This document shows positions 1-64,000 of a DNA stretch of 64,000 nucleotides, piece by piece. How positions within the stretch are numbered: position 1 is the first letter of the stretch; the number at the start of each line of letters is the position of its first letter. The notes below the pieces were generated by a model. That model had not been told where the DNA came from, searched no databases, and was given only the letters and a program-made list of their open reading frames with translations. The position numbers and the translations under genes were made by a program. Where the stretch lies: positions 89,258 to 153,257 of the IMG/VR virus record IMGVR_UViG_3300045921_000484; one strand, given 5' to 3'. This DNA is from a virus (lineage: Duplodnaviria > Heunggongvirae > Uroviricota > Caudoviricetes).

Positions 1-227
1 AACTCGGATTGGAAAATCCTAAATATGGATTACATATGTTTCCATCAGGAAAAGGTCAAGGTAACCCAGGATGGTGGAAAGCCAAAAAAATTGTTGAAAT
101 ATTAAAGAAAACAGGGTTTGAAAATGCTCATTTCTATGATGACAATTCAAAAACCATCAATAAGGTGAATAGAGTTGTCAAGGAAGAACTACCATTTGTT
201 AATTGGAAATCAACAAAGGTAAAATAA
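1..227 (+). CDS. 3' end of an ORF entering from upstream of the window (C-terminal ~75 codons). Weak HAD-phosphatase-like C-terminal motif (HFYDDN).
   Basis: Open frame is continuous from nt 3 with no in-frame stop. The listed start at nt 9 is TTG. Stop at 225-227. Confidence 0.35.
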   Translation, partial: LGLENPKYGLHMFPSGKGQGNPGWWKAKKIVEILKKTGFENAHFYDDNSKTINKVNRVVKEELPFVNWKSTKVK

Positions 228-299
228 TTTTCAAATATGATAGCAAATCCACTCAACTGATATAAACAATAAAAATTTTCCGCTTTTAAAAAATTAAAA

Positions 300-659
300 T
301 TATTTTCTACTAATAGAATATTTGCTTTTTAATATATTTAAAACTTTTTCGTAATCTTTGGAAAAAGAATACCCGGATAATTTATTTAGTAGTTCATCCC
401 ATATTTTATCTTCTTCATGTGAGTCCCAATCTTCCAAAGTTTGTTTAAGAAACCCAAAAACATCAAATTTACAATTAAAATTATTCAAAATATATAAAAC
501 ATCATCTTTACTCAAATCATATTTTAATGTTAATTGCCCTATTTCTACCCACAATTCATGATTTCCTAAATCTTCCTCTTTACACAATTTTTTATATTCT
601 TCATAAAAATTAATTAATTTATCTTGGTTGTTTTCATTGAATTTTCTAATGTGTTTCAT
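300..659 (-). CDS. Small hypothetical protein with the recurrent MKHIxxFNE N-terminal module.
   Basis: 119-aa ORF. N-terminus MKHIRKFNENNQDKL matches the module seen at 44197, 46638, 47559, 47828, 49865 and 41879(-). Confidence 0.5.
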   Translation of the reverse strand: MKHIRKFNENNQDKLINFYEEYKKLCKEEDLGNHELWVEIGQLTLKYDLSKDDVLYILNNFNCKFDVFGFLKQTLEDWDSHEEDKIWDELLNKLSGYSFSKDYEKVLNILKSKYSISRK

Positions 660-762
660 AATTTTTTTTTTATTTTTTTTATATATTTATTTTTATTTTT
701 CAAATACTTTTTTCATAGATTCTTTTTATTACCGTCTTTAATCCATAAAATCAGGTTTCTTT

Positions 763-1068
763 TTATTCTTTTTTAGACTCAATAACTTCATCGCCCCAAA
801 CTTTTCTTCTCATAGGTTCTTCACTTTGAAATTCATCAAAATCATTCTCTTCTTCAGATTCCTCTATTTCTGTATTTTCATCATAATCTTCCTCTTCTTC
901 ATCTTTTCTAAATTTATTAGAAGTATTTATTTTATCTAACCACTCTTGTTCATCAGAGTCAACATCGGAGAATCTTCCCATGTCTGTAAAGTTTTCGAAA
1001 GTTCTAAGGTATCTCATTTTCATAGGATTTATTATTTTTATAACATATATATTATTTTTAAACATCAA
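763..1068 (-). CDS. Acidic hypothetical protein (E/D-rich C-terminal half).
   Basis: 101-aa ORF with no competing ORF. Run of EEEDYDENTEIEESEEEND. Confidence 0.4.
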   Translation of the reverse strand: MMFKNNIYVIKIINPMKMRYLRTFENFTDMGRFSDVDSDEQEWLDKINTSNKFRKDEEEEDYDENTEIEESEEENDFDEFQSEEPMRRKVWGDEVIESKKE

Positions 1069-1092
1069 ATTTCAGATTTTTATATATAATTT

Positions 1093-2058
1093 ATGAAAAT
1101 TTATAGATATTTAGATTTCATTTTAGAAAATTCCAATTCATTATTTCCGTTCGTTTATTCAACCGATTTTAAAGATAAGGTAAGTCTAATAGAATCACCA
1201 ATATCTGATGATTTATTATCTATGATAGGAAAGGAATTACCATATTCTATGGTTAATTTGGGAAAAACAGGAGATACTGTTACTTTTATACCCGCTATTA
1301 GATTACAAAAGATTTTCTCATTATTTATACAGAAATTGGGTTTAAAAAAATTTATCACATCCGTTATTAAATTAAGGTCTGATCATGAGTATTGGTCAAA
1401 TGGTAGTTCAGAGATAAAAGTTGGTAGATTTGTTAAGAAAATTTTTGGTAATAAATATACAGATTCACAAATTGAGGAATTTGTTAATAAATGGAAATCT
1501 ATTGAGGATGGTTATATTTTTGAATTATGGGATGGGTATAGGATAAAGGAAGGATATAAATCAACTAATTATCACTTTGCTGAGAATGGATCTAATCCAT
1601 TAATGAATTCATGTATGAATGATATGGATGTTATTCAATTCTATCAATATTGTAATGGACTTAGACTATTAGTGTTATTAGATGAACAAGATTATATATT
1701 AGGTAGAGCTCTTGTTTGGAAAGATTATATGGGTAGATACATAATGGATAGAGTTTACTATGTATATGACAAGGATTATTATAAATTTATAGACTATGCT
1801 AATAAAAATGGATGGTATTATAAGAAGAAAAATATAAGTGGTGATTCATCATTTATCTATAAGGGACAGGAAGTATCATTGCGGACAAAGGTTAAAGTAC
1901 CTGATGTATTTAAATTTGCTGAAGATGGATTCCCTTATATGGATACATTTTATTATGCTCAAGGTGAATGGGCTATGAATTATGAACCGGAGGGTAATTA
2001 TTTTAAATTAATAGATGTCGAGGGTGGTTATGAGGTTCATTCTAATTTAGATTTATGA
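1093..2058 (+). CDS. Hypothetical protein, paralogue of 56432..57412.
   Basis: 321 aa. Shares blocks (NSCM..., LLVLLDEQDYILGRALVW..MDRVYYVYD, Y-DTF) with the 326-aa ORF at 56432. Confidence 0.55.
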   Translation: MKIYRYLDFILENSNSLFPFVYSTDFKDKVSLIESPISDDLLSMIGKELPYSMVNLGKTGDTVTFIPAIRLQKIFSLFIQKLGLKKFITSVIKLRSDHEYWSNGSSEIKVGRFVKKIFGNKYTDSQIEEFVNKWKSIEDGYIFELWDGYRIKEGYKSTNYHFAENGSNPLMNSCMNDMDVIQFYQYCNGLRLLVLLDEQDYILGRALVWKDYMGRYIMDRVYYVYDKDYYKFIDYANKNGWYYKKKNISGDSSFIYKGQEVSLRTKVKVPDVFKFAEDGFPYMDTFYYAQGEWAMNYEPEGNYFKLIDVEGGYEVHSNLDL

Positions 2059-2074
2059 AAATAATATATATAGT

Positions 2075-2866
2075 ATGAAAGTTTATAAATATAGTGAGTA
2101 TTCATTAAATAGTTCGATGGCTCAAGATCTACTTGACTCACTTCTTCCTTTTCTAAAGGAGGAAGTGAAAGGAGAAATTCCTAATTATAAAAAAATTGAA
2201 GAAAAAATAATAAGAGATTTAAAATTAAATGCTTCACTTATTATGACATTTGGAGTTGGTATTGGGGCTTTTTATCCAATAGTTGAGAAATTAATGAATA
2301 ATATGAATATTAGTTCAATAGAAATGACACTTGATAAGGTTGTACTATTAACTATTGCGGCTATATCAATAATTTACCTTGAAGAAAAAAAATCTAAAAA
2401 TGAAGATAAGTTGAGAAAAGATTGTAAGTCTATGTTGGAAGAGCTTAAAATGATGGGCATTGGTAATGGAATAGTTAAAAAACTTATAGAAGCTTTTAAA
2501 TCGATTAAGAATGTTTTTTCGATAATAATTAAACATTTTGGTGCTGTTGTTGGTGGATTTATGGATATGTTTTCATATACTGGATTACTTATACCTGTTA
2601 TGAATGGTATTATGTATATTATTGATAAATATCATTTAACGATAGACACTATGATTCAAAATTTTATTGGAGTAGGTATTAGTGTTGGTACAATAATAGC
2701 TAAGCACGGAATTATAGATATAATAGATAGATTAAGGGATAGATTCCCAATAAATAAAAAGAAAATTATATCTGAAATAGAGACACCTATTGTACAGAAA
2801 ATAGGTGATATTCGGTTTGGTGACTCTGAGGTTAATCAAGATGGAGATTTAATAAAAGAGCAATAA
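2075..2866 (+). CDS. Predicted multi-pass membrane protein.
   Basis: 263 aa with four or more hydrophobic segments (LIMTFGVGIGAFYPIV, VVLLTIAAISIIYL, FGAVVGGFMDMF..LLIPVMNGIMYII, FIGVGISVGTIIA). Confidence 0.5.
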   Translation: MKVYKYSEYSLNSSMAQDLLDSLLPFLKEEVKGEIPNYKKIEEKIIRDLKLNASLIMTFGVGIGAFYPIVEKLMNNMNISSIEMTLDKVVLLTIAAISIIYLEEKKSKNEDKLRKDCKSMLEELKMMGIGNGIVKKLIEAFKSIKNVFSIIIKHFGAVVGGFMDMFSYTGLLIPVMNGIMYIIDKYHLTIDTMIQNFIGVGISVGTIIAKHGIIDIIDRLRDRFPINKKKIISEIETPIVQKIGDIRFGDSEVNQDGDLIKEQ

Positions 2867-2920
2867 TCGCTCTAAACTTACCTATAACATTTAATATAAT
2901 ATAAAAATGAATAATGGTGA

Positions 2921-4252
2921 ATGACTCCTCAACTTGAAAAGGTATTTTTCAATTATATTTTAAAGAATAAGAAGTATTTTGATATAGTTAAACCGTATTT
3001 TTTTCGAAATTCCGAAATCCAATTTGTATATGGAATTATTCGTCAATACATGATGAAAGGTACTGATGTTAAATTACCAACAGCTAGGCAAATTTGGGAT
3101 ATGATAAGTCTTGAAGATAAAGACGGTGTTATAACAAAGGAAATATTGAAGTCTATTTTACAGGTCGATTTGAAGGAATACGATGAAAAGAATTTTATTG
3201 AGCCTAAATTTAATGCATGGGTTTTATCTAATCGTCTAAAAACTGGTACTATTGACATTATTGATGAAACTAGAAATCTAGATCAGATATCTGACTTTGA
3301 TAAAGCTATTGAGGCAGCTAATAGAATTAAAGGTATTGTAGATGAGATGTCATCGACAAATTTCGTACAGGATGATGACTTGGGTTCTGATTTTGATGAT
3401 CCAGAAAGTCATGTTCAAGACTCATCTAAATTTAAAGTTAAATGTGGATTTGATACTATTGACCATATGTTAGGTGGTGGATGGGATATTCAAACTCTTA
3501 ATGTTATAATGGCTCAAACTAATGGAGGTAAGTCATTGTGGATGCAAAACTTTGCTGTTAAGGCAGCTGATATGGGTTATAATGTACTCTATGTCACACT
3601 TGAAATGAGCGAAAGAAAGGTTATGAAAAGACTCGGATCTATGCGTCTTAGAATTCCTATTAATGATTATGATAAGATGTCTAATGATACTGATATGATT
3701 AAAAAAAGAATCGCTTCTCTTAGTAAATCTGATGGTGGTAGTGATATCTTTGAGAAGAAGATTGGTAAGATAATAATTAAGTTCTGGGCAGCTGGAACAG
3801 CTACCGTTATTGATTTTGATAATTATATTCAAAAGTTAAAAGAAAAAAGAGATATAAAGATAGACCTTGTGATAATTGATTATATTACACTTGTTGCTCC
3901 TATTAAGGGATTAGGTGGTGATAATCTTTATACTAAAGGTAAACATTTAGCTGAGGGATTAAGAGCTCTTGGTGCTAAATATAAATGTCCTGTTATAACA
4001 GGAGTTCAGGTGGCGAAAGATGCTTGGAACTCATCTGATATAACATTAGAAAGTGTACCAGAATCTAAAGCAATTGCTGAAACTGCTGATACATTTTTTG
4101 CTATAATTAGAACAGAGGATATGAAGAGACAAAACTTATATAGGTTTAAGTTGTTAAAGCAGAGGGATGGTGATTTCTTAAAGTCACAAATTAGACTTAA
4201 TTTAAATCCTACTTATTTAACTCTTGAAAATGATCAATTTATTGATCAATAA
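2921..4252 (+). CDS. Replicative DNA helicase, DnaB family.
   Basis: C-terminal RecA-like domain with GFDTIDHMLGGG..IMAQTNGGKS (Walker A), the DnaB-specific TLEMSERKVMKRLGS motif (SLEMS box) and DLVIIDYITLV (Walker B). Confidence 0.8.
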   Translation: MTPQLEKVFFNYILKNKKYFDIVKPYFFRNSEIQFVYGIIRQYMMKGTDVKLPTARQIWDMISLEDKDGVITKEILKSILQVDLKEYDEKNFIEPKFNAWVLSNRLKTGTIDIIDETRNLDQISDFDKAIEAANRIKGIVDEMSSTNFVQDDDLGSDFDDPESHVQDSSKFKVKCGFDTIDHMLGGGWDIQTLNVIMAQTNGGKSLWMQNFAVKAADMGYNVLYVTLEMSERKVMKRLGSMRLRIPINDYDKMSNDTDMIKKRIASLSKSDGGSDIFEKKIGKIIIKFWAAGTATVIDFDNYIQKLKEKRDIKIDLVIIDYITLVAPIKGLGGDNLYTKGKHLAEGLRALGAKYKCPVITGVQVAKDAWNSSDITLESVPESKAIAETADTFFAIIRTEDMKRQNLYRFKLLKQRDGDFLKSQIRLNLNPTYLTLENDQFIDQ

Positions 4253-4323
4253 TAAATTTGAATATAAGTTATTTGTCATACTAATTATGGACATTCCAAA
4301 TAATAAAAAAATAAAAACACTTT

Positions 4324-5274
4324 ATGACTAAGAAATTTAGATATGATAAAGATGAATTTGATGATGAATTAGAAAGTGATAACGAAGATATCGTTAATGA
4401 TGTTCAATATGAACAAGAGGATGAAACCGATGATGATTCTGAAATAAGTATCAGTGATGATTATGAGGATATAAATATTGTCATTGAGATAGATGATGAG
4501 GACTTAATAAGTGATGAGGATAAATCCGAAATAACAACTGAATCTGAAGATGATATTGTTTTATCTAAACATAAAATTGAGGGAAAACACTCCTTAAAAT
4601 ATGATTCTATCTTCAAAGGTAAAAAAGAAGATCCTTTGGATGAAGAGGACATGTATAGTTATTCTGATGGATATTATAAGGAAACTATTGAGGTGGACAA
4701 GGCTTCTAACTATTATTTTGAATCAATAGATAATGAAAATTATATTAGAAGTAAGTTGGTTAAGGAAAAAGTTTATGTTGTTCTTAATGAACACACAACA
4801 ATTAACTTCCTTAACAATCGTAGAAAACCTTCTAGATCAGACTTTAATCATTATTATAGTTTATTGAAGACTCATTTAGCAGAGGAAAGTTTTACTAACA
4901 TTGAATTATTTAATGAGTTAGCTGTTTATTTCTCGGATAACCTATTTAATATGTTTAAGTTACTTGATAATAAGTGGAGGAACATGATAATTATGGAGTT
5001 ACAAGAACATATTGGTAAAAATTCAAACTCAAAAGATATCACTAATAGAAATATTTATGATGGAACTGAGATAGAATTTAAATGGATTGATGATACCGGT
5101 GAAGAGAAATTGATAACCGGAGTTGTAGTTGAAACTGATTATGAAAATTCAACTTTCAAAGTTGATTCATATGAAAATATCTATGAAGTTGATATAAGTC
5201 AGATAACAAAAATTCTAAATAATACTAAATTTAAGTATAATTTAAATAAACTTAATAATATAGATTTTTTATAA
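4324..5274 (+). CDS. Hypothetical protein with an extremely acidic N-terminal half.
   Basis: 316-aa ORF. D/E-rich first 120 aa, then an ordinary globular-looking C-terminus. Confidence 0.5.
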   Translation: MTKKFRYDKDEFDDELESDNEDIVNDVQYEQEDETDDDSEISISDDYEDINIVIEIDDEDLISDEDKSEITTESEDDIVLSKHKIEGKHSLKYDSIFKGKKEDPLDEEDMYSYSDGYYKETIEVDKASNYYFESIDNENYIRSKLVKEKVYVVLNEHTTINFLNNRRKPSRSDFNHYYSLLKTHLAEESFTNIELFNELAVYFSDNLFNMFKLLDNKWRNMIIMELQEHIGKNSNSKDITNRNIYDGTEIEFKWIDDTGEEKLITGVVVETDYENSTFKVDSYENIYEVDISQITKILNNTKFKYNLNKLNNIDFL

Positions 5275-5383
5275 GATATAAAAATTTTTTAGATGATTGT
5301 AAAAAACCTTATAAATTTTTATAAGTCAAAAATGAATTGAAATTTTAATTCAATATATAAAAAACAAAAAAAAATTAATTAGC

Positions 5384-7930
5384 ATGATAAAAGTTACAAA
5401 GAGAAACGGTAAGAAAGAACCATTGATGTTAGATAAAATTTTAGATAGAATTAATCAACAGACATATGGTTTGGATCAAAAGTGGATTGTACCTTTCGAA
5501 GTCGCGCAAAAGGTTATTGAAGGTATCACACCAGATATTAAAACCTCAGTTCTTGACCAATTGGCAATGGAGACTGCGGCATCACTTACAACAAAACATC
5601 CAGACTATTCTGTATTAGCAGCAAGATTGGCAATTACAAATTTACACAAAGAAACAAAAAAGAGTTTTTCTGAAACAGTCGAAGATCTATATAGATATAT
5701 CGATTCAAAGACAGGAAGACCATCACCAATAGTATCAGAAGGATTCTATAAAATAGTTAAAAAGCACGCTGATGAATTAGATTCAGCAATTGTTCATTCA
5801 AGAGACCATAACTTTGATTATTTTGGTTTTAAAACACTTGAAAAGTCATATCTACTAAAAATAAATGGTAAAGTTGCTGAGCGTCCTCAATATATGTATA
5901 TGAGAACAGCTATTCAAATATGGGGAGAGAATATTGAAAAAGTAATTGAAACATATAATGCTCTTTCAGAGGGATATTATACACATGCTACTCCAACATT
6001 ATTTAACTCTGGAACAACAAGACCTCAATTATCTTCTTGTTTCTTATTAGATACTGAGTCTGATTCTATTGAGGGTATTTTCAACACTCTTAAAGAATCA
6101 GCTCAGATTTCTAAAAATGCCGGTGGTATTGGTATTTCTTTTAATAAAGTTAGAGCTAAGGGTACCTATATTGCAGGTACTAATGGCTCATCAAATGGTA
6201 TTATTCCATTCTTGAAAATATTCAACGAAACTGCAAGAGCGGTTGATCAAGGCGGTGGTAAACGTAAGGGTTCTATTGCTATCTATATGGAGCCTTGGCA
6301 CGCTGATATTATGGAATTTTTAGACCTTCGTAAGAATCAAGGTAAAGATGAGCTTAGAGCTAGAGACCTTTTTTTGGCTATCTGGATGAATGACCTTTTC
6401 ATGGAAAGAGTTGAACTTGATGAATATTGGTCATTAATGTGTCCACATGAGTGTGTTGGATTAAATGATACTTATGGAAATGAGTTCCGTGATTTATATC
6501 TTAAATATGAAAAAGAAGGAAGATATAAGAAAAGAATTAAAGCAAGAGAAGTTTGGAATAAGATACTTGAATCTCAAATTGAAACTGGTACTCCTTATAT
6601 ACTTTATAAGGATTCAATTAATGAAAAGTCAAACCAATCTAACATTGGTATTATTCGATCTTCTAATCTTTGTGCAGAAATAGTTGAATCAACAGGTGTA
6701 ACTAAAATACAAGGTGATATATTAAAGAATAAAGAACTACTTGATAAATTAGGATTGGGTGAGTTCTGGGGTGAAGATTCAGTCAATGAAACTGCTGTTT
6801 GTAACTTAGCATCTATTGCTCTTCCTAAGTTTGTTAATAAGAACAAAACTTATAACTATAATAAGTTATATGAAGTTGCTTATAATGCAATTATTAACCT
6901 TAATAATGTAATTGATGTGAATTATTATCCGTCTAAGGCGGCTAAGTTTTCAAATTTATTACATAGACCAGTTGGTTTAGGTGTTCAAGGATTAGCTGAT
7001 GTTTTTTTCATGATTGGTATCCCATATGATTCTGATGAAGCTAAACAAATAAATAGAGATATATTTGAAACTATCTATTATGCAGCTATGAGAGCATCTT
7101 GTGATATGGCTAAAAAAGATGGAGCGTATGCTACATATGAAGGTTCTCCAGTTTCTCAAGGTAAATTACAATTTGATTTATGGGGTGTTAAACCTTCTAA
7201 GAGATGGGATTGGGATAAACTAAGAGAAGATATTAAAAAGTGGGGTGTTAGAAACTCTTTAACTACTTGCATAATGCCAACAGCTTCTACAGCTTCTATT
7301 TTAGGAAATGAGGCATCTTGTGAAGCACAAACATCAAATATGTACACAAGAGGTGTATTATCTGGTACATTCATAATGGTCAACAAATATCTTGTTAAAG
7401 AGTTAGTTAAATTGGGAATATGGAGTGATTCATTAAGAAAGAAAATTATTGCTGATAATGGATCAGTTCAAAACATACCTGAGATTCCAACTAATTTGAA
7501 AGAAATATTCAAGACAGTTTATGAGATTAAACAAAAAGATGTTATTGATATGGCTGCTGATAGAGGAGCGTTTATCGACCAAACTCAGTCTATGAATATC
7601 TTTATGGATTCTCCAAATTTTGCTAAGTTAACATCAATGCATTTTTATGGATGGGGGAGAAGAAATCTTATCATTGGTCAAGATGGTCAACCTATTATTC
7701 CACAAGGTGAAGGAATTCAGGTTATCTATGATAAAGATGGTAGGCCAAGATGTTATAGAGATAAAAAAGTAGCACTTAAAACAGGTATCTACTATTTAAG
7801 AAATAAATCTGCCAGTGACGCTGTTAAGTTTACTATTCAAGAGGAAGTTAAAAAGACAGTCGAGGAACAAATGGCAGAGATTAGTTGTAGCTTAGATAAT
7901 CCAGACGATTGTTTGGCATGTGGATCATAA
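5384..7930 (+). CDS. Ribonucleotide reductase catalytic (large-subunit-type) chain with N-terminal ATP-cone. Class Ia alpha or monomeric class II not distinguishable here.
   Basis: 848 aa. ATP-cone start (VTKRNGKKEPLMLDKI), active-site region SSNLCAEIVE, PxGLGV, C-terminal CxxC (CLACGS). No NrdB-like ORF in the window. Confidence 0.85.
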   Translation: MIKVTKRNGKKEPLMLDKILDRINQQTYGLDQKWIVPFEVAQKVIEGITPDIKTSVLDQLAMETAASLTTKHPDYSVLAARLAITNLHKETKKSFSETVEDLYRYIDSKTGRPSPIVSEGFYKIVKKHADELDSAIVHSRDHNFDYFGFKTLEKSYLLKINGKVAERPQYMYMRTAIQIWGENIEKVIETYNALSEGYYTHATPTLFNSGTTRPQLSSCFLLDTESDSIEGIFNTLKESAQISKNAGGIGISFNKVRAKGTYIAGTNGSSNGIIPFLKIFNETARAVDQGGGKRKGSIAIYMEPWHADIMEFLDLRKNQGKDELRARDLFLAIWMNDLFMERVELDEYWSLMCPHECVGLNDTYGNEFRDLYLKYEKEGRYKKRIKAREVWNKILESQIETGTPYILYKDSINEKSNQSNIGIIRSSNLCAEIVESTGVTKIQGDILKNKELLDKLGLGEFWGEDSVNETAVCNLASIALPKFVNKNKTYNYNKLYEVAYNAIINLNNVIDVNYYPSKAAKFSNLLHRPVGLGVQGLADVFFMIGIPYDSDEAKQINRDIFETIYYAAMRASCDMAKKDGAYATYEGSPVSQGKLQFDLWGVKPSKRWDWDKLREDIKKWGVRNSLTTCIMPTASTASILGNEASCEAQTSNMYTRGVLSGTFIMVNKYLVKELVKLGIWSDSLRKKIIADNGSVQNIPEIPTNLKEIFKTVYEIKQKDVIDMAADRGAFIDQTQSMNIFMDSPNFAKLTSMHFYGWGRRNLIIGQDGQPIIPQGEGIQVIYDKDGRPRCYRDKKVALKTGIYYLRNKSASDAVKFTIQEEVKKTVEEQMAEISCSLDNPDDCLACGS

Positions 7931-7934
7931 AAAA

Positions 7935-7957
7935 GGGAACTTCAGTTCCCTTTTTTT
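7935..7957 (+). terminator. Intrinsic terminator after the RNR gene.
   Basis: GGGAAC-ttca-GTTCCC hairpin followed by T7. Confidence 0.7.
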
Positions 7958-8279
7958 ATATAAAATATAAATTATAGGTACATATTGTTAAAAGTTAAAT
8001 TGATTTGAATGAAAAAAAATTACTATTTTAGCACTATAAAAAATCCATCTTTGAGAAAAACGAATTTTTCGAGGTTGATATATACTGAACAAATCAAAAA
8101 AAAATTCTAAAAGTTTAAAACTTATTTCAAATTATGGATATAAATTATCCGAATTCGACTTTAAACTTTTTGAAATTTTGGAGATAAAAGAAAAAAACGT
8201 TCTTTAACATATTAAAAAAATTCCAGTAGTGAATTGAAGGGTTACTTCGAAAATTGGATTTCAAAAAAAACTCTTTGAT

Positions 8280-8621
8280 AGATTACTCTGGTCTATATAA
8301 TTAAAAGCAAACATAGCGATAGTTTGAGATACTTCGTAAATTACAACTATGATTCATATCAAGTGTTTAGCTGACAGCGAAAACTACCTGTCCTGATAAC
8401 TAAATAAGTCAGGTTATAAACAGGTGAAAAGTCCGGAAAATACTCCGTTAAAAGATTAAGGAATTCATAAACTTCCTTCAAAAAAAGATATGAGTGAGAT
8501 GTACACTTAAAATATCGGCAAAGTTTCGACAGAATTCTTTGTATCGCTCAGACTAAATTTACTTGTTTGTAAAAATATAAAAGACCAGATTAAACAGAAA
8601 TGTTAGTCTGGTCTTTTTTTC
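8280..8621 (+). ncRNA. Candidate structured non-coding RNA (possibly Y-RNA-like) immediately upstream of the Ro60/TROVE gene.
   Basis: The 7958-8647 interval is the longest ORF-free stretch in the window. The 8280-8620 part is locally GC-richer. It contains the nested hairpin ACCTGTCCTGA..TCAGG..ACAGGT (8385-8427) and ends in its own intrinsic terminator (8582-8621). Confidence 0.3.
8582..8621 (+). terminator. Intrinsic terminator closing the ORF-free region upstream of the Ro60-like gene.
   Basis: AGACCAGA..(16-nt loop)..TCTGGTCT followed by T8. Confidence 0.65.
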
Positions 8622-8647
8622 TATAATTAAAATAAAAAAAAACATAT

Positions 8648-10099
8648 ATGTCAAAATTTAACACAACATTACCAAAACAGAAAACTTTAACTGAAAACCT
8701 TGCAGGTGGTCAAGCTTATGCTCAATCTGATGAGTTAGCTCTTGTATCATTGTTATTAACATCATTTGTTAATAACCAGTTTTATAGAAGCGCTAAAGGA
8801 TCTTTAGATGAACTTAAAAATCTAGCATCTAAAATAAAAGATAAGGAGTTTGTTGCTAAGGCGGCTATCTATGCTCGTGACCGTTTCGGCATGAGAAGTA
8901 TTACACACGCTCTTGCTGGTGAATTAGCCTCTGAGTTAAATGGTAAGGAATGGGGTAAGAAATTCTATGATAAAGTAGTTGTTCGTGTTGATGATATGAC
9001 TGAGATTCTTTCATATTACCTTGCTTATAAGACTAACAAGGATAATCCAAAATTCCCAAATGCCTTAAAGAAGGGATTTGCTAAGGCTTTTGATAAATTT
9101 GATGGATATCAGTTAGCTAAGTATAGAGGTGAGAATAAGGAAGTAAAACTTGTTGATATTGTTAATATTGTTCACCCAGTTCCTACACAGAGGAACAAAG
9201 AAGCATTGTCTTTACTTATAAAGGGTGAGTTAAAGAATGCTGATACCTGGGAGTCTAAGTTGTCACAAGCTGGTCAAGTAGCTGAGTCTGAGGAAGATTT
9301 AGCATCACTAAAGGCAGATGCTTGGAAGAGTCTAATTTCTGAAAGAAAAATTGGATATTTTGCTTTACTAAAAAATCTTAGAAACATCATTTTTCAGGCA
9401 CCAGATTCGCTACCATCAGCTTGTGAATTACTAACAGATGAAAGATTAATTTCTAAGTCTAGAGTTCTTCCATTTAGATTTGCCACAGCTTATGAAGAAA
9501 TTAGTAAGTTAGGTTCTTCTACTGAGGTTAGAAATGTTCTTGTCGCTATCAATAAGGCATTGGATATTTCAGTTGTTAATGTTCCTATATTTGATGGTGA
9601 TACTCTTGTAGTATTAGACGTATCTGGTTCTATGAGTGGCAAGCCATCCGAAATAGCTTCATTGTTTGGTGCCATCTTAGCTAAGTCTAATAACTGTGAT
9701 GTTATGACATTCTCAACTAACTCACAGTATGTGTCTTACAATCCTATGGATTCTGTAATGACCATTAGAAATGGATTTAAATTTTCTGGCGGTGGTACCA
9801 ACTTTAAATCTATTTTCCAAAATGCTAACAAGAAGTATGATAGATTTATTATTCTATCGGATATGCAATCTTGGATTGGATATAATACTCCCTCTGCTGA
9901 GTTCGCTCAATATAAGAAGAAGTTTAATGCAAATCCGTATGTTTACTCATGGGACCTTGCAGGATTAGGAACATTACAATTTCCAGAAAATAATGTCTTT
10001 GCTTTAGCTGGATTCAGTGATAAAGTATTTGATATTATGAAGCTAATGGAAACTGATAAGAAGGCTCTTTTAAATGAAATTAAAGCTATTCAGTTTTAA
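8648..10099 (+). CDS. rsr: TROVE-domain (Ro60/Rsr-like) protein with C-terminal von Willebrand A domain.
   Basis: N-terminal TROVE-like signature (LAGGQAY....L.SLLL..F.NNQFYRS). vWA MIDAS motif VLDVSGSM (DxSxS) near residue 320. Size 483 aa. Confidence 0.7.
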   Translation: MSKFNTTLPKQKTLTENLAGGQAYAQSDELALVSLLLTSFVNNQFYRSAKGSLDELKNLASKIKDKEFVAKAAIYARDRFGMRSITHALAGELASELNGKEWGKKFYDKVVVRVDDMTEILSYYLAYKTNKDNPKFPNALKKGFAKAFDKFDGYQLAKYRGENKEVKLVDIVNIVHPVPTQRNKEALSLLIKGELKNADTWESKLSQAGQVAESEEDLASLKADAWKSLISERKIGYFALLKNLRNIIFQAPDSLPSACELLTDERLISKSRVLPFRFATAYEEISKLGSSTEVRNVLVAINKALDISVVNVPIFDGDTLVVLDVSGSMSGKPSEIASLFGAILAKSNNCDVMTFSTNSQYVSYNPMDSVMTIRNGFKFSGGGTNFKSIFQNANKKYDRFIILSDMQSWIGYNTPSAEFAQYKKKFNANPYVYSWDLAGLGTLQFPENNVFALAGFSDKVFDIMKLMETDKKALLNEIKAIQF

Positions 10100-10103
10100 C
10101 AAA

Positions 10104-10131
10104 AAACCCACTTTTTTAAGTGGGTTTTTTG
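10104..10131. terminator. Intrinsic terminator (A-run/T-run on both sides, potentially bidirectional).
   Basis: AAACCCACTT-tttt-AAGTGGGTTT then T-run. The same stem sequence recurs at 58801-58819. Confidence 0.7.
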
Positions 10132-10338
10132 TTAATCTTTCCATTCATAGAATGATTGAATGCTTACATTTTTTGTCTTTTTATTTTACTTGAAGTAGAA
10201 TGGTATATCACCCTACTTGAGATGATGAAATATCACACACTTTAGCTATCGATAGAGTTAATTAGTTAATTAGCGAAATATCAATTTCTCCATATTAACT
10301 AATAACTATTGACCTTCAGCATTTTCAAAATTCGTATC

Positions 10339-11172
10339 TCATTTAAATCTTGAATTTCTTATTATTAATTTAACATGTGTTGAGTGTGTAATTTTCACAC
10401 CAAAGTCTTTGAATACCTGTTCTTGTAAGAATGGTAGTATAAAAGTTTCCTCTTTTGTTATCTTATATGAAGATGGTATTTTCTTTTTAAGTGTTTCTAA
10501 AGTAATAGGTAGATAGTTTTCATTTACTTCTCTATTCCAGTTATCTGTGTATTTATATTTCAATAGGAAGTGAACAAATGTTCTATAACTATTTCCTATA
10601 TTTTCCCATCTATCTTCGAATGATGATAGATATCTATTATCTGCTTTCTTTCTTATTTTTTTAACATCCTCTTTGAATTTCTCTATTTCATTTCGGTGCA
10701 TTTGCACAGATGGTATCATATCTCTTATTGTTATCCATTTGAAATCACCACCAAATACTTGATTGTCCCAGAATTTTCTAACTACATTTGGATGTGAATA
10801 TGAATATACCTCATGAACAACTGAACTTAGGTTTAATAACGGACTTCTATATTTAGATACTTCTAATATAACATCACTCCATTTATTTGTTAATAATGCT
10901 TTATCTCCTAATTTATCAGATGCCTTTTTGAGCATTTCACTATCAAGATCATACCCTATTATCTTAACATTTGGTTTTAACATTTGAATCTTTGATAGGA
11001 AAGTACCATTAGCACATCCGAAGTCAACAATTACATCAAAGTCAACATCATTAATGAAGAATAGTTTGTCACTCATCCCTTTTTCCATTTCTGATATGTA
11101 TTTATCATAATTAGAGATAGGTTTCTCACCAACTAACTCTTCTAGGAATAATTCCCAACTAAGTATGTTCAT
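10339..11172 (-). CDS. Class I SAM-dependent methyltransferase (substrate unknown).
   Basis: Motif I VIVDFGCANGTF, motif II-like KIIGYDLD. 277 aa. Confidence 0.6.
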   Translation of the reverse strand: MNILSWELFLEELVGEKPISNYDKYISEMEKGMSDKLFFINDVDFDVIVDFGCANGTFLSKIQMLKPNVKIIGYDLDSEMLKKASDKLGDKALLTNKWSDVILEVSKYRSPLLNLSSVVHEVYSYSHPNVVRKFWDNQVFGGDFKWITIRDMIPSVQMHRNEIEKFKEDVKKIRKKADNRYLSSFEDRWENIGNSYRTFVHFLLKYKYTDNWNREVNENYLPITLETLKKKIPSSYKITKEETFILPFLQEQVFKDFGVKITHSTHVKLIIRNSRFK

Positions 11173-11187
11173 AATGGTATATATTAA

Positions 11188-11958
11188 TTATTTCCAAATT
11201 TTTTCTAAATCTATCTTGGAATTTATATCAATAACTCTACCGTTCCTTTTAAGAGAATACTTTTGAATAGGTGAGAATGTTTTAATTATATTTCTTACTT
11301 TTTTCTTTTCCGCATCCTCCATATCATAATTGAATATCTGTATAAGATTATCTATATCATTAAATGATAGTGTGTTTTTATCACCAAGGAAGTAGACGAA
11401 GTCATAACTAAATGAGTTATATTTTATAGCATCTGGTTCATATGATTTACTTATTAAAAAATTAGTAAGACAATTTTCAACTCCAATAGTTGGTATTGTG
11501 TACTTATATCCATCCACTTCAAATGATCTATTTTCTTTATTATAAAATTTCATTATTTTTTCATCTATTGCAAAATAGTTAAAGTGATGTGCATCGAATT
11601 CTATTATATCCTCTTTTCCTATTTCATCATTGAAATATTTTATTTTTATAGATTGTCCTTTTGTGAATTTAACTATTTCAAGAAATAGAAATACGATATC
11701 TATACTCTTAATATCATTAAAAGAATATCCTGATGATAAGATAGTATTTTTTTCTACTATCATCTTGATCTTGTTTATAACTATACCAACATCGTCTTTG
11801 ACATAGTTATGTTCATATTCTATAATGTCAGCAACATCTGCTTTTTTTATCCAAATTTCAAAGTCATTTTTATAGAATAGTCCTTGTGATGGTAGTGTTT
11901 TTTTATCTAACTTCTTTTGAAGATTTAGTAATACTTTGACAAGATTTATTAAATTCAT
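11188..11958 (-). CDS. Hypothetical protein.
   Basis: 256-aa ORF co-directional with and 16 nt upstream of the SAM methyltransferase gene. Confidence 0.5.
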   Translation of the reverse strand: MNLINLVKVLLNLQKKLDKKTLPSQGLFYKNDFEIWIKKADVADIIEYEHNYVKDDVGIVINKIKMIVEKNTILSSGYSFNDIKSIDIVFLFLEIVKFTKGQSIKIKYFNDEIGKEDIIEFDAHHFNYFAIDEKIMKFYNKENRSFEVDGYKYTIPTIGVENCLTNFLISKSYEPDAIKYNSFSYDFVYFLGDKNTLSFNDIDNLIQIFNYDMEDAEKKKVRNIIKTFSPIQKYSLKRNGRVIDINSKIDLEKIWK

Positions 11959-12024
11959 AAAAAAAATCTATTTTTTTTTGTATATATTTCTTTGAGGAGG
12001 TCATGTTTGATAAATATATAAATT

Positions 12025-12744
12025 ATGTTAATCAATGGTGATTGCTTCAATTATGTTAAAACGATACCAGATAACTCAGTCGATTTAATTTTAATAGATC
12101 CACCTTATTTAATCTCAAAAGAATCCAACTTTAAGAATTATTCAGACAGTGCTAATAAAGAGTTAGTCACAAAGTATGGAGAGTTATCCATAGATTTTGG
12201 AGATTGGGATAAAGTTTATATAGATTGGATATCTTTATTTAAAGAATACAATAGGATATTAAAGGATGGTGGAACACTAATTGTATTTTTTGATATATGG
12301 AAGAGTGGTCTTATAAAAGAGGCAGCTGAGCTAAATAAGTTCAAACAACCAAGAGTTTGTCAGTGGCAAAAGACTAATCCAGTTCCGGTTAATTCTAAAA
12401 AAAATTATTTGTCAAATGCTATTGAGTATTTTTTTACCTTTACTAAGGGTAAGAATCCAACGTTTAACTCGGAGTATGATAATGGTGTTTATAGATATCC
12501 AATTTGTCATGGTAAAGAAAGATTAAATCATCCAACTCAAAAGCCACTTAGATTAATAGTTGATTTAATTAATAAACATTCTAAGCCAGGTGATGTTGTT
12601 TTAGATACATTTGCAGGCAGTGGTACAACGGGACATGCTAGTATATTGACAGGTAGGAATTATATTTTGGTTGAGAAAAGCGAAGAATATTTCAAAATTT
12701 TAGAAGAAAGAATTAAAAATGTGTCAAACAAAAAAGAATTTTAG
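12025..12744 (+). CDS. DNA methyltransferase, beta class (N6-adenine or N4-cytosine).
   Basis: Motif IV LILIDPPY precedes motif I VVLDTFAGSGTTG (the beta-class order D..PPY then FxGxG). 239 aa. Divergent from the 11188(-) gene with a 66-nt intergenic region. Confidence 0.8.
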   Translation: MLINGDCFNYVKTIPDNSVDLILIDPPYLISKESNFKNYSDSANKELVTKYGELSIDFGDWDKVYIDWISLFKEYNRILKDGGTLIVFFDIWKSGLIKEAAELNKFKQPRVCQWQKTNPVPVNSKKNYLSNAIEYFFTFTKGKNPTFNSEYDNGVYRYPICHGKERLNHPTQKPLRLIVDLINKHSKPGDVVLDTFAGSGTTGHASILTGRNYILVEKSEEYFKILEERIKNVSNKKEF

Positions 12745-12774
12745 TAATATATAAAATAAAAATCATAATATAAT

Positions 12775-13176
12775 ATGAGTATTAAAATAAAAAATTCACA
12801 ATTAAATAGCGAGACCATAAAAGCATTAAATTCTCTTATTGAGATGGATATTAATGCTAATGCAGCATTCAGACTAACTAGAATAATTAAAGAATTGTCA
12901 TCTATTGTTGATGACAAAGTTAAGATGGAAAAAAGAATCTTAGATAAGTGGATTCAAAAAGATGAAGAGGGTAACCCGGTTATACCAACTGATGAGTCCG
13001 GCAATGCTATTGATGGTGCTGTGAATATTACAAATCCTGAAGCATTTACTCAAGAAATGAATGACTTGATGTCTGTTGAAATTGATATTCCATATGATAA
13101 GTTGAAGTTTGAAGATTTGAATTTGACAACTGCTAAGGTTAAAGATTTAATTAAATTAGAATTTTTATTTGAATAA
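12775..13176 (+). CDS. Hypothetical protein.
   Basis: 133-aa ORF, clean frame. Confidence 0.45.
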   Translation: MSIKIKNSQLNSETIKALNSLIEMDINANAAFRLTRIIKELSSIVDDKVKMEKRILDKWIQKDEEGNPVIPTDESGNAIDGAVNITNPEAFTQEMNDLMSVEIDIPYDKLKFEDLNLTTAKVKDLIKLEFLFE

Positions 13177-13285
13177 GTTGAAGTTGAAAAACCTGGATTT
13201 TTAACATTTTTTTTACTAAAAATCCTACTTATGAAACCAGATGATAGATGAGATAGTTCTCACCATCATTCTGATAGATTAGATT

Positions 13286-13318
13286 AAAAAAGTCCGATAA
13301 TTATATCGGACTTTTTTA
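13286..13318 (+). terminator. Intrinsic terminator.
   Basis: AGTCCGATA-attA-TATCGGACT then T6. Confidence 0.7.
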
Positions 13319-13365
13319 TTTACTCAATATATATTTTAATATATATCTAAAATAGATTGTTATAG

Positions 13366-14877
13366 ATGCCTACTACATATAGCATATTTGATAATACACC
13401 TTACGCCGCTAATAGACTTGAAGATATACAAGATGTACTTCTTCAGTTACCCGATAATCAACAGAAAGAGATTAATCCAAAGGATATCAGGGATGCTATC
13501 TATTCTATTTGGGAAAATGCTATATTTAAAATAACCAGCGGATCAATATCTACAATTGAATATATTGGAATTGATAAAGATGATATCTATAATAAGATTT
13601 TTATAGGTAAGAAGAATTTATTAGGAAATAATGTAATGGATAATGTATTATTATCTTGGACTCAAAGTGACACTGATATATTTTTCTTTAATAATAAGTC
13701 GGATTCAAATTTATCACAGCAATATACTAAAATATCTATACTGGCCGGTACTAATAGTTTATTATACGGTAGTGCGCCATATATAAAATCAAGGACGGCT
13801 ATAGGACCAACATTCTCAAATATTTTACAATTAGATATTGGTAATAACTCCGGAGATGTTAATATTTATTCATCTACAAATAGAGTTTATATAAATAATA
13901 TTGGATTTCCAACAATTTCTGAAACTGGATTATCCGCATCTAATGGGTATTTATTGGTATATGATTCAGTTAGCGGTAATTTGTATTGGAGTATGAATAT
14001 ATTTGCTACATCTAGTGTTGGTAGTACATCTTCAATTACATCCATATTAGGTAATCCGGTTCTTATTAATGGTAGTCCTATAGAACTAACCGATAATAGA
14101 CCAATTATATCACCAATTGGAAGTGTGAAATATGGTAAGACATTTACAAATCAAGGTATAGTTGAGGTTGTTAGAGATATGTTATATACTTATATACCAC
14201 CATCCTGTTCATTATCTGTTAATCCATCTGTAGCTGAGAAAGGAAATCCTAGTATTAATATTCAGGTTGGCTGGACTATTTATAAGAGATCTGACCCTAT
14301 CATATCAGCTATTTTTACAAGTGGTAATGTTATTGGATTTACAACACCGGCTCCTATAAATACACCCGGTTCCTCTATCATATCATCACCCCCATTTGTT
14401 ACTGGAATCGCTCCTGTTGGATTTACAACAAACTATGTATTCTCTATAACTGATAATGGTGCTTCTAATGGTAATATCCCAACGACTGCTACTGCATCAG
14501 TTACTATGAATTTGGTGTATCCATATTTCTGGGGAGTTAGTCCTGTAAATGCGGTTAATGCTTCACAAGTTAACTCTATATTAGGATCACTTACTAAGTC
14601 AGTTACACTTAAATCTAATAAAGAGGCTACACTTTCTGGAATTGGATATATTTATTTTGCTTACCCTGTTGCTTCTGGTGGTCCTACATATGGATATTTA
14701 AGTAATATTTATGATGAAAATGGTGCTACTGTGTCTTCATATACTTATTCTATATATAGCGGGCCAGGACTAACATCACCAAATAACTATTGGTCGAATA
14801 TACCTTATTATGTTTATAAGATAGGTCCTGTTACGGTCGGGCATCCTAATCCAGTTAATTGGACATTTAACTATTAA
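13366..14877 (+). CDS. Fibre/receptor-binding-like structural protein, paralogue 1 of 3.
   Basis: 503 aa, G/S/T/N-rich. N-terminal 60 aa alignable with the 14915 ORF (MPTTYSI..LPDN..I.PKD.RDA..S.WE...FK). Confidence 0.55.
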   Translation: MPTTYSIFDNTPYAANRLEDIQDVLLQLPDNQQKEINPKDIRDAIYSIWENAIFKITSGSISTIEYIGIDKDDIYNKIFIGKKNLLGNNVMDNVLLSWTQSDTDIFFFNNKSDSNLSQQYTKISILAGTNSLLYGSAPYIKSRTAIGPTFSNILQLDIGNNSGDVNIYSSTNRVYINNIGFPTISETGLSASNGYLLVYDSVSGNLYWSMNIFATSSVGSTSSITSILGNPVLINGSPIELTDNRPIISPIGSVKYGKTFTNQGIVEVVRDMLYTYIPPSCSLSVNPSVAEKGNPSINIQVGWTIYKRSDPIISAIFTSGNVIGFTTPAPINTPGSSIISSPPFVTGIAPVGFTTNYVFSITDNGASNGNIPTTATASVTMNLVYPYFWGVSPVNAVNASQVNSILGSLTKSVTLKSNKEATLSGIGYIYFAYPVASGGPTYGYLSNIYDENGATVSSYTYSIYSGPGLTSPNNYWSNIPYYVYKIGPVTVGHPNPVNWTFNY

Positions 14878-14914
14878 TAATTTAATATATATAGTGAAGA
14901 AAAAAAATATCTAA

Positions 14915-16516
14915 ATGCCAGCTACTTACAGTATAAATAATAATACAGTATATGAGTCACTTAGGGTGGCTAATGTAACAGATGCCCTTTATTTATTGCC
15001 TGATAATACATTTAAGTTAATATCTCCAAAAGATGTTAGAGATGCTGTTTTTTCCGCTTGGGAATCATCAGTCTTTAAACAAACAACAGGATCATATTCT
15101 ATTGAATATATCGGTCTTGATAGGGATATTAAGCAAAAGATGTATTTTGGTAAGAAGAAGATAGGTGGATTGGATGTATTAAATAATACTATATTAAATT
15201 ATAACTTTAATGATACAGATATTTTCTTTTATAACAATAAACCTGGTGTAACACCAAGCAATACTAAGATATCATTTTTAGCAGGTACCGAATCATATTT
15301 ATATCAAGTAGCTCCATATTTTAATGCGTATAGCACAACTAATTCAACTATAAATCTCGATATAGTAAATCAAACTGGTGATATTATTTTAGATAGTTAT
15401 ACCGGTCGTATTTCTATAAATAATGTCATTTTTCCTACTAAATTACAAACTGCAGCAGCATCAAATGGTCAGATATTAAAATATTATAATGGATCTCTTG
15501 TTTGGGATGATAATACAATTAGTTTAGCTAATATTGGTAATACATCATCAGTTACTAACATATTAGGTAGTCCTGTTCAAATAAATGGCAATGATATGGA
15601 ATTAACAGATGTTAATCCAATAATTGCTACATTTGGTCATATATATACAGGTCAAACATTTAGTCAGGCTCCCGTTGTCGAGGTTGTTAGACAAATGTTA
15701 TATCCTTATTTACCACCAACTTGTGAGTTAATGGTTGACATAGGTAATGGGTTTACATATTCTCAGGTTGCTGAGAAGGGATCTATCACTAGTTCAGCAT
15801 ATGTTGATGTTTACTGGTCTATAACTAAGAAGAGTGATCCGGTTGTAAGTGGAACAAGCATTGATATTACTGGTTACTCATTTACTCCTATAACAATACC
15901 AGGTTTAACAACAAGTTCGGGTATTGCTACTGGAAATTTACATCCAAGTGGAGCATTTAATAGTTCCGTTAGTCCATTTAATCAGAAATATACATTGATA
16001 ATACAGGATACTGGAGATACAAACAAACCTTTATCAACAACCATGAGTTATATTGGTGGTCCTAATCCCAGTACTGTAACAGCATCTGCTTCTATTGACT
16101 TTGTTTTTCCATTTTTCTATGGTATGAGTAGTTATAATGTTAATACGATTAATGGTTCGATAGATATGCCTTTTGTACTACCTTCTCTTAATAAATCTGT
16201 TGAGAAGTTTGTTGTAAATGGAACGTCTAGTAAATCATTTATGATTTCTGGTACTAACAGTTATATATATTTTTGTGTACCAGCTTTATCTGGATATGCT
16301 ACTGTTAGTCAAATACTAGATAATAATGGATTTGATATAACTGGATCGTTTGTTGAAGTGAAACAATTTATCATATTTCCATCTTTTGCTATTATTAACG
16401 CAACAATTAGTTCACCTAGTGGATTTTGGTCGAACAAACCGTATTACATTTATAAATTTGGACCAACAACTGTTCCTGTTAGCTCATCACCATGGCAATT
16501 AAAATTTAATATATAA
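14915..16516 (+). CDS. Fibre/receptor-binding-like structural protein, paralogue 2 of 3.
   Basis: 533 aa. Shares N-terminal and several internal blocks (ILG.PV.ING...ELTD.NPII, VEVVR.MLY.Y.PP.C.L.V) with 13366. Confidence 0.55.
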   Translation: MPATYSINNNTVYESLRVANVTDALYLLPDNTFKLISPKDVRDAVFSAWESSVFKQTTGSYSIEYIGLDRDIKQKMYFGKKKIGGLDVLNNTILNYNFNDTDIFFYNNKPGVTPSNTKISFLAGTESYLYQVAPYFNAYSTTNSTINLDIVNQTGDIILDSYTGRISINNVIFPTKLQTAAASNGQILKYYNGSLVWDDNTISLANIGNTSSVTNILGSPVQINGNDMELTDVNPIIATFGHIYTGQTFSQAPVVEVVRQMLYPYLPPTCELMVDIGNGFTYSQVAEKGSITSSAYVDVYWSITKKSDPVVSGTSIDITGYSFTPITIPGLTTSSGIATGNLHPSGAFNSSVSPFNQKYTLIIQDTGDTNKPLSTTMSYIGGPNPSTVTASASIDFVFPFFYGMSSYNVNTINGSIDMPFVLPSLNKSVEKFVVNGTSSKSFMISGTNSYIYFCVPALSGYATVSQILDNNGFDITGSFVEVKQFIIFPSFAIINATISSPSGFWSNKPYYIYKFGPTTVPVSSSPWQLKFNI

Positions 16517-16520
16517 TTAT

Positions 16521-18281
16521 ATGGCATATACAATATATGATGGATTTAACCTTAATTTTACAGCACCTATTGATTATAGGATGACAGCAGCTAACGCCGC
16601 TGCTAGAACTTCTATTACCTGGAAGTATGATGGTATGAAGGTTTTTCAACTGGATAATAGATTGACATATATCTGGAATTCGAGTTCATCTACATGGTCA
16701 ATTGAAACTACTATAAGTGGCACCGGATCTACTAATTATATTCCAAGGGTTATTTCTACATCACCATACCTAACTTATGGTAATTCAGCTATATATGATA
16801 ATGGGTTGGGACCTGCTTCTGGATCTGCTGTTGGTATAAATACAAATAATCCAAAAGAATATTTACAAATAGGTTCTTATCCTGTTGCATTTCCTGGTCA
16901 ATCATTACCATTGGTATTTCATAAAGGCGGTAATACTCGTATTGGTTATAATTGGTATTTTAGTAACGGCAATCAATATTTTGATAATACCAAGGGTTCT
17001 TCACTAATTCAGTTTGGTGGGTATGCTGATCCAACATTTGATGGTTCTATTACTCTAAGTACTAGAGAGCCAAATGCCGTTAATTTTAATGCTAGTTCCT
17101 TTTATATGAAGAATGGAAGGGTTATGATTGGTAATGTATCTACTGTTCAGATTGATGGGTTGGGAACATATGGTCCTATATCTTTAGTTTCTGGAGATTC
17201 ATCGGGTGACTTGCCTCTTTTTGCTGTTATGAATACATCAAATGCTGCTTCGGGATCTAAAAACTCGATGATATCTTTCTGGGGTAGAAGTGTTGGGGGT
17301 GTCAATCAAAGAGTTGCTGATATATATTCAAGGGTAAGAGGAGTCGGGGGTGATCTTGGTAATTGGACTAAATCTTCTTTGGCTTTTAGTATTATTCCTA
17401 GGGATTTGAGTGGTAATACAATTGCAATTAATGGTGTTAGTTCTTGGAATGCACATACTTTTGAGTTAAGGGAGGATGGTCAATTTTATATAGGTCCGAA
17501 TTCTCCGGCTGGTTCACCATCTAATATTTCAGGATCATCCCTTTTATTTCCTAATGCTACACCTAAATTAGATATTATTAGTGGTCTATCTAGTCTTGGA
17601 TACAATGAATGTATAGTTTTAAGACATCCAACTATATCTCCATCCGCTGTCACTAGAAGATTGGGTTTTATTATGAAGTTGAGTAGTGAGATGCCTAGTG
17701 AATATAATAAGATGGGTGGTATTATACTTGAATCAACACAAACATCAGCTACTAATCCATCGTTATCACTTGTTTTATCTGAGCAAAAAAGATTTAATAT
17801 TCTTAATAATGGTAACATCACTATTTCCGGATATGATATGTCAATGATCGAAAATGGATCCAAAATAGGTTTTAATAATGGTAAGATAGGATCATACTCA
17901 ACTGGTATTAGCTTGGCTCAATCATCATGTACTGATCTTTCTTATCAAATTCTTACGGGACTATTTTCCCTCACCATTACGGTTGAGGCGATCTTTGTTG
18001 TTAGTGCTTCAACTGGTAGAGGAGGTTATCAAGGTAGTAGATGTACTAAGATTATTCAATCATTACGAGCTGATAATTTTGGTAATGTTAGTTTAATTGG
18101 TTCTCCTACTATATTACACGATAGAGTTTCACCTGGTATTAACGCTCCTAATGTGCCATCTATTGCAACTCCTACTATAAATGCTTCTGGTGGTAATATT
18201 AACCTAGTGGTTAATGTTTGTGCAACATCAAATCCTGCATCATTTGCATGTACATATTATTATAATTATACAATTACATAA
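16521..18281 (+). CDS. Fibre-like structural protein (G/S/T/N-rich).
   Basis: 586 aa with low-complexity beta-rich composition. Starts 5 nt after the previous gene. Confidence 0.5.
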   Translation: MAYTIYDGFNLNFTAPIDYRMTAANAAARTSITWKYDGMKVFQLDNRLTYIWNSSSSTWSIETTISGTGSTNYIPRVISTSPYLTYGNSAIYDNGLGPASGSAVGINTNNPKEYLQIGSYPVAFPGQSLPLVFHKGGNTRIGYNWYFSNGNQYFDNTKGSSLIQFGGYADPTFDGSITLSTREPNAVNFNASSFYMKNGRVMIGNVSTVQIDGLGTYGPISLVSGDSSGDLPLFAVMNTSNAASGSKNSMISFWGRSVGGVNQRVADIYSRVRGVGGDLGNWTKSSLAFSIIPRDLSGNTIAINGVSSWNAHTFELREDGQFYIGPNSPAGSPSNISGSSLLFPNATPKLDIISGLSSLGYNECIVLRHPTISPSAVTRRLGFIMKLSSEMPSEYNKMGGIILESTQTSATNPSLSLVLSEQKRFNILNNGNITISGYDMSMIENGSKIGFNNGKIGSYSTGISLAQSSCTDLSYQILTGLFSLTITVEAIFVVSASTGRGGYQGSRCTKIIQSLRADNFGNVSLIGSPTILHDRVSPGINAPNVPSIATPTINASGGNINLVVNVCATSNPASFACTYYYNYTIT

Positions 18282-18847
18282 TGAATAGATTTAAGAGTTA
18301 TAATTTAAAATTCTATGACAATAGAATAGTAGTGGATGGTATGGAACACAACCCTGATACTTTTGTAATGATAGATTGGGAGAACCCATTAATGAAAAAA
18401 CATGCTGATGTTGTTACACAATTTGGTGGTGATATACTAGAAATCGGATTTGGAATGGGAATATCCGCCAACTACATACAATCTAATAGTATCAAATCAC
18501 ATACAATAGTTGAAATACATCCTCAAATTTTACCAAAACTATATGAGTGGTCAAAGGATAAACCAAATGTTAGAGTAATTGAAGGTGATTGGATTGATAA
18601 ATTGGATGAGATATCCTCGATGAAGTATGATGGTATTTTTTTTGATACACATATGGATCCAAATGCGCCCAAGTTTAGGAATCTTATTGTTGATAAGTGT
18701 CTTAAAGAAGGTGGTATTTTTACTTGGTTTGACCTTTTTGGTAGAGATTTTTTTGGATATGATAGCATCAATATCATTGATGTTGATATTGAATATTATG
18801 GTACATTTAAATGTCCTTATATCTTCTCAAACCACCAATTGAAATAA
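18281..18847 (+). CDS. Guanidinoacetate N-methyltransferase / Rmt2-family SAM methyltransferase.
   Basis: 188 aa. WENPLMKKHA....GGDILEIGFGMGISANYIQ...H.IVEI......L..W......V....G.W.D......YDGIFFDT aligns motif-for-motif with GAMT (WETPYMHALA..GGRVLEVGFGMAIAASKVQ..FDGILYDT). ATG overlaps the TAA of the upstream fibre gene (TAATG). Confidence 0.65.
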   Translation: MNRFKSYNLKFYDNRIVVDGMEHNPDTFVMIDWENPLMKKHADVVTQFGGDILEIGFGMGISANYIQSNSIKSHTIVEIHPQILPKLYEWSKDKPNVRVIEGDWIDKLDEISSMKYDGIFFDTHMDPNAPKFRNLIVDKCLKEGGIFTWFDLFGRDFFGYDSINIIDVDIEYYGTFKCPYIFSNHQLK

Positions 18848-19491
18848 ATGTAGTTATCACCTACTAGATTATAGTAGTCATTTTCGTGTTTAATTATAAT
18901 CTTATTGTCATGAGCTCTAATTAGTTCAACCTCAATTCCTTTTTTCATTCTTAATTGTTTACCGGTTTCAGTTGAATAGCATATTATTTCATCATTTAAT
19001 AATTTATACGTTCCTGGTTCAGGTTTTAACCAGCTCTTAATTACTTTGATTATTAATCCTTTAATTTTTATTATCCATTCTTTACTTTGATAAAGGTCAT
19101 AATCTTTGAATACTTCAGATTGGAAATCAGGATTATTCATTATATTCTTAACAACTCCCCAGTATTCCTCATCTCCTATTATAAATGAAACATAAACGTC
19201 GTAGTTTATGTTATTGGATTTAACGATTCTAAGTATTTTCATACTCTTGATATCTTGATCATCAAGAGTGAGTTTATTTCTTAAATTTTTATAAGCTTTT
19301 GTGTCTGATAAATTATATAAAATGTCATTTATTCTTGACATTGCTTGTCTTATGGCATCTTGATGCTTATCAAAGGCATTTATAGATAATTGTCTATCAT
19401 CAACATGCGTAGAAGGCTGAACGCTATCTGGATTTAATCTTTGCATGTTAAATTCTGTAAATTCCAATATTAGTCTATTCTTGCGTTTCAT
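18817..19491 (-). CDS. Hypothetical protein.
   Basis: 224-aa ORF, convergent with the methyltransferase. Confidence 0.5.
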   Translation of the reverse strand: MKRKNRLILEFTEFNMQRLNPDSVQPSTHVDDRQLSINAFDKHQDAIRQAMSRINDILYNLSDTKAYKNLRNKLTLDDQDIKSMKILRIVKSNNINYDVYVSFIIGDEEYWGVVKNIMNNPDFQSEVFKDYDLYQSKEWIIKIKGLIIKVIKSWLKPEPGTYKLLNDEIICYSTETGKQLRMKKGIEVELIRAHDNKIIIKHENDYYNLVGDNYIYFNWWFEKI

Positions 19492-19526
19492 AATTAAATA
19501 TATATATTAAAATCTACAACTATAAA

Positions 19527-19832
19527 ATGAAAATAAGAAGATTTAATGAAGATGAAGAGGTTGATATTTCATCTGAAAGAATAGATGAGATAATCAATGA
19601 ATTAAAAGATTTTGCATTACTTATGAGTGATAAGTCTAAATCAGTTGAATCGTTGTTGAATGAGTTTAGTAATTTTAAAAGTCAATCGAAAAAAGGTAAT
19701 GATCAAATTGATGACTCTATTTTTTCACTACAAGTAGCTAAAAAGGATATTGATGATTGTATTGATAAGATAGACACTGTAATCAATAATCTTGTTGATT
19801 ATAATAATAATGGTAGAAAATTTTTATATTGA
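19527..19832 (+). CDS. Small hypothetical protein. Its 3' part is duplicated as a fragment at 22813-22890.
   Basis: 101 aa. nt 19722-19795 are about 85% identical to 22813-22890. Confidence 0.45.
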   Translation: MKIRRFNEDEEVDISSERIDEIINELKDFALLMSDKSKSVESLLNEFSNFKSQSKKGNDQIDDSIFSLQVAKKDIDDCIDKIDTVINNLVDYNNNGRKFLY

Positions 19833-19913
19833 TCGTCAAATTTATAACACAAGTTTTTTTGTGATGAATTTGAAAAAAATAACCCTATTTTATGTTAATA
19901 ATTTATTAAAAAA

Positions 19914-20681
19914 ATGAAACACCTAATTAAATATAGATTATTTGAATCCGCCGGAGATATTGAATCTATCTGCAATAAATATAGTATACAAAATTTTACC
20001 ATAAATAAAGATGGATCTATTAATGTAGATGGTGATGTTGATCTTTCTGGTAAAAGATTAAATAAGCTACCTATTAAATTTAAAAATGTTACCGGTAATT
20101 TCTACTGTTCCAATAACAACCTAACCTCACTAGAAGGCGGTCCTAAATCGGTTGGTGGTAGTTTCTACTGCTCCTATAACAACCTATCTTCACTAGAAGG
20201 GGGTCCTAAATCGGTTGGTGGCGATTTCAAATTTTTCAATAACAACCTAACTTCACTAGAAGGCAGTCCTAAATCGGTTGGTGGTGATTTTGACTGTTGC
20301 TATAACAACCTAACTTCACTAGAAGGGAGTCCTAAATCGGTTGGTGGTGATTTTGACTGTTGCTATAACAACCTAATTTCACTAGAAGGGTGTCCTAAAT
20401 CGGTTGGTGGAAATTTCTACTGTGACAATAACAAATTAATTTCACTAGAAGGCTCACCGGAATCAATCGGTAGAGATTTCTACTGTAGTGATAATCCAGT
20501 AGAACAGATATGGAATTTATTTAAGGATAAGGATAAAATTGAATTATTTAATGATATGGATATTATTCAAGGTGATTCAATTATTCTTAATAGATTAATC
20601 TATTTTCTAGACCAAATAGGCAAGCCTAAAAGTGAAGAAGAATTAAGAAGGGTTATTAAGGATTATAAATTTATCCTTTAA
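19914..20681 (+). CDS. LRR-like 20-aa tandem-repeat protein, paralogue 1 of 4.
   Basis: 255 aa. Conserved N-terminus MKHLIKYRLFES..DIESICNKY. Seven or so 60-nt repeats (LTSLEGGPKSVGGDFxCxYNN fitting LxxLxLxxNxLxxL). Conserved C-terminus IWNLFKDKDKIELFNDMDIIQGDSIILNRLI.FLDQIGKPK. Confidence 0.65.
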   Translation: MKHLIKYRLFESAGDIESICNKYSIQNFTINKDGSINVDGDVDLSGKRLNKLPIKFKNVTGNFYCSNNNLTSLEGGPKSVGGSFYCSYNNLSSLEGGPKSVGGDFKFFNNNLTSLEGSPKSVGGDFDCCYNNLTSLEGSPKSVGGDFDCCYNNLISLEGCPKSVGGNFYCDNNKLISLEGSPESIGRDFYCSDNPVEQIWNLFKDKDKIELFNDMDIIQGDSIILNRLIYFLDQIGKPKSEEELRRVIKDYKFIL

Positions 20682-20691
20682 TATATACATT

Positions 20692-21585
20692 ATGAAACAC
20701 CTAATTCAATATAGATTATTTGAATCCAACAAGGATATTGAATCTATCTGCAATAAATATGGTATAGAGAACTGGACTATAAATGAAGATGGATCTATTG
20801 ACGTAAATGGTGATGTTGATCTATCTTATGAAGAATTAGATAAACTACCCATTAAATTTAGAAATGTTACCGGTAATTTCAATTGTTACTATAACAATCT
20901 AACCTATCTAGAAGGTTTTCCCGAATCAGTTGGTGGTCATTTTATCTGTTCCTTTAACAAACTAACCTCACTAGAAGGTGGTCCTAAATCGGTTGGTGGT
21001 AATTTTATCTGTTCCTATAACAATCTAACTTCACTAGAAGGGGCTCCTAAATCGGTTGGTGGTGATTTTATCTGTTCCCATACCGACCTAACCTCACTAG
21101 AAGGCGGTCCTGAATCGGTTGGTGGTGGTTTCGATTGTTGCAATAATTATCTAACTTCACTAGAAGGGTGTCCTAAATCGGTTGGTAGAGATTTCTGGTG
21201 TTACAATAATAAACTAACTTCACTAGAAGGCGGTCCTAAATCGGTTGGTAGAGATTTCTGGTGTTACAATAATAAACTAACATCACTAGAAGGGGGTCCT
21301 AAATGGGTTGGTCGCGATTTCTGGTGTTCTAATAACAACCTAACTTCACTAGAAGGCTATCCCGAATCAGTTGGTGGTCTTTTTAACTGTGAATATAACC
21401 CAGTCTATCAAATATGGAAATTATTTAAGGATAAAGATAAAATAGAATTATTTAATGATATGGATATTATTCAAGGTGATTCCATTATTCTTAATAGATT
21501 AATCGATTTTCTAGACCAAATAGGAAATCCTAAAACGGAAAGTGAATTGAGAAAGTTAATTAAGGATTATAGATTTGTTATTTAA
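20692..21585 (+). CDS. LRR-like 20-aa tandem-repeat protein, paralogue 2 of 4.
   Basis: 297 aa, nine or so repeats, same N- and C-terminal modules as 19914. Only 10 nt from the previous paralogue. Confidence 0.65.
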   Translation: MKHLIQYRLFESNKDIESICNKYGIENWTINEDGSIDVNGDVDLSYEELDKLPIKFRNVTGNFNCYYNNLTYLEGFPESVGGHFICSFNKLTSLEGGPKSVGGNFICSYNNLTSLEGAPKSVGGDFICSHTDLTSLEGGPESVGGGFDCCNNYLTSLEGCPKSVGRDFWCYNNKLTSLEGGPKSVGRDFWCYNNKLTSLEGGPKWVGRDFWCSNNNLTSLEGYPESVGGLFNCEYNPVYQIWKLFKDKDKIELFNDMDIIQGDSIILNRLIDFLDQIGNPKTESELRKLIKDYRFVI

Positions 21586-21641
21586 TTAGACATTATATTT
21601 TACTAATGTCTATTTCATATACAAAAAAATAAATAAATATT

Positions 21642-22451
21642 ATGAGAGTAAACGAATCTTTAAATGATATAGTAGTTAATAGTCTACTTAATCTATGGAA
21701 CTACATAAAGGTTAAGATTTTCAAAAGATTTAGTGGTAATTGTGAGCCTAATAAGTTGAAAATGAATTTGGTCTTTGAAGATACATTTAAGACCTTTGAT
21801 AAGAGTGTTTGGAGAATTGGTCAACCTTGGGGGTTATTTCATCCAGATTATCCATATCAGCACTATGGTGAATCATCAGTTTATGTAAAGGATAATCATC
21901 TCATTCTAGACCAGAAATATAAACCAGCAACTTTAACATGGGAAAATACAAAAACATATCATATACCTTACTCTGTTGGATTGATAACATCCTATAAATC
22001 ATATGGATATGGATATTATGAGTTTGAAGTTCAGCTGCCAAAAGGTAAGGGATTGTGGCCGGCTGTTTGGTTAAGTTGTGATGTTAGTTGGCCACCAGAG
22101 ATAGATATTAATGAGTCATACTCTGATGAAAATGGAAGTTACAAAGGTAAATTAGAAACTAATTTTCATTTTAATTTTAATGAGAATAAGGATTCGTCAG
22201 GGGCTAGAAGTCACATTGTTTATGATGATAGTTCTAAAATTAAGATGTCTTGCTGGTGGACTAAAGACTTTATTAAAATATATTATAATGGTCATTTAGT
22301 TAGACAAATAACATCTGATAAAACATTAAAATGGTTTAGGGATAAGAATATGATTATTATTCTAAATAATGCTATTAGACCAGAGTATAGTGATAAGATA
22401 GGAAAACAAATATCTAAATTTCACATATATAGTGTTAGAGTATGGCAATAG
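21642..22451 (+). CDS. Glycoside hydrolase family 16 (laminarinase / beta-glucanase-like).
   Basis: GLWPAVWLS followed by catalytic EIDINE (ExDxxE), spaced as in GH16 laminarinases. 269 aa. Confidence 0.65.
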   Translation: MRVNESLNDIVVNSLLNLWNYIKVKIFKRFSGNCEPNKLKMNLVFEDTFKTFDKSVWRIGQPWGLFHPDYPYQHYGESSVYVKDNHLILDQKYKPATLTWENTKTYHIPYSVGLITSYKSYGYGYYEFEVQLPKGKGLWPAVWLSCDVSWPPEIDINESYSDENGSYKGKLETNFHFNFNENKDSSGARSHIVYDDSSKIKMSCWWTKDFIKIYYNGHLVRQITSDKTLKWFRDKNMIIILNNAIRPEYSDKIGKQISKFHIYSVRVWQ

Positions 22452-22590
22452 AATTATGTAGATTTAAGATCCTTGGGTTAGTCTAAAACATATATGATTT
22501 GTGAAAAGCATATCAACTCAATAATAAAATCTCCTCTTAGAAAGTTTGAAAGAAAAAAATGTGAGAAGAATAAAATATTAAAAGTATTTA

Positions 22591-22794
22591 ATGAGTAATA
22601 ATAAAGGATATGTCTATGTTCCTTATATAATGAAATCAACTACACAAATTGTTGATTCATCATTTAATATGTTAAAGAGTAGGTATTTAACAACTAATAT
22701 TAGTGGTAGTTTTTATGGATTCTTTATGAGTAAGATAACAAAGAGAATTAGTAAAATAGAAAAAGTATTTGAAATAAAAAACCCAACTGAATAG
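22591..22794 (+). CDS. Small hypothetical protein.
   Basis: 67-aa ORF that ends inside the 22776 terminator hairpin. Confidence 0.3.
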   Translation: MSNNKGYVYVPYIMKSTTQIVDSSFNMLKSRYLTTNISGSFYGFFMSKITKRISKIEKVFEIKNPTE

Positions 22795-22808
22795 TTGGGT
22801 TTTTTTTA
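22776..22808 (+). terminator. Intrinsic terminator.
   Basis: ACCCAACT-gaat-AGTTGGGT then T8. Confidence 0.7.
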
Positions 22809-22812
22809 TTTG

Positions 22813-22890
22813 TTATATTTCTTCACTGTAATTAGTTAAAAAGGATATCGATGATTGTATTGATAAGATAGACACAGTTGTTAATACACA
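22813..22890 (+). repeat. Non-coding duplicate of the 3' part of gene 19527..19832. Forms a direct repeat with 19722-19795.
   Basis: tcactgtaattagttaaaaaggatatcgatgattgtattgataagatagacacagttgttaat versus tcactacaagtagctaaaaaggatattgatgattgtattgataagatagacactgtaatcaat. Confidence 0.6.
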
Positions 22891-22913
22891 TTAGTCTTTA
22901 TCTGATATTTATT

Positions 22914-23420
22914 TCATTTGTTAAATCTTAGTTTATATAATGTCTTATATACTAAAGCCAAAACTTCATCGATTATGTTGTGTAAATGGGTATCTTCAGC
23001 TGATATACATTTTCTTTCAGCTTTTATAAACTCGGCAACTTCCTTGAAATATTCAACCTTATCTTTACTTTTAGTAGTTGATGTATCAATTATATCATAT
23101 CCATCAATTATATCATATTGACCTTGATATATTTCAATTAAATCATCAATAAATCCTAAAATATTATCATAATATGTACCAAGTGCCATATGTGCTGCAT
23201 ATGAACCCTCATCACCTCTAACTTGTAGGTGATAAACGTGAGCCATCTCTCTTGACTCAAATAGTTTAGAAAAGAATTTCGCGGGACCTGTTGAACCTTG
23301 TTCTTCATTCTCTTCTTTTTTTGGATTTTCTTCACCTGTTAATTTAGCAAGAGGAGTTTCTTTTTCTTCTTGTTCATTTACTTTTTTCCAATTTTTACTA
23401 AAATCTGAAAATTTTTTCAT
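22914..23420 (-). CDS. Hypothetical protein.
   Basis: 168-aa ORF. Confidence 0.5.
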   Translation of the reverse strand: MKKFSDFSKNWKKVNEQEEKETPLAKLTGEENPKKEENEEQGSTGPAKFFSKLFESREMAHVYHLQVRGDEGSYAAHMALGTYYDNILGFIDDLIEIYQGQYDIIDGYDIIDTSTTKSKDKVEYFKEVAEFIKAERKCISAEDTHLHNIIDEVLALVYKTLYKLRFNK

Positions 23421-23579
23421 ATTTTTTTTATTCGTTTTTTTATGAAATACACATTATCTAAAGACTAACGTGTTTCGGGTTTTGTTTAATGTCCGACTTA
23501 ATTCCTGAACCAGACAATATTTTTAAACCTTTTTTATATGTTTGTTAAATTTATTACATTATAAAATACAAGGTATATA

Positions 23580-23939
23580 TTACTTTTTTGAAATATAAAT
23601 TTCATATATTTCATTTATATCATAAATCTCACCATCATAGTAGTATCCTTCGCTTGATGATATAACACAATTATGTCTTAACCATTCAGCAAATGATTTA
23701 GATTCTAACTTAATAAGTGGATATATGATTGAATCATTCTTATTCTCTAATACCACCTCTGTCTCATCCACTTTGTTTATAACATATTCAGACAGATTAT
23801 CCATTCCAGTTATTATTGTGTCAGCCTTATAAGCTGCTTCACCTTGATTGTCTGCCGGGATTATTAATTCGACCTCGGCATTTACTTTAAAGTGCTTTTT
23901 ATCACTTACTTCCTCTACTATTTTTGTAAATTTTTTCAT
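23580..23939 (-). CDS. Hypothetical protein.
   Basis: 119-aa ORF. Confidence 0.45.
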   Translation of the reverse strand: MKKFTKIVEEVSDKKHFKVNAEVELIIPADNQGEAAYKADTIITGMDNLSEYVINKVDETEVVLENKNDSIIYPLIKLESKSFAEWLRHNCVISSSEGYYYDGEIYDINEIYEIYISKK

Positions 23940-23983
23940 TATTTCATTTTATATTTAATATAGCCACCTATTGGATCTGGTGG

Positions 23984-25069
23984 TTATTCTTTTGTTACAT
24001 TTGGATCAAATTCATATAATTTAACTAACTTATTTTTAAGTTTCTTACCACATCTATTGAGTCTTCTACCCATTAGATAGACAAATTGATTGAAGTCTAT
24101 ATGTTCTATCATTCTATCATTTATAGAGTGATCTTCTTTTTCTTCCTCAACATACTTTCTATATTGAAACAGCCACATTTTTTTTAATGAATCTTTAGTT
24201 TTTTGAATGTCTTTACCCTCTAACATAATTATTTCTTCTAGTTGATAGATGAAATCATCCGGGTCAAATGATTCCATATATTTAGCGTATTCCCATGCAT
24301 TTGTATTATACAACGAATTAATACCATATTTAGATACATGATATGCTGCTTCCTGAACTTGAGCGTTCATCTCATGCTTTTCTGAAACGTATAAATAATA
24401 TATGAAATTATTATTCCAAAAATCATATATTTTTTTTGATATTTTCCAACTATTTATGTCAGTATTTGTGATTGCTAGCCTTGGCGATCTTTTATATATT
24501 GGTCCACGTCCTCTTATTAATCTATTATAATACTCATATGAATGATTTAATTCGTGCCAAATAGTCTCATTTATATCATCTGATATTTTTTTAAGGTTTA
24601 TTCCTTCTAACTTATAATTTTTTGATATTGTAATATTTATACCTATATCAATAATAATTCCGTGGTCTGTTGCTTTTTTTATAGGGTTGGTAATTTTAGA
24701 ATATCCTGTCCAATTTATATGACCGAATCTTGATGCCCATCCACTAACTGCATGCTTGGATCTTTTTGTATCATTTTCATCTATTTTATATCTTTTGTTA
24801 AATCTATATGGACTTAATTTATCAAATTTTAAATTTAGTGATATACCAACAACGGGGAATTTCGAATATAGATTTCTATCTTTAATATTTCTGTAAAATC
24901 TTCTATATGGGATAGTTATAGATTCATCAAGTTCATTATCTTCTGACTTAATAAAATCTTTTAGGTAGTTCATAGTGTGGTTGAATATAGTTTCTATATA
25001 AAATAAGGTTGGCTCAGCAACACCTAATCTTTCATTTACTGAAAAATCTTTAAAATTAAAAATACCCAT
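23984..25069 (-). CDS. Hypothetical protein with HExxH motif (possible zinc metallopeptidase).
   Basis: 361 aa. Contains WHELNHSYEY (HELNH). No other family signature recognised. Confidence 0.45.
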   Translation of the reverse strand: MGIFNFKDFSVNERLGVAEPTLFYIETIFNHTMNYLKDFIKSEDNELDESITIPYRRFYRNIKDRNLYSKFPVVGISLNLKFDKLSPYRFNKRYKIDENDTKRSKHAVSGWASRFGHINWTGYSKITNPIKKATDHGIIIDIGINITISKNYKLEGINLKKISDDINETIWHELNHSYEYYNRLIRGRGPIYKRSPRLAITNTDINSWKISKKIYDFWNNNFIYYLYVSEKHEMNAQVQEAAYHVSKYGINSLYNTNAWEYAKYMESFDPDDFIYQLEEIIMLEGKDIQKTKDSLKKMWLFQYRKYVEEEKEDHSINDRMIEHIDFNQFVYLMGRRLNRCGKKLKNKLVKLYEFDPNVTKE

Positions 25070-25233
25070 AAACTATATATTAAAAGTCTATGGGTATTTT
25101 TTTAATCTATTTGTATATTATAAAATTATTTCTTTATTATTAATATTTTTGTTGATTTTAATAAAATGTAAAATCGGAATTTAATATATAAAATCGGAAT
25201 TTAATATAAAAAATAAAAATATAAATATTACAT

Positions 25234-25509
25234 ATGCGATTTATAAAAAATTTTGAGAAGTTCCTTGAGAGTGTAGAGGCAGCTGATCCAATCGTTGATC
25301 CTGGTAAAACAAAAACAAAACCTACTGTTAAACCTATTAAACCAGGTGCTCCATCTCCTATTAGAAGGGATAAACCTTCTGTTGATCCTAAGCCAAAAGC
25401 TTTTACTGATAAGGAAAAAAAATTAGCTACATTTGATGATGTCGCGGAGAGATTTATTAATCTTATGAAAGAAAGGGGAGAAGATATAAAAAAATTTATA
25501 GATAAGTAA
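25234..25509 (+). CDS. Small basic, proline-rich hypothetical protein.
   Basis: 91-aa ORF. Its stop overlaps the next ATG (TAATG). Confidence 0.4.
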   Translation: MRFIKNFEKFLESVEAADPIVDPGKTKTKPTVKPIKPGAPSPIRRDKPSVDPKPKAFTDKEKKLATFDDVAERFINLMKERGEDIKKFIDK

Positions 25510-27011
25510 TGAAAAATTTTTCAAAATTTATAAAAGAAGAAATCACTATAAAAGGTAATAGTGGTATTCCTGGTGAATCAGGTAATAACAAGAATAGTGA
25601 AAAACAATATCTATCTGATGTTGAACGCAGAGCTAGACAAAGATTGGGTGTTCCAAGAGAGGAGAATCCAATGATTGAACCACCTATTCAAACTATGAGT
25701 ATAGTCCAAGAGTTAAATGAATTAATGCAAAAATCGATGGGATTCATTAGAGGAAATGAGAAAGAATTGGAAGATTTAGCAAAAAGAATAATTTTATCAG
25801 AATATGGATCTATATTGGAAAATGTTGATTTAGATATCAAGATTATTAAACCGGAAGATGTTAAAGATTTTATGGACGAAGAGTGTGAGGATTGCCAACT
25901 ACCTTCATATCAGTTATTAACTGATCCAGAAATTAAAAAGGAAGTTGATAAGAGAAAAATACTTAATAACATAACTCAAGGTGAGGCTAAGAATACTAAA
26001 AGAATATTAGCTATGCCTGAAGTTAAAGATGAACTTATTTCTATACTTGGTGATAAAAATGGTAAAGAAGCTCACAGAGTTTGGACAAGAATTACTGAGT
26101 TAGCTGATAAATTGGATTGGTTAATTCCAGTTTATATTAAGGCAGATATGATGGAAAGAGCTCCCCAAGGAATGGCGGGTGCTTGTTCTGTTAAATGGCC
26201 TGGTAAAAAATCAGATGAAGAGTCTGAAGATTTATCTGGTAAAGTATTGAAGGATTTAGAAAATGGAGATATAGATGATAATAATGAAGATTTAAAAGAT
26301 TTATTATCCAATGGTAATCCCATAATTAAAGCTAGAGGTGTTGACTTTCCTATGTTATTACATGAGACTGTTAAAGGTATTTATGAGTTGATAGCAGCTG
26401 CTGGTATTCCAGAAGATAAGAGAACTGCTGAATTAGTTATTTTAAATACTAGTTCATTCTCTGATGAGGCTGAAGAATTTAGATTTGGTCCTGAAATAGC
26501 TGCTGATATAAGAGACTTTGTTAATAAAACAAAAAAGAATATTGATAATTATACAAATGTTAGAGAGAAATTCTGTGGTAAGTTGGCTGCTATGCCAGCT
26601 GAGCAGTTTTTACTCTTAGTTAAGAATATATTATCTGATGCTCCTTCTGCTAGAACTAAGGTTGATGAAATTATACAAAGTATAATGGATGAAGAAGATA
26701 ATTATAAAAGAGAATTAGCTGAATATGAAGCTGCTGCTAAATTAGGTGAATTTGATCAGGATGAAGATGATGAAAGAAGTGAGTTTGAACAAGAAGATCC
26801 TGATGAAAATCCTGTTAATAAAAAACCATATGAGAAAATGACTCAATCTGAAATTCAACAAGAAATCGATAAAGCTGTTGAGGAAGAAAATTATGAATTA
26901 GCCGGTGAACTTACTAGAAAATTCTTAAAAGGCGAGGCTAAAATGATTTGGGAAACAGAATTAAGAAGAATTAATGAAGGTCATTTTTCCATACACAAGA
27001 AAAATAATTAA
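25509..27011 (+). CDS. Hypothetical protein (acidic, 500 aa).
   Basis: Long clean ORF with acidic C-terminal third. Confidence 0.55.
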   Translation: MKNFSKFIKEEITIKGNSGIPGESGNNKNSEKQYLSDVERRARQRLGVPREENPMIEPPIQTMSIVQELNELMQKSMGFIRGNEKELEDLAKRIILSEYGSILENVDLDIKIIKPEDVKDFMDEECEDCQLPSYQLLTDPEIKKEVDKRKILNNITQGEAKNTKRILAMPEVKDELISILGDKNGKEAHRVWTRITELADKLDWLIPVYIKADMMERAPQGMAGACSVKWPGKKSDEESEDLSGKVLKDLENGDIDDNNEDLKDLLSNGNPIIKARGVDFPMLLHETVKGIYELIAAAGIPEDKRTAELVILNTSSFSDEAEEFRFGPEIAADIRDFVNKTKKNIDNYTNVREKFCGKLAAMPAEQFLLLVKNILSDAPSARTKVDEIIQSIMDEEDNYKRELAEYEAAAKLGEFDQDEDDERSEFEQEDPDENPVNKKPYEKMTQSEIQQEIDKAVEEENYELAGELTRKFLKGEAKMIWETELRRINEGHFSIHKKNN

Positions 27012-27017
27012 AGAGCA

Positions 27018-28955
27018 ATGAAGTTATTTAAATACAATCAATTTTTAAGAGGTGATATTTTAAATGAGAACCTTGATAAAGCTAAAAAGTTTTTAAAGGA
27101 TAGATATATTTTAATTACCGCTGCTAAAGAATTAAATCTTTTGACTGGTGAGTTGGCTGCTCAATTGAAGCATGGGGAAAAGAGAACTGCTACAATGAAA
27201 GATTTTACACCTGAGCAACAGGCATTATTAAAGTCTAAGATGAGAGACATTAAGATCTCTGATGAGCAAGCTAGAACTATTGAGAGAGATCCAGATTTTG
27301 TTAAACTTAGAGAGCTATTAAAGGATAACTTGGGATATCTTTATGCGTTCACATATTTTTATTATGTGGAAATGGTAGGATTCAAAGAATTAGAAGATTT
27401 GTATAATGATTTGATTGAAAATAAACAGCTATTGGATAAGCTACCTAAGAAATTTGATGCTAATTTCATCGATCCTAATATCGATAATAACTTTGAGAAG
27501 TTGGTTGATGGTATTAATTATATTAAAGATTATAGAAAAATAAAAAAAGTTATTGATAAATTAACTCCAGAGCTTAAAAAGGATTATAATAATTCTCCAC
27601 CAGCTATTAAGGAATTATTTGATGGTATTGCTATAGCATTCACTGATGAATTGGGTAAAGGTGATGATGGTAAAATAGATACAGTTAAACAAGAGAAGCT
27701 ATGGAAATCATTCTTCGGTGAGGTTAGAGAGATTGCTGGTGTTGGTAGAAGATATTTTGGATCTTTAAGAAGATATAAGAATATTAGAGAGTTCATAAAA
27801 GCCGCTCAAAACTTCTTAGTGTCGAGTCAAAATGAGGGCATAGTTGCCTTCTATGATAGAATCGATAAATGTAATGAGAAGTATGGTTATTTAGGTGCTG
27901 ATATTGTATTTGATGAGAATGGTATATTAATAATTGAGGTTAAATCCTTCCAAGCTAATCAGATGTTAAATGGCCATACTAGACACTGTATCAAGGATTA
28001 TATGAGTCAGTGGGAAAGCTATGTAACTAATAGAGATGCTAAGCAATATTACATTTACAATTTTAATATTGGTCAGTATGATAATAAATCTGTTATTGGT
28101 ATAACTATTATACCTGGTAGAGATAAGAATTATGCTTGTCACCTTAAAGATGATACTGGATTCAGAAATCAAATAAAATCTCAATTGCAAGCTTGGCAGA
28201 AAGAATATAATATTAGTACCGATATATATAACGATATACTTATTCCTATTAGTCCTGAAGAGCTTGCTAGAAGAGAAAAAGCTAAAGTTGCTAATAGGGA
28301 GATAGTTAAGAAAGGTATCAGTATTGAGCAAATAAAGAAATATGTTAAAGAAGATGGTGCTGATATCAACAAAGATAGATGTATTGCCTTAGTAAATGCT
28401 GTTGAGGAGAATGACTTAGAAAAAGTTAAAGTAATATTATCACTTGGTGGTTCACCCAACTTGAGAACAGGTTCTGAGGCTGCTATAAGTAAAGCTTCAA
28501 CACTTGATATGATTAAGTTATTGGTTGCTAATGGATCTGAGTTAACATCTGAGGTATTTAATAGTATTGTTGATGACGTTGGTGCAGTTGAGTATTGTTT
28601 AAATAATGGACTGGACCCTAACTTTGGGAATAGCCTTCCTATTAGAAGAGCTTGTAGAGGGAACTATACAGATAGAACTAAGGAAAGCCATGGGTACTTT
28701 GATGTATTTAAGTTACTTATAGATCATGGTGCTAGGTTAACGGATGATAGAGGTAGACATATGGGTATTAAGTGGGCGGCTGAGTATGGTAGGATTAGTT
28801 TTATCGAATATATGATTCGTGAAAGAAATATTAGGGTTGGATTTAAGGAAGCAATTGATTGGGTTAGTCACAGTAGAAAAATGACAGATGATGCGAAGGC
28901 TAAAGTACTAGATTATTTAAGAGAAAAAGCTAATAAATATGAAAGTGGAAAATGA
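27018..28955 (+). CDS. Hypothetical protein with C-terminal ankyrin-like repeats.
   Basis: 645 aa. C-terminal ~200 aa show ANK-like periodicity (DRCIALVNAVEENDLEKVKVILSLGGSPNLRT..., LDPNFGNSLPIRRACRGN..., FKLLIDHGARLTDD). Confidence 0.55.
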   Translation: MKLFKYNQFLRGDILNENLDKAKKFLKDRYILITAAKELNLLTGELAAQLKHGEKRTATMKDFTPEQQALLKSKMRDIKISDEQARTIERDPDFVKLRELLKDNLGYLYAFTYFYYVEMVGFKELEDLYNDLIENKQLLDKLPKKFDANFIDPNIDNNFEKLVDGINYIKDYRKIKKVIDKLTPELKKDYNNSPPAIKELFDGIAIAFTDELGKGDDGKIDTVKQEKLWKSFFGEVREIAGVGRRYFGSLRRYKNIREFIKAAQNFLVSSQNEGIVAFYDRIDKCNEKYGYLGADIVFDENGILIIEVKSFQANQMLNGHTRHCIKDYMSQWESYVTNRDAKQYYIYNFNIGQYDNKSVIGITIIPGRDKNYACHLKDDTGFRNQIKSQLQAWQKEYNISTDIYNDILIPISPEELARREKAKVANREIVKKGISIEQIKKYVKEDGADINKDRCIALVNAVEENDLEKVKVILSLGGSPNLRTGSEAAISKASTLDMIKLLVANGSELTSEVFNSIVDDVGAVEYCLNNGLDPNFGNSLPIRRACRGNYTDRTKESHGYFDVFKLLIDHGARLTDDRGRHMGIKWAAEYGRISFIEYMIRERNIRVGFKEAIDWVSHSRKMTDDAKAKVLDYLREKANKYESGK

Positions 28956-28992
28956 AAAAGAAACCCAATCTTATTATTGGGTTTCTTTTTTT
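28955..28992. terminator. Bidirectional intrinsic terminator between convergent genes.
   Basis: AGAAACCCAAT-cttatt-ATTGGGTTTCT flanked by A-run and T-run. Confidence 0.7.
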
Positions 28993-29678
28993 AGTATTTG
29001 ATATAATAAATATGCATCATTGCAGTCTTCATATGGTTTAGGTATGGTTGATATACTTGTTAAATCATCTTTTAATGATAAACAGTGTTTTTTCCAGTCA
29101 TCATTTAGTTTTTCATTTTCTATGATAGCTAAGTACATATCTATTTTTTGAAACTTACCACCACTTATACCTATTTTATTCTTGTATATAAACTCTTGTC
29201 TCGGTTTTTTACCACCTATTTCTTTTATTATTGGTGGGTAGGTTAATTTACAAGCTTCTAGTTTTAATGTTGATGGTGATAATACTAATATATTCTTTGA
29301 TATTTGGTCATATAGTTTCTTTCTCAATAGTGTTGAGAATGTAACAAGGTCAATTAAGTCGCCAACCTGGGCACCAAAGTTATATCCTTCGATTCCTATT
29401 TTTGTAGGTTGTGATTGATCAATATTATTCAAGATGTCTTGGATAATATCATTAGTTATTTTATCATAATCTTTTAACTTCGTTAACTCACCTTCTGAGT
29501 AATCTTCAAAATCATGGTATTCTATAAACTTATAGATAACATGCTCTTCAGCTAATTTGAACCATTTAGTCATTCCGGTCTTTCCATAAACCTTTGATTC
29601 TCTGCAATAATTGATTATTTTACCATTAACAACAATGGCTGTTGAAATTAATGATGGATCTATTCCTACTATATTCAT
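28974..29678 (-). CDS. RuvC-like Holliday-junction resolvase (tentative).
   Basis: 234 aa. N-terminus MNIVGIDPSLISTAIVV resembles the RuvC/YqgF start (IILGIDPG..TG.AV) with the first catalytic Asp. Confidence 0.4.
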   Translation of the reverse strand: MNIVGIDPSLISTAIVVNGKIINYCRESKVYGKTGMTKWFKLAEEHVIYKFIEYHDFEDYSEGELTKLKDYDKITNDIIQDILNNIDQSQPTKIGIEGYNFGAQVGDLIDLVTFSTLLRKKLYDQISKNILVLSPSTLKLEACKLTYPPIIKEIGGKKPRQEFIYKNKIGISGGKFQKIDMYLAIIENEKLNDDWKKHCLSLKDDLTSISTIPKPYEDCNDAYLLYQILKKETQ

Positions 29679-29752
29679 AATCTATATAGTAAATATCATT
29701 TTCTATATCGGTCTATATTTTATTGAAATATTTGAAAATAAATGATTCTTTA

Positions 29753-30214
29753 TCACTTGTAGTGAATTTTACTATTTTTATCCATAATATATCTTTGTGG
29801 ATTTACCGGTGGTTTATTTCCTTTTTTAGTTATTACTAATTCATAGTAAGCATCATTTTCACCAAAGTCTGAGAAATACACCTCTAACCCATATAGACCA
29901 AGTTTATCATTAACGTGTCCTATTAGTTCAATTATTTTCGGTTCTAAATAATGTAAAACAGGTAAGTTCATTGGAAATTCTGCTTTTTTATTATAAAATG
30001 TTACTACGAAGGAATTTGGATCTTTTTCTATAATAGAAGACTGTAATGAATTATCAACCATATAGTCTAATTCTGGAAACTCATCAGTTATTTCATAAAG
30101 TATTTCATCGAGTTCATAATACTTTATGCCAAAACTAACTGGTGGATTTCCAAATTCCACTTTATTATCTGGTGCATATCCCTCCTTTATAAATTGATCA
30201 TATTTTAGTATCAT
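29753..30214 (-). CDS. Hypothetical protein.
   Basis: 153-aa ORF. Confidence 0.45.
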   Translation of the reverse strand: MILKYDQFIKEGYAPDNKVEFGNPPVSFGIKYYELDEILYEITDEFPELDYMVDNSLQSSIIEKDPNSFVVTFYNKKAEFPMNLPVLHYLEPKIIELIGHVNDKLGLYGLEVYFSDFGENDAYYELVITKKGNKPPVNPQRYIMDKNSKIHYK

Positions 30215-30279
30215 AATGGTATATATTAATTTTTGATTTTATAAAAAATCCTTATATTTGTATAATTGATCACTTTAAT

Positions 30280-30519
30280 ATGAAGGAAAATAAACTTAAT
30301 AACACAGACGCGCTCAAATTCATTGGTATTGTTACTGAAGGTGTTTATAGACACGGTAAGAAATCAAAAATAACTACCGATGCACAATCTGTTAGGGTGT
30401 TTCAATATGTTATTAATAAGTTAAAACTCAAAAACCTACCTGATTTTATAGAAGTTTGGCACGAGGGTAAATGTGGTAAATATGGTAGAACATTGACAGT
30501 TCCTTCAATAAGTTTTTAG
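30280..30519 (+). CDS. Small hypothetical protein.
   Basis: 79-aa ORF. Confidence 0.35.
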   Translation: MKENKLNNTDALKFIGIVTEGVYRHGKKSKITTDAQSVRVFQYVINKLKLKNLPDFIEVWHEGKCGKYGRTLTVPSISF

Positions 30520-30523
30520 GAAA

Positions 30524-31012
30524 ATGATAGATTTAGTATTTTCATTGTTAGTGATGATTATAATTGCTTGGTATTTTGCCACAAATAATAGGTGGAAGGA
30601 TATATCTTGGGAAATTCGAAACGGGCTTAAATGTCTTTCTTGTAAAGAAGATATCTATACATTGGAAGAAGAAACCGAATTATGGATGTCAGGAAAACTA
30701 CCTTTGAAAAAAGGTGTTAATAATATTACAACTTGTAAGTCTTGTAAACGTGATGAGTCAATTGATATTCTTTTTGGGAAAAAGAGTAATTTACTTATAA
30801 AGCTTAGGAATTATCTTATATCTGATGGGTCGGGAAAATTGATATTTATATTGACAGCGGTTCTATTAAGTGTTACCGTGATTAATTTTATTTGCATCTT
30901 ATTAGGTATTAAGGGATTTGGTGTTGTCTTAAACTCAATTAATATATTATACTGGATAATTATGTTTATTATAAAACGTAAATATTTATCAATAAAAAAT
31001 CCCTCTCAATAA
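30524..31012 (+). CDS. Membrane protein with two CxxC pairs (zinc-ribbon-like).
   Basis: 162 aa. N-terminal TM segment, CLSCKED...CKSCKRD, two C-terminal TM segments. Confidence 0.45.
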   Translation: MIDLVFSLLVMIIIAWYFATNNRWKDISWEIRNGLKCLSCKEDIYTLEEETELWMSGKLPLKKGVNNITTCKSCKRDESIDILFGKKSNLLIKLRNYLISDGSGKLIFILTAVLLSVTVINFICILLGIKGFGVVLNSINILYWIIMFIIKRKYLSIKNPSQ

Positions 31013-31036
31013 GACCGATTAAGTTAAGTATGATAT

Positions 31037-31110
31037 GTACAAATATGAGAAGTAAATTTTTTCATTAAAAAAATTAAACAAATTAAGATTTATTTCTTAT
31101 ATTTGTTTTT
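31037..31110 (+). repeat. Copy of the recurrent intergenic element (ATGAGAAGTAAAT...TTCTTATATTTG) with TAnnTTTG -7 box at 31098-31105.
   Basis: Matches the 49521-49649 element. Most copies lie in the 44.2-51 kb array. Confidence 0.5.
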
Positions 31111-31168
31111 ATATTTAGTTATTTAAATTTTATTGGATTATCAGAAAGTGAAAAAAAATAAAGCATTT

Positions 31169-31297
31169 ATGTTATTGCTCAGTGAAAAAGATTATAAGTT
31201 TTCTGTTGATGTTATAAATAGTGAGAATATAACTTTCATAACAATACTTAAAACTGGTGAGAAAGTTAATTTTATTGATTATGTTAAAAATAATTGA
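31169..31297 (+). CDS. Tiny ORF (42 aa) downstream of the promoter element. Not in the supplied track (under 60 aa).
   Basis: ATG at 31169 to TGA at 31295-31297, read by hand. Confidence 0.25.
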   Translation: MLLLSEKDYKFSVDVINSENITFITILKTGEKVNFIDYVKNN

Positions 31298-31381
31298 ATA
31301 TAACGGTTATAGTAGCCTTTGTAGAATTGTTTATGATAAACTTAATAATACATATATAGAAACAAAACAATTTAAATTGAA

Positions 31382-31603
31382 ATGAAAAAAATCAAAAATT
31401 TCATCAAACAAAATATAAAAAAAATCATTATATTTACATCTCCAATTATCTTATTTATTGACATATATCTGTTTGGTCTGATTTCAGATATGATGAGACA
31501 ACCATCTGATATTACAGTTGTAATAGGTACAATACTTTTCACTGTATTTATTATTTTTAATTATTATTTGATAGTATTCATTAAATCAAAATTTAAAAAT
31601 TAG
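31382..31603 (+). CDS. Small two-TM membrane protein.
   Basis: 73 aa with two hydrophobic helices. Confidence 0.35.
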   Translation: MKKIKNFIKQNIKKIIIFTSPIILFIDIYLFGLISDMMRQPSDITVVIGTILFTVFIIFNYYLIVFIKSKFKN

Positions 31604-31624
31604 TAACCAACAAAAAAATCAAAT

Positions 31625-32398
31625 ATGAAAAAGTCAATTTTATTATCAACATTAGCATTAGTTATGTTAGTAAGCTGCACTAGAATAGATGCAGGACATG
31701 AAGGTATTTTAATAAAACAATATGGTAGTGATCGAGGCGTACAGGATGTATCGCTCGTAACAGGTCGTGTATGGTATAATCCATTTACAGAGGATGTTGA
31801 ACAATATCCGACATTTATTCAGACAATAGATTATGAAGAATTTTCTGTGAATGCAAAGGATGGAAGTGAATTTATGGTAGATCCAACTTTGTCTTTTCAT
31901 GTTATACCGGGCAAATCTCCTGAGATATTTAGAAAGTATAGAAAAAGAATAGAAGAAATAAGCGAGACTACCATTCTTAATTATGTGAAAGATGCTTTCC
32001 GATTACAAATGAATAAATACACCACTGATGAGATAGTTAGCAACAGAGAGAAATTCGAAAACGATGTTCAAAATACTTTATCAGAAGTTCTAAAAAAAGA
32101 AGGGTTTAATTTCGAACAACTAACGAGTGGTTTGCAATATCCTCAGTCAATAGTCGAGGCTGTAAACAACAAAAATAGAGCAGTACAAGAAGCTATGATG
32201 GTTGAGAATCAATTGAAAGTAGCAGAAGCCGAAGCTAAAAAACTTATAATACAAGCAGAAGCTGAAAAAAAGGCTAATGAGTTAAAACAATCATCGTTAA
32301 CTCCAATGTTGATACAAAAAATGTTTATAGAAAAATGGGATGGTAAGACACCACTTTATGGTAATAATAGTCCTACATTTTTTAAAAATGTACAGTGA
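31625..32398 (+). CDS. SPFH/band-7 (prohibitin/stomatin-like) domain lipoprotein.
   Basis: Signal peptide with lipobox LVSC. GHEGILIKQYG start typical of SPFH domain. Coiled-coil AEAEAKKLIIQAEAEKKA. Confidence 0.6.
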   Translation: MKKSILLSTLALVMLVSCTRIDAGHEGILIKQYGSDRGVQDVSLVTGRVWYNPFTEDVEQYPTFIQTIDYEEFSVNAKDGSEFMVDPTLSFHVIPGKSPEIFRKYRKRIEEISETTILNYVKDAFRLQMNKYTTDEIVSNREKFENDVQNTLSEVLKKEGFNFEQLTSGLQYPQSIVEAVNNKNRAVQEAMMVENQLKVAEAEAKKLIIQAEAEKKANELKQSSLTPMLIQKMFIEKWDGKTPLYGNNSPTFFKNVQ

Positions 32399-32442
32399 GA
32401 TACCTAAAAACTTTGATTTTTAGGATTTCTTTTGTCTAAATA

Positions 32443-32472
32443 AAAAGACCAGTTTTAACTGGTCTTTTTTGT
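32443..32472. terminator. Bidirectional intrinsic terminator between convergent genes.
   Basis: AGACCAG-ttttaa-CTGGTCT with A5 upstream and T6 downstream. Confidence 0.7.
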
Positions 32473-33186
32473 TTTTATATGTTCTCTAAGATTATCCCAA
32501 AGTATTTGATGGATATCTTCAATTTGATCATATTTTATTTTGATTAAGTCAATAAAGTTTTCCTCACAATAGTTTTCTTTTATTCTATCCTCATTTTTAA
32601 TAATTTCATATTTTTTTACACCTCCAATTTCATCGATCGGTTCATAATGATATCTACTTCTATATTCTATACAAGTTCTTAAATCTTTAAGATAGAAATT
32701 GAAATTTAAATTTATACCATCAATTTTATTTGTGTATTCTATATTAAACTTATTAAGGAACTTTCTTATCTCATCTAATCCTTCTGAATCAATATCATTA
32801 ATCAATTCTTTTATTATTGATTCTTCTGTTTTTCTAAATTCTGGAGCCATTCCTTCTAAATGTGATGAAGCTCTTTGTTCATAGATAACACCATTATATA
32901 TAATTTTGACATTGTTTAGAGAACCCGTATATTCTGTTAGCGAATAGTCATATTTATCTCCCCATATTTTTTTTGATTCTGAAATAAAATCTTCAGTGGT
33001 TTTTCTTTTAATGTTCTTCTCAGGACATTTACCCATTAGATGTTTAGATACTGTTTGTGTAAATAATTCACCATTAAATTCCAATTTTATTTTATCGGTT
33101 AATATTATCTTATCTGGTAAACCAACATAGTTATACTTATAACCATGTATATTCCTAGCTTTTTCTAAAAATTCCAATTTTTTCAT
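32455..33186 (-). CDS. Hypothetical protein with an internally duplicated module.
   Basis: 243 aa. Two repeats of the form KYNY/KYDY...Y.G.....I....G..F/Y.Q..S.HL.G..PE. Confidence 0.5.
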   Translation of the reverse strand: MKKLEFLEKARNIHGYKYNYVGLPDKIILTDKIKLEFNGELFTQTVSKHLMGKCPEKNIKRKTTEDFISESKKIWGDKYDYSLTEYTGSLNNVKIIYNGVIYEQRASSHLEGMAPEFRKTEESIIKELINDIDSEGLDEIRKFLNKFNIEYTNKIDGINLNFNFYLKDLRTCIEYRSRYHYEPIDEIGGVKKYEIIKNEDRIKENYCEENFIDLIKIKYDQIEDIHQILWDNLREHIKTKKTS

Positions 33187-33208
33187 AGTTTATATATAAA
33201 AAAAATCA

Positions 33209-33253
33209 CTACCCCCTTTCGGAATTTTTTCTAATTTTTTTGAAAGGGGGTAG
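33209..33253. promoter_or_regulatory. 12-bp perfect inverted repeat in the divergent promoter region upstream of the recombinase gene.
   Basis: CTACCCCCTTTC..21 nt..GAAAGGGGGTAG. GC-rich island in AT-rich DNA. Confidence 0.4.
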
Positions 33254-33294
33254 TAAAAAGTTAATATATAAATTATAAAAATTAACAAATTAAA

Positions 33295-34524
33295 ATGGCT
33301 AAAAAAGAAGAGAATAAAAAGAAAAAATTTGAGTTTTCCAAGATTGGTAACATTATGAATAACATTGCAAAAAGTGTTCCTATTATTATTGATGATAAAA
33401 TCAAAGAAAAAAAGTTTATCTCAACCGGTGTTTATTTATTAGATGCTGCTATATCATCTAAACTACTTGGTGGTGGTGTTCAGTCGAATCGTATTACTGT
33501 ATTTGCTGGTGAATCTGGAACAGGTAAGTCGTTCTTAGCATATTCAGTTGCTAAACATGCTCAAAAAGAAGGATATGGTATTATTTATATCGATACAGAG
33601 TATTCAGTTGAGTTAGATGAACTACCTAAATTTGGTTTAGATGCTTCTCCTGATAAATTCATTCTTGTTAGATCTAATAAAGTTGAAGATATCAATATCA
33701 CATTGACTCAGTTATTAGATACATTGAAAGAACAAAAGTTGGCAGGTCAAGATATTCAACCAATGATGATTATACTTGACTCTATTGGTCAAATGGCATC
33801 ATATAAAGAAAAGTCTGATTTATTAAAAGGTGATATTAAACAAGATATGACTAAAGCTAAGGCAATTGGCTCATTATTTCGTTCGATTAATACAGACCTT
33901 GGTTTCTTAGATATCCCAATGATTGTTTGTAACCATACCTACCTAACACAAGACCTCTTTCCACAAGAGGTGCTCAAAGGTGGTCGTTCATTGGTTTATT
34001 CGGCATCGGTTATTGGTATGATGTCTAAGTCTAAATTAAAGACTGGTGAAGAAGATGATATGGATTTAGGTCAATCAGGTATTACAGTTCTATTTAAGAC
34101 TGCTAAAAATCGTTTAGCTAAACCTAAAAAGATTAGATTTGATATTTCATTTAATAATGGTATGAATCCATATACTGGATTAGATGCTTTCTGTCGTCCA
34201 GAGTTTTTTGATAAAATTGGTATTGCTCAAGGTAAAATGGAGGTTGATAAATCAACCGGTGAGATTAAATTTATACCGGGTGGCAATCGTTGGTATGTAA
34301 GACATTTGGATAAATCTGTTACAACAAAGATGTTATTTACACCAGAAGTATTTACAATGGATGTTTTGAAGGCAATGGAACCAATTGTTAATGACTACTT
34401 TAGATATAAGTCACTTGCTGAAATTGAAGAGGTTGAAAAACAATTTAATAGTATTGTTGAATCGGATGAAGACGATTCTGATGGATTTCTTGATAGTTCT
34501 GATGCTGAAGACTTATTCAGTTAA
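33295..34524 (+). CDS. RecA-superfamily recombinase (UvsX/RecA-like).
   Basis: 409 aa. Walker A FAGESGTGKSFLA, Walker B-like MMIILDSIGQMAS. Acidic C-terminal tail. Confidence 0.65.
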   Translation: MAKKEENKKKKFEFSKIGNIMNNIAKSVPIIIDDKIKEKKFISTGVYLLDAAISSKLLGGGVQSNRITVFAGESGTGKSFLAYSVAKHAQKEGYGIIYIDTEYSVELDELPKFGLDASPDKFILVRSNKVEDINITLTQLLDTLKEQKLAGQDIQPMMIILDSIGQMASYKEKSDLLKGDIKQDMTKAKAIGSLFRSINTDLGFLDIPMIVCNHTYLTQDLFPQEVLKGGRSLVYSASVIGMMSKSKLKTGEEDDMDLGQSGITVLFKTAKNRLAKPKKIRFDISFNNGMNPYTGLDAFCRPEFFDKIGIAQGKMEVDKSTGEIKFIPGGNRWYVRHLDKSVTTKMLFTPEVFTMDVLKAMEPIVNDYFRYKSLAEIEEVEKQFNSIVESDEDDSDGFLDSSDAEDLFS

Positions 34525-34534
34525 AAAAAATTAA

Positions 34535-34753
34535 TTGTATAACATGAGGTATAAGTTATATGAAATATTAAGACAGAGAAATATAGATAATATAAATATC
34601 CCTTGGGATGATCTATATCTAGCTGGAATGGATAATGTTAAATCTGAAATAGAATTTTATTTTGATAAAAAATATACTTGTGAATCTGTTATACAAGAAT
34701 TATTTATCAGAGGAGTGATAAAATATATAGAAAAGAAAAAGACCGTTAGTTAA
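34535..34753 (+). CDS. Small hypothetical protein.
   Basis: 72-aa ORF that ends in the terminator hairpin. Confidence 0.35.
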   Translation: MYNMRYKLYEILRQRNIDNINIPWDDLYLAGMDNVKSEIEFYFDKKYTCESVIQELFIRGVIKYIEKKKTVS

Positions 34754-34766
34754 CGGTCTTTTTTAT
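34736..34766 (+). terminator. Intrinsic terminator.
   Basis: AAGACCGTTA-gt-TAACGGTCTT then T6. Confidence 0.7.
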
Positions 34767-34914
34767 TTACTTCTCATATTTGAAAATTTTATATTTAATT
34801 TTTGAAAAAAACTTTTGTGTTTGTTAATTTGGATCGCACCCTTCTCAGATGTCAAATAGTTCAAGGGTTTCTAGTGAATTTTTAAAATTTTATTTATTTT
34901 TAACTAAATTTTCT

Positions 34915-35172
34915 TTAATAACTACTTATTTGAGGTAGATATTCTTTAAGAACACTCAATGTTTCTTTGTCACTTGGAAAATACCAAATTTCATTATCAA
35001 ATAATGATACTTTACCATTTGAAATTAAATTTTCAAGAGCTGGCTCAGAAGAAAACATTTCTTCCTCTTCATTGCTTATTTCTAATCTAGCACTTCCAGA
35101 TTCTTCAGGTCCAGGCACTACATTTTCATCATCAATAGATTCTTTTATAAAATCATTCCACTTTTTAATCAT
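34915..35172 (-). CDS. Small acidic hypothetical protein.
   Basis: 85-aa ORF. The overlapping + strand ORF (34967..35203) is low complexity, so the - strand is preferred. Confidence 0.4.
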   Translation of the reverse strand: MIKKWNDFIKESIDDENVVPGPEESGSARLEISNEEEEMFSSEPALENLISNGKVSLFDNEIWYFPSDKETLSVLKEYLPQISSY

Positions 35173-35386
35173 AATATTCTTTATTTTTCACTGTATATAT
35201 TAAAATATAAATTGTAAAAAATAAAATAATTTCTTATATTTGATTTTAATTAAATATTAAATTATTTGGTAGACGCTTTGAAATTAGATAAATAGAAGTT
35301 AAGTTTGAAATTAATATACCAAAAGACAGAATGAGAGATATGAAACTTGATTGGTTAATTAGTTAAAAAATTAATATATTTGTAAT

Positions 35387-35992
35387 ATGAGATACGAGAA
35401 ACAAAATGTATTTTTTATCAGTGATTTCCATATTGGACACAAGAATGTAATTAGGTTTGATGGAAGACCTTTTAATGATACTGATGAAATGCATGAAGAA
35501 TTAATTAAGCGTTGGAATAGTGTAGTTGATGATGATGATATTGTCTATTACCTTGGTGATCTTTCTTTCACTCGTGATGATGTAACTAAATGGTTCATCT
35601 ACTCACTTAAAGGTAAAATCTTTTATATTTTAGGAAACCACGATAAGAAAAGAGATATTTCTAAATTCGGTAGATGGGAAGATATTCATGAATACGGAAC
35701 TGAAATCTTTATTAAAGATGATGAAGTTAAATCCGCTAGAGGTTCTGGTGGATATCAACAAATTATAATGTCACATTACCCAATACTAAGTTGGAACAGA
35801 CAACATTATGGTAGTTGGCATTTACACGGTCATTGTCACGGAAGTTTGATGAAATCTAACCAAGATTACTACAAACGTAAAGTGATTGATGTTGGTTGTA
35901 ACTGTATTGATTACACGCCGATTTCTTATCAAGGTGTTAAGGATGTAATGACCAAGAAAGTAATTTCAGCTGTTGATCATCATGGTGAGTAA
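35387..35992 (+). CDS. Calcineurin-like metallophosphoesterase.
   Basis: DFHIGH, GDLSF..D, GNHD and HLHGHCHG motifs in canonical order. 201 aa. Confidence 0.75.
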   Translation: MRYEKQNVFFISDFHIGHKNVIRFDGRPFNDTDEMHEELIKRWNSVVDDDDIVYYLGDLSFTRDDVTKWFIYSLKGKIFYILGNHDKKRDISKFGRWEDIHEYGTEIFIKDDEVKSARGSGGYQQIIMSHYPILSWNRQHYGSWHLHGHCHGSLMKSNQDYYKRKVIDVGCNCIDYTPISYQGVKDVMTKKVISAVDHHGE

Positions 35993-36072
35993 AGACATCA
36001 ATAAGATTGAGTGTGAGAAGGCATTTGTGAAGATGCAGTTGAATTCTATTTATGGTGATTTAATCAGTAGAG

Positions 36073-36390
36073 GTGATTCAATCAGTAGATCAGAAATTAA
36101 ATCATTTAACTTATATAAGTTATATAAGTCATATAATAGAAGAATTAAAAGAATTAAAATTATTGGTAGAATATATAAGTGAAAAAGATTTATATGATAA
36201 ATACGACTATGTAAGTCGAGTTTATTGCGTTAAACCATATAAGACTATTGTTCCAGGTAGAAGTTACCAGATAAAAGGTAGGGGAAACTTGGAATTTAAT
36301 GCTGATCCTGAGGTAAATGGTAGGAAAGGTTATGTGCTTTGTATAGAAGATGAGTGGGTTAATTCGGATAGATGGAAGATTATTTTATAA
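36073..36390 (+). CDS. Small hypothetical protein.
   Basis: 105-aa ORF. Confidence 0.35.
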   Translation: MIQSVDQKLNHLTYISYISHIIEELKELKLLVEYISEKDLYDKYDYVSRVYCVKPYKTIVPGRSYQIKGRGNLEFNADPEVNGRKGYVLCIEDEWVNSDRWKIIL

Positions 36391-36451
36391 CCGATGGGGA
36401 ATATTATAAATCTTATCATAGAGATCAATTATTAATAAGTTTAGATATTGA

Positions 36452-37327
36452 ATGAGAGACATAAAGGGATTTTGTAAGCTTTTTGACTTGAATGTTCCGG
36501 CTTACGAGGAATTTGAATATTATATTGAACAACTTTCTAAGGTAGATAAATGGAAAAACCTCAGAGAGTTGATTTTGCTTTATGAAAAGGCCGAAGAAAA
36601 GTTTGGTGATTTATTTGATTATCGAATTAAAAAATCAAATGAGTTGATTGAATTTCTTCGAAATACTCGTGCTTATAATGAATTAAATGATGATAATTTA
36701 ATTCCGGATTATCCAACAACTAAGAATTTTCAATATGAAGATGATGTGAAATATCTTTCAATAGATATTAAGAAAGCCAATTGGGTCGTACTTAAAAAGT
36801 ATGATCCGCCCTTTTTAAATGAACTGGGTGATTCATATGATGCCTTACTTGATAAGTTTGGTATTCCCGAATTATTCAGACATTCTAAACAATTCAGGCA
36901 GTATATCTTTGGTAATATAAACCCAAGAAGACAGGGTAAGGCTCAGAGAGTAATTATAGAAGATGTTATATCTATGTATAAACATCTTGGTCTACAAATT
37001 GCCTGTGTTAAGAATGATGAGGTTATATATACATATAAAGATAATTCACAAATTAAAGAGATATTGAGTACGGTTGATAGAGATTTATTTAAAATTAAAC
37101 TTTTTACTGTAAAAAGAATACAAGATTTCCGTATAAACTTTTATACCGATGAAGATGGTAACTATACACACAAAGAAATGATTGGATGTAATGGTAATCA
37201 ATTCTTTATGTTATTAAAGAAGTATATTATAGAAGAGCCTCTCGATATAAGAGACCTTTATTTTAGAATGGATGGAAATTTGGCGATTTGGATGGTTGAT
37301 GGATTGAATGTGAAACTAAATGATTGA
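36452..37327 (+). CDS. Hypothetical protein.
   Basis: 291-aa ORF. Confidence 0.5.
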   Translation: MRDIKGFCKLFDLNVPAYEEFEYYIEQLSKVDKWKNLRELILLYEKAEEKFGDLFDYRIKKSNELIEFLRNTRAYNELNDDNLIPDYPTTKNFQYEDDVKYLSIDIKKANWVVLKKYDPPFLNELGDSYDALLDKFGIPELFRHSKQFRQYIFGNINPRRQGKAQRVIIEDVISMYKHLGLQIACVKNDEVIYTYKDNSQIKEILSTVDRDLFKIKLFTVKRIQDFRINFYTDEDGNYTHKEMIGCNGNQFFMLLKKYIIEEPLDIRDLYFRMDGNLAIWMVDGLNVKLND

Positions 37328-37943
37328 TATATTTGACAAAAAACCAATTAACTTGACAAATGTTGTTTGTCACTCTGGTGGTGCTGAAGGATCAGATACC
37401 GCCTGGGAGAGAATTGGTGAAGAGTTTGGTGTTGTTACTAAAGCTTGGTCTTATAAGACAAAGAATCATACATCACCAAATAAAGTCGAATTATCGGATG
37501 AAGATTATAAGGAAGGAATTAAAGAAATTAATAGGGCAAATAAGTGGCTTAATAGATATGGAATTCATAAGTATATGAATCTTTTGGCTCGAAATTGGGC
37601 TCAAGTTAAATACTCAGATCAAATATTTGCAATTGGTACTATAATTAGACCTGGAGATAAAAACTCTAAAGGTTACTATAATAAGGGTAAATATGATACT
37701 GTCGATGGTGGAACTGGATATGCAGTTATGATGGGTATTAATAACGAGAAAGAAGTCTTTGTATTTGATCAAGTAAGAGATAAGTGGTTTAGATGGTCGT
37801 ATTCAAGTATTTCATTTGTTGAAATGAATGAAGTTCCGAAAATTGAATCTCAGAATTTTGCTGGTATTGGTACAAGACAGTTACAACCCAATGGGCTAAA
37901 AGCTATTAGGGATGTCTACGAAAAAACATTTCAGAAAAAATAA
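37320..37943 (+). CDS. Hypothetical protein with Rossmann-like glycine-rich motif (DprA/SLOG/LOG-like, tentative).
   Basis: VVCHSGGAEGSDTAWERIGEEFG near the N-terminus. 207 aa. Overlaps the previous gene by 8 nt. Confidence 0.45.
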   Translation: MIDIFDKKPINLTNVVCHSGGAEGSDTAWERIGEEFGVVTKAWSYKTKNHTSPNKVELSDEDYKEGIKEINRANKWLNRYGIHKYMNLLARNWAQVKYSDQIFAIGTIIRPGDKNSKGYYNKGKYDTVDGGTGYAVMMGINNEKEVFVFDQVRDKWFRWSYSSISFVEMNEVPKIESQNFAGIGTRQLQPNGLKAIRDVYEKTFQKK

Positions 37944-37952
37944 AAATAGAAT

Positions 37953-38423
37953 ATGACAAAAACAATTTTAACCTTAGATGGTAAGAAAAAACTACAAGAA
38001 GAACTACATTTCCTATCTACCATAGAAAAAGCAAGATTAATAGGTGAACTAGCTGATGCTAGAGACCGAGGTGGTGTGGTTGAAAATAGCGAGTATGATA
38101 TTGCTAAGGAAGAATATGAGAAGCTACAATCTAAAATAGCAAAGATTGAAGAGACTCTAAGCAATTGTACTCTTGTTAGTAAACATGATGTTGATACAAG
38201 TGAAGTAAATATTTTAACAACGGTGAAGGTTTTAAATGTTAAAAATAACAAAGAATTTAGTTTTACAATTGTTCCTGAGAACGAAATTAATATTAAACAA
38301 GGAAAAATATCAATCAATAGTCCAATTGGTGCTGGTTTGCTTAGTAAAAAGGTAGGAGAAACAGTTAGTGTAACAACACCTGGTGGAATAATTGAATTTA
38401 AAATTTTAGAAATAACAACATGA
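37953..38423 (+). CDS. greA: Transcription elongation factor, GreA/GreB family.
   Basis: 156 aa. N-terminal coiled-coil (LTLDGKKKLQEEL..L........IGELADARDRGGVVENSEYDIAKEE), C-terminal FKBP-like (KISINSPIGAGLL.KKVGE...V.TPGG....KI). Confidence 0.75.
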   Translation: MTKTILTLDGKKKLQEELHFLSTIEKARLIGELADARDRGGVVENSEYDIAKEEYEKLQSKIAKIEETLSNCTLVSKHDVDTSEVNILTTVKVLNVKNNKEFSFTIVPENEINIKQGKISINSPIGAGLLSKKVGETVSVTTPGGIIEFKILEITT

Positions 38424-38821
38424 TTATAAGTTTCGACTTTGATGGCACATTGGATGATGAGTTTGGTGGTATTCCTAATCCACAAAAATACGAGATTCAG
38501 AAAATAGCTAAAAACTATGTTTCTGATCCTGATAATAGAGTAATGATTATTACTAAGAGGTATGATATGAATAACTCACATCGTGGACTAAAAAATGAAC
38601 ACGTTAGAGTATTTGAATTGGCAAAGGAGTTGGGAATTACTGAGGTTCATTTCACTAATCGAGAAATGAAATTTTCAACTATTATTAGATTGAATGTTAA
38701 TATGCACTTTGAAAATTCAAAATATGAGGTTGATTTAATAAATCAATCTTGTGAAGAACATAATCATAATTGTATTGTTGTTCCTGTGGAAGAACCACAC
38801 TGGAGAGATTTAGTTTATTAA
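38420..38821 (+). CDS. Hypothetical protein.
   Basis: 133 aa. ATGA overlap with greA stop. Confidence 0.45.
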   Translation: MIISFDFDGTLDDEFGGIPNPQKYEIQKIAKNYVSDPDNRVMIITKRYDMNNSHRGLKNEHVRVFELAKELGITEVHFTNREMKFSTIIRLNVNMHFENSKYEVDLINQSCEEHNHNCIVVPVEEPHWRDLVY

Positions 38822-38870
38822 TATGGCAGATTTTTTTTGTAAAATATAAAATTAGTAAAAAATATTAAAA

Positions 38871-39044
38871 ATGAAAACATATACTTGTATTAAAGATAAA
38901 GTCTTCATCTTTCAAGGTAGTTTTAATGGTAAATATGAATTTAAGGTTGGTGATACTATCACTTGTAATTTTGATGGAAGATTCTATATTTTCCCAAATG
39001 GTGGGAAGGTATATAGTGAAATTTTTAAGAAATATTTCATTTAA
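38871..39044 (+). CDS. Small ORF (57 aa). Preferred over the overlapping 38865..39083(-) and 38926..39114(+) track ORFs.
   Basis: A-rich leader then ATG. Its 3' half is duplicated as a fragment at 48827-48921, which supports this frame and strand. Confidence 0.4.
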   Translation: MKTYTCIKDKVFIFQGSFNGKYEFKVGDTITCNFDGRFYIFPNGGKVYSEIFKKYFI

Positions 39045-39314
39045 TTTTTTATTTTTTAAAGCTTGGTGGTTTAAGAATTCCAAAGTGTATAGTTATTGTT
39101 ATGCGACATCCTGATGATTTTGATTTTTTAAAAAAAAAACTTAGAATCAATGTAAAAAAGTTGAAAAAAACATTTTTAATTCTTTCCTTCGCGCTTGTTC
39201 GAGTCTTTTATAGTCTGCTGGAGGTGTAGGAAGAGGTATAATTTGGAAAGCATGAACATATAAAACATATTTATTTCCATTGATATAATAGTAAAATAAT
39301 TCTTATTATGTCTT

Positions 39315-39692
39315 ATGAATATAGGCAATGATGACAAGTCAACACAAAGTGAAAAAATTAAATTGAATTTAGATAATCCTATTTTTGTTTTTTATATCAA
39401 TGTTGAGGGTTATTCTACAGAAAGAGCAAACGAAATATTAAAAGTTTGTCAAAAAAATTATAATATTTACGAGAATGCTACCGTTTGGATAGTCGCATCT
39501 GATGTTACGAAGATTGAGTGTATTTATGATGGATGTGTTAAGAATAGAAAAGTGGAATTAACTGAGTTAATAAAACAAATAAATAGCAGGATAGAGGTTA
39601 TTTCTCAATCTCACAACTTTGAGGATTTCAAAATAAATATTAGAGATTGGAGAATAGAAAGTTTAATAAATGGTAATAAAGAAGAATTATAG
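39315..39692 (+). CDS. Hypothetical protein.
   Basis: 125-aa ORF. Confidence 0.45.
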   Translation: MNIGNDDKSTQSEKIKLNLDNPIFVFYINVEGYSTERANEILKVCQKNYNIYENATVWIVASDVTKIECIYDGCVKNRKVELTELIKQINSRIEVISQSHNFEDFKINIRDWRIESLINGNKEEL

Positions 39693-39850
39693 TGAATGGT
39701 CGTCCTGTCAGCAATGATTATTCTTATAATGATTCTTATTTGTACTGAGATTATTATACATTTTTTTAGTACTTGGATATATCGTGTATCATTGATTTCA
39801 AAGGAAATTTGGTCTAATTTGGAAGGATGGGATGTTAGTTATTTGTTCTG

Positions 39851-40108
39851 TTGTTGATAATGGTGTTATCAAGTTTAAGGATGATATTTTGGATAATTCA
39901 AAAAAGTCTATATATTTGTATAAATATAAATAAGGAAAAAGTTATGGATATCAATATAGTGATTAATGACTACATTGAAAACTTCGATATTGAAGTTGGA
40001 AGTTTCAATGACTTTATTACTATGGCTCAAGATTATAAAAACAGTCAGGAGTTAGAATCAATAAATAAGATGGAAGCCATTGATAGTACCAATGACTTAC
40101 CGTTTTAA
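39851..40108 (+). CDS. Small hypothetical protein.
   Basis: 85-aa ORF. Likely true start is an internal Met (MDINIV...). Confidence 0.3.
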   Translation: MLIMVLSSLRMIFWIIQKSLYICININKEKVMDINIVINDYIENFDIEVGSFNDFITMAQDYKNSQELESINKMEAIDSTNDLPF

Positions 40109-40114
40109 TAATTA

Positions 40115-40185
40115 GGTCTGGTGGCTGAGCATTTAGGCGGAGCCCTGCAAAGGCTCATACGGTGGTTAAAATCCATCCCAGACCT
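40115..40185 (+). tRNA. tRNA-like element with canonical cloverleaf geometry and anticodon GCA (Cys). Divergent D- and T-loops, possibly a pseudo-tRNA.
   Basis: Acceptor GGTCTGG/CCAGACC (7 bp). Anticodon stem GAGCC/GGCTC with loop CTGCAAA (U33, GCA, A37). 4-nt variable loop. T-stem GGTGG/CCATC with 7-nt loop TTAAAAT. 15-nt D-arm. 71 nt total. GC-rich island followed by T9. Confidence 0.5.
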
Positions 40186-40327
40186 CTAATTTTTTTTTAT
40201 ATCATTTAAGAAATTCGAAAATCGATCTAAAAGGATACTCTTAGATTTGGTCTTAGTTATAAAGTTTACAAAGTTTCTCTAAGGAGAAAAGAATCAGGAT
40301 TCAAACTATCTATTTAATTAAAATTTA

Positions 40328-40903
40328 ATGACTAAATTTGACAAATTCGACCGTTATCTTGATGATAACGAAATTCTAACAGAAATGAGAAACCTGAAAC
40401 TTATATTAGTTTCAGGTGAAATTGATTTTAAAATCAATAAAGATTTTCTAAGATCCAATAAAAAACTTTTTAGATTTATTAAGAAAATATTTCCAAATGA
40501 TATAGTATCTGGGTCCTTTGTTTTGAAGGCTTTTGGATTGATTAATAGAGAATTAAATGATATTGATATACTAATATCTGATAGAGACAGATATTCAAGT
40601 TATTACAAGTCAGACTATGATGATACTGAGATAAATCTCTCTAATAGACTAGGTTATAGAGATATCTATTACAAAGATGGAATTTTCTCATTTAAGAAGA
40701 AATATCATGTTGATTTTTTTGAAAATAAATCTGCTTCATATGTTATTGTTGATGGTATTAAGCTTCATAATCTGTTGGAAATACTTAATTGTAAAGTATC
40801 AATGATTATGAATATGCCTTATAGTGAATCTGGTATAAAACACAGAAAGGACCTAACAGATATCTTTAGAATGTTACATAGTCTTTCTAATTTGGAAAAT
40901 TAG
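40328..40903 (+). CDS. Hypothetical protein.
   Basis: 191-aa ORF. Confidence 0.5.
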   Translation: MTKFDKFDRYLDDNEILTEMRNLKLILVSGEIDFKINKDFLRSNKKLFRFIKKIFPNDIVSGSFVLKAFGLINRELNDIDILISDRDRYSSYYKSDYDDTEINLSNRLGYRDIYYKDGIFSFKKKYHVDFFENKSASYVIVDGIKLHNLLEILNCKVSMIMNMPYSESGIKHRKDLTDIFRMLHSLSNLEN

Positions 40904-40926
40904 AATTTTTTTACTATATTTATATT

Positions 40927-41562
40927 ATGAGATACGAAAAATATAGATATATTTACCCTCCTCGTCCAAAGAATGCCATTCCTGATCATGAAATCTCCCA
41001 GTTTGAGAGTACATGGTCAATGATTGCTCAACCAAAACTTAATGGTTCAAACTGTGTTATATTCACCGATGGCGAAAGGCAAATAGTTATGAATCGTCAT
41101 AATCAACGACTTACTAACTTTCGTCTAACTGAATCTGAAATTAAAGGGATTTATCATGGTGAAGGATGGATGGTTATTAATGGTGAGTATATGAATAAGA
41201 ATAAGATGGATGAAAACAGACAGTTGTTTAATCACAAATTTGTTATCTTTGATATTCTTACTTTCAATGGTGAATACCTAGTTGGTAAAACCTTCGAAGA
41301 GAGAGTCAAATTACTTGATGAATTATATGGTCAAGTTGAATCCGAGAAAGATTATTTATATAAAATATCTGATAATATTTATCGTGTTAAATCTTATAAC
41401 ACTGGATTTAGAGCTTTGTTTGATAAATTGACTCAGATTGATATGGTGGAGGGATTGGTCATGAAAAGGAAAAATGCTAGATTAGAATTAGGCACATCAG
41501 AATTGAATAATGTAAAGAATCAATTGAAGTGTCGAAAGCCTACCAAGAATTATAAATTTTGA
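40927..41562 (+). CDS. Hypothetical protein with nucleotidyltransferase-like motifs (Rnl2/ligase-like KxNG, tentative).
   Basis: AQPKLNGSN resembles ligase/Rnl2 motif I (KIHGTN/KxDG). EGWMVING resembles motif IV. Protein is short (211 aa) and other motifs are unclear. Confidence 0.3.
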   Translation: MRYEKYRYIYPPRPKNAIPDHEISQFESTWSMIAQPKLNGSNCVIFTDGERQIVMNRHNQRLTNFRLTESEIKGIYHGEGWMVINGEYMNKNKMDENRQLFNHKFVIFDILTFNGEYLVGKTFEERVKLLDELYGQVESEKDYLYKISDNIYRVKSYNTGFRALFDKLTQIDMVEGLVMKRKNARLELGTSELNNVKNQLKCRKPTKNYKF

Positions 41563-41644
41563 AACGGTTTGAAAAGTTCGATTTTTTAATAGAAACGATA
41601 ATATGATTGATAAAATCAAAAAAAACTATAAACAAATATTATAG

Positions 41645-41680
41645 ATTTTATTGAAATTTTGTAAATCTCATTTTTCTTTT
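41645..41680. repeat. Left arm of a ~35-bp inverted repeat (partner at 41853-41885).
   Basis: TATAGATTTTATTGAAATTTTGTAAATCTCATTT is the reverse complement of AAATGAGATTTGCAAAATTTCAATAAAATCTATA. A third copy at 43100-43135. Confidence 0.6.
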
Positions 41681-41682
41681 TT

Positions 41683-41808
41683 TTAATTTATACTAAATCG
41701 GGCATCAGAATTGTTTTGAGTAGTACCAGTTTTACCGGCTATTGGAGTATTTAATTTATAGCGATAACGTAAACGTACTCCTGCTGCAATAATAGATAAT
41801 AGATTCAT
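41683..41808 (-). pseudogene. Fragment (41 codons) of a class A penicillin-binding protein transpeptidase domain (KTG motif region). Host-derived remnant.
   Basis: Minus-strand translation MNLLSIIAAGVRLRYRYKLNTPIAGKTGTTQNNSDARFSIN*. AGKTGTT.NN.DAWF is the PBP KTG(T) box. Locally GC-richer than surroundings. Isolated, with no upstream PBP sequence. Confidence 0.5.
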
Positions 41809-41852
41809 TTAGTTCATTGAATTTTTTGATATGTTTCATTGTTTTTTTTTTG

Positions 41853-41885
41853 AATATCCAAATGAGATTTGCAAAATTTCAATAA
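41853..41885. repeat. Right arm of the inverted repeat. Also overlaps the 3' end of LRR paralogue 41879..42790(-).
   Basis: See 41645-41680. Confidence 0.6.
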
Positions 41886-42790
41886 AATCTATAATCCTTA
41901 ATAACCCTTCTTAATTCTTCTTCCTTTTTAGGTTTTCCTATTTCATTTAGGAAATCGATTAATCCATCAAGAATAATTGAATCTCCTTGAATAATGTCCA
42001 TATCATTAAATAATTCTATTTTATCCTTATCTCTAAATAAATTCCATATTTGATATACTGGATTATTAATACAGTAGAAATACCCACCAATTGATTCCGG
42101 TGCGCCTTCTAAAGAGTTTAGGTTGTTATTGCAACAGTCGAAATGACCACCAACCGATTTAGGACCTCCTTTTAGTGAGGTTAGTTTGTTAAAGGAACAT
42201 ATGAAATGACCACCAACCGATTTAGGACCGCCTTCTAGTGAAGTTAGGTTGTTATTGTAACAGTAGAAATCCCTACCAACCGATTTAGGACCTCCTTCTA
42301 GTGATGTTAGTTTATTATTGTAACAATAGAAACTACCACCAACTGATTCAGGACCGCCTTCTAATGAGGTTAGGTCGTTATGGGAACAGATGAAATAACC
42401 ACCAACAGATTTGGGACTGCCTTGTAACGAAGTTAGATTGTTATAGGAACAAATAAAATTACCACCAACCGATTTAGGACCTCCTTCTAGTGATGTTAGT
42501 TTATTATTGTAACAGTAGAAACCACCACCAACTGATTCAGGACCGCCTTCTAGTGAAGTTAGTTTGTTATTGTTGCAGTAAAAATTACCGGTAACATTTC
42601 TAAATTTAAGTGGTAGTTTATCTAATTTTTCATAGGATAGATTAACATTACCATCTACATCAATAGATCCATCTTTATTTATAGTAAAATTTTTTATACC
42701 ATATTTCTCGCAGATAGATTCAATATCCTGATTAGATTCAAATAATCTATATTGAATTAGGTGTTTCATAATGTGTTTATTACTTTTCAT
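41879..42790 (-). CDS. LRR-like 20-aa tandem-repeat protein, paralogue 3 of 4.
   Basis: 303 aa, nine or so repeats. N-terminus MKSNKHIMKHLIQYRLFES, so it carries the small-gene N-terminal module plus the family N-terminus. C-terminal module conserved. Confidence 0.65.
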   Translation of the reverse strand: MKSNKHIMKHLIQYRLFESNQDIESICEKYGIKNFTINKDGSIDVDGNVNLSYEKLDKLPLKFRNVTGNFYCNNNKLTSLEGGPESVGGGFYCYNNKLTSLEGGPKSVGGNFICSYNNLTSLQGSPKSVGGYFICSHNDLTSLEGGPESVGGSFYCYNNKLTSLEGGPKSVGRDFYCYNNNLTSLEGGPKSVGGHFICSFNKLTSLKGGPKSVGGHFDCCNNNLNSLEGAPESIGGYFYCINNPVYQIWNLFRDKDKIELFNDMDIIQGDSIILDGLIDFLNEIGKPKKEEELRRVIKDYRFY

Positions 42791-43117
42791 GTTCGTAAAT
42801 ATTTTTATGTATATATTAAAAAAAATCTAAATATTTCCTCGGAAATTAACTTCCGTGTTAGAAAATTTTATAAAACCAGCCTCTAAAAATATACCCCGAT
42901 TATCTTAACCTTTTTTAAAGTTGAGTATAATCAGGGTAAGTACAAAACGTTATACACAATACTACTTTTGTGTTTCAAATTTATACTTTATCAAAATCAA
43001 ATTTTATCAAATTCTTACTTTTCATCAATTCTGTTTTAACTCTAACCAATCATCACATGGTATGGTTGGTTTAATTCTATTTGTATTTAAAAAAAGAAAA
43101 ATGAGATTTACAAAATT

Positions 43118-43942
43118 TCAATAAAATCTATAATCCTTAATTAAACTTCTTAATTCTTCTTCACTTTTAGGCTTGCCTATTTCGTCTAGAAAATAGATTA
43201 ATCTATCAAGAATAATTGAATCTCCTTGAATAATATCCATATCATTAAATAATTCAATTTTATCTTTATCCTTAAATAATTTCCATATTTGATAGACTGG
43301 ATTATTACTACAGTCTAAATCCCCTTCAACTGATTCGGGACAACCTTCTAGTGAAGTTAGTTTGTTATTGAAACATTTGAAATCTTCACCAACCGATTTA
43401 GGACCCCCTTCTAGTGAAGTTAGGTTGTTATTTTGGCAGTAGAAACTAAAACCAACCGATTTAGGACTGCCTTCTAGTGAAGTTAAATTGTTATAGGAAC
43501 AGATAAAATCACCACCGACTGATTCAGGACCTCCTTCTAGCGAAGTTATTTTGTTATAGGAGCAGTTGAAATGTCCAACAACCGATTTAGGACAGCCTTG
43601 TAGAGAGGTTAGTTTGTTATTGAAACACCAGAAACTGTCACCAACCAATTTAGGGCAACCTTCTAGTGATGTTAGTTTGTTATTGTAACAGTAGAAACCA
43701 CCACCAACCGATTTAGGACCTCCTTCTAGTGAAGTTAGATTATTATTGGAACAGTTGAAATTACCGGTAACATTTCTAAATTTAATGGGTAGTTTATCTA
43801 ATTCTTTATAGGATAGATCAACATCACCATCCACATCAATAGATCCATCTTCATTTATAGTAAAATTTTGTATACCATATTTCTTGCAGATAGATTCAAT
43901 ATTTTTGGGTCCAAATAATCTATATTGAATTAGGTGTTTCAT
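43118..43942 (-). CDS. LRR-like 20-aa tandem-repeat protein, paralogue 4 of 4.
   Basis: 274 aa. Same architecture. Upstream region 43943-44030 nearly identical to 42791-42860. Confidence 0.65.
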   Translation of the reverse strand: MKHLIQYRLFGPKNIESICKKYGIQNFTINEDGSIDVDGDVDLSYKELDKLPIKFRNVTGNFNCSNNNLTSLEGGPKSVGGGFYCYNNKLTSLEGCPKLVGDSFWCFNNKLTSLQGCPKSVVGHFNCSYNKITSLEGGPESVGGDFICSYNNLTSLEGSPKSVGFSFYCQNNNLTSLEGGPKSVGEDFKCFNNKLTSLEGCPESVEGDLDCSNNPVYQIWKLFKDKDKIELFNDMDIIQGDSIILDRLIYFLDEIGKPKSEEELRSLIKDYRFY

Positions 43943-44196
43943 AATGTGTTTATTATTTTTTATGTTCGTAAATTATTTTTATGTATATATTAAAAAAAAA
44001 TCTAAATATTTCCTCGGAAATACATCTAACTCACCACGTTATTTAGTAGAACATAATTTATTTTCAACTCTTTTTTTGGAAGATGAAACTGAATTTTTAG
44101 AAAAGTCGAAAGAACTTGGTGTTTTGAAAAAATGTTGTATAACGATACTCAGATATATTTAGGTTTTTTTAATATATATATACATAAAAATAATTT

Positions 44197-44436
44197 ATGA
44201 AGATGAAAAATAATAAACACATACAAAGTTTCAACGAACATCAAGAAAACTTGAATGGTGAACTCTCGAAGAGTGCTTCATCGAGTATATCTGATGTTAG
44301 TGGTAGTTTTACTAAAAAAGATTTGTTTGAAGCATTTTCATACTACGCTTTTAAAAGTATCAGTAATCAACCGTATAACGAAGATGAGTTATTAAAAGAA
44401 TTTGAAAAATGGTTCAAAAGAAAATATAAAAAATAA
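44197..44436 (+). CDS. Small protein with MK..NKHIxSFNEHQENL N-terminal module.
   Basis: 79-aa ORF. First gene of the cassette-like array. Confidence 0.45.
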   Translation: MKMKNNKHIQSFNEHQENLNGELSKSASSSISDVSGSFTKKDLFEAFSYYAFKSISNQPYNEDELLKEFEKWFKRKYKK

Positions 44437-44510
44437 AATTACCACTAAAGGTTGGGTATATATGAAGTACCCTCGTAGAAAATTAAATCATATAATTTAT
44501 ATTATGTTAA

Positions 44511-44663
44511 AGTTATGATTTTTTATTGGTGGTATGATGTGGATGTTGGACGATGATTACTTTACCAGAAGTAAGATTATTAGGTAGTAAATATTCAAAA
44601 AAAAAAATTATGGATTACAGTTTGATATGCTTTGTAGTTGCACTTATTATTAATTGTTTATAA
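44511..44663 (+). pseudogene. Frameshifted copy of the 56-aa hydrophobic-peptide gene. Direct repeat of 50828-50979.
   Basis: About 93% identical to 50828-50979 with a 1-nt insertion (ttactttacc versus ttacttacc) that creates an early stop. Confidence 0.5.
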
Positions 44664-44691
44664 AGGCTGATGGTAAACAATCTTTTTAATT

Positions 44692-45201
44692 TTGTTATTG
44701 GAAATTAATATATACATTATGATATATCTGAAAATGTATGAAGATTTTGATAATTCCACATTTGATGTTAAAACAAGATATAATTATACTCACCCAAAAA
44801 CAAAAAGAACTCTTTATTTTCAACATGAATATTTTACAGCAAGAGTGAATGGTAAGGTAGTAAGTTCTTGTATAATAACTTATCCCAATTTATCTCCAAA
44901 TAAGTTTACAGAGGATGGTCGGAAATTATTCATTATCTATACAGGCATGGAAGAACTATTTAATGATAAGGATGATAAGTTTGTTAAAATATATGATGTT
45001 AAAAGTAGAAAAAATGGTAAAGGATATGGTAAACTCCTTTTTGATAAACTAAAAGAGTATCTATCATCAAAAGGTAAAACGAGAATTTATCTTGATGTTA
45101 ATAAGGAAAACTTGGGAGCACATGAATTTTACAAGAAAATAGGTTTCAAAAAGAGATATGATGGTGTTTTTGATATATCATATGTGCTTAATTTCAAATA
45201 A
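44692..45201 (+). CDS. GNAT-family N-acetyltransferase.
   Basis: Motif A RKNGKGYGKLLFDKL. C-terminal HEFYKKIGFK. About 150-169 aa depending on start. Confidence 0.55.
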   Translation: MLLEINIYIMIYLKMYEDFDNSTFDVKTRYNYTHPKTKRTLYFQHEYFTARVNGKVVSSCIITYPNLSPNKFTEDGRKLFIIYTGMEELFNDKDDKFVKIYDVKSRKNGKGYGKLLFDKLKEYLSSKGKTRIYLDVNKENLGAHEFYKKIGFKKRYDGVFDISYVLNFK

Positions 45202-45418
45202 TTATTTATAACTATTGAGAATGTAATTAGTAACCGATGCAGGATTTTGGGATCACACTTAAATAAATTGGAGAAAAATTTATTAGAATTTGAAACAAAA
45301 AACTTAAATTACATATAAATTTTAAGCAGAAGTAGTAACTTAAATGAACCGTATAACTCGGTTATTACTTATATTCTTTGTTATACACAGTTATTAATTA
45401 AAAAATTATTTTAAAATT

Positions 45419-45601
45419 ATGAGAACAATAAAAATTAAGTTACAGATTGATGGGGTTGATATGGTAACAAGTTTTACCGAAGAAGAATATAATTCAATTA
45501 AAGGGAAAGTGGGATTAGACCCATTACTCTTGACATTAAATAAAATGTGGGATGAGATAAATAAACATGATGATTTGAAAGATAAACCACTTTCTAGGTA
45601 A
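45419..45601 (+). CDS. Small hypothetical protein (array gene).
   Basis: 60-aa ORF. Confidence 0.3.
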   Translation: MRTIKIKLQIDGVDMVTSFTEEEYNSIKGKVGLDPLLLTLNKMWDEINKHDDLKDKPLSR

Positions 45602-45916
45602 TTATGTATACCGTTTTCAAATATGGAATAACTCTATTCGTTTTTGTCGTAGACGAGATTTCAAATTAACATAACTGATGATAGTAAACTTGTTATACAC
45701 AGTACGTATTAATAACTAAAATATAAATTATGAAACTAAAATTAAACAACAAAATCTTCGTTGCAAGATATAATGAAAATGGTAAATTGATTATACCATT
45801 AGATGTGTTAAAGTAACTGAACGCGGCACTTTAAAAAATTGTTTTCCATTATTGAGTAGAAACGAAGATTTTTTTTTGAATTAGTGTATGATTTATATGA
45901 AGTGATACCGTAGTAT

Positions 45917-46003
45917 TGTTTATGACGTTTACAAATAAATATGAGAAATAAATCTTTTCATTAAAATTAGACAAAGTAAGATTTATTTCTTATAATACAA
46001 ATG
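45917..46003 (+). repeat. Copy of the cassette boundary/promoter element.
   Basis: TTGTTTATGACGTTTACAAATAAATATGAGAAATAAATCTTTTCATTAAAATTAGACAAAGTAAGATTTATTTCTTATAATACAAATG. Confidence 0.6.
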
Positions 46004-46025
46004 AAAATTAAAAAAAATTAATGAA

Positions 46026-46244
46026 ATGGATATTTGGAAAAACATAGACATCAAAAAACAAGATGGTGATAAAGATTTAATAAAATCTGCTAATGCTTTA
46101 ACTTTGGATGAAAGTGACTGGAATGAAAAATATCCAGGTCTTGTTTTCACAGATACAGATTATAATTTCTATAAGAAATTAGGTAGGTGTAAATATAATA
46201 TTGAAAGTGATGATGACACAACTTCTTTGGGAAGATTTCATTAA
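46026..46244 (+). CDS. Small hypothetical protein (array gene).
   Basis: 72-aa ORF right after the element copy. Confidence 0.4.
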   Translation: MDIWKNIDIKKQDGDKDLIKSANALTLDESDWNEKYPGLVFTDTDYNFYKKLGRCKYNIESDDDTTSLGRFH

Positions 46245-46335
46245 TTATTTTTTATTACATAAGCAGTTATTAACGAAACTTAAATTAATGAAATAATTGC
46301 TTATATTTGTTGTTATAAAATCTTTTTTTTTAATT

Positions 46336-46614
46336 ATGGAAAATTTCACATCAAAACTAATTTCAAATTTTGTAGAAGGAATTAACATTCTTAATTCAAA
46401 TAAACCGAAATGTGTCGAATACAATCATTTTGTATCGTCTAATAATTCAATAAAATTTGGAACAAATAAATGGGTAGATTTTGAAAGTAAGGAAGGTAAA
46501 AAATTGCAAGAATTAGGTTGGTATATGTATAATGGATTATGGAATTTTAATATTTATTCTGAAAATGGTGTCCCAGATTTTTCACCACTGAGTAAATTAA
46601 AAAATGTTTTATAA
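46336..46614 (+). CDS. Small hypothetical protein (array gene). Start revised to the ATG at 46336.
   Basis: The track ORF 46297..46614 begins at a TTG inside the TATATTTG -7 box (46303-46310). ATG at 46336 gives a 26-nt leader. Stop is followed by TATAACG. Confidence 0.4.
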   Translation: MENFTSKLISNFVEGINILNSNKPKCVEYNHFVSSNNSIKFGTNKWVDFESKEGKKLQELGWYMYNGLWNFNIYSENGVPDFSPLSKLKNVL

Positions 46615-46637
46615 CGTTCTTTTTGTATGCAAATAAA

Positions 46638-46921
46638 TGAATTTAATATGAAACACATACAAAATTTTAATGAAAATCAACAAAATAAAAAAAGCATATT
46701 TAGTTAAATTAACTGATGCTGATGATGATGTTTGTGCATTTTTGATTGATGAAGAAACTGCAAATAGTCCTAACATGTGTAATGATTTTGCTGTTAAATT
46801 ACCTTGGACAGACAAAGTTTTGGACGGTGATAATGATAGTTATACAAGGGATTATGCAAAAACAAAAGATATATTAGAAATAATCAAAAATGCTGAAAAA
46901 ATGGTTATTTTGTTGATTTAG
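46638..46921 (+). CDS. Array gene apparently frameshifted at an A7 run: an N-terminal module ORF (MKHIQNFNENQQNKKSIFS*) in one frame continues as 46670..46921 in another.
   Basis: ATG at 46638 encodes the canonical MKHIQNFNENQQ module. Stop after 19 codons. The track ORF 46670..46921 overlaps in a different frame. The A7 run at 46684-46690 is the junction. Confidence 0.35.
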
Positions 46922-47071
46922 ATAATGAATTTAACTTCGTTCATTATTAAGGAAAAAGATATTGTTGTCTTTAATTTCTAAAATTCGGTAATCGGGTATT
47001 ATATGGAAATTGAAGGAGACTTTGGTATAATAAAAGAAAAGTTTATAAAACAGTAATTTCATAAAAAAAAC

Positions 47072-47266
47072 ATGGAAATAAAATTTTGGCATAGTTGCGG
47101 ATTTGTTGGGTCATCGTACTCAATGGATGTTAATGGTAAACATTATTCGTTTGGTTTTGATGATGAAAATGAATGTAAGATTAAAGCATCAAAAATTTTA
47201 TTGGATGAATATAGTATTGATATAAAACCAGAAGATATTGAATTTGTGTGGGATGGTACTCTTTAA
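47072..47266 (+). CDS. Small hypothetical protein (array gene).
   Basis: 64-aa ORF. Stop followed by CACATAACGG. Confidence 0.35.
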   Translation: MEIKFWHSCGFVGSSYSMDVNGKHYSFGFDDENECKIKASKILLDEYSIDIKPEDIEFVWDGTL

Positions 47267-47558
47267 TTCCACATAACGGATTGCAAATAATCACTAACGT
47301 CTTGATTTATATGTAGTTTGAGATTAAGCAGACAAAATAAACAAGATATTATGAAATTTAAATGTGAATAATATCTTTGAACGTGTTTCAAAAAACATCT
47401 TCTTTTTTGTCATACTTAGAAATGGAAAAGAATTAATTAAAAAAAGATTCAGATGTTATTTTTTTGCTTTAAGTTTATTGATAAATACATTAGAAGAGTT
47501 GTTGAAATAGATATATTTAGGTTTTTTTTTAATATATACTAAAAAATAACACACGAAG

Positions 47559-47771
47559 ATGAAAGATTTAAAACACATAAAAAGATTTAACGAGTCAGAA
47601 GAAAATTTGAATATATCTGATGTTAGTTATAGTGAAAAATTAAATAAGGCTGAAGAATTATTACAAAGTTTAGTTTATTTATCACAAACAGAAGAACTAA
47701 AAAGTTTTTTTGAAAATAATTATATCAGTGCTTATATGAAAGAAGTGGAAAAATTTTTAGATTCTCTTTAA
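47559..47771 (+). CDS. Small protein with MKDLKHIKRFNESEENLNISDVS module.
   Basis: 70-aa ORF. Upstream TTTTTAATATATACTAAAAAATAA leader shared with 49865 and 47828. Confidence 0.45.
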   Translation: MKDLKHIKRFNESEENLNISDVSYSEKLNKAEELLQSLVYLSQTEELKSFFENNYISAYMKEVEKFLDSL

Positions 47772-47827
47772 TTTTTCAAAAAAATAATTTAAGTTTTTAA
47801 TATTTACATAAAAAATAATTTACGAAC

Positions 47828-48211
47828 ATGAAAAGTAATAAACACATAAAAAGTTTCAACGAACATCAAGAAAACTTGGAATTTTTTGAAAAGACATTAA
47901 GTAGAATAAAAATTAAATATAAGGGAGATCCGAAGTCTTTATACCTAATTATATATACTGGATACGATGACTTTTTAAGTCATAATATTTATTATAAAGT
48001 TGATACAAAAAAAGAGGGTATTAAACTATATAAAAAAGAAGAAAAAAAATCAGCTATTGTAAATGGTTATAATATATACAATTACAAAGAAGTTTTTGAT
48101 ATGTATAAAAATATAGATAATATTCTTAAAAAATTTAATAATATAAGTGAGTGGGTAAAACGTGAGAATAATATGTTGAACAAATTTGGATTTGAGGTAG
48201 AGGAAATTTAA
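47828..48211 (+). CDS. Small protein with MKSNKHIKSFNEHQENL module.
   Basis: 127 aa. Leader and first ~16 codons near-identical to those of LRR paralogue 41879(-) and of 44197. Confidence 0.45.
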   Translation: MKSNKHIKSFNEHQENLEFFEKTLSRIKIKYKGDPKSLYLIIYTGYDDFLSHNIYYKVDTKKEGIKLYKKEEKKSAIVNGYNIYNYKEVFDMYKNIDNILKKFNNISEWVKRENNMLNKFGFEVEEI

Positions 48212-48454
48212 TTTTTTTTTTATTACATTACACATAACGTCCGCAAATATAAAACGTTTTAACACTAAACTTTAATTGAAAAATAGAATATGAATTAAAA
48301 ATACAACATTGGAAAACAAATAAAAATGTTTTATATTTGTTGTTATAAACAGTAAAATAAAAAACTTATGAAAAAACTAATTTTTGAAAAAAATATACAA
48401 AGTAAGATTTATTTTTTTTATATTTGTTGTTATATTTAATTAAATAAAAATTAT

Positions 48455-48601
48455 ATGGAGGAATTAGAAAATCAAATTGAAAAAATAAAACAAATCATCA
48501 ATGATGGTTCTTTTGAAAATAAATGGGTAAGTGATGATACTCTTATCATTTTAGAAAATCAACTAATTATTTTAGAAACACTTAAAAAACTAATGAAATG
48601 A
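48455..48601 (+). CDS. Tiny ORF (48 aa) after the promoter element copy at 48391-48454. Not in the track.
   Basis: MEELENQIEKIKQIINDGSFENKWVSDDTLIILENQLIILETLKKLMK*. ATGAAATGA overlap with the next gene. Confidence 0.3.
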   Translation: MEELENQIEKIKQIINDGSFENKWVSDDTLIILENQLIILETLKKLMK

Positions 48602-48786
48602 AATTTACAGAAGATGAGAAAAGATATTTGGATAAGTTAAGAAGAAACTATCCTAATAGAGTCATACCTACTGATGAAATTGTAAAAAATGCTCTCTCTA
48701 AAATGAGAAGAGATGGTAGTGAAATAGTTATTGATGATTTGATTATCAGAACTTGGGATGGAATTGTTGAAATGGAAGTGATTTGA
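48598..48786 (+). CDS. Small hypothetical protein (array gene).
   Basis: 62-aa ORF. Confidence 0.35.
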   Translation: MKFTEDEKRYLDKLRRNYPNRVIPTDEIVKNALSKMRRDGSEIVIDDLIIRTWDGIVEMEVI

Positions 48787-48826
48787 TTTTTGTTTAATTG
48801 AATATAACGTTTCTAAGATATATTTA

Positions 48827-48921
48827 GTGATACTATAACTTGTAATTTTGATGGAAGATTCTATATTTTCCCAAATGGTGGGAAGGTATATAGTAAAATT
48901 TTTATAAAATATTTCATTTAA
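48827..48921 (+). pseudogene. 3' fragment (start-less) of the 57-aa gene at 38871..39044.
   Basis: About 95% nt identity to 38946-39044 including the stop codon. No ATG upstream. Sits between two TATAACG boundary motifs. Confidence 0.55.
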
Positions 48922-49157
48922 TTTTTTATTGTTTATAACGTTTCTCAGATATATCTTGTTTGTGCAGTATATAATGTATTTGAATGATTTGTCATTTATA
49001 TCTATTCACTATGAAAAAAAAACAGTGAACATTTCCTGTATTTAGATCCAACAAAATATAATGCAAAAAAAGATGTTAGAAAAGATTTAATAAAAATTTA
49101 TCCTGAATAAAAAAATAATTCTTTTACTTTTTCGAATGTTTAATATATACATAAACG

Positions 49158-49448
49158 ATGATAACAACACAAAATTTAACAGAATTAGGATTCAATGAAA
49201 TACTTGATATATTCAACGGAAAACAAGTTTGGGTTTTAGGTGAGGAAGATACTGAAATATGTGGAAACCCTTGTAGATTACCAATATTATATTATAACAT
49301 AGAAACCCAAACTTGTAAGGTGATACGAGGCGAATTTTGTGTTGTTCAACGAGAATGTAAATCAGAGGAAGAAATTAGAAAATTTGTAGAATCTATTAAT
49401 TTTTTATTTCATATATCCGTTGTTATAAATAGTAAAAGAACCTATTGA
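49158..49448 (+). CDS. Small hypothetical protein (array gene) with CxxC..CxxC-like cysteine pattern.
   Basis: 96-aa ORF (EICGNPCRLP...QTCKVIRGEFCVVQREC). Confidence 0.4.
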   Translation: MITTQNLTELGFNEILDIFNGKQVWVLGEEDTEICGNPCRLPILYYNIETQTCKVIRGEFCVVQRECKSEEEIRKFVESINFLFHISVVINSKRTY

Positions 49449-49520
49449 ACAAACATTTTCGGATGTGATTAAAGATTCTTACGATAAGATAAAAGACAAT
49501 TTAGAACCACCACTTTAAGG

Positions 49521-49649
49521 TTTTTTTATTGTTTATAACGTTTGCAAATATGAGAAGTAAATCTTTTCATTAAAAAATTAGACAAAGTAAGATTTATTTC
49601 TTATATTTGTTGTTATATTTAGTTAAATAAAAATTATACAAATAAAAAA
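49521..49649 (+). repeat. Most complete copy of the cassette boundary plus promoter element (-7 box TATATTTG at 49603-49610).
   Basis: TTGTTTATAACGTTTGCAAATATGAGAAGTAAATCTTTTCATTAAAAAATTAGACAAAGTAAGATTTATTTCTTATATTTGTTGTTATATTTAGTTAAATAAAAATTATA. Partial copies at 31037, 45917, 48391, 50665 and 50970 (tandem). Confidence 0.65.
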
Positions 49650-49793
49650 ATGACAGTAGTAATTATAATTGGAATCGTTTGTGGAATACTTTGGGTATAT
49701 CTTAAAACAAAAGATGATTGGGATAATATGACGAAACCACCTAAAGGTTGGATGCAACACAAAGGATGGAGACAAAAAATAAATAAACCATAA
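49650..49793 (+). CDS. Tiny membrane-peptide ORF (47 aa) driven by the element. Not in the track.
   Basis: MTVVIIIGIVCGILWVYLKTKDDWDNMTKPPKGWMQHKGWRQKINKP*. Confidence 0.3.
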   Translation: MTVVIIIGIVCGILWVYLKTKDDWDNMTKPPKGWMQHKGWRQKINKP

Positions 49794-49864
49794 TTTTTGT
49801 TTAATTTAATATAACGTTTCTATTTAGGTTTTCTTTTTAATATATACCTTAAACATAATTTAAC

Positions 49865-50164
49865 ATGATGAAAAATAAGAATATACAAAATTTTGGAGAG
49901 TTCAATGAAAACTTGAATATATCTGATGTTAGTGATAGTGATTTATTTCAAGCGGAATACAACGGTGAGAAAATCAAAATTAAAAGAGAATTTTTGAAAC
50001 AAGGAGAAGAAAGAGAGTTATTAAAACATCTCAAAAAATTTAATTTAGGTTCGGGACACGAAGAAATGAAACTTTCAAAAATTGACAATAATAATTTTGT
50101 TTTTCGTTTAGAAACATACACAGGTGGTCCAACACAAACAATATATTTCAAGAGACTGAAATAA
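49865..50164 (+). CDS. Small protein with MMKNKNIQNFGEFNENLNISDVSD module.
   Basis: 99-aa ORF. Leader shared with 47559. Confidence 0.45.
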   Translation: MMKNKNIQNFGEFNENLNISDVSDSDLFQAEYNGEKIKIKREFLKQGEERELLKHLKKFNLGSGHEEMKLSKIDNNNFVFRLETYTGGPTQTIYFKRLK

Positions 50165-50214
50165 ATCATTATCACTAACGGACGAGTGTAAACTTAGTTA
50201 AAAACACGGATAAT

Positions 50215-50466
50215 ATGTACACAAGTTTTTATATAGCAGAAAATAGATTGGATGAACTAAAGTCTTTTATTAGGGATTTTACACCAACAGTAAGATTTAA
50301 ACACAACCCTATTAAAGAAGGTAAACAATGGTTTATTGCGTTAACTATGGAAGTAGAAGACAGTAATAAATTGAACGAACTGTTTAACAAGTGGCATAAT
50401 GAAGATAACCCACCTAAAATCCCTAATAAAAGTATTTGGAAACGAATGCTTAGTGTTTTTAATTGA
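50215..50466 (+). CDS. Small hypothetical protein (array gene).
   Basis: 83-aa ORF. Confidence 0.4.
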   Translation: MYTSFYIAENRLDELKSFIRDFTPTVRFKHNPIKEGKQWFIALTMEVEDSNKLNELFNKWHNEDNPPKIPNKSIWKRMLSVFN

Positions 50467-50663
50467 GTTTATACTTTGTTATGTTTAGTGAGGAACGAAC
50501 AATTAAACATAACGCTTGGGTATATATTGACAAATTGAAGTCTGAATCTTTTGAAGGTTGGACTGAAGATGAAACTAAAGGTTATTTAACCGCATGTGAA
50601 TCTATTAAACAGAAGGTAAAAAAGATTCAGAATTCAACAAGACTGGATTCTATGGAGGAATAA
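50463..50663 (+). CDS. Small hypothetical protein (array gene).
   Basis: 66 aa. Stop immediately followed by the boundary element. Confidence 0.35.
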   Translation: MSLYFVMFSEERTIKHNAWVYIDKLKSESFEGWTEDETKGYLTACESIKQKVKKIQNSTRLDSMEE

Positions 50664-50664
50664 T

Positions 50665-50730
50665 TTTTATGTTTTATAACGTTTGCAAATATGAGAAGTA
50701 AATCTTTTCATTAAGGTTTATACTAATTTG
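50665..50730 (+). repeat. Boundary element copy (5' half only).
   Basis: TTTTATGTTTTATAACGTTTGCAAATATGAGAAGTAAATCTTTTCATTAAGG. Confidence 0.6.
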
Positions 50731-50802
50731 TTAATTTTCTACAAGGGTACTTCATATATATTTTAATTGGGTATTATATACCTTGTTATAAACAGTTAAT
50801 TT

Positions 50803-50973
50803 ATGATAGATTTTATTTTACAAGCATCAGTTATTATTTTTTTTATTGGTGGTATGATGTGGGTGTTGGACGATGATTACTTACCAGAAGTAAGACTATT
50901 AGGTAGTAGATATTCAAAAAAAATTATGTATTACAGTGCGATATGCTTTGTAGTTGCACTTATTATTAATTGT
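50803..50973 (+). CDS. 56-aa hydrophobic peptide gene, intact copy of 44511-44663. Not in the track (under 60 aa).
   Basis: MIDFILQASVIIFFIGGMMWVLDDDYLPEVRLLGSRYSKKIMYYSAICFVVALIINCL*. Confidence 0.35.
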
Positions 50974-51046
50974 TTATAACGATTGCAAATATGAGAAGTA
51001 TTGTTTATAACGATTGCAAATATGAGAAGTAAATCTTTTCAATAAA
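50970..51046 (+). repeat. Two perfect tandem 31-nt copies of the boundary element core (TGTTTATAACGATTGCAAATATGAGAAGTAT) plus AAATCTTTTCAATAAAATAG. Abuts the truncated recombinase.
   Basis: Copy 1 at 50970-51000, copy 2 at 51001-51031. Confidence 0.7.
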
Positions 51047-51508
51047 ATAGAAAATATCAAACATAAATCAATTCTAACTTTAACATATTCTGTTGGACTT
51101 AGAGTATCGGAAATTGTTAATTTAAAAATTGAAGATATTGATTCTAAAAGAATGTTGATTCATATTAAAAATAGTAAAGGTAAGAAAGACCGAATAGTTC
51201 CTCTTTCACAAAATGTTTTAGTACTACTTAGAGAGTACTGGAAGGAATATAAGCCGCAAAATTACCTTTTTAATGGTCAAAAGAATAATAAATATTCGAT
51301 TCAATCTTGTCAAAAACTTTATAAAAAGTATATAGATCAAAATTCTTCAATTCACACACTAAGACATTCTTCACTTACAAGTCTTTTAGAAAATGCAACA
51401 GATTTGAGAATTATTCAGAAAATGGCAGGACACTCTTCTTCTAAAACGACTGAAATTTACACTCGTGTTTCTAATCAATTATTAAATAAAGTTAAACTTA
51501 CAGTTTAA
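51026..51508 (+). pseudogene. 5'-truncated tyrosine recombinase (phage integrase catalytic domain only).
   Basis: Frame open from the TGA at 51023-51025. Translation ..KHKSILTLTYSVGLRVSEIVNLKIEDIDSKRMLIHIKNSKGKKDRIVPL...HTLRHSSLTSLLENATDLRIIQKMAGHSSSKTTEIYTRV carries the R..HxxR..Y catalytic signature. No N-terminal arm or core-binding domain. Homology runs upstream of the first ATG (51152) up to the repeat element. Confidence 0.6.
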
Positions 51509-51534
51509 TATATACAGAAAAATTATTTTACTTA

Positions 51535-52104
51535 ATGGAAAAATTCTCCTCATTAAAACCAAAAAACGAATTCGAAGAAGATAGTAAAGACAAAGTTCTT
51601 TATACCGACTCATCTTTTAAAATAGTTCAGTTTGAAGATTGGTCTATAATTAAGGAAAAAGATATTGTTGTCTGTATTCCATATCTTATAGAAACAAATC
51701 AAATAGTATTAAGATATGAATATATACCGACATTCAAATATGTTGATGGTCAAGAATATCATGTTACTTTAGTTGGTGGTGGAATTGAGGTTGGTGAAAC
51801 ACCTAATAGAGCTCTTTTGAGAGAATTGGAAGAAGAGGCTGGTATAGTTTTGAGAGAAGACTTCAAACTAGAAGATATGAAACCTTTATTTATGAATAAA
51901 GGAACAGCGAATAAATACTATCCATATATTCTTACATTAACTGAAAGAGACTACCATGAAGTTGTTGCTAAAGGGGATGGATCTAAAGAGGAAAAAATGA
52001 GCAAATCTGTTAAGGTTGATGTTAAGTATATCAATTCACTTAATACTTCTGATTTAATTACTGATTATATGTTATTGAAACTAAAAGAATATCTTAATTT
52101 ATGA
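51535..52104 (+). CDS. NUDIX hydrolase.
   Basis: Nudix box GGGIEVGETPNRALLRELEEEAGI (Gx5Ex7REUxEExGU). 189 aa. Confidence 0.75.
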   Translation: MEKFSSLKPKNEFEEDSKDKVLYTDSSFKIVQFEDWSIIKEKDIVVCIPYLIETNQIVLRYEYIPTFKYVDGQEYHVTLVGGGIEVGETPNRALLRELEEEAGIVLREDFKLEDMKPLFMNKGTANKYYPYILTLTERDYHEVVAKGDGSKEEKMSKSVKVDVKYINSLNTSDLITDYMLLKLKEYLNL

Positions 52105-52399
52105 TACATAAGTTTGAATCATTTGAATCCTTAAATAAATGAGATAAGTATAGCGATTAGGTAATTTCATCTATATTAAATGATATTTCTTTACATTGGT
52201 CAATGAAAGCAAGTCTGAACCAGTGTTATCCTAATTCATTGGGTTTGAAGGGCGTTAAGAAGATAACTTGTGTGATGAGTTACTAAAATACCTTTTGGAA
52301 AAAGAATAACCAGATACCAAAAAGACTTTTAAGTAGTATTAGTAGAAAATAATTTTAATTTTTTTTTATAGATAACTTAAATTGAAACGAATTTTATAG

Positions 52400-53740
52400 T
52401 TAATTTTTCAAATAGTTTTCAAGTATAGTTTTTATTTCCTTATTTAACCCTACTAAATCCACATATCCTGAACTTGAAAAGTTTGGCTCTAATTCATAAT
52501 TGAAACACATATTAGATTGCCATTCATAGAACACATCAGCTACTGATCCAAGTTGAATTTTATAATCATAGTCCATTTCTTCCATCCAATCATTATTTAG
52601 TGGTAATGAGAAGAATTTTTCAACTTCTTTATATTCTTTTTTCTCACCAGAAGATGTCGTGTAATATTTTGTTACTTCCTTTTCGATTATTTTGTAGTTC
52701 TTAATTTCTTTATCCACAATATCTATGAATTCATCCCATAATTCTTTTTGATTTTGCTCAATACAAGCATCCATCTCCCAATAACCACAAGTTTGCTTTA
52801 TTTCTTTAACGATTTCTGATTTTTTACATAGTGTTTTTAGAGTACTTTCGGACTTTTCTTTTAGTAAGAATTCAATCAATTGATCTTCTGACATTTCTTT
52901 AACCTTTTCATAAACACTATTATAACACTCATCTTTTATTTTATTTATTACTTTTTTGATACCACCAATTTCTTCTATAACTTTTTTTATTAGAAGTATT
53001 GAGTTATCCTTATTTAATATATATTGTATTAGTGATGATGTATCTGGTTGATAATCACTGCTCAAATATTCACTATCATCTATACCATTAATTAATTCTT
53101 TTTTAAAAGATGAATTACTACTTAGTAAAGCATTTGACATATCTTCTACATCTATATGTGCGTACACCATATCACCCTTTAACTCATCATATTTCCACCC
53201 ATAGTAATCACAGAATTTTTTCGGAGTTATTTTCACTTTTTTATTTTCTATTATAAGAATACCAAGATATCCTTCAATCTCTGGAGATCCATCATCTGTC
53301 TTTATAAAGGATTCTTTTTTTACTACAATATTATTTATATCTAATTTACCACCTTCATCATATATTTCAACATCTGCTCCGAATAAATTATCATGTGCAA
53401 CCAAATCTCTAAAGTTATCACATGCAAAATGTAGTGAATCTGTTAAATCCTCATCAAGTGTTGGGTTTGTTGGATTCATATCAGGAAATATTGTTATAAA
53501 ATATGCTGGTGTTTCTTCACTACCATATTTTTTCAAATCTTGATTAAATACACTCTTAATAGTTTTGTCTTCTTTTAAGAATCTATCAGCAAATCCAAAA
53601 TCGATATTTATAATATATCTATTATGGATAAAATCTATAAGATATTCTTCTATATCATCTTTCGATAATGTCCATGTATTTTTATTAATATTTGGACTTA
53701 TCTGCTCATTTATAAACTGGTAGTATTTCTTTATTTTCAT
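52400..53740 (-). CDS. Hypothetical protein.
   Basis: 446-aa ORF. Confidence 0.55.
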   Translation of the reverse strand: MKIKKYYQFINEQISPNINKNTWTLSKDDIEEYLIDFIHNRYIINIDFGFADRFLKEDKTIKSVFNQDLKKYGSEETPAYFITIFPDMNPTNPTLDEDLTDSLHFACDNFRDLVAHDNLFGADVEIYDEGGKLDINNIVVKKESFIKTDDGSPEIEGYLGILIIENKKVKITPKKFCDYYGWKYDELKGDMVYAHIDVEDMSNALLSSNSSFKKELINGIDDSEYLSSDYQPDTSSLIQYILNKDNSILLIKKVIEEIGGIKKVINKIKDECYNSVYEKVKEMSEDQLIEFLLKEKSESTLKTLCKKSEIVKEIKQTCGYWEMDACIEQNQKELWDEFIDIVDKEIKNYKIIEKEVTKYYTTSSGEKKEYKEVEKFFSLPLNNDWMEEMDYDYKIQLGSVADVFYEWQSNMCFNYELEPNFSSSGYVDLVGLNKEIKTILENYLKN

Positions 53741-53803
53741 AAACTATATATAAAAAAAAAGAGAGACATAATCCCTCTTTTTAATAGCTGTTCGTTATTT
53801 GAA

Positions 53804-54832
53804 TTATATTTTAGAAAGTAATTCAGCTTTCTTTGTATTGAACTCCTCATCTGTTAATATTCCAGCAGAATGTAAGTCAGCAAGTTTTTTGATTAAATCA
53901 ATTACTTCATCTGACTCGCTATTTAGAGTATTTTTGAGATTTGTTTTTTTGATATCTTTAGTCTCAACAGGTTTTCTACTCTCAGGTAATATCTGAATGA
54001 TAGTTGAGGCTATGTAGTTATTGTCGAAGTCCATGTCTATCTCAGTGAATTTTTGAGAAGATGGTGTTCCTTTTTCAACTCTACCTGTTTCAATTGATCC
54101 ACTGATTGATGTAAGATTACCACTAAAATTTGATACATTTAGATTTCTTGTGTATAAACTATTATTGTTAACAGTATTTGTGGTTACATTATTTAATACT
54201 CCGCTATCTTTTCCGATATTTGTTGTTTCACTACCATATATTATATTATTGTTAACAGTATTTGTGGTTACATTATTTAATACTCCGCTATCTTTTCCGA
54301 TATTTGTTGTTTCACTACCATATATTATAGTTGGCATTGGTCTATATGGCCAGTATGGATAATATGGATAGTATGGATAATATACTTGGTGTCTTTCAAT
54401 TATAACTCTATCGAATCTTGTTTTCCAATCTTTTATTGTTAGAGTTGATTCTTTATAAAAGAAAACTTCCAATAATCCATTTTTCTCAATTGCTTTTTCT
54501 GATTCTTCTGATGATTCCACTTCATATGTTTTAAATATGAATTTCTTTTTATCATCAATAAAGCAATCAAGATAGAACCTTTCGCCTGGTTTAAGTACTA
54601 ATCCATTTTTTGAAATTGATTGTCCATTTAGTTTGATGTCACATAATACACATTCCTGTAATGGATTGTGAAGTTCTATTTCGAACTCTTGACCATCTTT
54701 TAAATAAACTTTACCGTTTTTGATTGATTTTCTTCCTCGGTCTGAAGGTTTTGATTTGTCTTTTTGGTTGTTTGTTACAATCCATGCGCTTGGTTTGGAC
54801 TGAATAGCGCGATTAGGTAATTTTGTTATCAT
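53804..54832 (-). CDS. Hypothetical protein with internal perfect tandem repeat, YYPYYPYYPYWPY tract and C-terminal SHOCT-like domain.
   Basis: 342 aa. C-terminus IDLIKKLADLHSAGILTDEEFNTKKAELLSKI (SHOCT-like). 2 x 28-aa repeat NNIIYGSETTNIGKDSGVLNNVTTNTVN. Confidence 0.55.
   Translation of the reverse strand: MITKLPNRAIQSKPSAWIVTNNQKDKSKPSDRGRKSIKNGKVYLKDGQEFEIELHNPLQECVLCDIKLNGQSISKNGLVLKPGERFYLDCFIDDKKKFIFKTYEVESSEESEKAIEKNGLLEVFFYKESTLTIKDWKTRFDRVIIERHQVYYPYYPYYPYWPYRPMPTIIYGSETTNIGKDSGVLNNVTTNTVNNNIIYGSETTNIGKDSGVLNNVTTNTVNNNSLYTRNLNVSNFSGNLTSISGSIETGRVEKGTPSSQKFTEIDMDFDNNYIASTIIQILPESRKPVETKDIKKTNLKNTLNSESDEVIDLIKKLADLHSAGILTDEEFNTKKAELLSKI
54161..54328. repeat. Perfect 2 x 84-nt tandem duplication inside gene 53804..54832.
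   Basis: 54161-54244 is identical to 54245-54328. Confidence 0.8.
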
Positions 54833-55012
54833 AGTATTCTTTTTATTTTTTTGACCTATATCTTTGAGTCTTATTCAAACTCTCAACGGTATCACAATGA
54901 ATACCCGACATAAGTTTAATGAACAGCTATAATCTATATATAAAAATTATTCTCTTTGTTTTATTATAAATAAAAAATATCCTTATATTTGTATATTATA
55001 AATAAAAAATAA

Positions 55013-56224
55013 GTGATTATACAAGAGAATTTTATATTTGAAACATTTATCAAATTAACATCCAAAACCTACCCATATGGACATGAGGATGAATTAGTTG
55101 ATGAAATGATTAAGTGTGGTCTTTTTCCTAAAAATTTAGAGAAAGATTCATACGGTAACTACTTTTATAGAGTAGGTGATTCCCGAACAATATTTGCATC
55201 ACATCTTGATACAGCTTGTAAAGAATCAACTTCGGTTTTTCATGTTATTGATGGTAATATTATTAAGACCGATGGTAAAAGCGTTTTAGGTGCTGATGAC
55301 AAGGCTGGTGTTTCTGTAATGTTATTCATGATGTTACACAATATTCCAGGTCTTTATTATTTTTTTATTGGTGAGGAAGTTGGTTGTATTGGTTCAGGCT
55401 TAGCTTCAAGATATGGTGATTTTAAAGGTAAGTATGATAGAATCATCTCTTTTGATAGGCGTGGTGTTGATTCTGTTATTACATTTCAATCATCTAAAAG
55501 ATGTTGTTCTGATGAATTTGCTGATGCTTTAGTGAAAGAACTTAATAAAAGCGGATTAAAATACGAAAGGGATGATACTGGTGTTTATACAGATTCAGCT
55601 GAATTCATTGATATAATTCCTGAATGTACAAACTTATCTGTTGGTTATTATAGAGAACATACCTACAATGAGTCTCAAGATATAAAACACTTGATTGAAT
55701 TAGCAAATGCTTGTTTGAAAGTTGATTGGGAAAACCTTCCAACTAGTCGAGATATAAAAAAGACAGAATACAAGTCTTGGAATTATAGATCTACTTATTC
55801 TTCTGGTAGATACTATGAATACAATAAAAACAATTGGAGAAACAGAGATTGGAGTCATACAAAGAAAACATATGGATATCATGATGATTGGTATGACCAA
55901 ATATCTGATGAGGAGTATGATGGTAATCTGGATGGTTTGAGTTACGATATATTTAAGTATAATAAGAAGACTAGAAGAAGTAACAAGAAGAAAAAGTTCC
56001 GTCAGTTCTATGATAATGGAGGCGAATTGATTGAAATTGGTAGTAAATCAATTACTAATTCATATAGTACACACTACGATTATATACTTTCTAAGTTTTG
56101 TAGTGAACCTTTAACATTTGATGAATTAGAGATTGTTAAAGATCAGTATTTAGATATGGGGGTTGAAAGTGATAGAATGTTCTATGCATACTTAATAGAG
56201 CATATTAACGAGCATGGTCAATAA
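55013..56224 (+). CDS. Clan MH zinc metallopeptidase (M20/M28/M42-like).
   Basis: HLDTA, GADDKAG and GEEVGCIGS motifs in order. 403 aa with basic, Y-rich C-terminal extension. Confidence 0.55.
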   Translation: MIIQENFIFETFIKLTSKTYPYGHEDELVDEMIKCGLFPKNLEKDSYGNYFYRVGDSRTIFASHLDTACKESTSVFHVIDGNIIKTDGKSVLGADDKAGVSVMLFMMLHNIPGLYYFFIGEEVGCIGSGLASRYGDFKGKYDRIISFDRRGVDSVITFQSSKRCCSDEFADALVKELNKSGLKYERDDTGVYTDSAEFIDIIPECTNLSVGYYREHTYNESQDIKHLIELANACLKVDWENLPTSRDIKKTEYKSWNYRSTYSSGRYYEYNKNNWRNRDWSHTKKTYGYHDDWYDQISDEEYDGNLDGLSYDIFKYNKKTRRSNKKKKFRQFYDNGGELIEIGSKSITNSYSTHYDYILSKFCSEPLTFDELEIVKDQYLDMGVESDRMFYAYLIEHINEHGQ

Positions 56225-56417
56225 TATCAGATAATTTTATTATTTCATCAGGAGCATTTTTGATTTTGGAATTTGGAACATTATGTGTAACTTTGTAAGA
56301 TTTCTTAGAAATTTTTTTTAGTATTTTAACAGGCGTTATCATATCATTGTACCAATACTCAATGAGAACGATATCACCTTCTTTATAGAATGATTTGTAT
56401 TCTAATATAAATTTCAT
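56205..56417 (-). CDS. Small hypothetical protein.
   Basis: 70-aa ORF. Overlaps the peptidase 3' end by 20 nt on the opposite strand. Confidence 0.3.
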   Translation of the reverse strand: MKFILEYKSFYKEGDIVLIEYWYNDMITPVKILKKISKKSYKVTHNVPNSKIKNAPDEIIKLSDIIDHAR

Positions 56418-56431
56418 AAAACTATATATTA

Positions 56432-57412
56432 ATGTTTAATAGGCTTATTTTTGATTCAGAATTAATTAACTTTCTTGATAGAACATCTAGAAACAAAGTT
56501 TCTATGTTATTACTACATGGATCTGGTCATTTGATATCCGAAGAAGGTAATTTTATCTCTCGTGATCCAAAAAAAGCCGATGTTTGGACATACTTTCCGA
56601 AATCAAAATATAAAAGAATTATGGTAGATCATACCAAACCATTTCTTGGTTTTACTACCGAACCATGGGAAGAAGGAATTGGTAGAGTGAGTATCAGAGC
56701 TGGTCGATTTGCCAAGAAGTTTCTATCTGAGAAAGCAATTTCCGAATATAAAATCACAGATAAGGAAATTGAAGAATTTGTAAATCTATATAAGTCCTAT
56801 TTTATAAGAAAACCTGAAAACCTAAAAATTGTTGAAGGTAAAGAAATTTTAAAGTGGTATTTAGAAGAAAATTATCTACTAATCAATGGTGATATGAAGT
56901 GCGGGACTCTTTGGAATTCTTGTATGAGATATCGTGATAGAAATAAGTATATGGAGCTTTACGCCAGAAACAAAAATATCAAAATGTTAATACTTTTAGA
57001 TGATAGTGGTAAGTTATCTGCTAGGGCCTTATTATGGGATATGGTTTACGATAGAGATGGAAACACTTATAAGGTTATGGATAGAATTTATAGTGTGTAT
57101 GATCACGATGTAAATTTTTTCAAAGATTGGGCTAAGGAAAATGGATATATTTATAAAGCCGAACAAAGCGCTAAAATAGAAAAGTTTTTTATTGTTAATG
57201 ATGTTAAAACTAAGTTATATCTAAATGTTCAGTTAGATGAATGGAGATTAGAGCATTATCCCTATCTTGATACATTTAAGTTTTTTGATTATAACAAAGG
57301 AATTCTACATAATAATGATATGTCTAGTTTTCAATTCATTTTAACACAATCTAATGGTGCTCTTGAACCAAATGAAGAACCAAGTGAAGATGATGAATTG
57401 GTTGATGAATAA
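56432..57412 (+). CDS. Hypothetical protein, paralogue of 1093..2058.
   Basis: See 1093..2058. Acidic C-terminal tail. Confidence 0.55.
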   Translation: MFNRLIFDSELINFLDRTSRNKVSMLLLHGSGHLISEEGNFISRDPKKADVWTYFPKSKYKRIMVDHTKPFLGFTTEPWEEGIGRVSIRAGRFAKKFLSEKAISEYKITDKEIEEFVNLYKSYFIRKPENLKIVEGKEILKWYLEENYLLINGDMKCGTLWNSCMRYRDRNKYMELYARNKNIKMLILLDDSGKLSARALLWDMVYDRDGNTYKVMDRIYSVYDHDVNFFKDWAKENGYIYKAEQSAKIEKFFIVNDVKTKLYLNVQLDEWRLEHYPYLDTFKFFDYNKGILHNNDMSSFQFILTQSNGALEPNEEPSEDDELVDE

Positions 57413-57522
57413 GTGAATGTTCAACCATATTAGCTTTTAATTATGTTTTTGGCACGATATTTGTTTTCAGTTATAAAAATAAAGCCTAAAATTAGTAAGT
57501 AAAAAAATTAAAACACAAGCTT

Positions 57523-58752
57523 ATGAAAACCTTGAAAAAAGTCCTTATATCACTGATTGCCATAGGTGCAACAGCCTGCTCAAGTACCCGTAACACCGGA
57601 ATATACGATGATGATATCTATTACACACCTCGAAGTAATAATCAAAATCCGGTTAATAATAATAATACGGTTACTCAAAACAATAATAATACAAATTCTG
57701 ATCCTAATCAGCGCCAACAAAATACTGAATCATACACTGATGTTAGTGGTAACACTTATATTACAAGCAACTACTATGGAAATAATAATACTTTTTATCA
57801 AGATGATTATTATGACTATGCTTATTCAGCAAGAATAAGAAGATTCCACTCCGGAGTATCATTTGGTTATTACGATCCATGGTTTACCAATATGTACTGG
57901 TACACATACGACCCATTTTTCTTTGGTATAAGTATTTATATGACATATAGTTGGTGGTATTTAACACCATGGGTAAGATATAGCTGGTATTGGGGTTGGG
58001 GTTCAAGTTGGGACTGGGTGCCCGGCTGGGGATGGGGTAGTGGCTATTTGTATGGATACAATCACGGTTATTGGAATGGATACTGGAACGGTTACTACAA
58101 TGGCTTAAATAATGGTTTAGCAATAAATTATTACAATAGTTTCGATAGTAATAGTTGGTATGGTTCTAGAGGTTCTTCAAGTGGTGCAGGTAATGGCACT
58201 AATACAAGAGAACCTAGAAGTTTGGGACAAATTTATCAAAATGCTACCGGAGACAATCCACAAATGCGCCAAATAAACACTATTGATGAAAGAGGTAGTA
58301 TAAGAAATAGTGGAAACACAATATCTTCTAAACCAATTGATAATATTAGTAACATAAGATCAGGAAATACAGGTAGTGGTTCGGGAACAAAAGATATAAA
58401 ATCCTCTTTTGAAATAGATCCATCAAATGGAAGAAATGGTAAAAGAATTGATAATGCTGATGTTTCTAAAAAAGGACGAGATAATATGAGTAATACTAAT
58501 CCCGTAGATAATATTGAAAGACCAAATACCGGTGGAAGGAATCAATCTATTGATAATATTAGTCGTACCAATAATGGGAGAGAAAACAATTTTCCAACTC
58601 AAAGAGAATCTAATATTCAACCTAAAAATAATTACTATAATCAACTAAGTAACAAACCTCAATACAACTATAATAATAGTAATGGATTTTTCAGTGATCC
58701 ATCAAGAAGTGGCGGAGGAAGTATAGGAGGTGGTCGGGGAAGGTCAAGATAA
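57523..58752 (+). CDS. Lipoprotein with N/Q/Y/W/G-rich low-complexity (prion-like) body.
   Basis: Signal peptide MKTLKKVLISLIAIGATAC (lipobox). Tracts NNNNTVTQNNNNTN, WYWGWGSSWDWVPGWGWGSGYLYGYNHGYWNGYWNGYYNG. Confidence 0.55.
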   Translation: MKTLKKVLISLIAIGATACSSTRNTGIYDDDIYYTPRSNNQNPVNNNNTVTQNNNNTNSDPNQRQQNTESYTDVSGNTYITSNYYGNNNTFYQDDYYDYAYSARIRRFHSGVSFGYYDPWFTNMYWYTYDPFFFGISIYMTYSWWYLTPWVRYSWYWGWGSSWDWVPGWGWGSGYLYGYNHGYWNGYWNGYYNGLNNGLAINYYNSFDSNSWYGSRGSSSGAGNGTNTREPRSLGQIYQNATGDNPQMRQINTIDERGSIRNSGNTISSKPIDNISNIRSGNTGSGSGTKDIKSSFEIDPSNGRNGKRIDNADVSKKGRDNMSNTNPVDNIERPNTGGRNQSIDNISRTNNGRENNFPTQRESNIQPKNNYYNQLSNKPQYNYNNSNGFFSDPSRSGGGSIGGGRGRSR

Positions 58753-58796
58753 ATTTAACCAAGCCGGAATTAGCTTTCAATTCATTCTAACACAAG

Positions 58797-58830
58797 ATAA
58801 ACCCACTTATTAAGTGGGTTTATTTATATT
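58797..58830. terminator. Bidirectional terminator between convergent genes.
   Basis: ACCCACTT-att-AAGTGGGT then TTTATTTATATTTT. Same stem as the 10104 terminator. Confidence 0.6.
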
Positions 58831-60666
58831 TTATAATCCGTTTTGAAATTTATATTTTTCATATCTATCAACTAAGTCGATCAGGAATTTATTTCTTACA
58901 ATATCTTCAACTCCAAACTTATGACTATAAACATCACTTAGTTTATTTTTATAGTTTTGTTGACTTTCCGTTCCATCGTCTTTGAATTCATATTCACCGG
59001 TTACAAGTGATATAAAATCTAAAAATTTAGAATCTTTTTTCTTAATATCATATTGTGATATGTCACCCATCATAACAGCTTTTGAGTTTTTTCCTAAACG
59101 AGTTGACCATAACATTAATTGATGCATGTTACAGTTTTGAGCTTCATCTAATAACATTATTGAATCATCATAGGTAGTACCCCTCATATATGCAATAGGC
59201 TCTACAACTATTTCACCAATTGCCTTCATAAATTCAAATGATTGCTTTCCTAATATTTTCTGAAATGTTGAAAAGTAAGATTGCATATACGGATCTGTTT
59301 TTTCTTCTATTGTTCCAGGTAAGAATCCTAAATTTTCACCACTTTCTTGTATAGGTTTTGTTAGAATTATCTTTTCAATTTTCTTATCAGCTAATAAACC
59401 AATTGCTGAATAACAAGCAACAAATGTGTTATGTGTTACTATATAATCATTTGTTAGATATAACCTTGATGGACTATCTACCATTATACACTGAGCTTCT
59501 TTCTTTCCGATTAATTTAGCAGATGTAATATACCTATTAGGTTTATATTTTGTTTTTGGTATAACCCTATCCAATTTTCTTTTAAATGAAAATGGATTTA
59601 TGTTTGGGTTCATTGTTACAGTTATTCTATATGATATCTTTTCTGATTTTTTTACACTTGGGTTATATGGTGAATGGTCAGTTGCTATGCCACCCAAAGA
59701 CTGTATCAACTCCTTAACATCATTTACTAGCCTAATAGAGTTAGAGCCAAAATAGATAGATCCATCTTTATCTATGCTACCATCAGAATCCATAAGACCC
59801 CTTAGTAGCTTAATTCTATTATCAAGAGAGTTATACTTATATTCATTTGGTATAAACTTATTATCGGATTTCAAATTATATAATCCTAATTCTTTTAAAT
59901 ATTTAATATATTTATTTTTATTTTTTTTAATATCAGATGTGACAGAGTAATTATATAAGTCTCTGTTTGTTAAAATCTCATATTCTTCTATACTATTTTG
60001 AAAATAATTTATTATTTCCTCATCAGATGTTGTTAATTCTACATGTTCTCTGAAACAACCATCTCCTAATAAAATTCCAAATAGGTAAGGGTCTATTTCA
60101 ACTTTTCTTTCATTTAGATTTACTGGTGATGTTATGGGTATTGTGTAATTCAATCTACCTCTTTTTGTATATAGACTCTCAATAATTTCTAACGTTGTTT
60201 TGACAGATCCTGATTTTGGATTTTTACTTTTTCTATCTTTTTCACTGGTAACGAACCATAGATGATCAGAACAACATTCAACTTTGGATCCATCTGAGAA
60301 TGATAATTCCCAAATATCTTTTTTACCCTGTGGGAATACACCAGTTACAATGGTTGAATTGCCATCATCTGATATGACTCTATCTCCAACTTCTATATCA
60401 CCCATAGTTATCCATCCATTTGGTGTTAATATTAGTGAATCTAATGGTTGAGCTTTAGCAGTTCCAGCAGGTCCTTGACATATAGTTAGCGTATTATTCC
60501 TTATTCCATTGTAGAGCTCGTATTGTTTAGGTGTTAGTGATATTATTTGTTTTATTTTTTCCCACTCTTGTTTGTTGATTCCTGATTTTCTAGGAGTTCT
60601 GTTACGAGTAAAATCGTCAATGCTTTGTTCGATTTCTCTTTGATTTCTTTGCTTTTCTTTGCTCAT
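58831..60666 (-). CDS. phoH: PhoH-like ATPase interrupted in its P-loop by an intein with LAGLIDADG homing endonuclease.
   Basis: N-extein ..LTICQGPAGTAK (Walker A) then intein AQPLDSLILTPNG.. .. YIVTHN. C-extein TFVACYSAIGLL..IILTKP..LDEAQNCNMHQLMLWSTRLGKNSKAVMMGDISQYD (PhoH motifs). Extein total ~269 aa. Confidence 0.8.
   Translation of the reverse strand: MSKEKQRNQREIEQSIDDFTRNRTPRKSGINKQEWEKIKQIISLTPKQYELYNGIRNNTLTICQGPAGTAKAQPLDSLILTPNGWITMGDIEVGDRVISDDGNSTIVTGVFPQGKKDIWELSFSDGSKVECCSDHLWFVTSEKDRKSKNPKSGSVKTTLEIIESLYTKRGRLNYTIPITSPVNLNERKVEIDPYLFGILLGDGCFREHVELTTSDEEIINYFQNSIEEYEILTNRDLYNYSVTSDIKKNKNKYIKYLKELGLYNLKSDNKFIPNEYKYNSLDNRIKLLRGLMDSDGSIDKDGSIYFGSNSIRLVNDVKELIQSLGGIATDHSPYNPSVKKSEKISYRITVTMNPNINPFSFKRKLDRVIPKTKYKPNRYITSAKLIGKKEAQCIMVDSPSRLYLTNDYIVTHNTFVACYSAIGLLADKKIEKIILTKPIQESGENLGFLPGTIEEKTDPYMQSYFSTFQKILGKQSFEFMKAIGEIVVEPIAYMRGTTYDDSIMLLDEAQNCNMHQLMLWSTRLGKNSKAVMMGDISQYDIKKKDSKFLDFISLVTGEYEFKDDGTESQQNYKNKLSDVYSHKFGVEDIVRNKFLIDLVDRYEKYKFQNGL
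59428..60453 (-). mobile_element. Intein (~342 aa, Ala1 type) with two LAGLIDADG motifs.
   Basis: Block A AQPLDSLILTPNG (no Cys/Ser1). Block B-like CCSDHLW. LFGILLGDGCF and LRGLMDSDGSI. Terminal THN followed by +1 Thr. Confidence 0.7.
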
Positions 60667-60769
60667 TTAAGGATTATTTTTTTATATATTCGGTTCCTTA
60701 CTATACCTTTATATGTTAATCAGAAACATAAAGTTTTAATATATAAGGTAAAATTTTAATTTTTTATAA

Positions 60770-60985
60770 GTGAAAAACAGAGATGATCTTATATATGATT
60801 TAATTTTCTCTGAGGAGACTTCTTATAGAATAGATATATCTGAATATGTTAAGAATATTTATGAACATAATGAATTCGTATCAGATATAAAAAGTATTTT
60901 AAAAAAATCAAAAGTCACAATAGTAAAGAGTTCGGTTTTGTTAGATAGCAAAACTGCTATATGGGAATTAAAAGTAAAAAAGTAA
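60770..60985 (+). CDS. Small hypothetical protein.
   Basis: 71-aa ORF. Confidence 0.35.
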   Translation: MKNRDDLIYDLIFSEETSYRIDISEYVKNIYEHNEFVSDIKSILKKSKVTIVKSSVLLDSKTAIWELKVKK

Positions 60986-61006
60986 TATGTGGAAATTAGA
61001 CACTGA

Positions 61007-64000
61007 GTATAATAAATGGTATAAACAAGGAGATTCATTAACTAAAGAAAATTTCGATTATTTAAAACAATCACTTGACAAAGTTAGATTTTATTCTAAA
61101 TGTTTAAGTGGTGCTACATATTATCCTGTTAATGATTTAAATAATATCTATGATATTATGAGCTCATATGTACCTAGAAACTGGTATGTTAGCACTACAT
61201 ATAGTATAACCTCATTTCCATCTCAGAACCCAAGACCAATAACATCAACATCTTCTAATGAGTATTACAATAAATATGTTGCTGAATATGGTTTAACACT
61301 AAAGAATTTATTTACACCCAAAAGATTAATAGATGATTCAATATCAAATTTTATTTATGTTGATATTGCAACAACTCAAGAATTGGAAAATATAGGTCAA
61401 AATGTTATTGACTTGGTAATTGATGATTTTAAAGTGAAAGAAGGTCATAGAGTTTTAGTTAAAGATCAAAAAACTTATGTTACTCTTTCAAATCTGATAG
61501 ATCCTGATGCATATTTTTATCCAATACCTTATTATGTTGACCCAAATCAACCAGTTGGATCATTAGATACTATATACTATTACTATAATGAGTTGAATGG
61601 TATATATAAATATGACGGTAGCAAATTAGTTAGAGAATCTGACCTTGATTCATATGAGGATTGTATTAGATATAGCATCTGTGTAAAATTAGGAACCAAA
61701 AATAAAGATAAACAATATCATCTTGTGAGAATGAAGGATGGTTATTATCCAAGTGTTTCGGAGAATCAACCAATTGAGTTTAAGGAAAAGCACAATTGGG
61801 TTATGAGAAATAGAGTTGACTATAATAACGTATTAGACCTAAATTACTTTGATGTTATTAAACATGGCACTCAAGAGTACTTTGATATAGTTGATAACTT
61901 TACTTATAGCATACCAGAAAGATTAATTGGTGTTGGTGAGTTTGGAGTAATTATAAACTATCAAAACAATGTATCACACATAATTAACAATAAATATAAG
62001 GTTAATTTAAGAAGTATATCTGAGGTTAATGGATACTATTGGATATGTGGAGATCAAGGTACACTACTTAAAGTATCTAAGGTTGATTTTTCTATCCAAA
62101 AGGTGGATATTGGTGTTTTGGGTTCACTGAGATCTGTATCATTTTTTAATGATGTTAGAGGTGTTGTTGTTGGTGATTTCAATAATATTTATTATACAGA
62201 TAATGGTGGTAAGAAATGGAACAGAATATTGGTTCCTGAGTTTAATGCCTATAGCTATAATAAAGTTCTATATTATGACATAGATAATTTCTTTGTTGGT
62301 GGTAATTCTGGTGTATTTCTTGAATTTAAGCTAGTTTTAGGTGAATGGAATATAAATAGAAAAAGAGTAGCTAAATATTTAGATGATGATGAATATCTTC
62401 TTGTTGAGGATATAAATGATATTATATCATTCACATCAAGTAATTGGGGACTGACTTATTCTTATAGTACGCAAAGCATTCCAACTAATAAAGAATCATT
62501 GATGTTGGTTACTAATAATGGTAATTTAATAGTTTATAACCTAAATGGATATGTTGATTATGATTTTTTATACTTAGAATTCAATCAAAGATATGGTGAT
62601 ATTAATAGTGTTTCTCTTAGAAAAAATTCTAATGAGTTTTATTTTTCATCCGATAACATCTATTCATTTGATATAAATAATTTCCAAGTCATAGGAAGCT
62701 CAGTATCTAATGTCATATATGGACTAACCGGAGCTACACTATCATATAGTTTATATGCTAATAAGATAGCTGACTATAACGGTGATGAGATATTAGTATC
62801 AGGAAATAATTCTCTTTTAGATTTTGCTAGTTATTCATATGTTATAGATGGAGTGATGGATCCAACCTTTAATCAGAGATTAAAGTCTAAGTTGTTGTTT
62901 CTAGATTATGATATAGCAGCTAAGCTTAATTTCTTTGATGATCAACAAAACTATAGACTTCCGAATTCATTGACATTTAGTGGAGCATCTTTTGTTACCG
63001 GTTCTTATTTCGTTGTTGATGAGTTATTTGGTGAAAAAAACTGGATAACATATTGGAAAGATAGAGAAAAAACATTTGAGTATTATACGAGTATGAGTGA
63101 TGCCAATGTTGTTTATCCATCGACTACTTTTTCATATAGTGGTATTACTTATTCTATGATTCTTTCTATTACTTCATCAAGTATACATATAGATTATAAT
63201 AGTATATTACCATTAGCTCCAACAATTGGAGATGATAGTAGAAGTAGGTATGTAATGGGAACTGGTCCTTCTATAAATGCTACAAGTTCTATTAGTACTG
63301 ATGTATATTTATATAAGTATTTAATGATAATAAAAGTTCAATCACCAATTATTGGTGCTGATGTAGGTGATGTTATATATTTATATTCTTCAGTTGTAGA
63401 GGGTCATTTTATTGTTAATAAAGTAATTTCTTCAGGTGCTAATAGATATTATTATTTATATACAGACTTTAATGAAACAATATTAAACGACTTAAAATCA
63501 TTACCACCAACAGAATTTATTAGATTTGTTAATCTAAATAAATATGGTTCAAGTCCAGGAGAAACTGCTTATCCTATTCCATCAATATTTCCACCATTAT
63601 ATGATGATGATTCGGATTATGTTGCTAATAGTGCTGCTTCAAATTTCAGTAATAAGTTTAATTTACATCCAATATCTAAGGCATTTGAGACTTCATTTGC
63701 AAGCGCTAGTAATATATTAACTATATCTCCTATTTTTAGTAGAGAGTCAGCTTATTACAATTTAGGTTCAAAAGTTAATCTTTCCGGAACAACATATAGT
63801 ATGACTTATAGAAATACATTCTTGAAATTTGGATATAAGCCACACTATGATATACTATCATATCTTGAAAATATAAATTCAAATTTTAATAGTGGTAAAG
63901 AAATCTTAGCTATGCCTAATTACTACTATGTTCCTTGTGTTGACTTTCCATATTATTCAGGATTTAGTGGATTAACAAGTGGTAACATATATCTAGATAC
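61007..64000 (+). CDS. Large structural protein (5' partial in window, over 997 aa) with BNR/Asp-box-like motifs.
   Basis: Read by hand: ATG at 61007 and the frame stays open to the window end (absent from the track because it has no stop). YTDNGGKKWNRI resembles S/TxDxGxxW BNR motif. Confidence 0.6.

Follow-up and report, generated by a model that had tools for sequence, protein, structure and literature searches.

What does a phage encode in the long non-coding gap directly upstream of its Ro60 gene? From bacteria to humans, Ro60 and Y RNAs form conserved particles, and yet the role of the effector domain of Y RNAs is still poorly understood. To our knowledge, the study of Ro60 and Y RNAs in phages has only just begun, with one structure paper in 2025. 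The locus examined here lies in a 64,000-nt stretch of huge-phage DNA (the window), and the original prediction for it was a Ro60 protein gene preceded by a single structured non-coding RNA, possibly a Y RNA-like partner.

The protein gene at 8648–10099 (plus strand, 483 aa) encodes a TROVE ring and a vWA domain with a MIDAS, the pair first read from the sequence together with VLDVSGSM. The original prediction staked itself on TROVE profiles, and these match: Pfam places TROVE in the N-terminal part (PF05731, E 3.2e-18, 66.6 bits against a cut-off of 23) and vWA_Ro60 in the C-terminal part (PF25045, 31 bits against a cut-off of 27.7), and the DxSxS motif of the MIDAS is DVSGS inside VLDVSGSM. 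The product aligns end to end (residues 12–476, E 2.3e-20) with the Ro60 of Thermus phage phiLo (9KOP/9L5Y), phiRo60 being its nearest solved relative, and it also matches the structures 2NVO (Rsr) and 1YVP (Xenopus Ro). Judged by these profiles and alignments, it is a true Ro60/Rsr protein with TROVE and a Ro60-type vWA domain. Downstream of the gene, a terminator scan finds a hairpin at 10096–10135 that could serve either strand, and weak Rfam matches to terminator-type models fall on both strands there.

Upstream, an RNR gene does lie where it had been noticed at first (5384–7930, plus strand), and Pfam identifies it as the large subunit (ATP-cone, Ribonuc_red_lgN and Ribonuc_red_lgC, E 2.8e-200). 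Its intrinsic terminator, read as GGGAAC-UUCA-GUUCCC followed by U7 (7935–7957, plus strand), belongs to the RNR gene and is outside the Y RNA unit. Between the two genes, the 717 nt of 7931–8647 are the longest stretch of the window without an ORF of at least 60 aa, as had been claimed; a seeming 3-kb gap at the window end is a 1007-aa ORF running past the edge. The GC enrichment attributed to the 3' half of the gap is marginal (0.31–0.32 against 0.287 for the window, the Ro60 ORF itself having 0.34). The fold of 8290–8625 is more stable than that of shuffled sequence (z = -5.6), and the structured part comprises 8223–8620 rather than the full 690 nt first proposed.

The 3' ~400 nt of the gap are conserved in about 30 or more related huge-phage loci, and DNA identity among related phages is about the same in the intergenic region as in coding sequence. 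The clade as we define it has 32 loci, from related contigs of up to 476–635 kb, and 31 of them span the whole region, the upstream DNA of L147 being truncated. Two TACTTCG motifs exactly, 82–95 nt apart, and the terminator are found in all 31 complete loci. Aligning the region across related phages, a check named in the original prediction, showed that it is conserved and that its helices covary: 85.7% of cells are paired, against 35–48% with partners slid, the covariation score is 0.245 against ~0.08 in controls, none of 500 shuffles attains the observed values, and two-sided compensatory changes occur in 38 of the 72 pairs tested.

It is conceivable that the conservation reflects elements acting as DNA, such as a promoter, an operator or a replication or packaging signal, or a small protein gene that was missed, as the 5' half of the gap does contain conserved blocks with no clear RNA structure and ORFs of 31–40 aa lie on both strands. 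Compensatory changes on both sides of a helix are, however, not explicable by DNA-binding sites or by coding, hairpin sequences are swapped wholesale with their pairing retained, and 7931–8647 holds no ORF of at least 50 aa, all of which makes this explanation extremely improbable. The first of the conserved blocks (8034–8085, plus strand), a putative element, includes a hairpin GAAAAA-CGAA-UUUUUC and GGTTGATATATAC; it shows 75–87% identity across 51–112 nt in about 12 related loci and is not recurrent as a motif within the window. The second, AAACTTTT-N14-ATAAAA (8163–8189, plus strand), sits at the orthologous place, ~20–40 nt 5' of the first RNA, in most clade loci, and we regard it as a candidate promoter of the RNA genes. 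Its single occurrence in the window is not above chance and a sigma-70 promoter scan made no call at 8163–8189. As recurrent phage promoter motifs, GGTTGATATATA and ACTTTT-N-ATAAAA were rejected, neither being enriched in the window.

The structured part resolves into two RNA modules. Module A (8223–8291, plus strand) is a 69-nt stem-loop in which P1 (CCAG/CUGG) is followed by a bulged U8227, the helix AGUGA/UUACU and an inner stem (8236–8242/8270–8276) whose loop opens with UACUUCG (8243–8249). In relatives P1 is 89% paired and the inner stem 97%, with changes on both sides in five of the seven inner-stem pairs; the MFE yields the same stem (z = -2.7). Its 3' end and the Ro60 ATG are 357 nt apart, and both lie on the same strand. 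A covariance model, R1, which we built from 14 canonical phage YrlA modules and which recovers Salmonella YrlA (25.8 bits, E 0.004), matches module A with 33.6–33.7 bits (E 7e-5 in a search of 207 kb, 9e-7 in one of 2.5 kb), an alignment obtained only with 75 model positions, those of the tRNA-like domain, deleted. Covariation, fold and model match together point to a short YrlB-like Y RNA without a tRNA-like module, and binding to Ro60 is predicted for it.

The search with Y RNA and YrlA covariance models that had been suggested for this region returned nothing from Rfam: no YrlA, YrlB or Y_RNA was found in the window at gathering thresholds or in 7900–10400 at E <= 10. We do not take this as absence, because the Rfam YrlA model also remains below its gathering threshold on canonical phage modules (E 1e-3 to 5e-7, 33–45 bits), which have a T arm, a closed acceptor-like stem and a D arm; on Salmonella the Rfam YrlA and YrlB models reach 70.9 and 105.5 bits. 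The connection to the family is instead seen in a motif. Modules A and B start alike, with P1, a bulged U, AGYGA and then UACUUCG, and finish with UUNCU and P1'. The phage Yrl consensus defined within the present analysis (P1 / bulged U / AGYGA / N3-5 / P2 / UACUUCR ... P2' / N5-9 / UU(U/A)CU / P1') is matched by module A at 8223–8249 and 8270–8291 and by module B at 8307–8336 and 8547–8570. The identical 5' motif opens RNAs upstream of more distant phage Ro60 genes (36–62% identity), most of which have the T loop GGTTCRANYC within 60 nt and many a D arm. The conserved 5'-strand motif of bacterial Y RNAs is GNCGAAN0-1G (PMC4201824), to which the phage RNAs come near without an exact match; its related counterpart is GUAGUGAAUUG in module A, where U replaces C (approximation UAGUGAAUUG), AUAGCGAUAG in module B, with CGA and then U (approximation UAGCGAUAG), and UAGCGAAAUG, UAGCGAUAAG and UAGUGAGAAG in modules of sister lineages, and the 5' strands of Salmonella YrlB and YrlA (GCGAAUG...GAUUACAUC) resemble GUGAAUUG...GGUUACUUC of module A. 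About half of 119 viral stretches with the motif include a Ro60 gene in the sequence covered, and with few exceptions the gene follows the motif on the same strand. Scanning genome contigs with the 5' motif gave mostly chance matches (Ro60 nearby in 9 of 120), and Ro60-linked copies occur in bacterial-labelled assemblies, e.g. Saprospiraceae and a Nibricoccus MAG, contigs whose origin may be otherwise. The Y RNA idea thus gains from the shared motif, the covariation and the R1 match and loses the tRNA-like module, while the one structured RNA first proposed becomes two genes, at 8223–8291 and 8307–8570.

Module B (8307–8570, plus strand), recognized by covariation and the shared motif, is a Y-like RNA of 264 nt with a long-range closing stem, and 78 nt separate its 3' end from the Ro60 ATG, which is on the same strand. 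P1 (8307–8313/8564–8570) leads to the bulged U8314 and to AGCGA (8315–8319) opposite UUACU (8559–8563); P2 (8321–8328/8547–8554) and UACUUCG (8330–8336) follow. P1 is 98% paired in relatives, with two-sided changes in five of seven pairs (e.g. GAGGACA/UGUCCUC in L011), and P2 is 96% paired, with four of eight pairs changed on both sides. The folding z-score is -4.2, and the comparative fold is 3.2 kcal/mol above the MFE, which favours another outer pairing. Pairing of AGCGAUA (8315–8321) with UAUCGCU (8542–8548), perfect in the window, was considered as the main fold and rejected. It conflicts with P2, which is well supported, and it is not conserved, the consensus being GUAACGCU or GUGACAGCU.

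Where an effector domain would be expected, module B has ~210 nt (8337–8546, plus strand) of recurring hairpins, at 8365–8384, 8385–8426, 8458–8478, 8492–8508 and 8518–8542, linked by conserved A-rich stretches such as GGUGAAAAGUCCGG at 8423–8436. Relatives have hairpins at equivalent positions with differing sequences, each helix being 53–85% paired in a sequence-only alignment. The second of them is the nested hairpin singled out originally, ACCUGU-CCUGA...UCAGG...ACAGGU, which is indeed present (8386–8425) and sits in this variable domain, outside the putative Ro60-binding site; the GUCCGGA tract singled out with it is also real but at 8431–8437, not 8441–8447. A metazoan-type bulged-C Ro site formed by GUC[C]GGAA (from 8431) and UUUCGAC (8524–8530) was rejected, since UUUCGAC lies in the covarying local hairpin 8518–8542. 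The T loop GGTTCRANYC was not found in the effector domain of module B or of any clade member, and neither the tRNA nor the YrlA model of Rfam matches 8337–8546 at E <= 10. On this evidence module B appears to carry a novel multi-hairpin domain in the place where YrlA has its tRNA mimic.

A domain that resembles no described Y RNA raises the thought that only module A is a Y RNA and that module B, a regulatory or catalytic RNA of another kind, lies by chance between module A and Ro60 and does not bind the protein. Module B has no tRNA-like domain and no Rfam match, R1 yielded no full-length match whether filters were used or not (264 nt is probably too long for the model), and the single-sequence MFE from the window lacks P1 and P2. 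These two stems nevertheless covary strongly, and the ends of module B bear the composite signature of module A and the canonical modules, through to the 3' UUACU. Its exact 5' pattern, TAGCGATAGTTTGAGATACTTCG, is the one linked to Ro60 in viral contigs, and it occupies the slot that canonical YrlA fills in sister lineages, with the terminator and Ro60 following immediately. We therefore consider an unrelated module B very unlikely.

The RNA genes are closed by an intrinsic terminator at 8580–8620 (plus strand; AAAGACCAGA...UCUGGUCUUU followed by a U run), as anticipated, 27 nt 5' of the Ro60 ATG. Its 11-bp stem is 94% paired in the 31 relatives and its loop is variable; a consensus terminator scan did not flag it, the loop of ~13 nt being probably beyond the 3–8 nt limit of the scan. 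With no promoter called between terminator and ATG, Ro60 transcription may need read-through, and the region could mainly act in cis, as leader or attenuator of the Ro60 mRNA, and produce no stable trans-acting RNAs, Ro60 autoregulating by binding the Y-like motifs in its own leader and so setting how often transcription stops at 8580–8620. The 5' arm of the terminator, GACCAGA, is invariant in the 31 relatives and complementary to UCUGGUC (8287–8293), a potential antiterminator at the 3' side of module A, and in Salmonella (L156) the rsr stop (709) and the following ORF (1039) directly flank the Y RNA genes (719–1037), all on one strand.

Against a leader stands one locus, L077, where both modules and the terminator are kept (79% identity) and the 5.6 kb that follow contain no Ro60 gene, its synteny with the window ending at window position 8619. 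The RNA genes are thus maintained there on their own, which also counts against a tie of the two RNAs to Ro60; in all other related loci they are 5' of Ro60 on the same strand. In L016, L020 and L111 an extra 90–220 nt separate the terminator from the ATG. Moreover, P1 of module A is changed to CCG/CGG in L030, L034 and L036 with the terminator arm unchanged, and as the arm fails to track P1 there is no covariation for the antiterminator pairing. Closed 5'/3' stems are, in addition, a hallmark of stable Y RNAs. A leader in place of stable RNAs is thus unlikely, and the two roles can coexist, not being mutually exclusive.

We propose that 8223–8620 is very probably a cassette of two Y RNA-like (Yrl) genes and an intrinsic terminator directly upstream of phage Ro60. 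In each RNA the 5' and 3' ends pair to form a closing stem, and the adjoining conserved bulged-U helix (5' AG-U-AGYGA with 3' UUNCU-CU), at the place of the Ro60-binding site of YrlA and YrlB, is where the ring of the phage Ro60 would probably dock. Y RNAs normally use their distal part to tether or gate an effector; in module A this part is just the conserved loop, as in YrlB, and in module B it is the multi-hairpin domain, for which the functional model is taken from Yrn1. By analogy with D. radiodurans, Salmonella and phiLo, we infer that the cassette RNAs are transcribed and assemble into Ro60-Y RNA particles, which would recruit a host exoribonuclease as effector, e.g. PNPase, or gate the Ro60 cavity, reshaping RNA turnover during infection. 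Among 23 other ORFs from the window, Pfam finds no PNPase, RNase or RtcB as candidate effector.

These findings overturn nothing. They indicate that huge phages retain a two-gene Y RNA cassette adjoining Ro60, both of whose RNAs are missed by current Rfam models, that a simple consensus (bulged U, AGYGA ... UACUUCG ... UUNCU) detects such RNAs in many phage lineages, and that the tRNA mimic, thought a hallmark of the widespread bacterial Y RNAs, appears to be replaced in this clade by another conserved domain. It is possible, though we suggest it tentatively and hold it to be doubtful, that module B founds its own class of long Y RNAs, restricted to the huge-phage clade, whose domain recruits another partner or forms a switch. 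If so, a ~210-nt domain has replaced the YrlA tRNA mimic, with a different partner or with a Ro60-sensing switch that involves the invariant terminator, and the Ro60-binding stem would be a transferable grip to which phages attach new effector modules. The locus offers synthesisable RNAs and a protein for testing what Ro60 reads and what the variable part recruits, and seed alignments for annotating Y-like RNAs in viral metagenomes.

A phage Ro60 preceded by Y-like RNAs has been published before. In Thermus phage phiLo two Yrl RNAs upstream of the phage Ro60 gene, found by a CGAA motif and single-sequence folding (Yrl1 and Yrl2), bind Ro60 and form a complex with the host PNPase (PMC12135203). 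Here, too, the non-coding DNA ahead of Ro60 carries two Y-like RNAs; binding is experimentally demonstrated in phiLo, whereas our locus is known by comparison, and the RNAs are likened by arrangement, not by sequence. In Yrn1 of Deinococcus radiodurans (RYPER: Rsr and PNPase) the distal module contacts the KH/S1 domains of PNPase. Yrn1 and module B are both modular, a Ro60-binding stem (predicted in module B) being joined to a distal multi-stem-loop module, and they differ in that Yrn1 retains the two strands of a metazoan-type helix as well as a stem-loop resembling a T arm, neither of which module B shows. The metazoan Y RNAs (RF00019) share a terminal stem with one nucleotide bulged out of the conserved 5' strand beside the Ro60 contact site; their helix GGUC[C]GA/UUGACC, with a bulged C, has no supported equivalent and no Rfam match in modules A and B. 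Closer to module A is YrlB (RF02565; Salmonella Typhimurium, Chen et al. 2013/2014), which at ~70–80 nt likewise adjoins rsr/Ro60 on the same strand and has a 5'/3' stem, a 5'-strand Ro60-recognition motif followed by YUAY (UUAC) and no tRNA-like domain. Module A has UAGUGAAUUG where YrlB has GCGCGAAUG and is too diverged for the Rfam model; it lies upstream of Ro60 and YrlB downstream, and unlike the YrlB setting the surrounding phage DNA has no RtcB. Module B, finally, occupies the position of the YrlA-type RNAs (RF02553; PMC4201824; structure 6CU1) in sister phage lineages and has in common with them the closing stem, the bulged-U/AGYGA helix, the second stem and UACUUCG, but in place of their tRNA mimic (T arm, closed acceptor-like stem and D arm) it carries ~210 nt of other hairpins, which bring it to about twice the length of YrlA (264 nt against ~110–145 nt).

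The 717 nt between the stop codon at 7930 and the Ro60 ATG at 8648 form the longest ORF-free stretch of the window (ORFs of at least 60 amino acids), as originally predicted from the sequence; a seeming gap at the window end is a 1007-aa ORF running off it. Both neighbours bear out their predicted identities, the upstream gene encoding the RNR large subunit and the downstream ORF (8648-10099, 483 aa) matching Pfam TROVE (E 3.2e-18) and the Ro60-specific vWA (31 bits, cut-off 27.7), with the MIDAS motif DVSGS in place. The protein aligned full length to Thermus phage phiLo Ro60, for which structures come from crystallography and cryo-EM (9KOP/9L5Y, E 2.3e-20), and D. radiodurans Rsr and Xenopus Ro60 were further matches. 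Its metagenomic homologues number thousands, more than 100 of them at ~80% identity, and databases contain many Ro60 genes of phages. Since the Ro60 match in four related loci (L031, L032, L033 and L034, the last at 2501-4630) is lengthened to ~2130 nt as compared to 1449, or is split, their sequences suggest a ~680-nt insertion within the gene, i.e., an intron, intein or homing element. Elsewhere in the window, a PhoH-like ATPase gene (58831-60666, minus strand) carries a LAGLIDADG homing-endonuclease domain mid-gene and looks as if it contains an intein, and a single tRNA-Cys (GCA) gene at 40115-40186 is the sole Rfam match at gathering thresholds.

Within the gap, the predicted hairpin was found at 8386-8425 and the terminator at 8580-8620, 27 nt 5' of the Ro60 ATG; the GUCCGGA tract exists but lies at 8431-8437, ten bases off its original placement. 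The fold of 8290-8625 is far more stable than that of shuffled sequences (z = -5.6). Only one deposited phage genome matched, that of an uncultured phage (634,780 bp), with 76% identity over window 8211-10133, ~440 nt of non-coding DNA included. Comparison with 35 viral contigs carrying Ro60 relatives 59-83% identical to that of the window, several of them 260-480 kb long, showed that the region from ~8210 to the ATG is conserved, as predicted for related phages. The leaders 5' of the Ro60 ATG are rich in A/T and have no Shine-Dalgarno sequence, which may point to a Bacteroidota-type host. Upstream of module A (described below), two mutually similar conserved blocks (8034-8085 and 8163-8189; AAAC..TTTTT..GAGGT..ATATA) do not recur elsewhere in the window and may be promoters or operators.

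In the clade defined by Ro60 identity of at least 64%, 31 of 32 members carry exactly two TACTTCG heptamers, separated by 82-95 nt, and a terminator 246-320 nt further on; these 31 are the members whose available sequence spans the whole region. Each heptamer belongs to one RNA module. Module A (8223-8291) is a stem-loop in which the closing stem P1 (CCAG/CUGG) is followed by a bulged U8227, AGUGA/UUACU, an internal loop and an inner stem (8236-8242/8270-8276) capped by a 27-nt loop that starts with UACUUCG. Module B (8307-8570) has a P1 of GCAAACA/UGUUUGU, a bulged U8314, AGCGA (8315-8319) opposite UUACU (8559-8563) and a second stem, P2 (AGUUUGAG/CUCAGACU), whose 5' strand is followed by UACUUCG and then ~210 nt of hairpins. 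The predicted covariation was evident in the 31-sequence alignment, where 85.7% of cells were paired as compared to 35-48% with the 3' partners slid by 1-3 columns, and the covariation score was 0.245 against ~0.08 in the control; none of 500 shuffles reached the observed values on four of five measures and 3 of 500 did on the fifth, further pair types. Pairing and changes on both sides of a pair were found in the inner stem of A (97% paired; 5 of 7 pairs changed), P1 (98%; 5/7) and P2 (96%; 4/8) of B and the terminator stem (94%; 3/11). Conservation due to DNA-level elements or coding sequence would leave these compensatory changes unaccounted for. The interior hairpins of B, including the one originally predicted, keep their positions across relatives while their sequences differ wholly, and are 53-85% paired in an alignment by sequence only. 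In the window sequence by itself, the MFE structure has another pairing of the outer strands and is 3.2 kcal/mol more stable than the comparative fold.

More distant phage Ro60 genes (36-62% identity) are preceded by arrays of 1-4 modules that share with A and B the opening signature (N4) U AG(C/U)GA N3-9 (G/A)NG(U/A)UACUUC(G/A) and close with (A/G)AUUU(U/A)CUC and then four bases complementary to the initial N4. In most of these modules a T arm (GGUUCGAAUCC) lies at most 60 nt after the opening signature, and in many a closed stem and D arm (AGCUCAGUUGGUAGAGC) follow, the order that defines YrlA (PMC4201824). RNAalifold recovered P1 with the bulged U, P2, the T arm and an acceptor-like stem, with compensatory change in 23 of 26 pairs. 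The Rfam YrlA model correctly recognises the true YrlB and YrlA of Salmonella, and it reports the distant modules at E 1e-3 to 5e-7, under the gathering score. R1, a covariance model built from 14 of these phage modules, matches Salmonella YrlA (25.8 bits, E 0.004) and, in keeping with the predicted Y RNA, window 8223-8291 (33.6 bits, E 7e-5), aligning both stem strands of module A with the 75 tRNA-like-domain positions deleted; it likewise detects the equivalent of module A at all clade loci searched. Salmonella Y RNA 5' strands (GGCGCGAAUGCUGG..GAUUACAUC) are similar to CCAGUAGUGAAUUGAAGGGUUACUUC. When viral contigs were scanned for the 5' motif, 119 stretches matched, and around half of these have a Ro60 gene in the DNA examined, nearly always downstream on the same strand; among phage records at large, Ro60 is present in only 100 of 50,697.

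R1 does not report module B, which is probably too long for it, and so the proposal that B is a Y RNA draws on its end motifs, covarying closing stems and position. Neither window RNA has the T or D arm of the YrlA-type module originally expected, both only approximate the published GNCGAAN0-1G motif, and the interior of B has no match in Rfam. Inside B, the stretch 8423-8452 (GGUGAAAAGUCCGG...AAUACUCCGUUAAA) is a loose copy of the 5' Y motif (GYGAA ... UACUUCG), similar also to Salmonella GGCGAAUGCCGG; its GGUGAAAAAG is near-invariant across the clade. In two close relatives (L005 and L020) the variable hairpin corresponding to window 8385-8426 contains (GG)UUCAAUCUC, absent from the window, which in L005 can adopt a T-arm-like stem-loop and may be what is left of a tRNA-like domain.

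A related phage contig (L077, IMGVR_UViG_3300015610_000750) makes it less likely that the region is solely an attenuator acting in cis: it keeps both RNAs and the terminator, and no Ro60 gene is found in the 11.6 kb of it that were examined. L077 is syntenic with window 3561-8619, from a DnaB-like gene via RNR and the Y-like RNAs to the terminator (its 5483-6017 matching 8034-8619), and similarity ends at 8619. The terminator 5' arm GACCAGA (8583-8589) does not vary among 31 relatives and is an exact complement of the 3' UCUGGUC of module A (8287-8293). This could be an antiterminator or the mere outcome of both being conserved; the alternative pairing has no covariation support. The 27 nt that precede the ATG contain no evident promoter, so expression of Ro60 may occur through terminator read-through.

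By analogy with Yrn1/Rsr/PNPase of D. radiodurans, YrlA/YrlB/Rsr of Salmonella and phiLo Ro60/Yrl/PNPase, the bulged-U helix of the two Y-like RNAs is likely the docking site of Ro60, and the distal domains would anchor an effector or control entry to the cavity of Ro60. Since 23 other ORFs of the window yielded no exoribonuclease or RNA ligase, the partner is more likely a host enzyme.

Other loci hold further arrangements. A phage Ro60 locus can have as many as six or seven Yrl-like modules (L114, 989-5937; L100, 2631-2974; L102). Since the tRNA-like arms of some are in the natural order (D arm before T arm) and not in that of YrlA, the effector domains of phage Y RNAs differ widely. A sister-lineage locus has a genuine tRNA gene (L043, 6649-6723; 54.6 bits) directly between two YrlA-like modules, and a Salmonella Kentucky fragment (L156, 924-1037) has, after YrlB and YrlA, a third Y-like RNA with a T arm and an altered D region (Rfam YrlA 31.7 bits, below gathering).

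A 2014 study reported YrlA genes from 22 phages (PMC4201824), and two Yrl RNAs upstream of phiLo Ro60 were characterised in 2025 (PMC12135203). What is new here is a pair of diverged putative Y RNAs in huge phages, missed by existing models, a consensus for the putative Ro60-binding module of phage Y RNAs, and a long candidate Y RNA whose tRNA mimic would have been exchanged for another conserved domain. Module A is the counterpart of Salmonella YrlB, likewise devoid of a tRNA-like domain, and of the short tRNA-less modules of other arrays (e.g., L024, 2302-2363), whereas module B occupies the place of YrlA in sister lineages at twice its length.

What the first reader, a model, noticed from the sequence alone, without database searches (positions are those of the whole stretch)
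16521..18847. GAMT/Rmt2-family guanidino N-methyltransferase translationally coupled to the fibre gene cluster
The 188-aa ORF at 18281 aligns motif-for-motif with guanidinoacetate N-methyltransferase. Compare WENPLM...GGDILEIGFGMGISANYIQ...YDGIFFDT with WETPYM...GGRVLEVGFGMAIAASKVQ...FDGILYDT.

Established knowledge: this small family methylates guanidino groups (guanidinoacetate, or arginine delta-N in fungal Rmt2).

Its ATG overlaps the stop of the third of three consecutive fibre-like paralogues (TAATG at 18279-18283). It is the last gene of that + strand block before a convergent gene. This placement suggests co-expression with, and possibly arginine methylation of, a tail fibre or receptor-binding protein, or a small-molecule role. 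I am not aware of such an enzyme being a described phage function.
Basis: partly seen in the sequence, partly recalled or inferred. Interest (0 to 1): 0.6.

Follow-up and report, generated by a model that had tools for sequence, protein, structure and literature searches.

The report
Phage guanidino methyltransferase linked to tail fibres
A huge phage carries a small enzyme of the creatine-synthesis/arginine-methylating family directly after a tail-fibre-like gene. The enzyme comes and goes with that fibre's tip domain and holds the same position in dozens of unrelated phages, which suggests that it methylates the fibre rather than making creatine as published surveys assume.

Summary
The ORF is real: 18281..18847 (+), 188 aa. 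Its ATG overlaps the stop of the upstream 586-aa gene (TAATG). It is the last + strand gene before a convergent gene.

It belongs to the GAMT/Rmt2 family:
- phmmer against rat and human GAMT gives E = 7e-15.
- It carries PF27704.
- The AF2 model (pLDDT 94) matches GAMT best.
- The SAM motif and the guanidino-binding pair E34/D122 (GAMT E45/D134) are invariant.

One correction: only the 503- and 533-aa ORFs are paralogues. The 586-aa protein is unrelated to them. It is a modular fibre or spike protein whose N-terminus is shared with proteins carrying a Peptidase_S74 domain.

New evidence links the enzyme to fibres:
- In eight syntenic relatives, the methyltransferase is present exactly when the fibre carries this C-terminal domain (four with, four without).
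- In 48 methyltransferase lineages from viral contigs, the gene sits tightly downstream of a same-strand gene in 41 of 43. A fibre-like gene lies at −1 or −2 in 36 of 43.
- dN/dS is 0.08–0.15 for the enzyme and about 0.55–0.59 for the fibre tip.

Best reading (about 0.45): a phage enzyme that methylates arginine on its cognate fibre. Published work lists viral "GAMT" as a creatine auxiliary metabolic gene; the gene context argues against that. No biochemistry exists.

The parts
18281..18847 (+). 188-aa stand-alone GAMT/Rmt2-family SAM-dependent methyltransferase. Motif I LEIGFGMG is aa 53-60 (nt 18437-18460). E34 is nt 18380-18382 and corresponds to GAMT E45. D122 is nt 18644-18646 and corresponds to GAMT D134.
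   Evidence: ORF. phmmer against GAMT, E = 7e-15. PF27704 on the identical protein P0001. Residues invariant in 36 phage homologues. AF2 model pLDDT 94.4 with GAMT as best PDB match (E = 1.6e-13, TM 0.78). dN/dS 0.08-0.15.
18279..18283 (+). TAATG stop/start overlap between the fibre-like gene and the methyltransferase gene
   Evidence: Sequence. The same tight or overlapping junction with the upstream same-strand gene occurs in 41 of 43 methyltransferase lineages.
16521..18281 (+). 586-aa modular tail-fibre/spike-like protein, not a paralogue of the two upstream ORFs
   Evidence: No similarity to the 503/533-aa ORFs. N-terminal 207 aa are 51% identical (E = 2e-57) to P0284, which carries a Peptidase_S74 intramolecular-chaperone domain. 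It contains the fibre motif VGINTNNPKEYLQIG seen in other phage fibres. The weak Foldseek top hits are phage tailspikes and tail fibres, but the model is poor (pLDDT 53).
17826..18278 (+). C-terminal all-beta domain (aa 436-586) of the fibre-like protein. This is the part that co-varies with the methyltransferase.
   Evidence: This domain occurs only in the homologues whose contigs also carry the methyltransferase (P0268/L171, P0269/L174, L177). L168, L172/173, L178 and L179 have an unrelated C-terminus and no methyltransferase. It is the confident part of the AF2 model (pLDDT 74-87). dN/dS 0.55-0.59.
18015..18041 (+). GRGGYQGSR (aa 499-507), a candidate methylation site containing the only two arginines (R500, R507) invariant in the C-terminal domain
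   Evidence: Conservation across the four methyltransferase-linked fibres. This is speculative, because only four sequences were available.
13366..14877 (+). 503-aa protein of unknown function, the first of two paralogues at the head of the + strand block
   Evidence: 41% identical to the 533-aa ORF. No Pfam or PHROG hit.
14915..16516 (+). 533-aa paralogue of the 503-aa protein, conserved in huge-phage genomes
   Evidence: 39% identity to LR756502, 33% to LR745206.
18817..19491 (-). Convergent 224-aa gene that marks the right edge of the fibre-tip + methyltransferase cassette. Its 3' end is read in antisense as the last 8-9 codons of the methyltransferase.
   Evidence: ORF. The gene is conserved in all relatives with or without the methyltransferase. 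The only trace of the methyltransferase in genomes lacking it is the 8-9-codon match that lies on this gene's end.

Best explanation
The 188-aa protein is an active SAM-dependent N-methyltransferase of the GAMT/Rmt2 family. It most likely acts on an arginine side chain of a virion adsorption protein, probably the C-terminal (distal) beta-domain of the 586-aa fibre-like protein encoded just upstream.

Proposed sequence of events:
1. The + strand block 13366-18847 is expressed late. The methyltransferase is translated by coupling to the fibre gene through the TAATG overlap. The overlap is shown; the coupling is inferred.
2. SAM is bound by motif I (E54-I-G56-F57-G58), E78 and D103/W104. The residues are shown to be conserved; their function is inferred from GAMT.
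3. E34 and D122, the equivalents of GAMT E45 and D134, hold a guanidino group. D122 abstracts the proton for methyl transfer. This step is inferred by homology.
4. The guanidino group belongs to an arginine of the newly made fibre tip. Candidates are R500 and R507 in GRGGYQGSR. This step is inferred from co-variation, and the site itself is speculative.
5. Methylation tunes folding, stability, protease resistance or receptor binding of the fibre. This step is speculative.

The fibre tip and the methyltransferase are exchanged between related phages as one cassette, as fibre tips are exchanged with their assembly chaperones.
For: Family and catalytic apparatus:
- phmmer against GAMT gives E = 7e-15.
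- The identical database protein carries PF27704.
- E34, E54, G56, F57, G58, E78, W104 and D122 are invariant in 36 phage homologues.
- The AF2 model has pLDDT 94.4 and GAMT is its best PDB match.
- dN/dS is 0.08-0.15, indicating purifying selection.

Fibre link within this phage lineage:
- Four genomes with this fibre C-terminus carry the methyltransferase (window, L171, L174, L177).
- Four distinct syntenic genomes with another C-terminus lack it and show no remnant of it (L168, L172/173, L178, L179).

Fibre link across phages:
- Among 48 methyltransferase lineages, the upstream gene is on the same strand in 42 of 43 and within 20 nt in 41.
- It overlaps the methyltransferase in 24.
- A fibre-like gene lies at −1 or −2 in 36 of 43. 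In the background, 1.3% of genes are long and rich in G, S, T, N and A.
- Those upstream genes hit the PHROG families tail fiber and collagen-like minor tail.
- The marine loci sit beside terminase and portal genes.
- An unrelated 634-kb phage has three fibre-like genes, then the methyltransferase, then a convergent gene.

Other protein-modifying enzymes co-locate: a 2OG-Fe(II) oxygenase after a collagen-like S74 fibre (L075) and glycosyltransferases (L001).

The protein is closer to proteins with the Rmt2 architecture (ankyrin repeats plus methyltransferase) than to GAMT: 100 versus 69 bits.

Precedent in the literature:
- Methylation of a mycobacteriophage tail protein is needed for adsorption (PMC13445384).
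- Lysine and arginine methylation is detected on Cellulophaga phage virion proteins (PMC13288928).
Against: - There is no biochemical or proteomic evidence for any substrate.
- Co-variation of adjacent DNA can be simple linkage inside a swapped cassette.
- The window's fibre shares no sequence with the fibre family found upstream in most other phages, so no common substrate motif exists.
- Exceptions to the placement occur. The methyltransferase follows an RFC-like clamp-loader gene in L017/L049, and the upstream genes are not fibre-like in L047, L071 and L084.
- GAMT itself is a small-molecule enzyme, and its carboxylate contacts are backbone-mediated, so sequence cannot exclude a small substrate.
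- The 80 viral loci are those most similar to the query out of at least 533, so they are not an unbiased sample.
Confidence: 0.45

Rival explanations
1. It is an auxiliary metabolic gene. The enzyme would methylate a free small guanidino compound in the infected cell, either guanidinoacetate to creatine or another guanidino metabolite. This is how published virome surveys read it.
For: The closest solved structures are true GAMTs, and the guanidino-binding pair is conserved. PMC11360552 reports viral GAMT (K00542) as 85-fold virus-enriched and interprets it as creatine synthesis. PMC13100340 lists it as an expressed AMG. Bacterial relatives are tailoring domains fused to NRPS modules, so they act on small or tethered molecules.
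Against: The gene sits inside adsorption and morphogenesis modules, is tightly coupled to fibre genes in most lineages, and co-varies with a fibre tip. No amidinotransferase or other pathway partner turned up among the 27 window ORFs scanned, which included every ORF of 300 aa or more except two. From general knowledge, bacteria are not known to use a creatine/phosphocreatine system. Identity to GAMT is only 32%, and the protein lacks about 50 residues of GAMT.
Confidence: 0.2
2. It methylates a host protein rather than a virion protein. An example would be a ribosomal protein, since yeast Rmt2 methylates Rpl12. A cell-envelope protein is another possibility. The effect would be to reprogramme the cell.
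For: The protein is more similar to proteins with the Rmt2 architecture than to GAMT. Host protein methylation rises in infected Cellulophaga cells (PMC13288928).
Against: This reading does not explain the position after fibre genes or the co-variation with a fibre tip. Host-takeover genes are usually early genes that are not embedded in structural modules (general knowledge).
Confidence: 0.12
3. It methylates a non-protein decoration of the virion or of the host surface. An example would be an amidino- or guanidino-bearing sugar on a glycosylated fibre.
For: In L001 the methyltransferase lies next to GT1, GT25 and GT9-like glycosyltransferases and an FkbM-type methyltransferase.
Against: No glycosyltransferase lies next to it in the window or in most loci. 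No such glycan is known for these phages.
Confidence: 0.08
4. It serves as a fibre assembly factor or chaperone built on a methyltransferase fold, and catalysis is irrelevant. Alternatively, it is merely a passenger gene at a recombination hot spot.
For: It occupies the position of tail-fibre assembly genes and, like them, co-varies with the fibre tip.
Against: All SAM-binding and catalytic residues are invariant across 36 divergent homologues, and dN/dS is about 0.1. That pattern is what an active enzyme would show. Recurrence across unrelated fibre families argues against a passenger gene.
Confidence: 0.07

Closest known systems
Guanidinoacetate N-methyltransferase (GAMT, EC 2.1.1.2; PDB 1xcj, 1khh, 3orh)
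   Same: It is the closest solved relative by sequence (E = 7e-15, 32% identity over 131 aa) and by fold (TM 0.78). It shares the class I SAM-methyltransferase core, motif I (L-E-[IV]-G-F-G-M) and the guanidino-binding/catalytic pair E45/D134, which correspond to E34/D122.
   Different: The phage protein has 188 aa against 236. The sequence alignment stops at residue 152, and the N-terminal lid and C-terminal third are not alignable. It is phage-encoded, no pathway partner (AGAT) was seen, and it lies in a fibre module rather than a metabolic context.
Rmt2, fungal and plant protein arginine delta-N-methyltransferase (RMT2 domain)
   Same: It belongs to the same family. Database proteins with the Rmt2 architecture (ankyrin repeats plus a C-terminal methyltransferase domain; P0236, P0251) score higher against the phage protein than GAMT does, at 100 versus 69 bits. 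A protein-arginine substrate is what the gene context suggests.
   Different: The phage protein has no ankyrin region. It is a stand-alone catalytic domain. The Rmt2 substrate is a ribosomal protein. No orthology was established, because no tree was built.
Viral 'GAMT' auxiliary metabolic gene (K00542) of marine virome surveys; UniProt A0A8D9CBY1 'Putative guanidinoacetate methyltransferase [uncultured marine phage]'
   Same: This appears to be the same phage clade. The BFVD best match has TM 0.83 and 35% identity. There are at least 533 IMG/VR loci and about 1,900 database clusters. PMC11360552 notes strong virus enrichment.
   Different: Those reports assign a creatine-synthesis role from the KEGG label alone. 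Here the gene neighbourhood and the co-variation with the fibre tip point to a role in the virion adsorption module.
Tail-fibre tip and assembly-chaperone cassettes (lambda and P2 Tfa, T4 gp38 type)
   Same: The genomic logic is the same: a gene immediately downstream of the fibre gene, tightly coupled to it, and exchanged together with the fibre's C-terminal domain.
   Different: There is no sequence similarity to any PHROG tail-assembly family. The protein is an apparently active enzyme, not a chaperone fold.
Host MepM-dependent methylation of mycobacteriophage tail protein Gp34 (PMC13445384)
   Same: Methylation of a tail adsorption protein affects binding to the host.
   Different: That enzyme is host-encoded and was placed in a different methyltransferase group. 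The modified residues reported are Glu and Ser, not Arg. I could not test its relationship to this family.

Membership tests
GAMT/Rmt2 family (Pfam PF27704 GuanidinoAc_N-MeTrfase) | Significant sequence or profile match to the family | tested here: met
   phmmer against PDB GAMT chains gives E = 6.9e-15 to 1.2e-13. The identical database protein P0001 and all 120 listed homologues carry PF27704. The local Pfam copy lacks this model and gives only sub-threshold generic methyltransferase hits.
GAMT/Rmt2 family (Pfam PF27704 GuanidinoAc_N-MeTrfase) | Class I Rossmann-type SAM-methyltransferase fold with GAMT as nearest structure | tested here: met
   The AF2 model has pLDDT 94.4 and pTM 0.91. In Foldseek against the PDB, the top five matches are GAMT (E = 1.6e-13, TM 0.78), and spermidine synthases follow at E of about 1e-9.
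GAMT/Rmt2 family (Pfam PF27704 GuanidinoAc_N-MeTrfase) | SAM-binding motif I (E-x-G-x-G) and an acidic residue after strand 2 | tested here: met
   L53, E54, G56, F57, G58 and E78 are invariant in 36 phage homologues and align with GAMT L64-E65-V-G67-F-G69 and E89.
GAMT/Rmt2 family (Pfam PF27704 GuanidinoAc_N-MeTrfase) | Guanidino-binding/catalytic pair (GAMT E45 and D134) | tested here: met
   E34 and D122 align with E45 and D134 and are invariant in the phage clade. The roles of E45 and D134 are taken from my knowledge of the GAMT ternary-complex structures (1xcj).
GAMT/Rmt2 family (Pfam PF27704 GuanidinoAc_N-MeTrfase) | Methyl transfer from SAM to a guanidino nitrogen | not testable with these tools
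   This needs an enzyme assay.
GAMT proper (creatine synthesis) | Full-length correspondence with animal GAMT (about 236 aa, N-terminal lid, C-terminal substrate loop) | tested here: not met
   The protein has 188 aa. The sequence alignment covers query residues 29-152 only, at 32% identity. It scores higher against Rmt2-architecture and NRPS-fused relatives.
GAMT proper (creatine synthesis) | Metabolic context: an amidinotransferase (AGAT) or other pathway partner | tested here: inconclusive
   No amidinotransferase hit appeared among the 27 window ORFs scanned. None appeared among annotated neighbours in other phage loci. Only 64 kb of a genome likely around 600 kb was available.
Rmt2 (protein arginine delta-N-methyltransferase) | N-terminal ankyrin-repeat region followed by the RMT2 catalytic domain | tested here: not met
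   The protein is a stand-alone 188-aa domain. Ankyrin repeats plus the methyltransferase domain occur in P0236 and P0251 but not here.
Rmt2 (protein arginine delta-N-methyltransferase) | Protein arginine as substrate | not testable with these tools
   The only evidence is contextual: coupling to a fibre gene and co-variation with its tip.
Tail-fibre assembly/chaperone cassette | Gene immediately downstream of the fibre gene that co-varies with the fibre C-terminus | tested here: met
   Four genomes carry both the methyltransferase and this C-terminus, and four distinct genomes lack both.
Tail-fibre assembly/chaperone cassette | Homology to known tail-fibre assembly proteins | tested here: not met
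   There is no PHROG hit at E of 0.01 or better.

The most novel reading that the evidence does not exclude
This would be the first virus-encoded protein arginine methyltransferase dedicated to a virion protein in prokaryotic viruses. A stand-alone Rmt2/GAMT-like enzyme would methylate the receptor-binding tip of its cognate tail fibre and travel with that tip as a host-range cassette. It would follow that the ocean's most virus-enriched 'AMG' (viral GAMT) is not metabolic at all but a widespread fibre-modification enzyme.
Probability: 0.4. Interest if true: 0.8.

Novelty: new variant of a known kind. Interest (0 to 1): 0.64.

Why it matters
If the enzyme methylates fibre arginines, it adds a phage-encoded post-translational layer to host recognition. 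Such a layer would be invisible to sequence-based host-range prediction and to fibre engineering.

It would also give a direct genetic handle on two recent observations. Phage virion proteins carry lysine and arginine methylation (PMC13288928). Tail-protein methylation can be essential for adsorption (PMC13445384).

It would further correct a published metabolic interpretation (creatine synthesis, PMC11360552) of one of the most virus-enriched marine 'AMGs'. That is a useful caution for AMG catalogues built from KEGG labels.

The family is large, with at least 533 viral loci and about 1,900 protein clusters. No cultured phage in the GenBank collection carries it; the only hit among GenBank phage records is a metagenomic huge phage. 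The function is therefore open, yet easily testable by co-expressing a fibre with its methyltransferase.

Tried and rejected
- Local Pfam, PHROGs, NCBIfam. None has a model for this family. There were only sub-threshold generic hits (RrnaAD, Methyltransf_25, KsgA, aminopropyltransferase). I rejected these as family assignments because they fall far below the curated cut-offs and GAMT is 10 orders of magnitude better.
- Search of the window for the fibre C-terminal domain and the conserved +1 gene of the marine loci. HMMs of both found nothing in the window. The window's fibre is therefore a different family, and no universal substrate motif can be claimed.
- Promoter and terminator scan of 12600-19900. 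Counts equalled the shuffled expectation, so it was uninformative.
- AF2 of the 586-aa protein. The whole-chain model is poor (pLDDT 53); only aa 20-60 and about 457-586 are usable. The Foldseek hits to phage tailspikes and tail fibres are weak, and I treat them only as supporting evidence.
- Foldseek against afdb50. The library was unavailable.
- Cellular homologues as a possible source or host copy. They are only 30-46% identical and mostly fused to NRPS modules. The exception, a Flavobacteriales MAG contig (L088), has the phage-like gene order and is probably a mis-binned phage contig.
- A carbohydrate-binding (DNRLRE/CBM96-like) identity for the conserved +1 protein. I considered this from its motif, but no library supported it, so I dropped it.
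- No phylogenetic tree was built. 'Closer to Rmt2-like than to GAMT' rests on pairwise scores only.
Full report
**What the window is.** The window comes from a huge phage. Its class I ribonucleotide reductase is 87% identical to that of the 642-kb uncultured phage LR756502. The next best matches are Tenacibaculum and Cellulophaga phages at about 50%. The window also encodes a DnaB-like helicase, a Ro60/TROVE protein, a RecA/UvsX-like protein, an N6/N4 DNA methylase, a GH16 hydrolase, leucine-rich-repeat paralogues and a PhoH with a LAGLIDADG insertion.

**Checking the observation.**
- The ORF 18281..18847 (+) encodes 188 aa.
- The sequence at 18279-18283 is TAATG. The stop of ORF 16521..18281 and the ATG of the 188-aa ORF therefore share one base.
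- The next gene (18817..19491, 224 aa) lies on the − strand and overlaps the 3' end by 31 nt.
- The similarity to guanidinoacetate N-methyltransferase is not a chance motif match. phmmer against all PDB sequences gives E = 6.9e-15 to 1.2e-13 for rat and human GAMT over query residues 29-152, and the next hit has E = 0.04.
- One statement is wrong. The 503- and 533-aa ORFs are paralogues (41% identity, E = 3e-108), but the 586-aa ORF is unrelated to both.

**Family placement.**
- The local Pfam, PHROG and NCBIfam libraries have no model for this family. They give only sub-threshold generic hits, for example RrnaAD at 19.5 bits against a cut-off of 24 and KsgA at 21.5 against 171.
- In the large protein database, the identical protein and all 120 listed homologues carry PF27704, GuanidinoAc_N-MeTrfase.
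- An AF2 model built on 36 homologues is confident (pLDDT 94.4, pTM 0.91). Its five best PDB matches are GAMT structures (E = 1.6e-13, TM 0.78). Spermidine synthases follow four orders of magnitude behind.
- In the alignment of 36 phage-type homologues the invariant residues are M30, E34, M38, L53, E54, G56, F57, G58, T75, E78, W90, W104 and D122.
- By the GAMT alignment, E54-x-G56-F57-G58 is SAM motif I and E78 is the acidic residue after strand 2. E34 and D122 are the equivalents of GAMT E45 and D134. In the GAMT ternary complex (1xcj; my knowledge of that work) those two residues hold the guanidino group and D134 acts as the base.
- The protein is therefore very probably an active guanidino-directed N-methyltransferase.
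- It is not an orthologue of animal GAMT. It has 188 aa against 236, shows 32% identity and 69 bits over 131 residues, and the C-terminal third is not alignable by sequence.
- It scores higher against proteins with the Rmt2 architecture of ankyrin repeats plus a methyltransferase domain (P0251, 100 bits). It also scores higher against bacterial domains fused to the C-terminus of NRPS modules (108-117 bits).

**Who carries it.**
- The family is large. There are 1,908 clusters at E ≤ 0.001 in the 90% database, and 1,598 representatives at 50% identity in an exhaustive HMMER scan.
- The stand-alone type of about 185-200 aa is abundant in viral contigs. At least 533 IMG/VR loci were confirmed.
- Among 50,697 GenBank phage records only one, a 634-kb metagenomic phage, has it. 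No cultured carrier was found.
- In 185,579 species genomes the relatives are only 30-46% identical. They occur in Nitrospira, Acidobacteriota, cyanobacteria and actinomycetes, and many are NRPS-fused.

**The upstream gene is a fibre or spike-type protein.**
- Its first 207 residues are 51% identical (E = 2e-57) to the N-terminus of P0284, a protein carrying a Peptidase_S74 intramolecular-chaperone domain. Several other homologues that share only this N-terminal region also carry S74.
- It contains the motif VGINTNNPKEYLQIG. This resembles the 'VGIGT..P...L.V.G' motif visible in the fibre-like proteins of other loci.
- The AF2 model is poor overall (pLDDT 53). It gives a confident all-beta C-terminal domain (aa ~457-586, pLDDT 74-87). 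The weak Foldseek top hits are phage tailspikes and tail fibres.
- I found no evidence on what the 503/533-aa paralogues are. They are conserved in two other huge-phage genomes.

**Co-variation in the window's own lineage.**
- Eight syntenic relatives were recovered. They share the order DNA methylase, 133 aa, two paralogues, third gene, convergent 224-aa gene.
- In four of them the third protein is homologous to the window's over its full length, and the methyltransferase follows. These are the window, L171, L174 and L177.
- In four distinct others only the first ~430 residues are homologous and the C-terminal ~150 residues are unrelated. There the convergent gene follows directly. These are L168, L172/173, L178 and L179 (alignment).
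- The window's C-terminal domain (aa 436-586) is found only in the homologues from methyltransferase-carrying genomes.
- Genomes without the gene hold no methyltransferase remnant. The only trace is an 8-9-codon match that is really the antisense of the conserved end of the 224-aa gene. This places the right edge of the cassette at about 18820.
- Between the same genome pairs the methyltransferase is under strong purifying selection (dN/dS 0.08-0.15). The fibre tip evolves fast (dN/dS 0.55-0.59), and the fibre N-terminus is intermediate (0.15-0.34).

**The same placement recurs in unrelated phages.**
- I called genes in 87 viral loci and collapsed them to 48 methyltransferase lineages at 80% identity.
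- In 43 lineages an upstream gene is visible. It is on the same strand in 42, within 20 nt in 41, and overlapping in 24.
- A member of a fibre-like cluster lies at −1 or −2 in 36. This cluster has collagen-like G-T-S repeats and often a conserved C-terminal domain ending ..VR[IV][IV]GY..FNPD. By comparison, 1.3% of other genes in these loci are long and rich in G, S, T, N and A.
- Representatives hit the PHROG families 'tail fiber protein', 'collagen like minor tail' and 'minor tail protein'.
- In marine contigs the module lies beside terminase large subunit, portal and a virion structural protein.
- In 34 of 48 lineages a conserved protein of about 236 aa and unknown function follows directly.
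- In the 634-kb phage LR745206, three fibre-like genes (954, 1169 and 762 aa) are followed by the methyltransferase and then convergent genes.
- In a freshwater 111-kb contig, a collagen-repeat protein and three 620-636-aa glycine-rich paralogues precede it. Glycosyltransferases and an FkbM-type methyltransferase follow.
- In L075/76 it lies between a 2,146-aa collagen-like fibre and a 2OG-Fe(II) oxygenase.
- Exceptions exist. L017/L049 have an RFC-like clamp loader upstream, and L047, L071 and L084 lack a fibre-like neighbour.
- The 80 IMG/VR loci among these are the best-scoring of at least 533, so the census is biased toward relatives of the query.

**Interpretation.**
- The best-supported reading is an active guanidino N-methyltransferase whose substrate is an arginine of a virion adsorption protein. 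In this window that protein would be the C-terminal domain of the 586-aa fibre.
- The only arginines invariant in that fast-evolving domain are R500 and R507, inside GRGGYQGSR. This is one of its two most conserved nine-residue stretches. With four sequences, this is only a lead.
- What is shown: the family, the intact catalytic residues, purifying selection, the overlap, the co-variation and the recurrent placement.
- What is inferred: translational coupling, late expression, a protein substrate and any effect on adsorption.
- Adjacent DNA inside a swapped cassette co-varies by linkage alone. The stronger argument is therefore the independent recurrence next to different fibre families.

**Comparison with the literature.**
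- Viral GAMT (K00542) was reported as the most virus-enriched marine auxiliary metabolic gene, at 85-fold, and was interpreted as creatine synthesis (PMC11360552).
- It is also listed as an expressed AMG of P2-like viruses (PMC13100340).
- UniProt/BFVD holds a 'Putative guanidinoacetate methyltransferase [uncultured marine phage]', which is the best viral structural match (TM 0.83).
- The gene's presence in phages is therefore not new. The metabolic reading rests on the label only, and the gene context found here argues against it.
- Two 2026 papers make a fibre-modifying role timely. Host MepM-dependent methylation of a mycobacteriophage tail protein is required for adsorption (PMC13445384). 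Lysine and arginine methylation was detected on virion proteins of Cellulophaga phages, whose authors note that none of those phages is known to encode a methyltransferase for it (PMC13288928).
- I found no description of a phage-encoded GAMT/Rmt2-type enzyme linked to fibres. My searches cover open-access text only.

**Verdict.** The family assignment is supported, and the fibre link is strengthened but unproven. I rate it a new variant of a known kind, meaning a known enzyme family in a new, conserved, virion-associated context. Interest is about 0.64. My confidence is about 0.8 that it is an active guanidino methyltransferase and about 0.45 that its substrate is the fibre or another adsorption protein.

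Noticed in passing
L092:874-6597, L099:1048-6585, L164:3997-6597 (Nitrospira defluvii, Brasilonema, Streptomyces genomes): In cellular genomes the GAMT-like domain is often the C-terminal domain of very large proteins. In the two checked, these are NRPS modules: AMP-binding, PP-binding, Condensation, AMP-binding, then the methyltransferase domain in Nitrospira, and A-T-MT in Streptomyces. This suggests guanidino N-methylation as a tailoring step on tethered substrates.
   Followed up: partly
L075:10643-11248 and L076 (IMG/VR marine contigs): A 2OG-Fe(II) oxygenase (PF13640, phrog_61) lies directly after the methyltransferase. Upstream is a fibre of about 2,150-2,240 aa with long collagen-like G-x-x repeats, whose C-terminal sequence looks to me like an S74-type intramolecular chaperone (not scanned against Pfam). 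This may be a fibre-modification cluster (hydroxylase plus methyltransferase).
   Followed up: partly
L001:8545-14049 (freshwater 111-kb contig): Convergent to the methyltransferase lie a 758-aa protein with a GT9-like domain, a Methyltransf_21 (FkbM-type) protein and a GT1/GT25 protein, next to collagen-like and glycine-rich fibre paralogues. This hints at virion glycosylation.
   Followed up: partly
viral loci L012, L020, L041, L079 and others, gene +1 after the methyltransferase: A conserved protein of about 220-260 aa follows the methyltransferase directly in 34 of 48 lineages. Its consensus begins MPT.N.TA.LQG and contains ..YR.FLFFD.S.VPG.ITAA.L.VYG. It has no Pfam, PHROG or NCBIfam hit. 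It could be an alternative substrate or partner.
   Followed up: partly
window 18817-18847: The last 8-9 codons of the methyltransferase (..IFSNHQLK) are encoded on the antisense of the conserved 3' end of the convergent 224-aa gene. The same nucleotides are present in relatives that lack the methyltransferase, so the ORF borrows its end from the neighbour.
   Followed up: yes
window 58831-60666 (−): A 611-aa PhoH-like protein has LAGLIDADG domains (PF14528, PF14527) in front of the PhoH domain. This is probably an intein or homing-endonuclease insertion.
   Followed up: no
window 8648-10099 (+): The phage encodes a Ro60/TROVE protein with a vWA domain. I did not look for a partner Y-RNA-like gene.
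   Followed up: no
window 19914-21585 (+) and 41879-43942 (−): Two tandem paralogues (255 and 297 aa) share the N-terminus MKHLIKYRLFES and contain repeats NNLTSLEG.PKSVGG.F. Two further leucine-rich-repeat proteins lie on the − strand. Function is unknown.
   Followed up: no
window 10339-11172 (−) and 12025-12744 (+): Two further methyltransferases flank the block. One is a 277-aa class I methyltransferase with weak generic Pfam hits. The other is an N6/N4 DNA methylase. Both are conserved in the syntenic relatives, whether or not the GAMT-like gene is present.
   Followed up: partly
P0122 (421 aa) and P0143 (492 aa), database proteins: These are fusions of a GAMT-like domain with a second methyltransferase-type domain: spermine/spermidine synthase in P0122 and a PCMT-like domain in P0143.
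   Followed up: no
L017 and L049 (IMG/VR contigs): These are exceptions to the fibre rule. Here the methyltransferase overlaps the end of a gene whose 308-aa product looks to me like an RFC-type clamp loader (judged from its sequence only). It therefore sits in a replication context.
   Followed up: no
L088 (NZWA01000020.1, Flavobacteriales MAG, 11.9-kb contig): This is the best 'cellular' hit (46% identity). It has the phage-type gene order of methyltransferase, a 233-aa gene, then an 899-aa gene, and is probably a phage contig binned into a MAG. If so, it hints at a Flavobacteriales host for that clade.
   Followed up: no

Follow-up and report, generated by a model that had tools for sequence, protein, structure and literature searches.

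A small-gene array beside a truncated phage tyrosine recombinase is a likely remnant of an integron-like cassette platform

We analyzed a 64,000-nucleotide stretch of phage DNA (the window) and consider it likely, at a probability of roughly 0.65, that its array of small genes is what remains of an integron-like gene-cassette platform in large Bacteroidota phages. No description of an integron-like system built on a smaller recombinase of a different kind was found in the literature searched. The window was compared with about 45 related phage contigs carrying intact versions, all of them metagenomic assemblies. The original prediction, made from the sequence alone, had proposed gene cassettes separated by a conserved element next to a site-specific recombinase and had named three outcomes that would refute it, namely co-linear relatives, a motif equally frequent elsewhere, and a recombinase unrelated to those acting on such sites. 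All three checks came out in its favor, supporting and sharpening the cassette interpretation: relatives are not co-linear but have single TAAC-bounded cassettes in common between unrelated arrays, the motif is ~5-fold enriched in the array in a strand-specific manner, and the recombinase belongs to the Xer/IntI neighborhood.

Results

The predicted array at 44.2-51.0 kb was confirmed and comprises ~20 small same-strand ORFs or fragments. When up to 3 mismatches were allowed, TATAACGTTTGCAAATAT had 9 matches in the window compared with 0.32 expected, and 7 of these copies lay on the + strand at 45.6-51.0 kb. The TAACG core was concentrated in the same region, with 17 of the 42 + strand copies in the window falling within 44.1-51.05 kb (2.45/kb in the array vs 0.44/kb outside, binomial P=7e-7) and only 1 copy on the - strand of this interval. 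The claim that almost every stop codon is followed by the element held only in part: of 21 array ORFs or fragments, 15 had TAAC no more than 30 nt from their stop codon, vs 8 of 33 control ORFs, so the proportion is ~70%. Two array ORFs without TAAC near their stop have decayed cores (TAAAG), and several cores in the array have decayed to TAAAG or TGACG. The predicted tandem copies, ~150-bp direct repeats (44519-44663 and 50839-50979, 95-98% identical), 3' fragment of the 38871 gene and broken ORF at 46638 all held. The element was not limited to the array, since a solitary cassette-like unit lies at 31028..31305 (+ strand), consisting of a canonical hairpin at 31028-31114 whose TAACG core is missing (covariance model 26.1 bits, E=0.014), a 54-aa ORF (31133-31297) and TATAACG (31299-31305).

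The ATAACG motif marks the 5' foot of a hairpin in which TAACG pairs with YGTTA, with a one-sided bulge of 3-4 nt and a stem of 13-25 bp. Stem sequences vary from copy to copy, and the loops, which range from 10 to ~330 nt, often hold a promoter-like motif; some also contain a gene start or a whole ORF. The intact canonical hairpin of the window (49536..49615, + strand) runs from TAACG through a TTT bulge and a 22-bp stem with a 23-nt loop to TGTTA. Its RNA folding energy was -28.8 kcal/mol (z=-5.6), its DNA energy was -13.1 kcal/mol on the + strand vs -9.2 on the - strand, and it scored 59.4 bits against the covariance model on the + strand vs 20.8 on the - strand. Copies 87-99% identical to it were present in contigs L001-L004, L007, L011, L013, L041 and L043. 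The AGTAAATCTTTTC and AAGTAAGATTTATTTC stretches that had been described as a duplicated segment are the two arms of this ~30-bp hairpin, and the "nested palindromes" AACGTT and TTTGCAAA were incidental. The TATATTTG "-7 box" described as part of the element was present in one hairpin type only and is therefore not a general feature. Long-loop hairpins of the window folded weakly under DNA parameters (z=-1.6 and +1.2).

Hairpins, called at duplex energies no higher than -12 kcal/mol, began at 41% of the 203 + strand TAACG sites upstream of the recombinase, compared with 3-7% of TAACG sites in three control classes. In an alignment of 17 sequence-diverse hairpins, 96.1% of cells were paired vs 72.6% in shuffles, and compensatory changes occurred in 17 of 25 stem pairs; the covariation score of 0.562 (0.168 in shuffles) was reached by none of 500 shuffles, slid controls were 40-53% paired, and the TAACG·UGUUA foot pairing was invariant. 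Across 16 stem positions of 62 unique hairpins, mismatches were G·T in 110 cases and T·G in 21, as opposed to A·C in 4 and C·A in 9 (131 vs 13), such that good folding is limited to the gene-sense strand. Taken together, these data establish the structure, covariation and strand bias of the TAACG hairpins, and thus the folding that the original prediction had been unable to show, while still allowing a possible regulatory role at the RNA level.

The truncated tyrosine recombinase at 51026..51508 (+ strand) has, as predicted, no ATG and only the catalytic domain, with Phage_integrase (PF00589, E=4e-34) as its sole Pfam match. By tblastn, it matched a 265-aa homologue over residues 110-265 with 77.6% identity; residues 1-110 are absent, it lacks any start codon and an N-terminal SAM-like domain, and it carries 5 substitutions, H252R among them, that are private to it and fall where other copies are invariant. 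For the enzyme family, the closest solved relatives were XerA (4A8E, 122 bits) and VchIntIA (2A3V, 92 bits), and NCBIfam matches to XerA, IntI and XerD were all under cut-off. In intact relatives, an array of co-oriented small-gene cassettes has at its downstream end the gene for a compact 265-aa Xer-like tyrosine recombinase. For 33 related contigs, TAACG density in the 6 kb preceding this recombinase was 1.64/kb on its own strand, compared with 0.41-0.47/kb in the other three side/strand classes, and it dropped from 2-3.4/kb within 2.5 kb of the recombinase to ~0.7/kb past 4 kb. The TAACG array is thus associated with the recombinase in a polar manner. No recombinase was found within 10 kb of the array of L001 (LR756500.1).

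YTAAC|TAT(T/C)ATATAT preceded virtually all full-length recombinases, even at protein identities as low as 41%; this non-hairpin site lies 60-76 nt upstream of the recombinase start and was also kept in contigs with 40-45% G+C. Between near-identical phages, homology stopped exactly at TAA|C TATCATATAT, ~76 nt 5' of the recombinase start. Contigs L026 and L027 were 99.75% identical across 6.8 kb, and L021 and L024 were 100% identical across 2.6 kb, before all homology was lost exactly at TAAC, and the sequence TAA|CTATCATATATC was joined to four different partners. These comparisons reveal a polymorphic junction at TAAC upstream of the recombinase. The junction motif TAAC|TATYATATAT had no copy anywhere in the window.

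Sharing of TAAC-bounded cassettes among phages was observed, with 3-4 cassettes that are 97-99.8% identical found in unrelated contexts and with homology limits at TAAC. Positions 4005-4426 of L009 match 3527-3948 of L038 (97.6% identity), and positions 408-888 of L028 match 1979-2459 of L051 (99.4-99.8%), even though the recombinase genes of the latter pair are just 75% identical. The g1 cassette, comprising the 44140..44299 hairpin and ORF 44197-44436, is common to the window and L028 and is bounded at TAACG. At least 5 other contexts contained the g16 cassette (86-95% amino-acid identity), each time bounded as |TAACG ... TATAACG| and followed by a different hairpin type. Cassettes end at the TAA of the next TAAC, which is often the ORF's own stop. 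The shared pieces mostly consisted of the hairpin and the 5' end of a gene only, and 71 of 181 HSPs began at TAACG, while just 2 ended there. The cassette families caught in several contexts numbered only three to four.

Within the window, many cassettes and sites were degraded (all features on the + strand). The family-A hairpin site at 44140..44299 (5' arm TAACGATACTCAGATATATTTAGG, 3' arm GAGTATATCTGATGTTA, duplex -17.3 kcal/mol) holds the promoter-like motif TTAATATATAT and the start of its 79-aa ORF in the loop, an architecture also seen in L007, L025, L028 and L030. An orphan 5' arm of another hairpin type (44447..44486) has a core decayed from TAACG to TAAAG; its 3' partner is 6.3 kb off at 50731-50790 (inverted repeat I7, 30 nt, 97% complementary), L028 keeps TAACG at the homologous position, and L014 and L020 carry the intact form. 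At 44511..44663, a frameshifted duplicate of the 58-aa gene 50803-50979 (direct repeats D9, D14 and D15, 95-98%) terminates in the decayed core TTGTTTATAAAG. Upstream of the 160-aa GNAT acetyltransferase cassette ORF at 44719..45201 (Pfam Acetyltransf_1, E=7e-12) lie a decayed mini-hairpin (44660-44700) and a TTAATATATAC motif. The hairpin site at 45209..45383 has its own stem sequence (core TAACT, 5' arm TAACTATTGAGAATGTAATTAGTAACCGA, 3' arm TCGGTTATTACTTATATTCTTTGTTA) and a duplex energy of -22.6 kcal/mol, far under the shuffle noise level, while the canonical copy at 45921..45996 (repeats D3 and D11; 18.7 bits, E=0.44) has a decayed core (TGACG) and outer stem. Four small cassette ORFs at 46026..47266 (46026-46244, 46336-46614, the broken family-A 46638/46670-46921, and 47072-47266) had no Pfam or PHROG family matches, and none of the three TAACG cores at 46612, 47274 and 47295 has an intact partner arm.

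Two family-A cassettes span 47509..48211 (ORFs 47559-47771 and 47828-48211; repeat families D2, D4 and D13); the 5' TAACG core of the first hairpin is gone, and the unit is 88.9% identical at the nucleotide level to L002 across the leader and first 25 codons. The hairpin site at 48235..48345 (duplex -19.1 kcal/mol; 23.1 bits, E=0.057) shares its outer stem (TAACG..GCAAATAT / ATATTTGTTGTTA) with the canonical element, whereas its inner stem (AAAACGTTTT / AAAATGTTTT) differs. At 48389..48786, only the 3' arm of the canonical element remains (48389-48447), followed by ORFs 48455-48601 and 48598-48786 (repeats D5-D7, D11 and D19). Two orphan 5' arms at 48805..48961, TAACGTTTCTAAGATATATTTAG and TAACGTTTCTCAGATATATCTTG (repeat families D10 and D12), enclose a fragment (48827-48935) from the 3' part of gene 38871-39044; it has no start and is 95.4% identical to 38950-39058. 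The g16 cassette (49154..49540; ORF 49158-49448, frameshifted relative to L012) has a 3' hairpin arm TTCATATATCCGTTGTTA at ~49408-49428 and the cassette end TTGTTTATAACG but lacks the 5' TAACG and 5' arm that relatives have. Four cassette ORFs occupy 49650..50663 (49650-49793, 49865-50164, 50215-50466 and 50463-50663), with TAACG cores at 49812, 50176 and 50510; ORF 49865-50164 belongs to family A, with its hairpin at 49812-49931. The 50677..50790 segment contains a canonical 5' arm without a matching 3' arm (50677-50714, repeat D3) and, 3' of it, the displaced partner of the 44447 arm. The stop codon of the intact 58-aa ORF (50803..50979) is the TAA of TATAACG, and of the two tandem 31-nt canonical 5' arms at 50964..51045 (D3; cores at 50977 and 51008), the second leads directly into the recombinase frame, where recombinase homology begins at ~51041/51042.

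Discussion

In the model that we favor, exchange within TAA|C of two hairpin sites would excise a cassette, and a hairpin site recombining with the junction site TAAC|TAT(T/C)ATATAT would insert one beside the recombinase. In intact relatives, every cassette opens with a site on the gene-sense strand that has the layout 5'-nnnTAAC-G, bulge, cassette-specific stem, loop, YGTTAnnn-3'. That the recombinase acts on TAAC sites is inferred without biochemistry, as are its use of folded single-stranded rather than duplex DNA, the exact cut position within TAA|C, and the function of loop motifs as promoters. In the window, a deletion from a hairpin loop to about codon 110 would have taken the N-terminal domain and the junction site, and later decay would have mutated cores (TAAAG, TGACG), orphaned or split arms, and left gene fragments behind. 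Given a recombinase without residues 1-110, an absent junction site and decayed cores, the array appears to be a fossil or trans-acting; with the 5 private substitutions, the prediction of a dead recombinase was reasonable. Against this model, experimental or read-level support such as circular cassettes is lacking, and the G·T bias is equally compatible with RNA folding of the sense transcript. Also counting against it are the weak DNA folding of the long-loop hairpins, the small number of cassette families caught in several contexts, the dominance of shared pieces made up of only a hairpin and a gene's 5' end, the L001 array with no recombinase within 10 kb, the missing I2 helix and extrahelical bases, and the origin of all relatives in metagenomic assemblies. 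Since promoter-like motifs occur in loops and 3' arms, part of the hairpin conservation may be regulatory.

The alternative that survives best, and remains possible, is that these are cassettes of regulatory RNA and promoters. The PeSLs of T4-type phages offer a precedent: these motifs combine a promoter with a stem-loop, lie on either side of small ORFs in hyperplastic regions, and mediate shuffling and mini-circles (PMC2839356, PMC4122927). The TAACG hairpins would be terminator, processing or translational-masking structures in the sense transcript coupled to a loop promoter, with phage general recombination shuffling the modules and the recombinase a bystander in a hyperplastic early-gene region. 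Besides this precedent, the alternative is supported by the co-orientation of all cassettes, the suitability of a G·U bias for RNA, the presence of the genome-wide promoter-like motif TTAATATATAC in many hairpin loops, far better hairpin folding with RNA than with DNA parameters, a UvsX-like recombinase encoded by the phage, and the recurrence of each hairpin type in many genomes as possible homology for exchange. However, no U-tract follows the stems, and whole cassettes are bounded at TAAC on either side, with no flanking homology for their exchange because the downstream hairpin type differs and the upstream gene is unrelated. Moreover, 99.75-100% identical genomes break exactly at TAAC and not inside the shared recombinase gene, arrays at 33 loci are polar and thin with distance from the recombinase, and TAAC is conserved beside the recombinase promoter but absent from other TTAATATATAC sites.

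We regard as unlikely a single resolution or cyclization site of the P1 Cre/loxP or Xer/dif type, in which TAAC|TATYATATAT would be the sole site, the hairpins unrelated, and mosaic breakpoints the product of site-specific exchange between co-infecting relatives. The recombinase is Xer-like, and the highly conserved junction site adjoins its gene and coincides with homology breaks, but this reading leaves unexplained the TAAC-bounded single cassettes within arrays, the shared TAAC(G) core of hairpins, and the strand-specific, upstream-only 4-fold TAACG enrichment. Invertible promoters (invertons), whose arms would be duplex inverted repeats and whose loop the recombinase would flip as a gene on/off switch, fit the inverted repeats around promoter-like motifs beside a tyrosine recombinase and its weak NCBIfam matches to tyrosine-type invertases (E=1e-9 to 1e-10). 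They are very unlikely given that ~12 canonical copies in 9 contigs have one loop orientation (alignments are contiguous across the loop), that a 10:1 excess of G·T over A·C and a one-sided bulge are unexpected in duplex repeats, and that whole ORFs lie inside some loops. Miniature inverted-repeat transposable elements, or another hairpin-recognizing mobile element with its transposase encoded elsewhere, would account for an 80-110 nt palindromic element 87-99% conserved among phages with differing flanking genes but are also very unlikely given the many hairpin types with unrelated stems and a common TAAC/GTTA foot, the strict co-orientation with genes and recombinase, and the lack of observed target duplications or a nearby transposase.

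The cassette platform that we propose has the same reaction geometry as integrons, in which the attC bottom strand (RYYYAA|C-G ... GTTRRRY) recombines with attI. In real attC bottom strands, a G usually follows AAC and cleavage occurs between the A and C of the box (PMC2727003); the phage hairpins likewise have G after AAC. Integron integrases need the I2 helix to act on single-stranded attC (PMC7790495), whereas the phage recombinase lacks this helix, and the phage stems, unlike attC, have no extrahelical bases. We do not class the platform as an integron because it has no IntI extra domain, its cassettes face the recombinase, and they apparently have their own promoters. Thus, although no biochemistry is available, these large Bacteroidota phages likely carry a platform that functions like an integron yet is not one.

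The array and its genome

The window has a G+C content of 23-34% and encodes a ribonucleotide reductase, a DnaB-like helicase, a UvsX-like recombinase, a PhoH-like protein, and one tRNA. It is part of a large virulent-type phage. Between 44 and 52 kb, nucleotide similarity in GenBank phages was restricted to LR756500.1, a 462-kb uncultured phage that matched the repeated intergenic element only. The array comprises about 20 small ORFs or fragments of ORFs, all on the plus strand. The 18-mer TATAACGTTTGCAAATAT occurred 9 times with up to three mismatches compared with 0.32 expected, and the plus-strand density of TAACG was 2.45/kb in the array (44.2-51.0 kb) versus 0.44/kb outside it (P = 7e-7), with a single minus-strand copy in the array. 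TAAC lay within 30 nt of the stop codon in 15 of 21 array ORFs versus 8 of 33 control ORFs. An Rfam search of the window returned the tRNA only, the cassette ORFs had no matches in Pfam and PHROG except for one GNAT acetyltransferase, a search of viral contigs gave no relatives of the flanking 446-aa protein, and exact-protein look-ups yielded only fragments of the same phage. The GNAT cassette was uninformative as evidence of mobility, its sole relative (in the related locus L054) not being in a TAAC-bounded context.

The original prediction had described tandem element copies, direct repeats bracketing the array, a fragment of gene 38871, a frameshifted duplicate gene, and a recombinase frame lacking a start codon, all of which held. 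What it had taken for a duplicated segment proved to be the two arms of one hairpin, and TATATTTG, its "-7 box", was rejected as a general feature since it occurs only in the canonical hairpin type. A different motif, TTAATATATAC, had 34 matches in the window (≤1 mismatch) versus 10.5 expected, on both strands and 5-30 nt upstream of start codons, for example at 11177, 30219, 35193, 42809, and 43983 on the minus strand and at 20678, 44705, 47529, 49140, 49837, and 51505 on the plus strand. It probably represents a promoter class of the phage itself and recurred in an extended form, ATATTTAG(G/A)TTTTTTTAATATATACATAAAAATAATTTACGAACATG.

The small genes at 44197, 46638, 47559, 47828, and 49865, as well as genes in the related loci L002, L012, L013, L025, and L036, share the N-terminus MKxxKHIxSFNExxENLNISDVS but have unrelated C-termini. 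This protein "conservation" is in part a nucleic-acid constraint, because the ENLNISDV codons also supply the 3' arm of a hairpin of ~130 nt that has its 5' arm ahead of the promoter. Two minus-strand leucine-rich repeat genes, at 41879-42790 (leader at 42809) and 43118-43942 (leader at 43983, with six 63-nt tandem repeats at 43311-43828), carry the same promoter/leader sequence (inverted repeats I1, I2, and I4) as the family-A cassettes, a type with its own hairpin. Between these two genes, 42881-42955 on the minus strand gave a weak covariance-model match (17.9 bits, E = 0.62) with a minus-strand ATAACG, and could possibly be a site in the opposite orientation.

Hairpin structure and strand choice

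The canonical hairpin, an intact site at 49536-49615, folds into a TAACG·TGTTA foot, a TTT bulge, a 22-bp stem, and a 23-nt loop, with an energy of -28.8 kcal/mol as RNA (z = -5.6) and -13.1 as DNA, compared with -9.2 on the opposite strand. The same foot with different stems was found in array intergenic regions at 44140-44299, 45209-45383, 48235-48345, and 49812-49931. A generic scan of the window for TAAC...GTTA at -14 kcal/mol was noise (23 and 17 hits versus 5-17 in shuffles) and meaningful only at ≤ -19 kcal/mol; it was replaced by a cross-locus test with control classes, in which 41% of upstream, recombinase-strand TAACG sites opened a hairpin with a TAACG·YGTTA foot compared with 3-7% of controls.

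These hairpins follow a constant plan: the foot has 5 bp, among them a conserved G·T; next comes a bulge of 3-4 nt that is confined to the 5' side (49 of 62 hairpins); and the stem of 13-25 bp is otherwise continuous. TAAC/GTTA is invariant (feet include GTCTAAC, GCCTAAC...GTTAGGC, and ACATAAC...GTTATGT), while the stem sequences fall into many unrelated types, with G+C-rich ones in the most distant loci. Across 17 diverse hairpins, 96.1% of cells were paired, compared with 72.6% in shuffles and 40-53% in slid controls, and compensatory changes were present at 17 of 25 pairs, giving a covariation score of 0.562 versus 0.168 (0/500 shuffles). Transition-type mismatches in 62 unique hairpins were G·T or T·G in 131 cases and A·C or C·A in 13, an excess indicating that selection acts specifically on folding of the gene-sense strand.

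The covariance model scored the window's canonical copy at 59.4 bits on the plus strand versus 20.8 on the minus strand, and also recovered 31028-31114 (E = 0.014) and 48235-48346 (E = 0.057). The window's long-loop hairpins folded weakly as DNA, and hairpin loops contain promoter-like motifs, for which promoter activity is inferred. The strand bias and these loop motifs are equally compatible with folded DNA and with a role at the RNA level, and the hairpins could conceivably serve both as recombination sites and as expression signals.

A short reversed hairpin, GTTAT-nnnn-TCGTTTTAATG-nnnn-ATAAC, often lies between the last hairpin and the non-hairpin junction site beside the recombinase (L007 5842-5940, L012 5900-5945, L027 250-300, and L030). 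Here the 3' foot of one site is paired to the TAAC that follows, an arrangement resembling an empty cassette, and the loop, TCGTTTTAATG, is also that of a 48-nt mini-hairpin nearly unchanged in 10 loci.

The recombinase family and its upstream arrays

A scan of viral contigs with the full-length recombinase as query yielded 40 loci (protein identity 41-100%; contigs up to 465 kb); one full-length member of 265 aa is encoded at L002 2399-3196 (IMGVR_UViG_3300033069_001560). In 33 non-redundant loci, TAACG occurred at 1.64/kb on the recombinase strand within 6 kb upstream, compared with 0.41-0.47/kb on the same strand downstream and on the opposite strand on either side; the density peaked at 2-3.4/kb within 2.5 kb of the recombinase and was ~0.7/kb beyond 4 kb.

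A full-length homologue of 265 aa from a related viral contig scored below every NCBIfam cut-off: XerA, 185.6 bits (cut-off 220); XerD, 146 (330); XerC, 143 (335); TIGR02249, 149.6 (265); and PRK15417, 98.7 (435), the last two matching in two stretches with the middle missing. Its closest solved relatives were XerA (4A8E), which scored highest, followed by VchIntIA (2A3V, with the match again split in two stretches) and XerD. Inspection by eye alone recognised no dif-like 28-bp site. The family is abundant, with 7849 of 8000 scored candidate proteins at E ≤ 1e-20 in one search.

Recombinases 37-41% identical to the family are encoded by cultured flavobacterial phages, namely Polaribacter phages Freya_1-10 (MT732463-MT732472) and Danklef_1-5 (MT732458-62), and by locus L055; the recombinases of the Leef and Ingeline phages fall in the same identity range. 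The distance from record start to integrase is 104-4201 nt and tracks genome length; the Danklef integrase matches residues 107-265 only. Freya_10 has ten small ORFs between record start and integrase, a GTATAAC...GTTATAC inverted repeat, and a thrice-repeated ..TTTTGTTATACGGTGTTGG, and no clear TAACG hairpins were seen upstream of its integrase. In locus L001, from LR756500.1, a dense plus-strand array of TAACG hairpins at L001 6860-10670 has no recombinase within 10 kb, making it a counterpart of the recombinase-less arrays (CALINs) of integrons.

A contig end fell within 3.5 kb upstream of the recombinase in 15 or 16 of 33 loci, compared with 3 downstream. Contig ends 30-2500 nt upstream were very frequent and downstream ones rare (upstream ends in L008, L014-L016, L018, L019, L021, L022, L026-L028, L031, L033, L034, L044, L056, and L057), and they include the isolate genome of Sunxiuqinia indica. 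Assembly breaks fall in the arrays, as would be expected if arrays vary within populations.

Probable exchange at the junction site and of whole cassettes

Essentially every full-length recombinase gene is preceded, 60-76 nt before its ATG, by a junction site consisting of YTAAC followed by TAT(T/C)ATATAT(A/C)WA, as in TAAC|TATTATATAT. This site is also present in Bacteroidota genome contigs of 40-45% G+C (Sunxiuqinia and Salinimicrobium). Its second half resembles the genome-wide promoter-like TTAATATATAC, which is not otherwise preceded by TAAC. Loci L026 and L027 are 99.75% identical over 6.8 kb downstream, and L021 and L024 are 100% identical over 2.6 kb downstream; in both pairs similarity is lost exactly at TAAC. 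A metagenome scan with the downstream 30-mer recovered four different upstream partners, all reading ...TAA|CTATCATATATC. That the break falls at the site itself rather than inside a shared gene argues for site-specific exchange. The junction maps to TAAC(G), but as both partners share this motif, a cut between its A and C is inferred, as is a folded single strand as the substrate. That this divergence reflects cassette insertion is inferred.

Whole cassettes were shared between otherwise different arrays. The ORF at 49158-49448 (cassette g16) and its trailing sequence are 90% identical to locus L012 up to TTGTTTATAACG and unrelated beyond it. The g16 unit, in which the arms GCGGATATATGAA and TTCATATATCCGT enclose the ORF, recurs in at least 5 further contexts, starting at |TAACG..GCGGATATATGAATGT and ending at TATAACG|, after which a different hairpin type follows; the L051 copy is 1.5 kb upstream of an intact recombinase. 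L009 4005-4426 and L038 3527-3948 are 97.6% identical from |TAACG to ATAACG| in differing surroundings. Similarly, L028 408-888 and L051 1979-2459 are 99.4-99.8% identical within |TAACG...ATAACG| bounds, while their recombinase genes are only 75% identical. The window's first cassette (g1, 44140-44452) matches L028, ending in CACTAAAG in the window and CACTAACG in L028.

Since most shared pieces consist of a hairpin and the 5' end of a gene, a left boundary at TAACG is partly trivial, and HSP boundary statistics are informative for 5' ends only; the case for mobility was therefore built on whole cassettes and near-identical genome pairs instead. Ordinary homologous exchange is inadequate to explain the TAAC-bounded cassettes because both flanks share nothing beyond the 4-5 nt core. 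Assembly chimeras were rejected as a source of false junctions: a core of this length is unable to mis-join contigs, and although chimeras via a shared cassette are possible, the cassette would nevertheless occur in two genomes whose flanks differ.

Decay of the window's copy

The recombinase frame in the window (51026-51508) contains the Pfam catalytic domain only and aligns to residues 110-265 of the 265-aa homologue. Homology begins at 51042, where a canonical hairpin breaks off after its 5' arm and the first bases of its loop (...GTAAATCTTTTCA|ATAAAATAGAAAAT). Given the similarity at this breakpoint between the hairpin loop, CATTAAAAAATTAGA, and the recombinase, GATAAAATACAAAA (L002), we infer that a short-homology deletion is the likely cause. 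The fragment retains the catalytic residues. At positions where ten homologues are invariant it carries 5 private substitutions, one of them H252R, next to the catalytic tyrosine; no other compared sequence has as many, but the count is suggestive only. dN/dS was unusable for dating or judging the truncation because synonymous sites were saturated (pS ~0.7).

The junction motif was absent anywhere in the window, decayed cores were present (TAAAG twice, TGACG once), and several arms were orphaned. The arms of one hairpin type lie 6.3 kb apart (44447-44486 and 50731-50790; 30 nt, 97% complementary), each adjoining a copy of a 58-aa gene, which suggests a rearrangement or duplication bracketing the whole array. 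We read the window array as either a fossil or dependent on a recombinase copy outside the 64 kb.

In L036 5750-6471 (IMGVR_UViG_3300042691_036629), a family-A ORF and the recombinase catalytic domain form one frame, their fusion lying within two codons of the window breakpoint. This is either another truncation at the domain boundary, independent of the first, or a hotspot of recombination. Further damaged copies lie at 6001-6790 in L041/L045 and 6001-6489 in L043, one of them with a frameshift (790 nt) and one ending after residue 169. The enzyme beside an array has been lost repeatedly.

Comparison with integrons

In both systems, a polar array of cassettes, small and mostly ORFan, adjoins a tyrosine recombinase of the Xer/IntI neighbourhood. 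Each cassette has an imperfect hairpin that keeps structure over sequence, has ...AAC and GTT... feet with G after AAC, and folds well on one strand only, while the stop codon often lies inside a YTAAC box. The phage hairpins meet the criterion for attC sites of RYYYAAC / GTTRRRY feet and structure over sequence. The attC bottom strand reads RYYYAA|C, usually with G next, and ends in GTTRRRY, cleavage occurring between A and C of the 5' box (PMC2727003); the phage gene-sense site, 5'-nnnTAA|C-G...GTTAnnn-3', is comparable. A non-hairpin site where new sequence joins adjoins the recombinase gene in both, so that the conserved upstream junction site meets the criterion for attI, insertion itself being inferred. 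The occurrence of one cassette with site-bounded ends in different arrays is likewise met (g16, L009/L038, L028/L051, and g1). Along the opposite strand, the phage elements come in the order of an integron: recombinase (complement), junction site, and then cassettes with a hairpin at the end of each.

The two systems also differ in substance. IntI single-strand recombination relies on the I2 helix (PMC7790495), whereas the 265-aa phage enzyme lacks this IntI-specific domain and has no room for it. Because exchange in the phage system maps to the 5' foot on the gene-sense strand, its cassette is a hairpin plus gene rather than a gene plus attC. The phage ORFs face the recombinase on the same strand and are seemingly self-promoted, in contrast with promoterless integron cassettes read from Pc beside a divergent integrase; promoter activity is inferred here. 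The phage hairpins also lack the unpaired central spacer and extrahelical bases of attC, their asymmetry coming from the one-sided 3-4 nt bulge and conserved G·T pairs. Lastly, the host replicon is a large virulent-type phage. Taken together, the phage system works like an integron without being a member of the integron family, although the action of the recombinase on the sites is inferred.

Alternative explanations

Clusters of sites resembling attC have been described in virulent phages, among them a Polaribacter (Flavobacteriia) phage, and IntI1 recombined some of these sites in an assay (Qi et al. 2023, PMC9892861). These phage CALINs resemble the present sites in being attC-like sites in phage genomes; they are isolated site pairs found with IntegronFinder/integron models, were read as integrase-less integron debris, and differ in having no described dedicated phage recombinase, junction site, or cassette turnover (PMC9892861).

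The PeSLs of T4-type phages (Arbiol 2010, Comeau 2014; PMC2839356, PMC4122927) are likewise short composite stem-loop/promoter motifs that lie by small ORFans in the hyperplastic regions of large phages and mark boundaries of indels and replacements. However, they have one conserved sequence, shuffle by homology, and terminate transcription, whereas the present stems are sequence-diverse, form junctions on a 4-5 nt core, and belong to arrays tied to a tyrosine recombinase. Judged by sequence alone, the many unrelated stems, the absence of any U-tract after them, and cassette ends that abut different hairpin types do not fit one conserved promoter plus terminator stem-loop recombining by homology.

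Other Xer-based systems provide partial precedents. XerCD recombines the CTXphi attP hairpin, which folds from one strand so that its stem mimics the duplex core, without an IntI domain; this is, however, a single integration site used by host enzymes rather than a cassette array with a phage-encoded recombinase. The pdif modules of Acinetobacter plasmids are units of genes that have Xer-type sites at their ends and are shuffled among replicons (they are mentioned in PMC9771954), but they use duplex 28-bp XerC/XerD sites of alternating orientation, with neither hairpins of common polarity nor an adjacent dedicated recombinase. An inverton reading was rejected since ~12 canonical copies all have co-linear loops, and a MITE reading was rejected given unrelated stems with a common TAAC/GTTA foot, no target duplications seen, and no nearby transposase. 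In the full-text literature that we searched, no comparable cassette platform linked to a phage recombinase was described.

Implications for large phages

Beyond an integron-like cassette platform, a bolder reading, which we consider as likely to be wrong as right, is that large phages of Bacteroidota possess their own integron analogue, convergent with integrons or a relative of their ancestor. A minimal, I2-less, Xer-like recombinase would capture, excise, and reorder self-promoted small-gene cassettes via folded sense-strand hairpins at TAA|C and the junction site, and the cassettes might include counter-defence or host-takeover genes. Because the family is abundant and has distant cultured relatives in Polaribacter and Cellulophaga phages, this idea is testable. 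It bears on whether the I2 helix is dispensable for an Xer-type enzyme to use hairpin sites and, if true, would account for the assembly breaks upstream of these recombinases. Metagenomes can readily be searched for mobile phage genes by the TAACG-hairpin signature.

It is not settled how large phages acquire their many small accessory genes and trade them, and the sole proposed mechanism, the PeSLs, is homology-based. If the bolder reading is true, the hyperplastic regions of big phages would have a site-specific mechanism, a recombinase-driven cassette platform would constitute a second, programmable route of phage gene trade, and the integron principle would reach beyond IntI and beyond bacterial and archaeal chromosomes.
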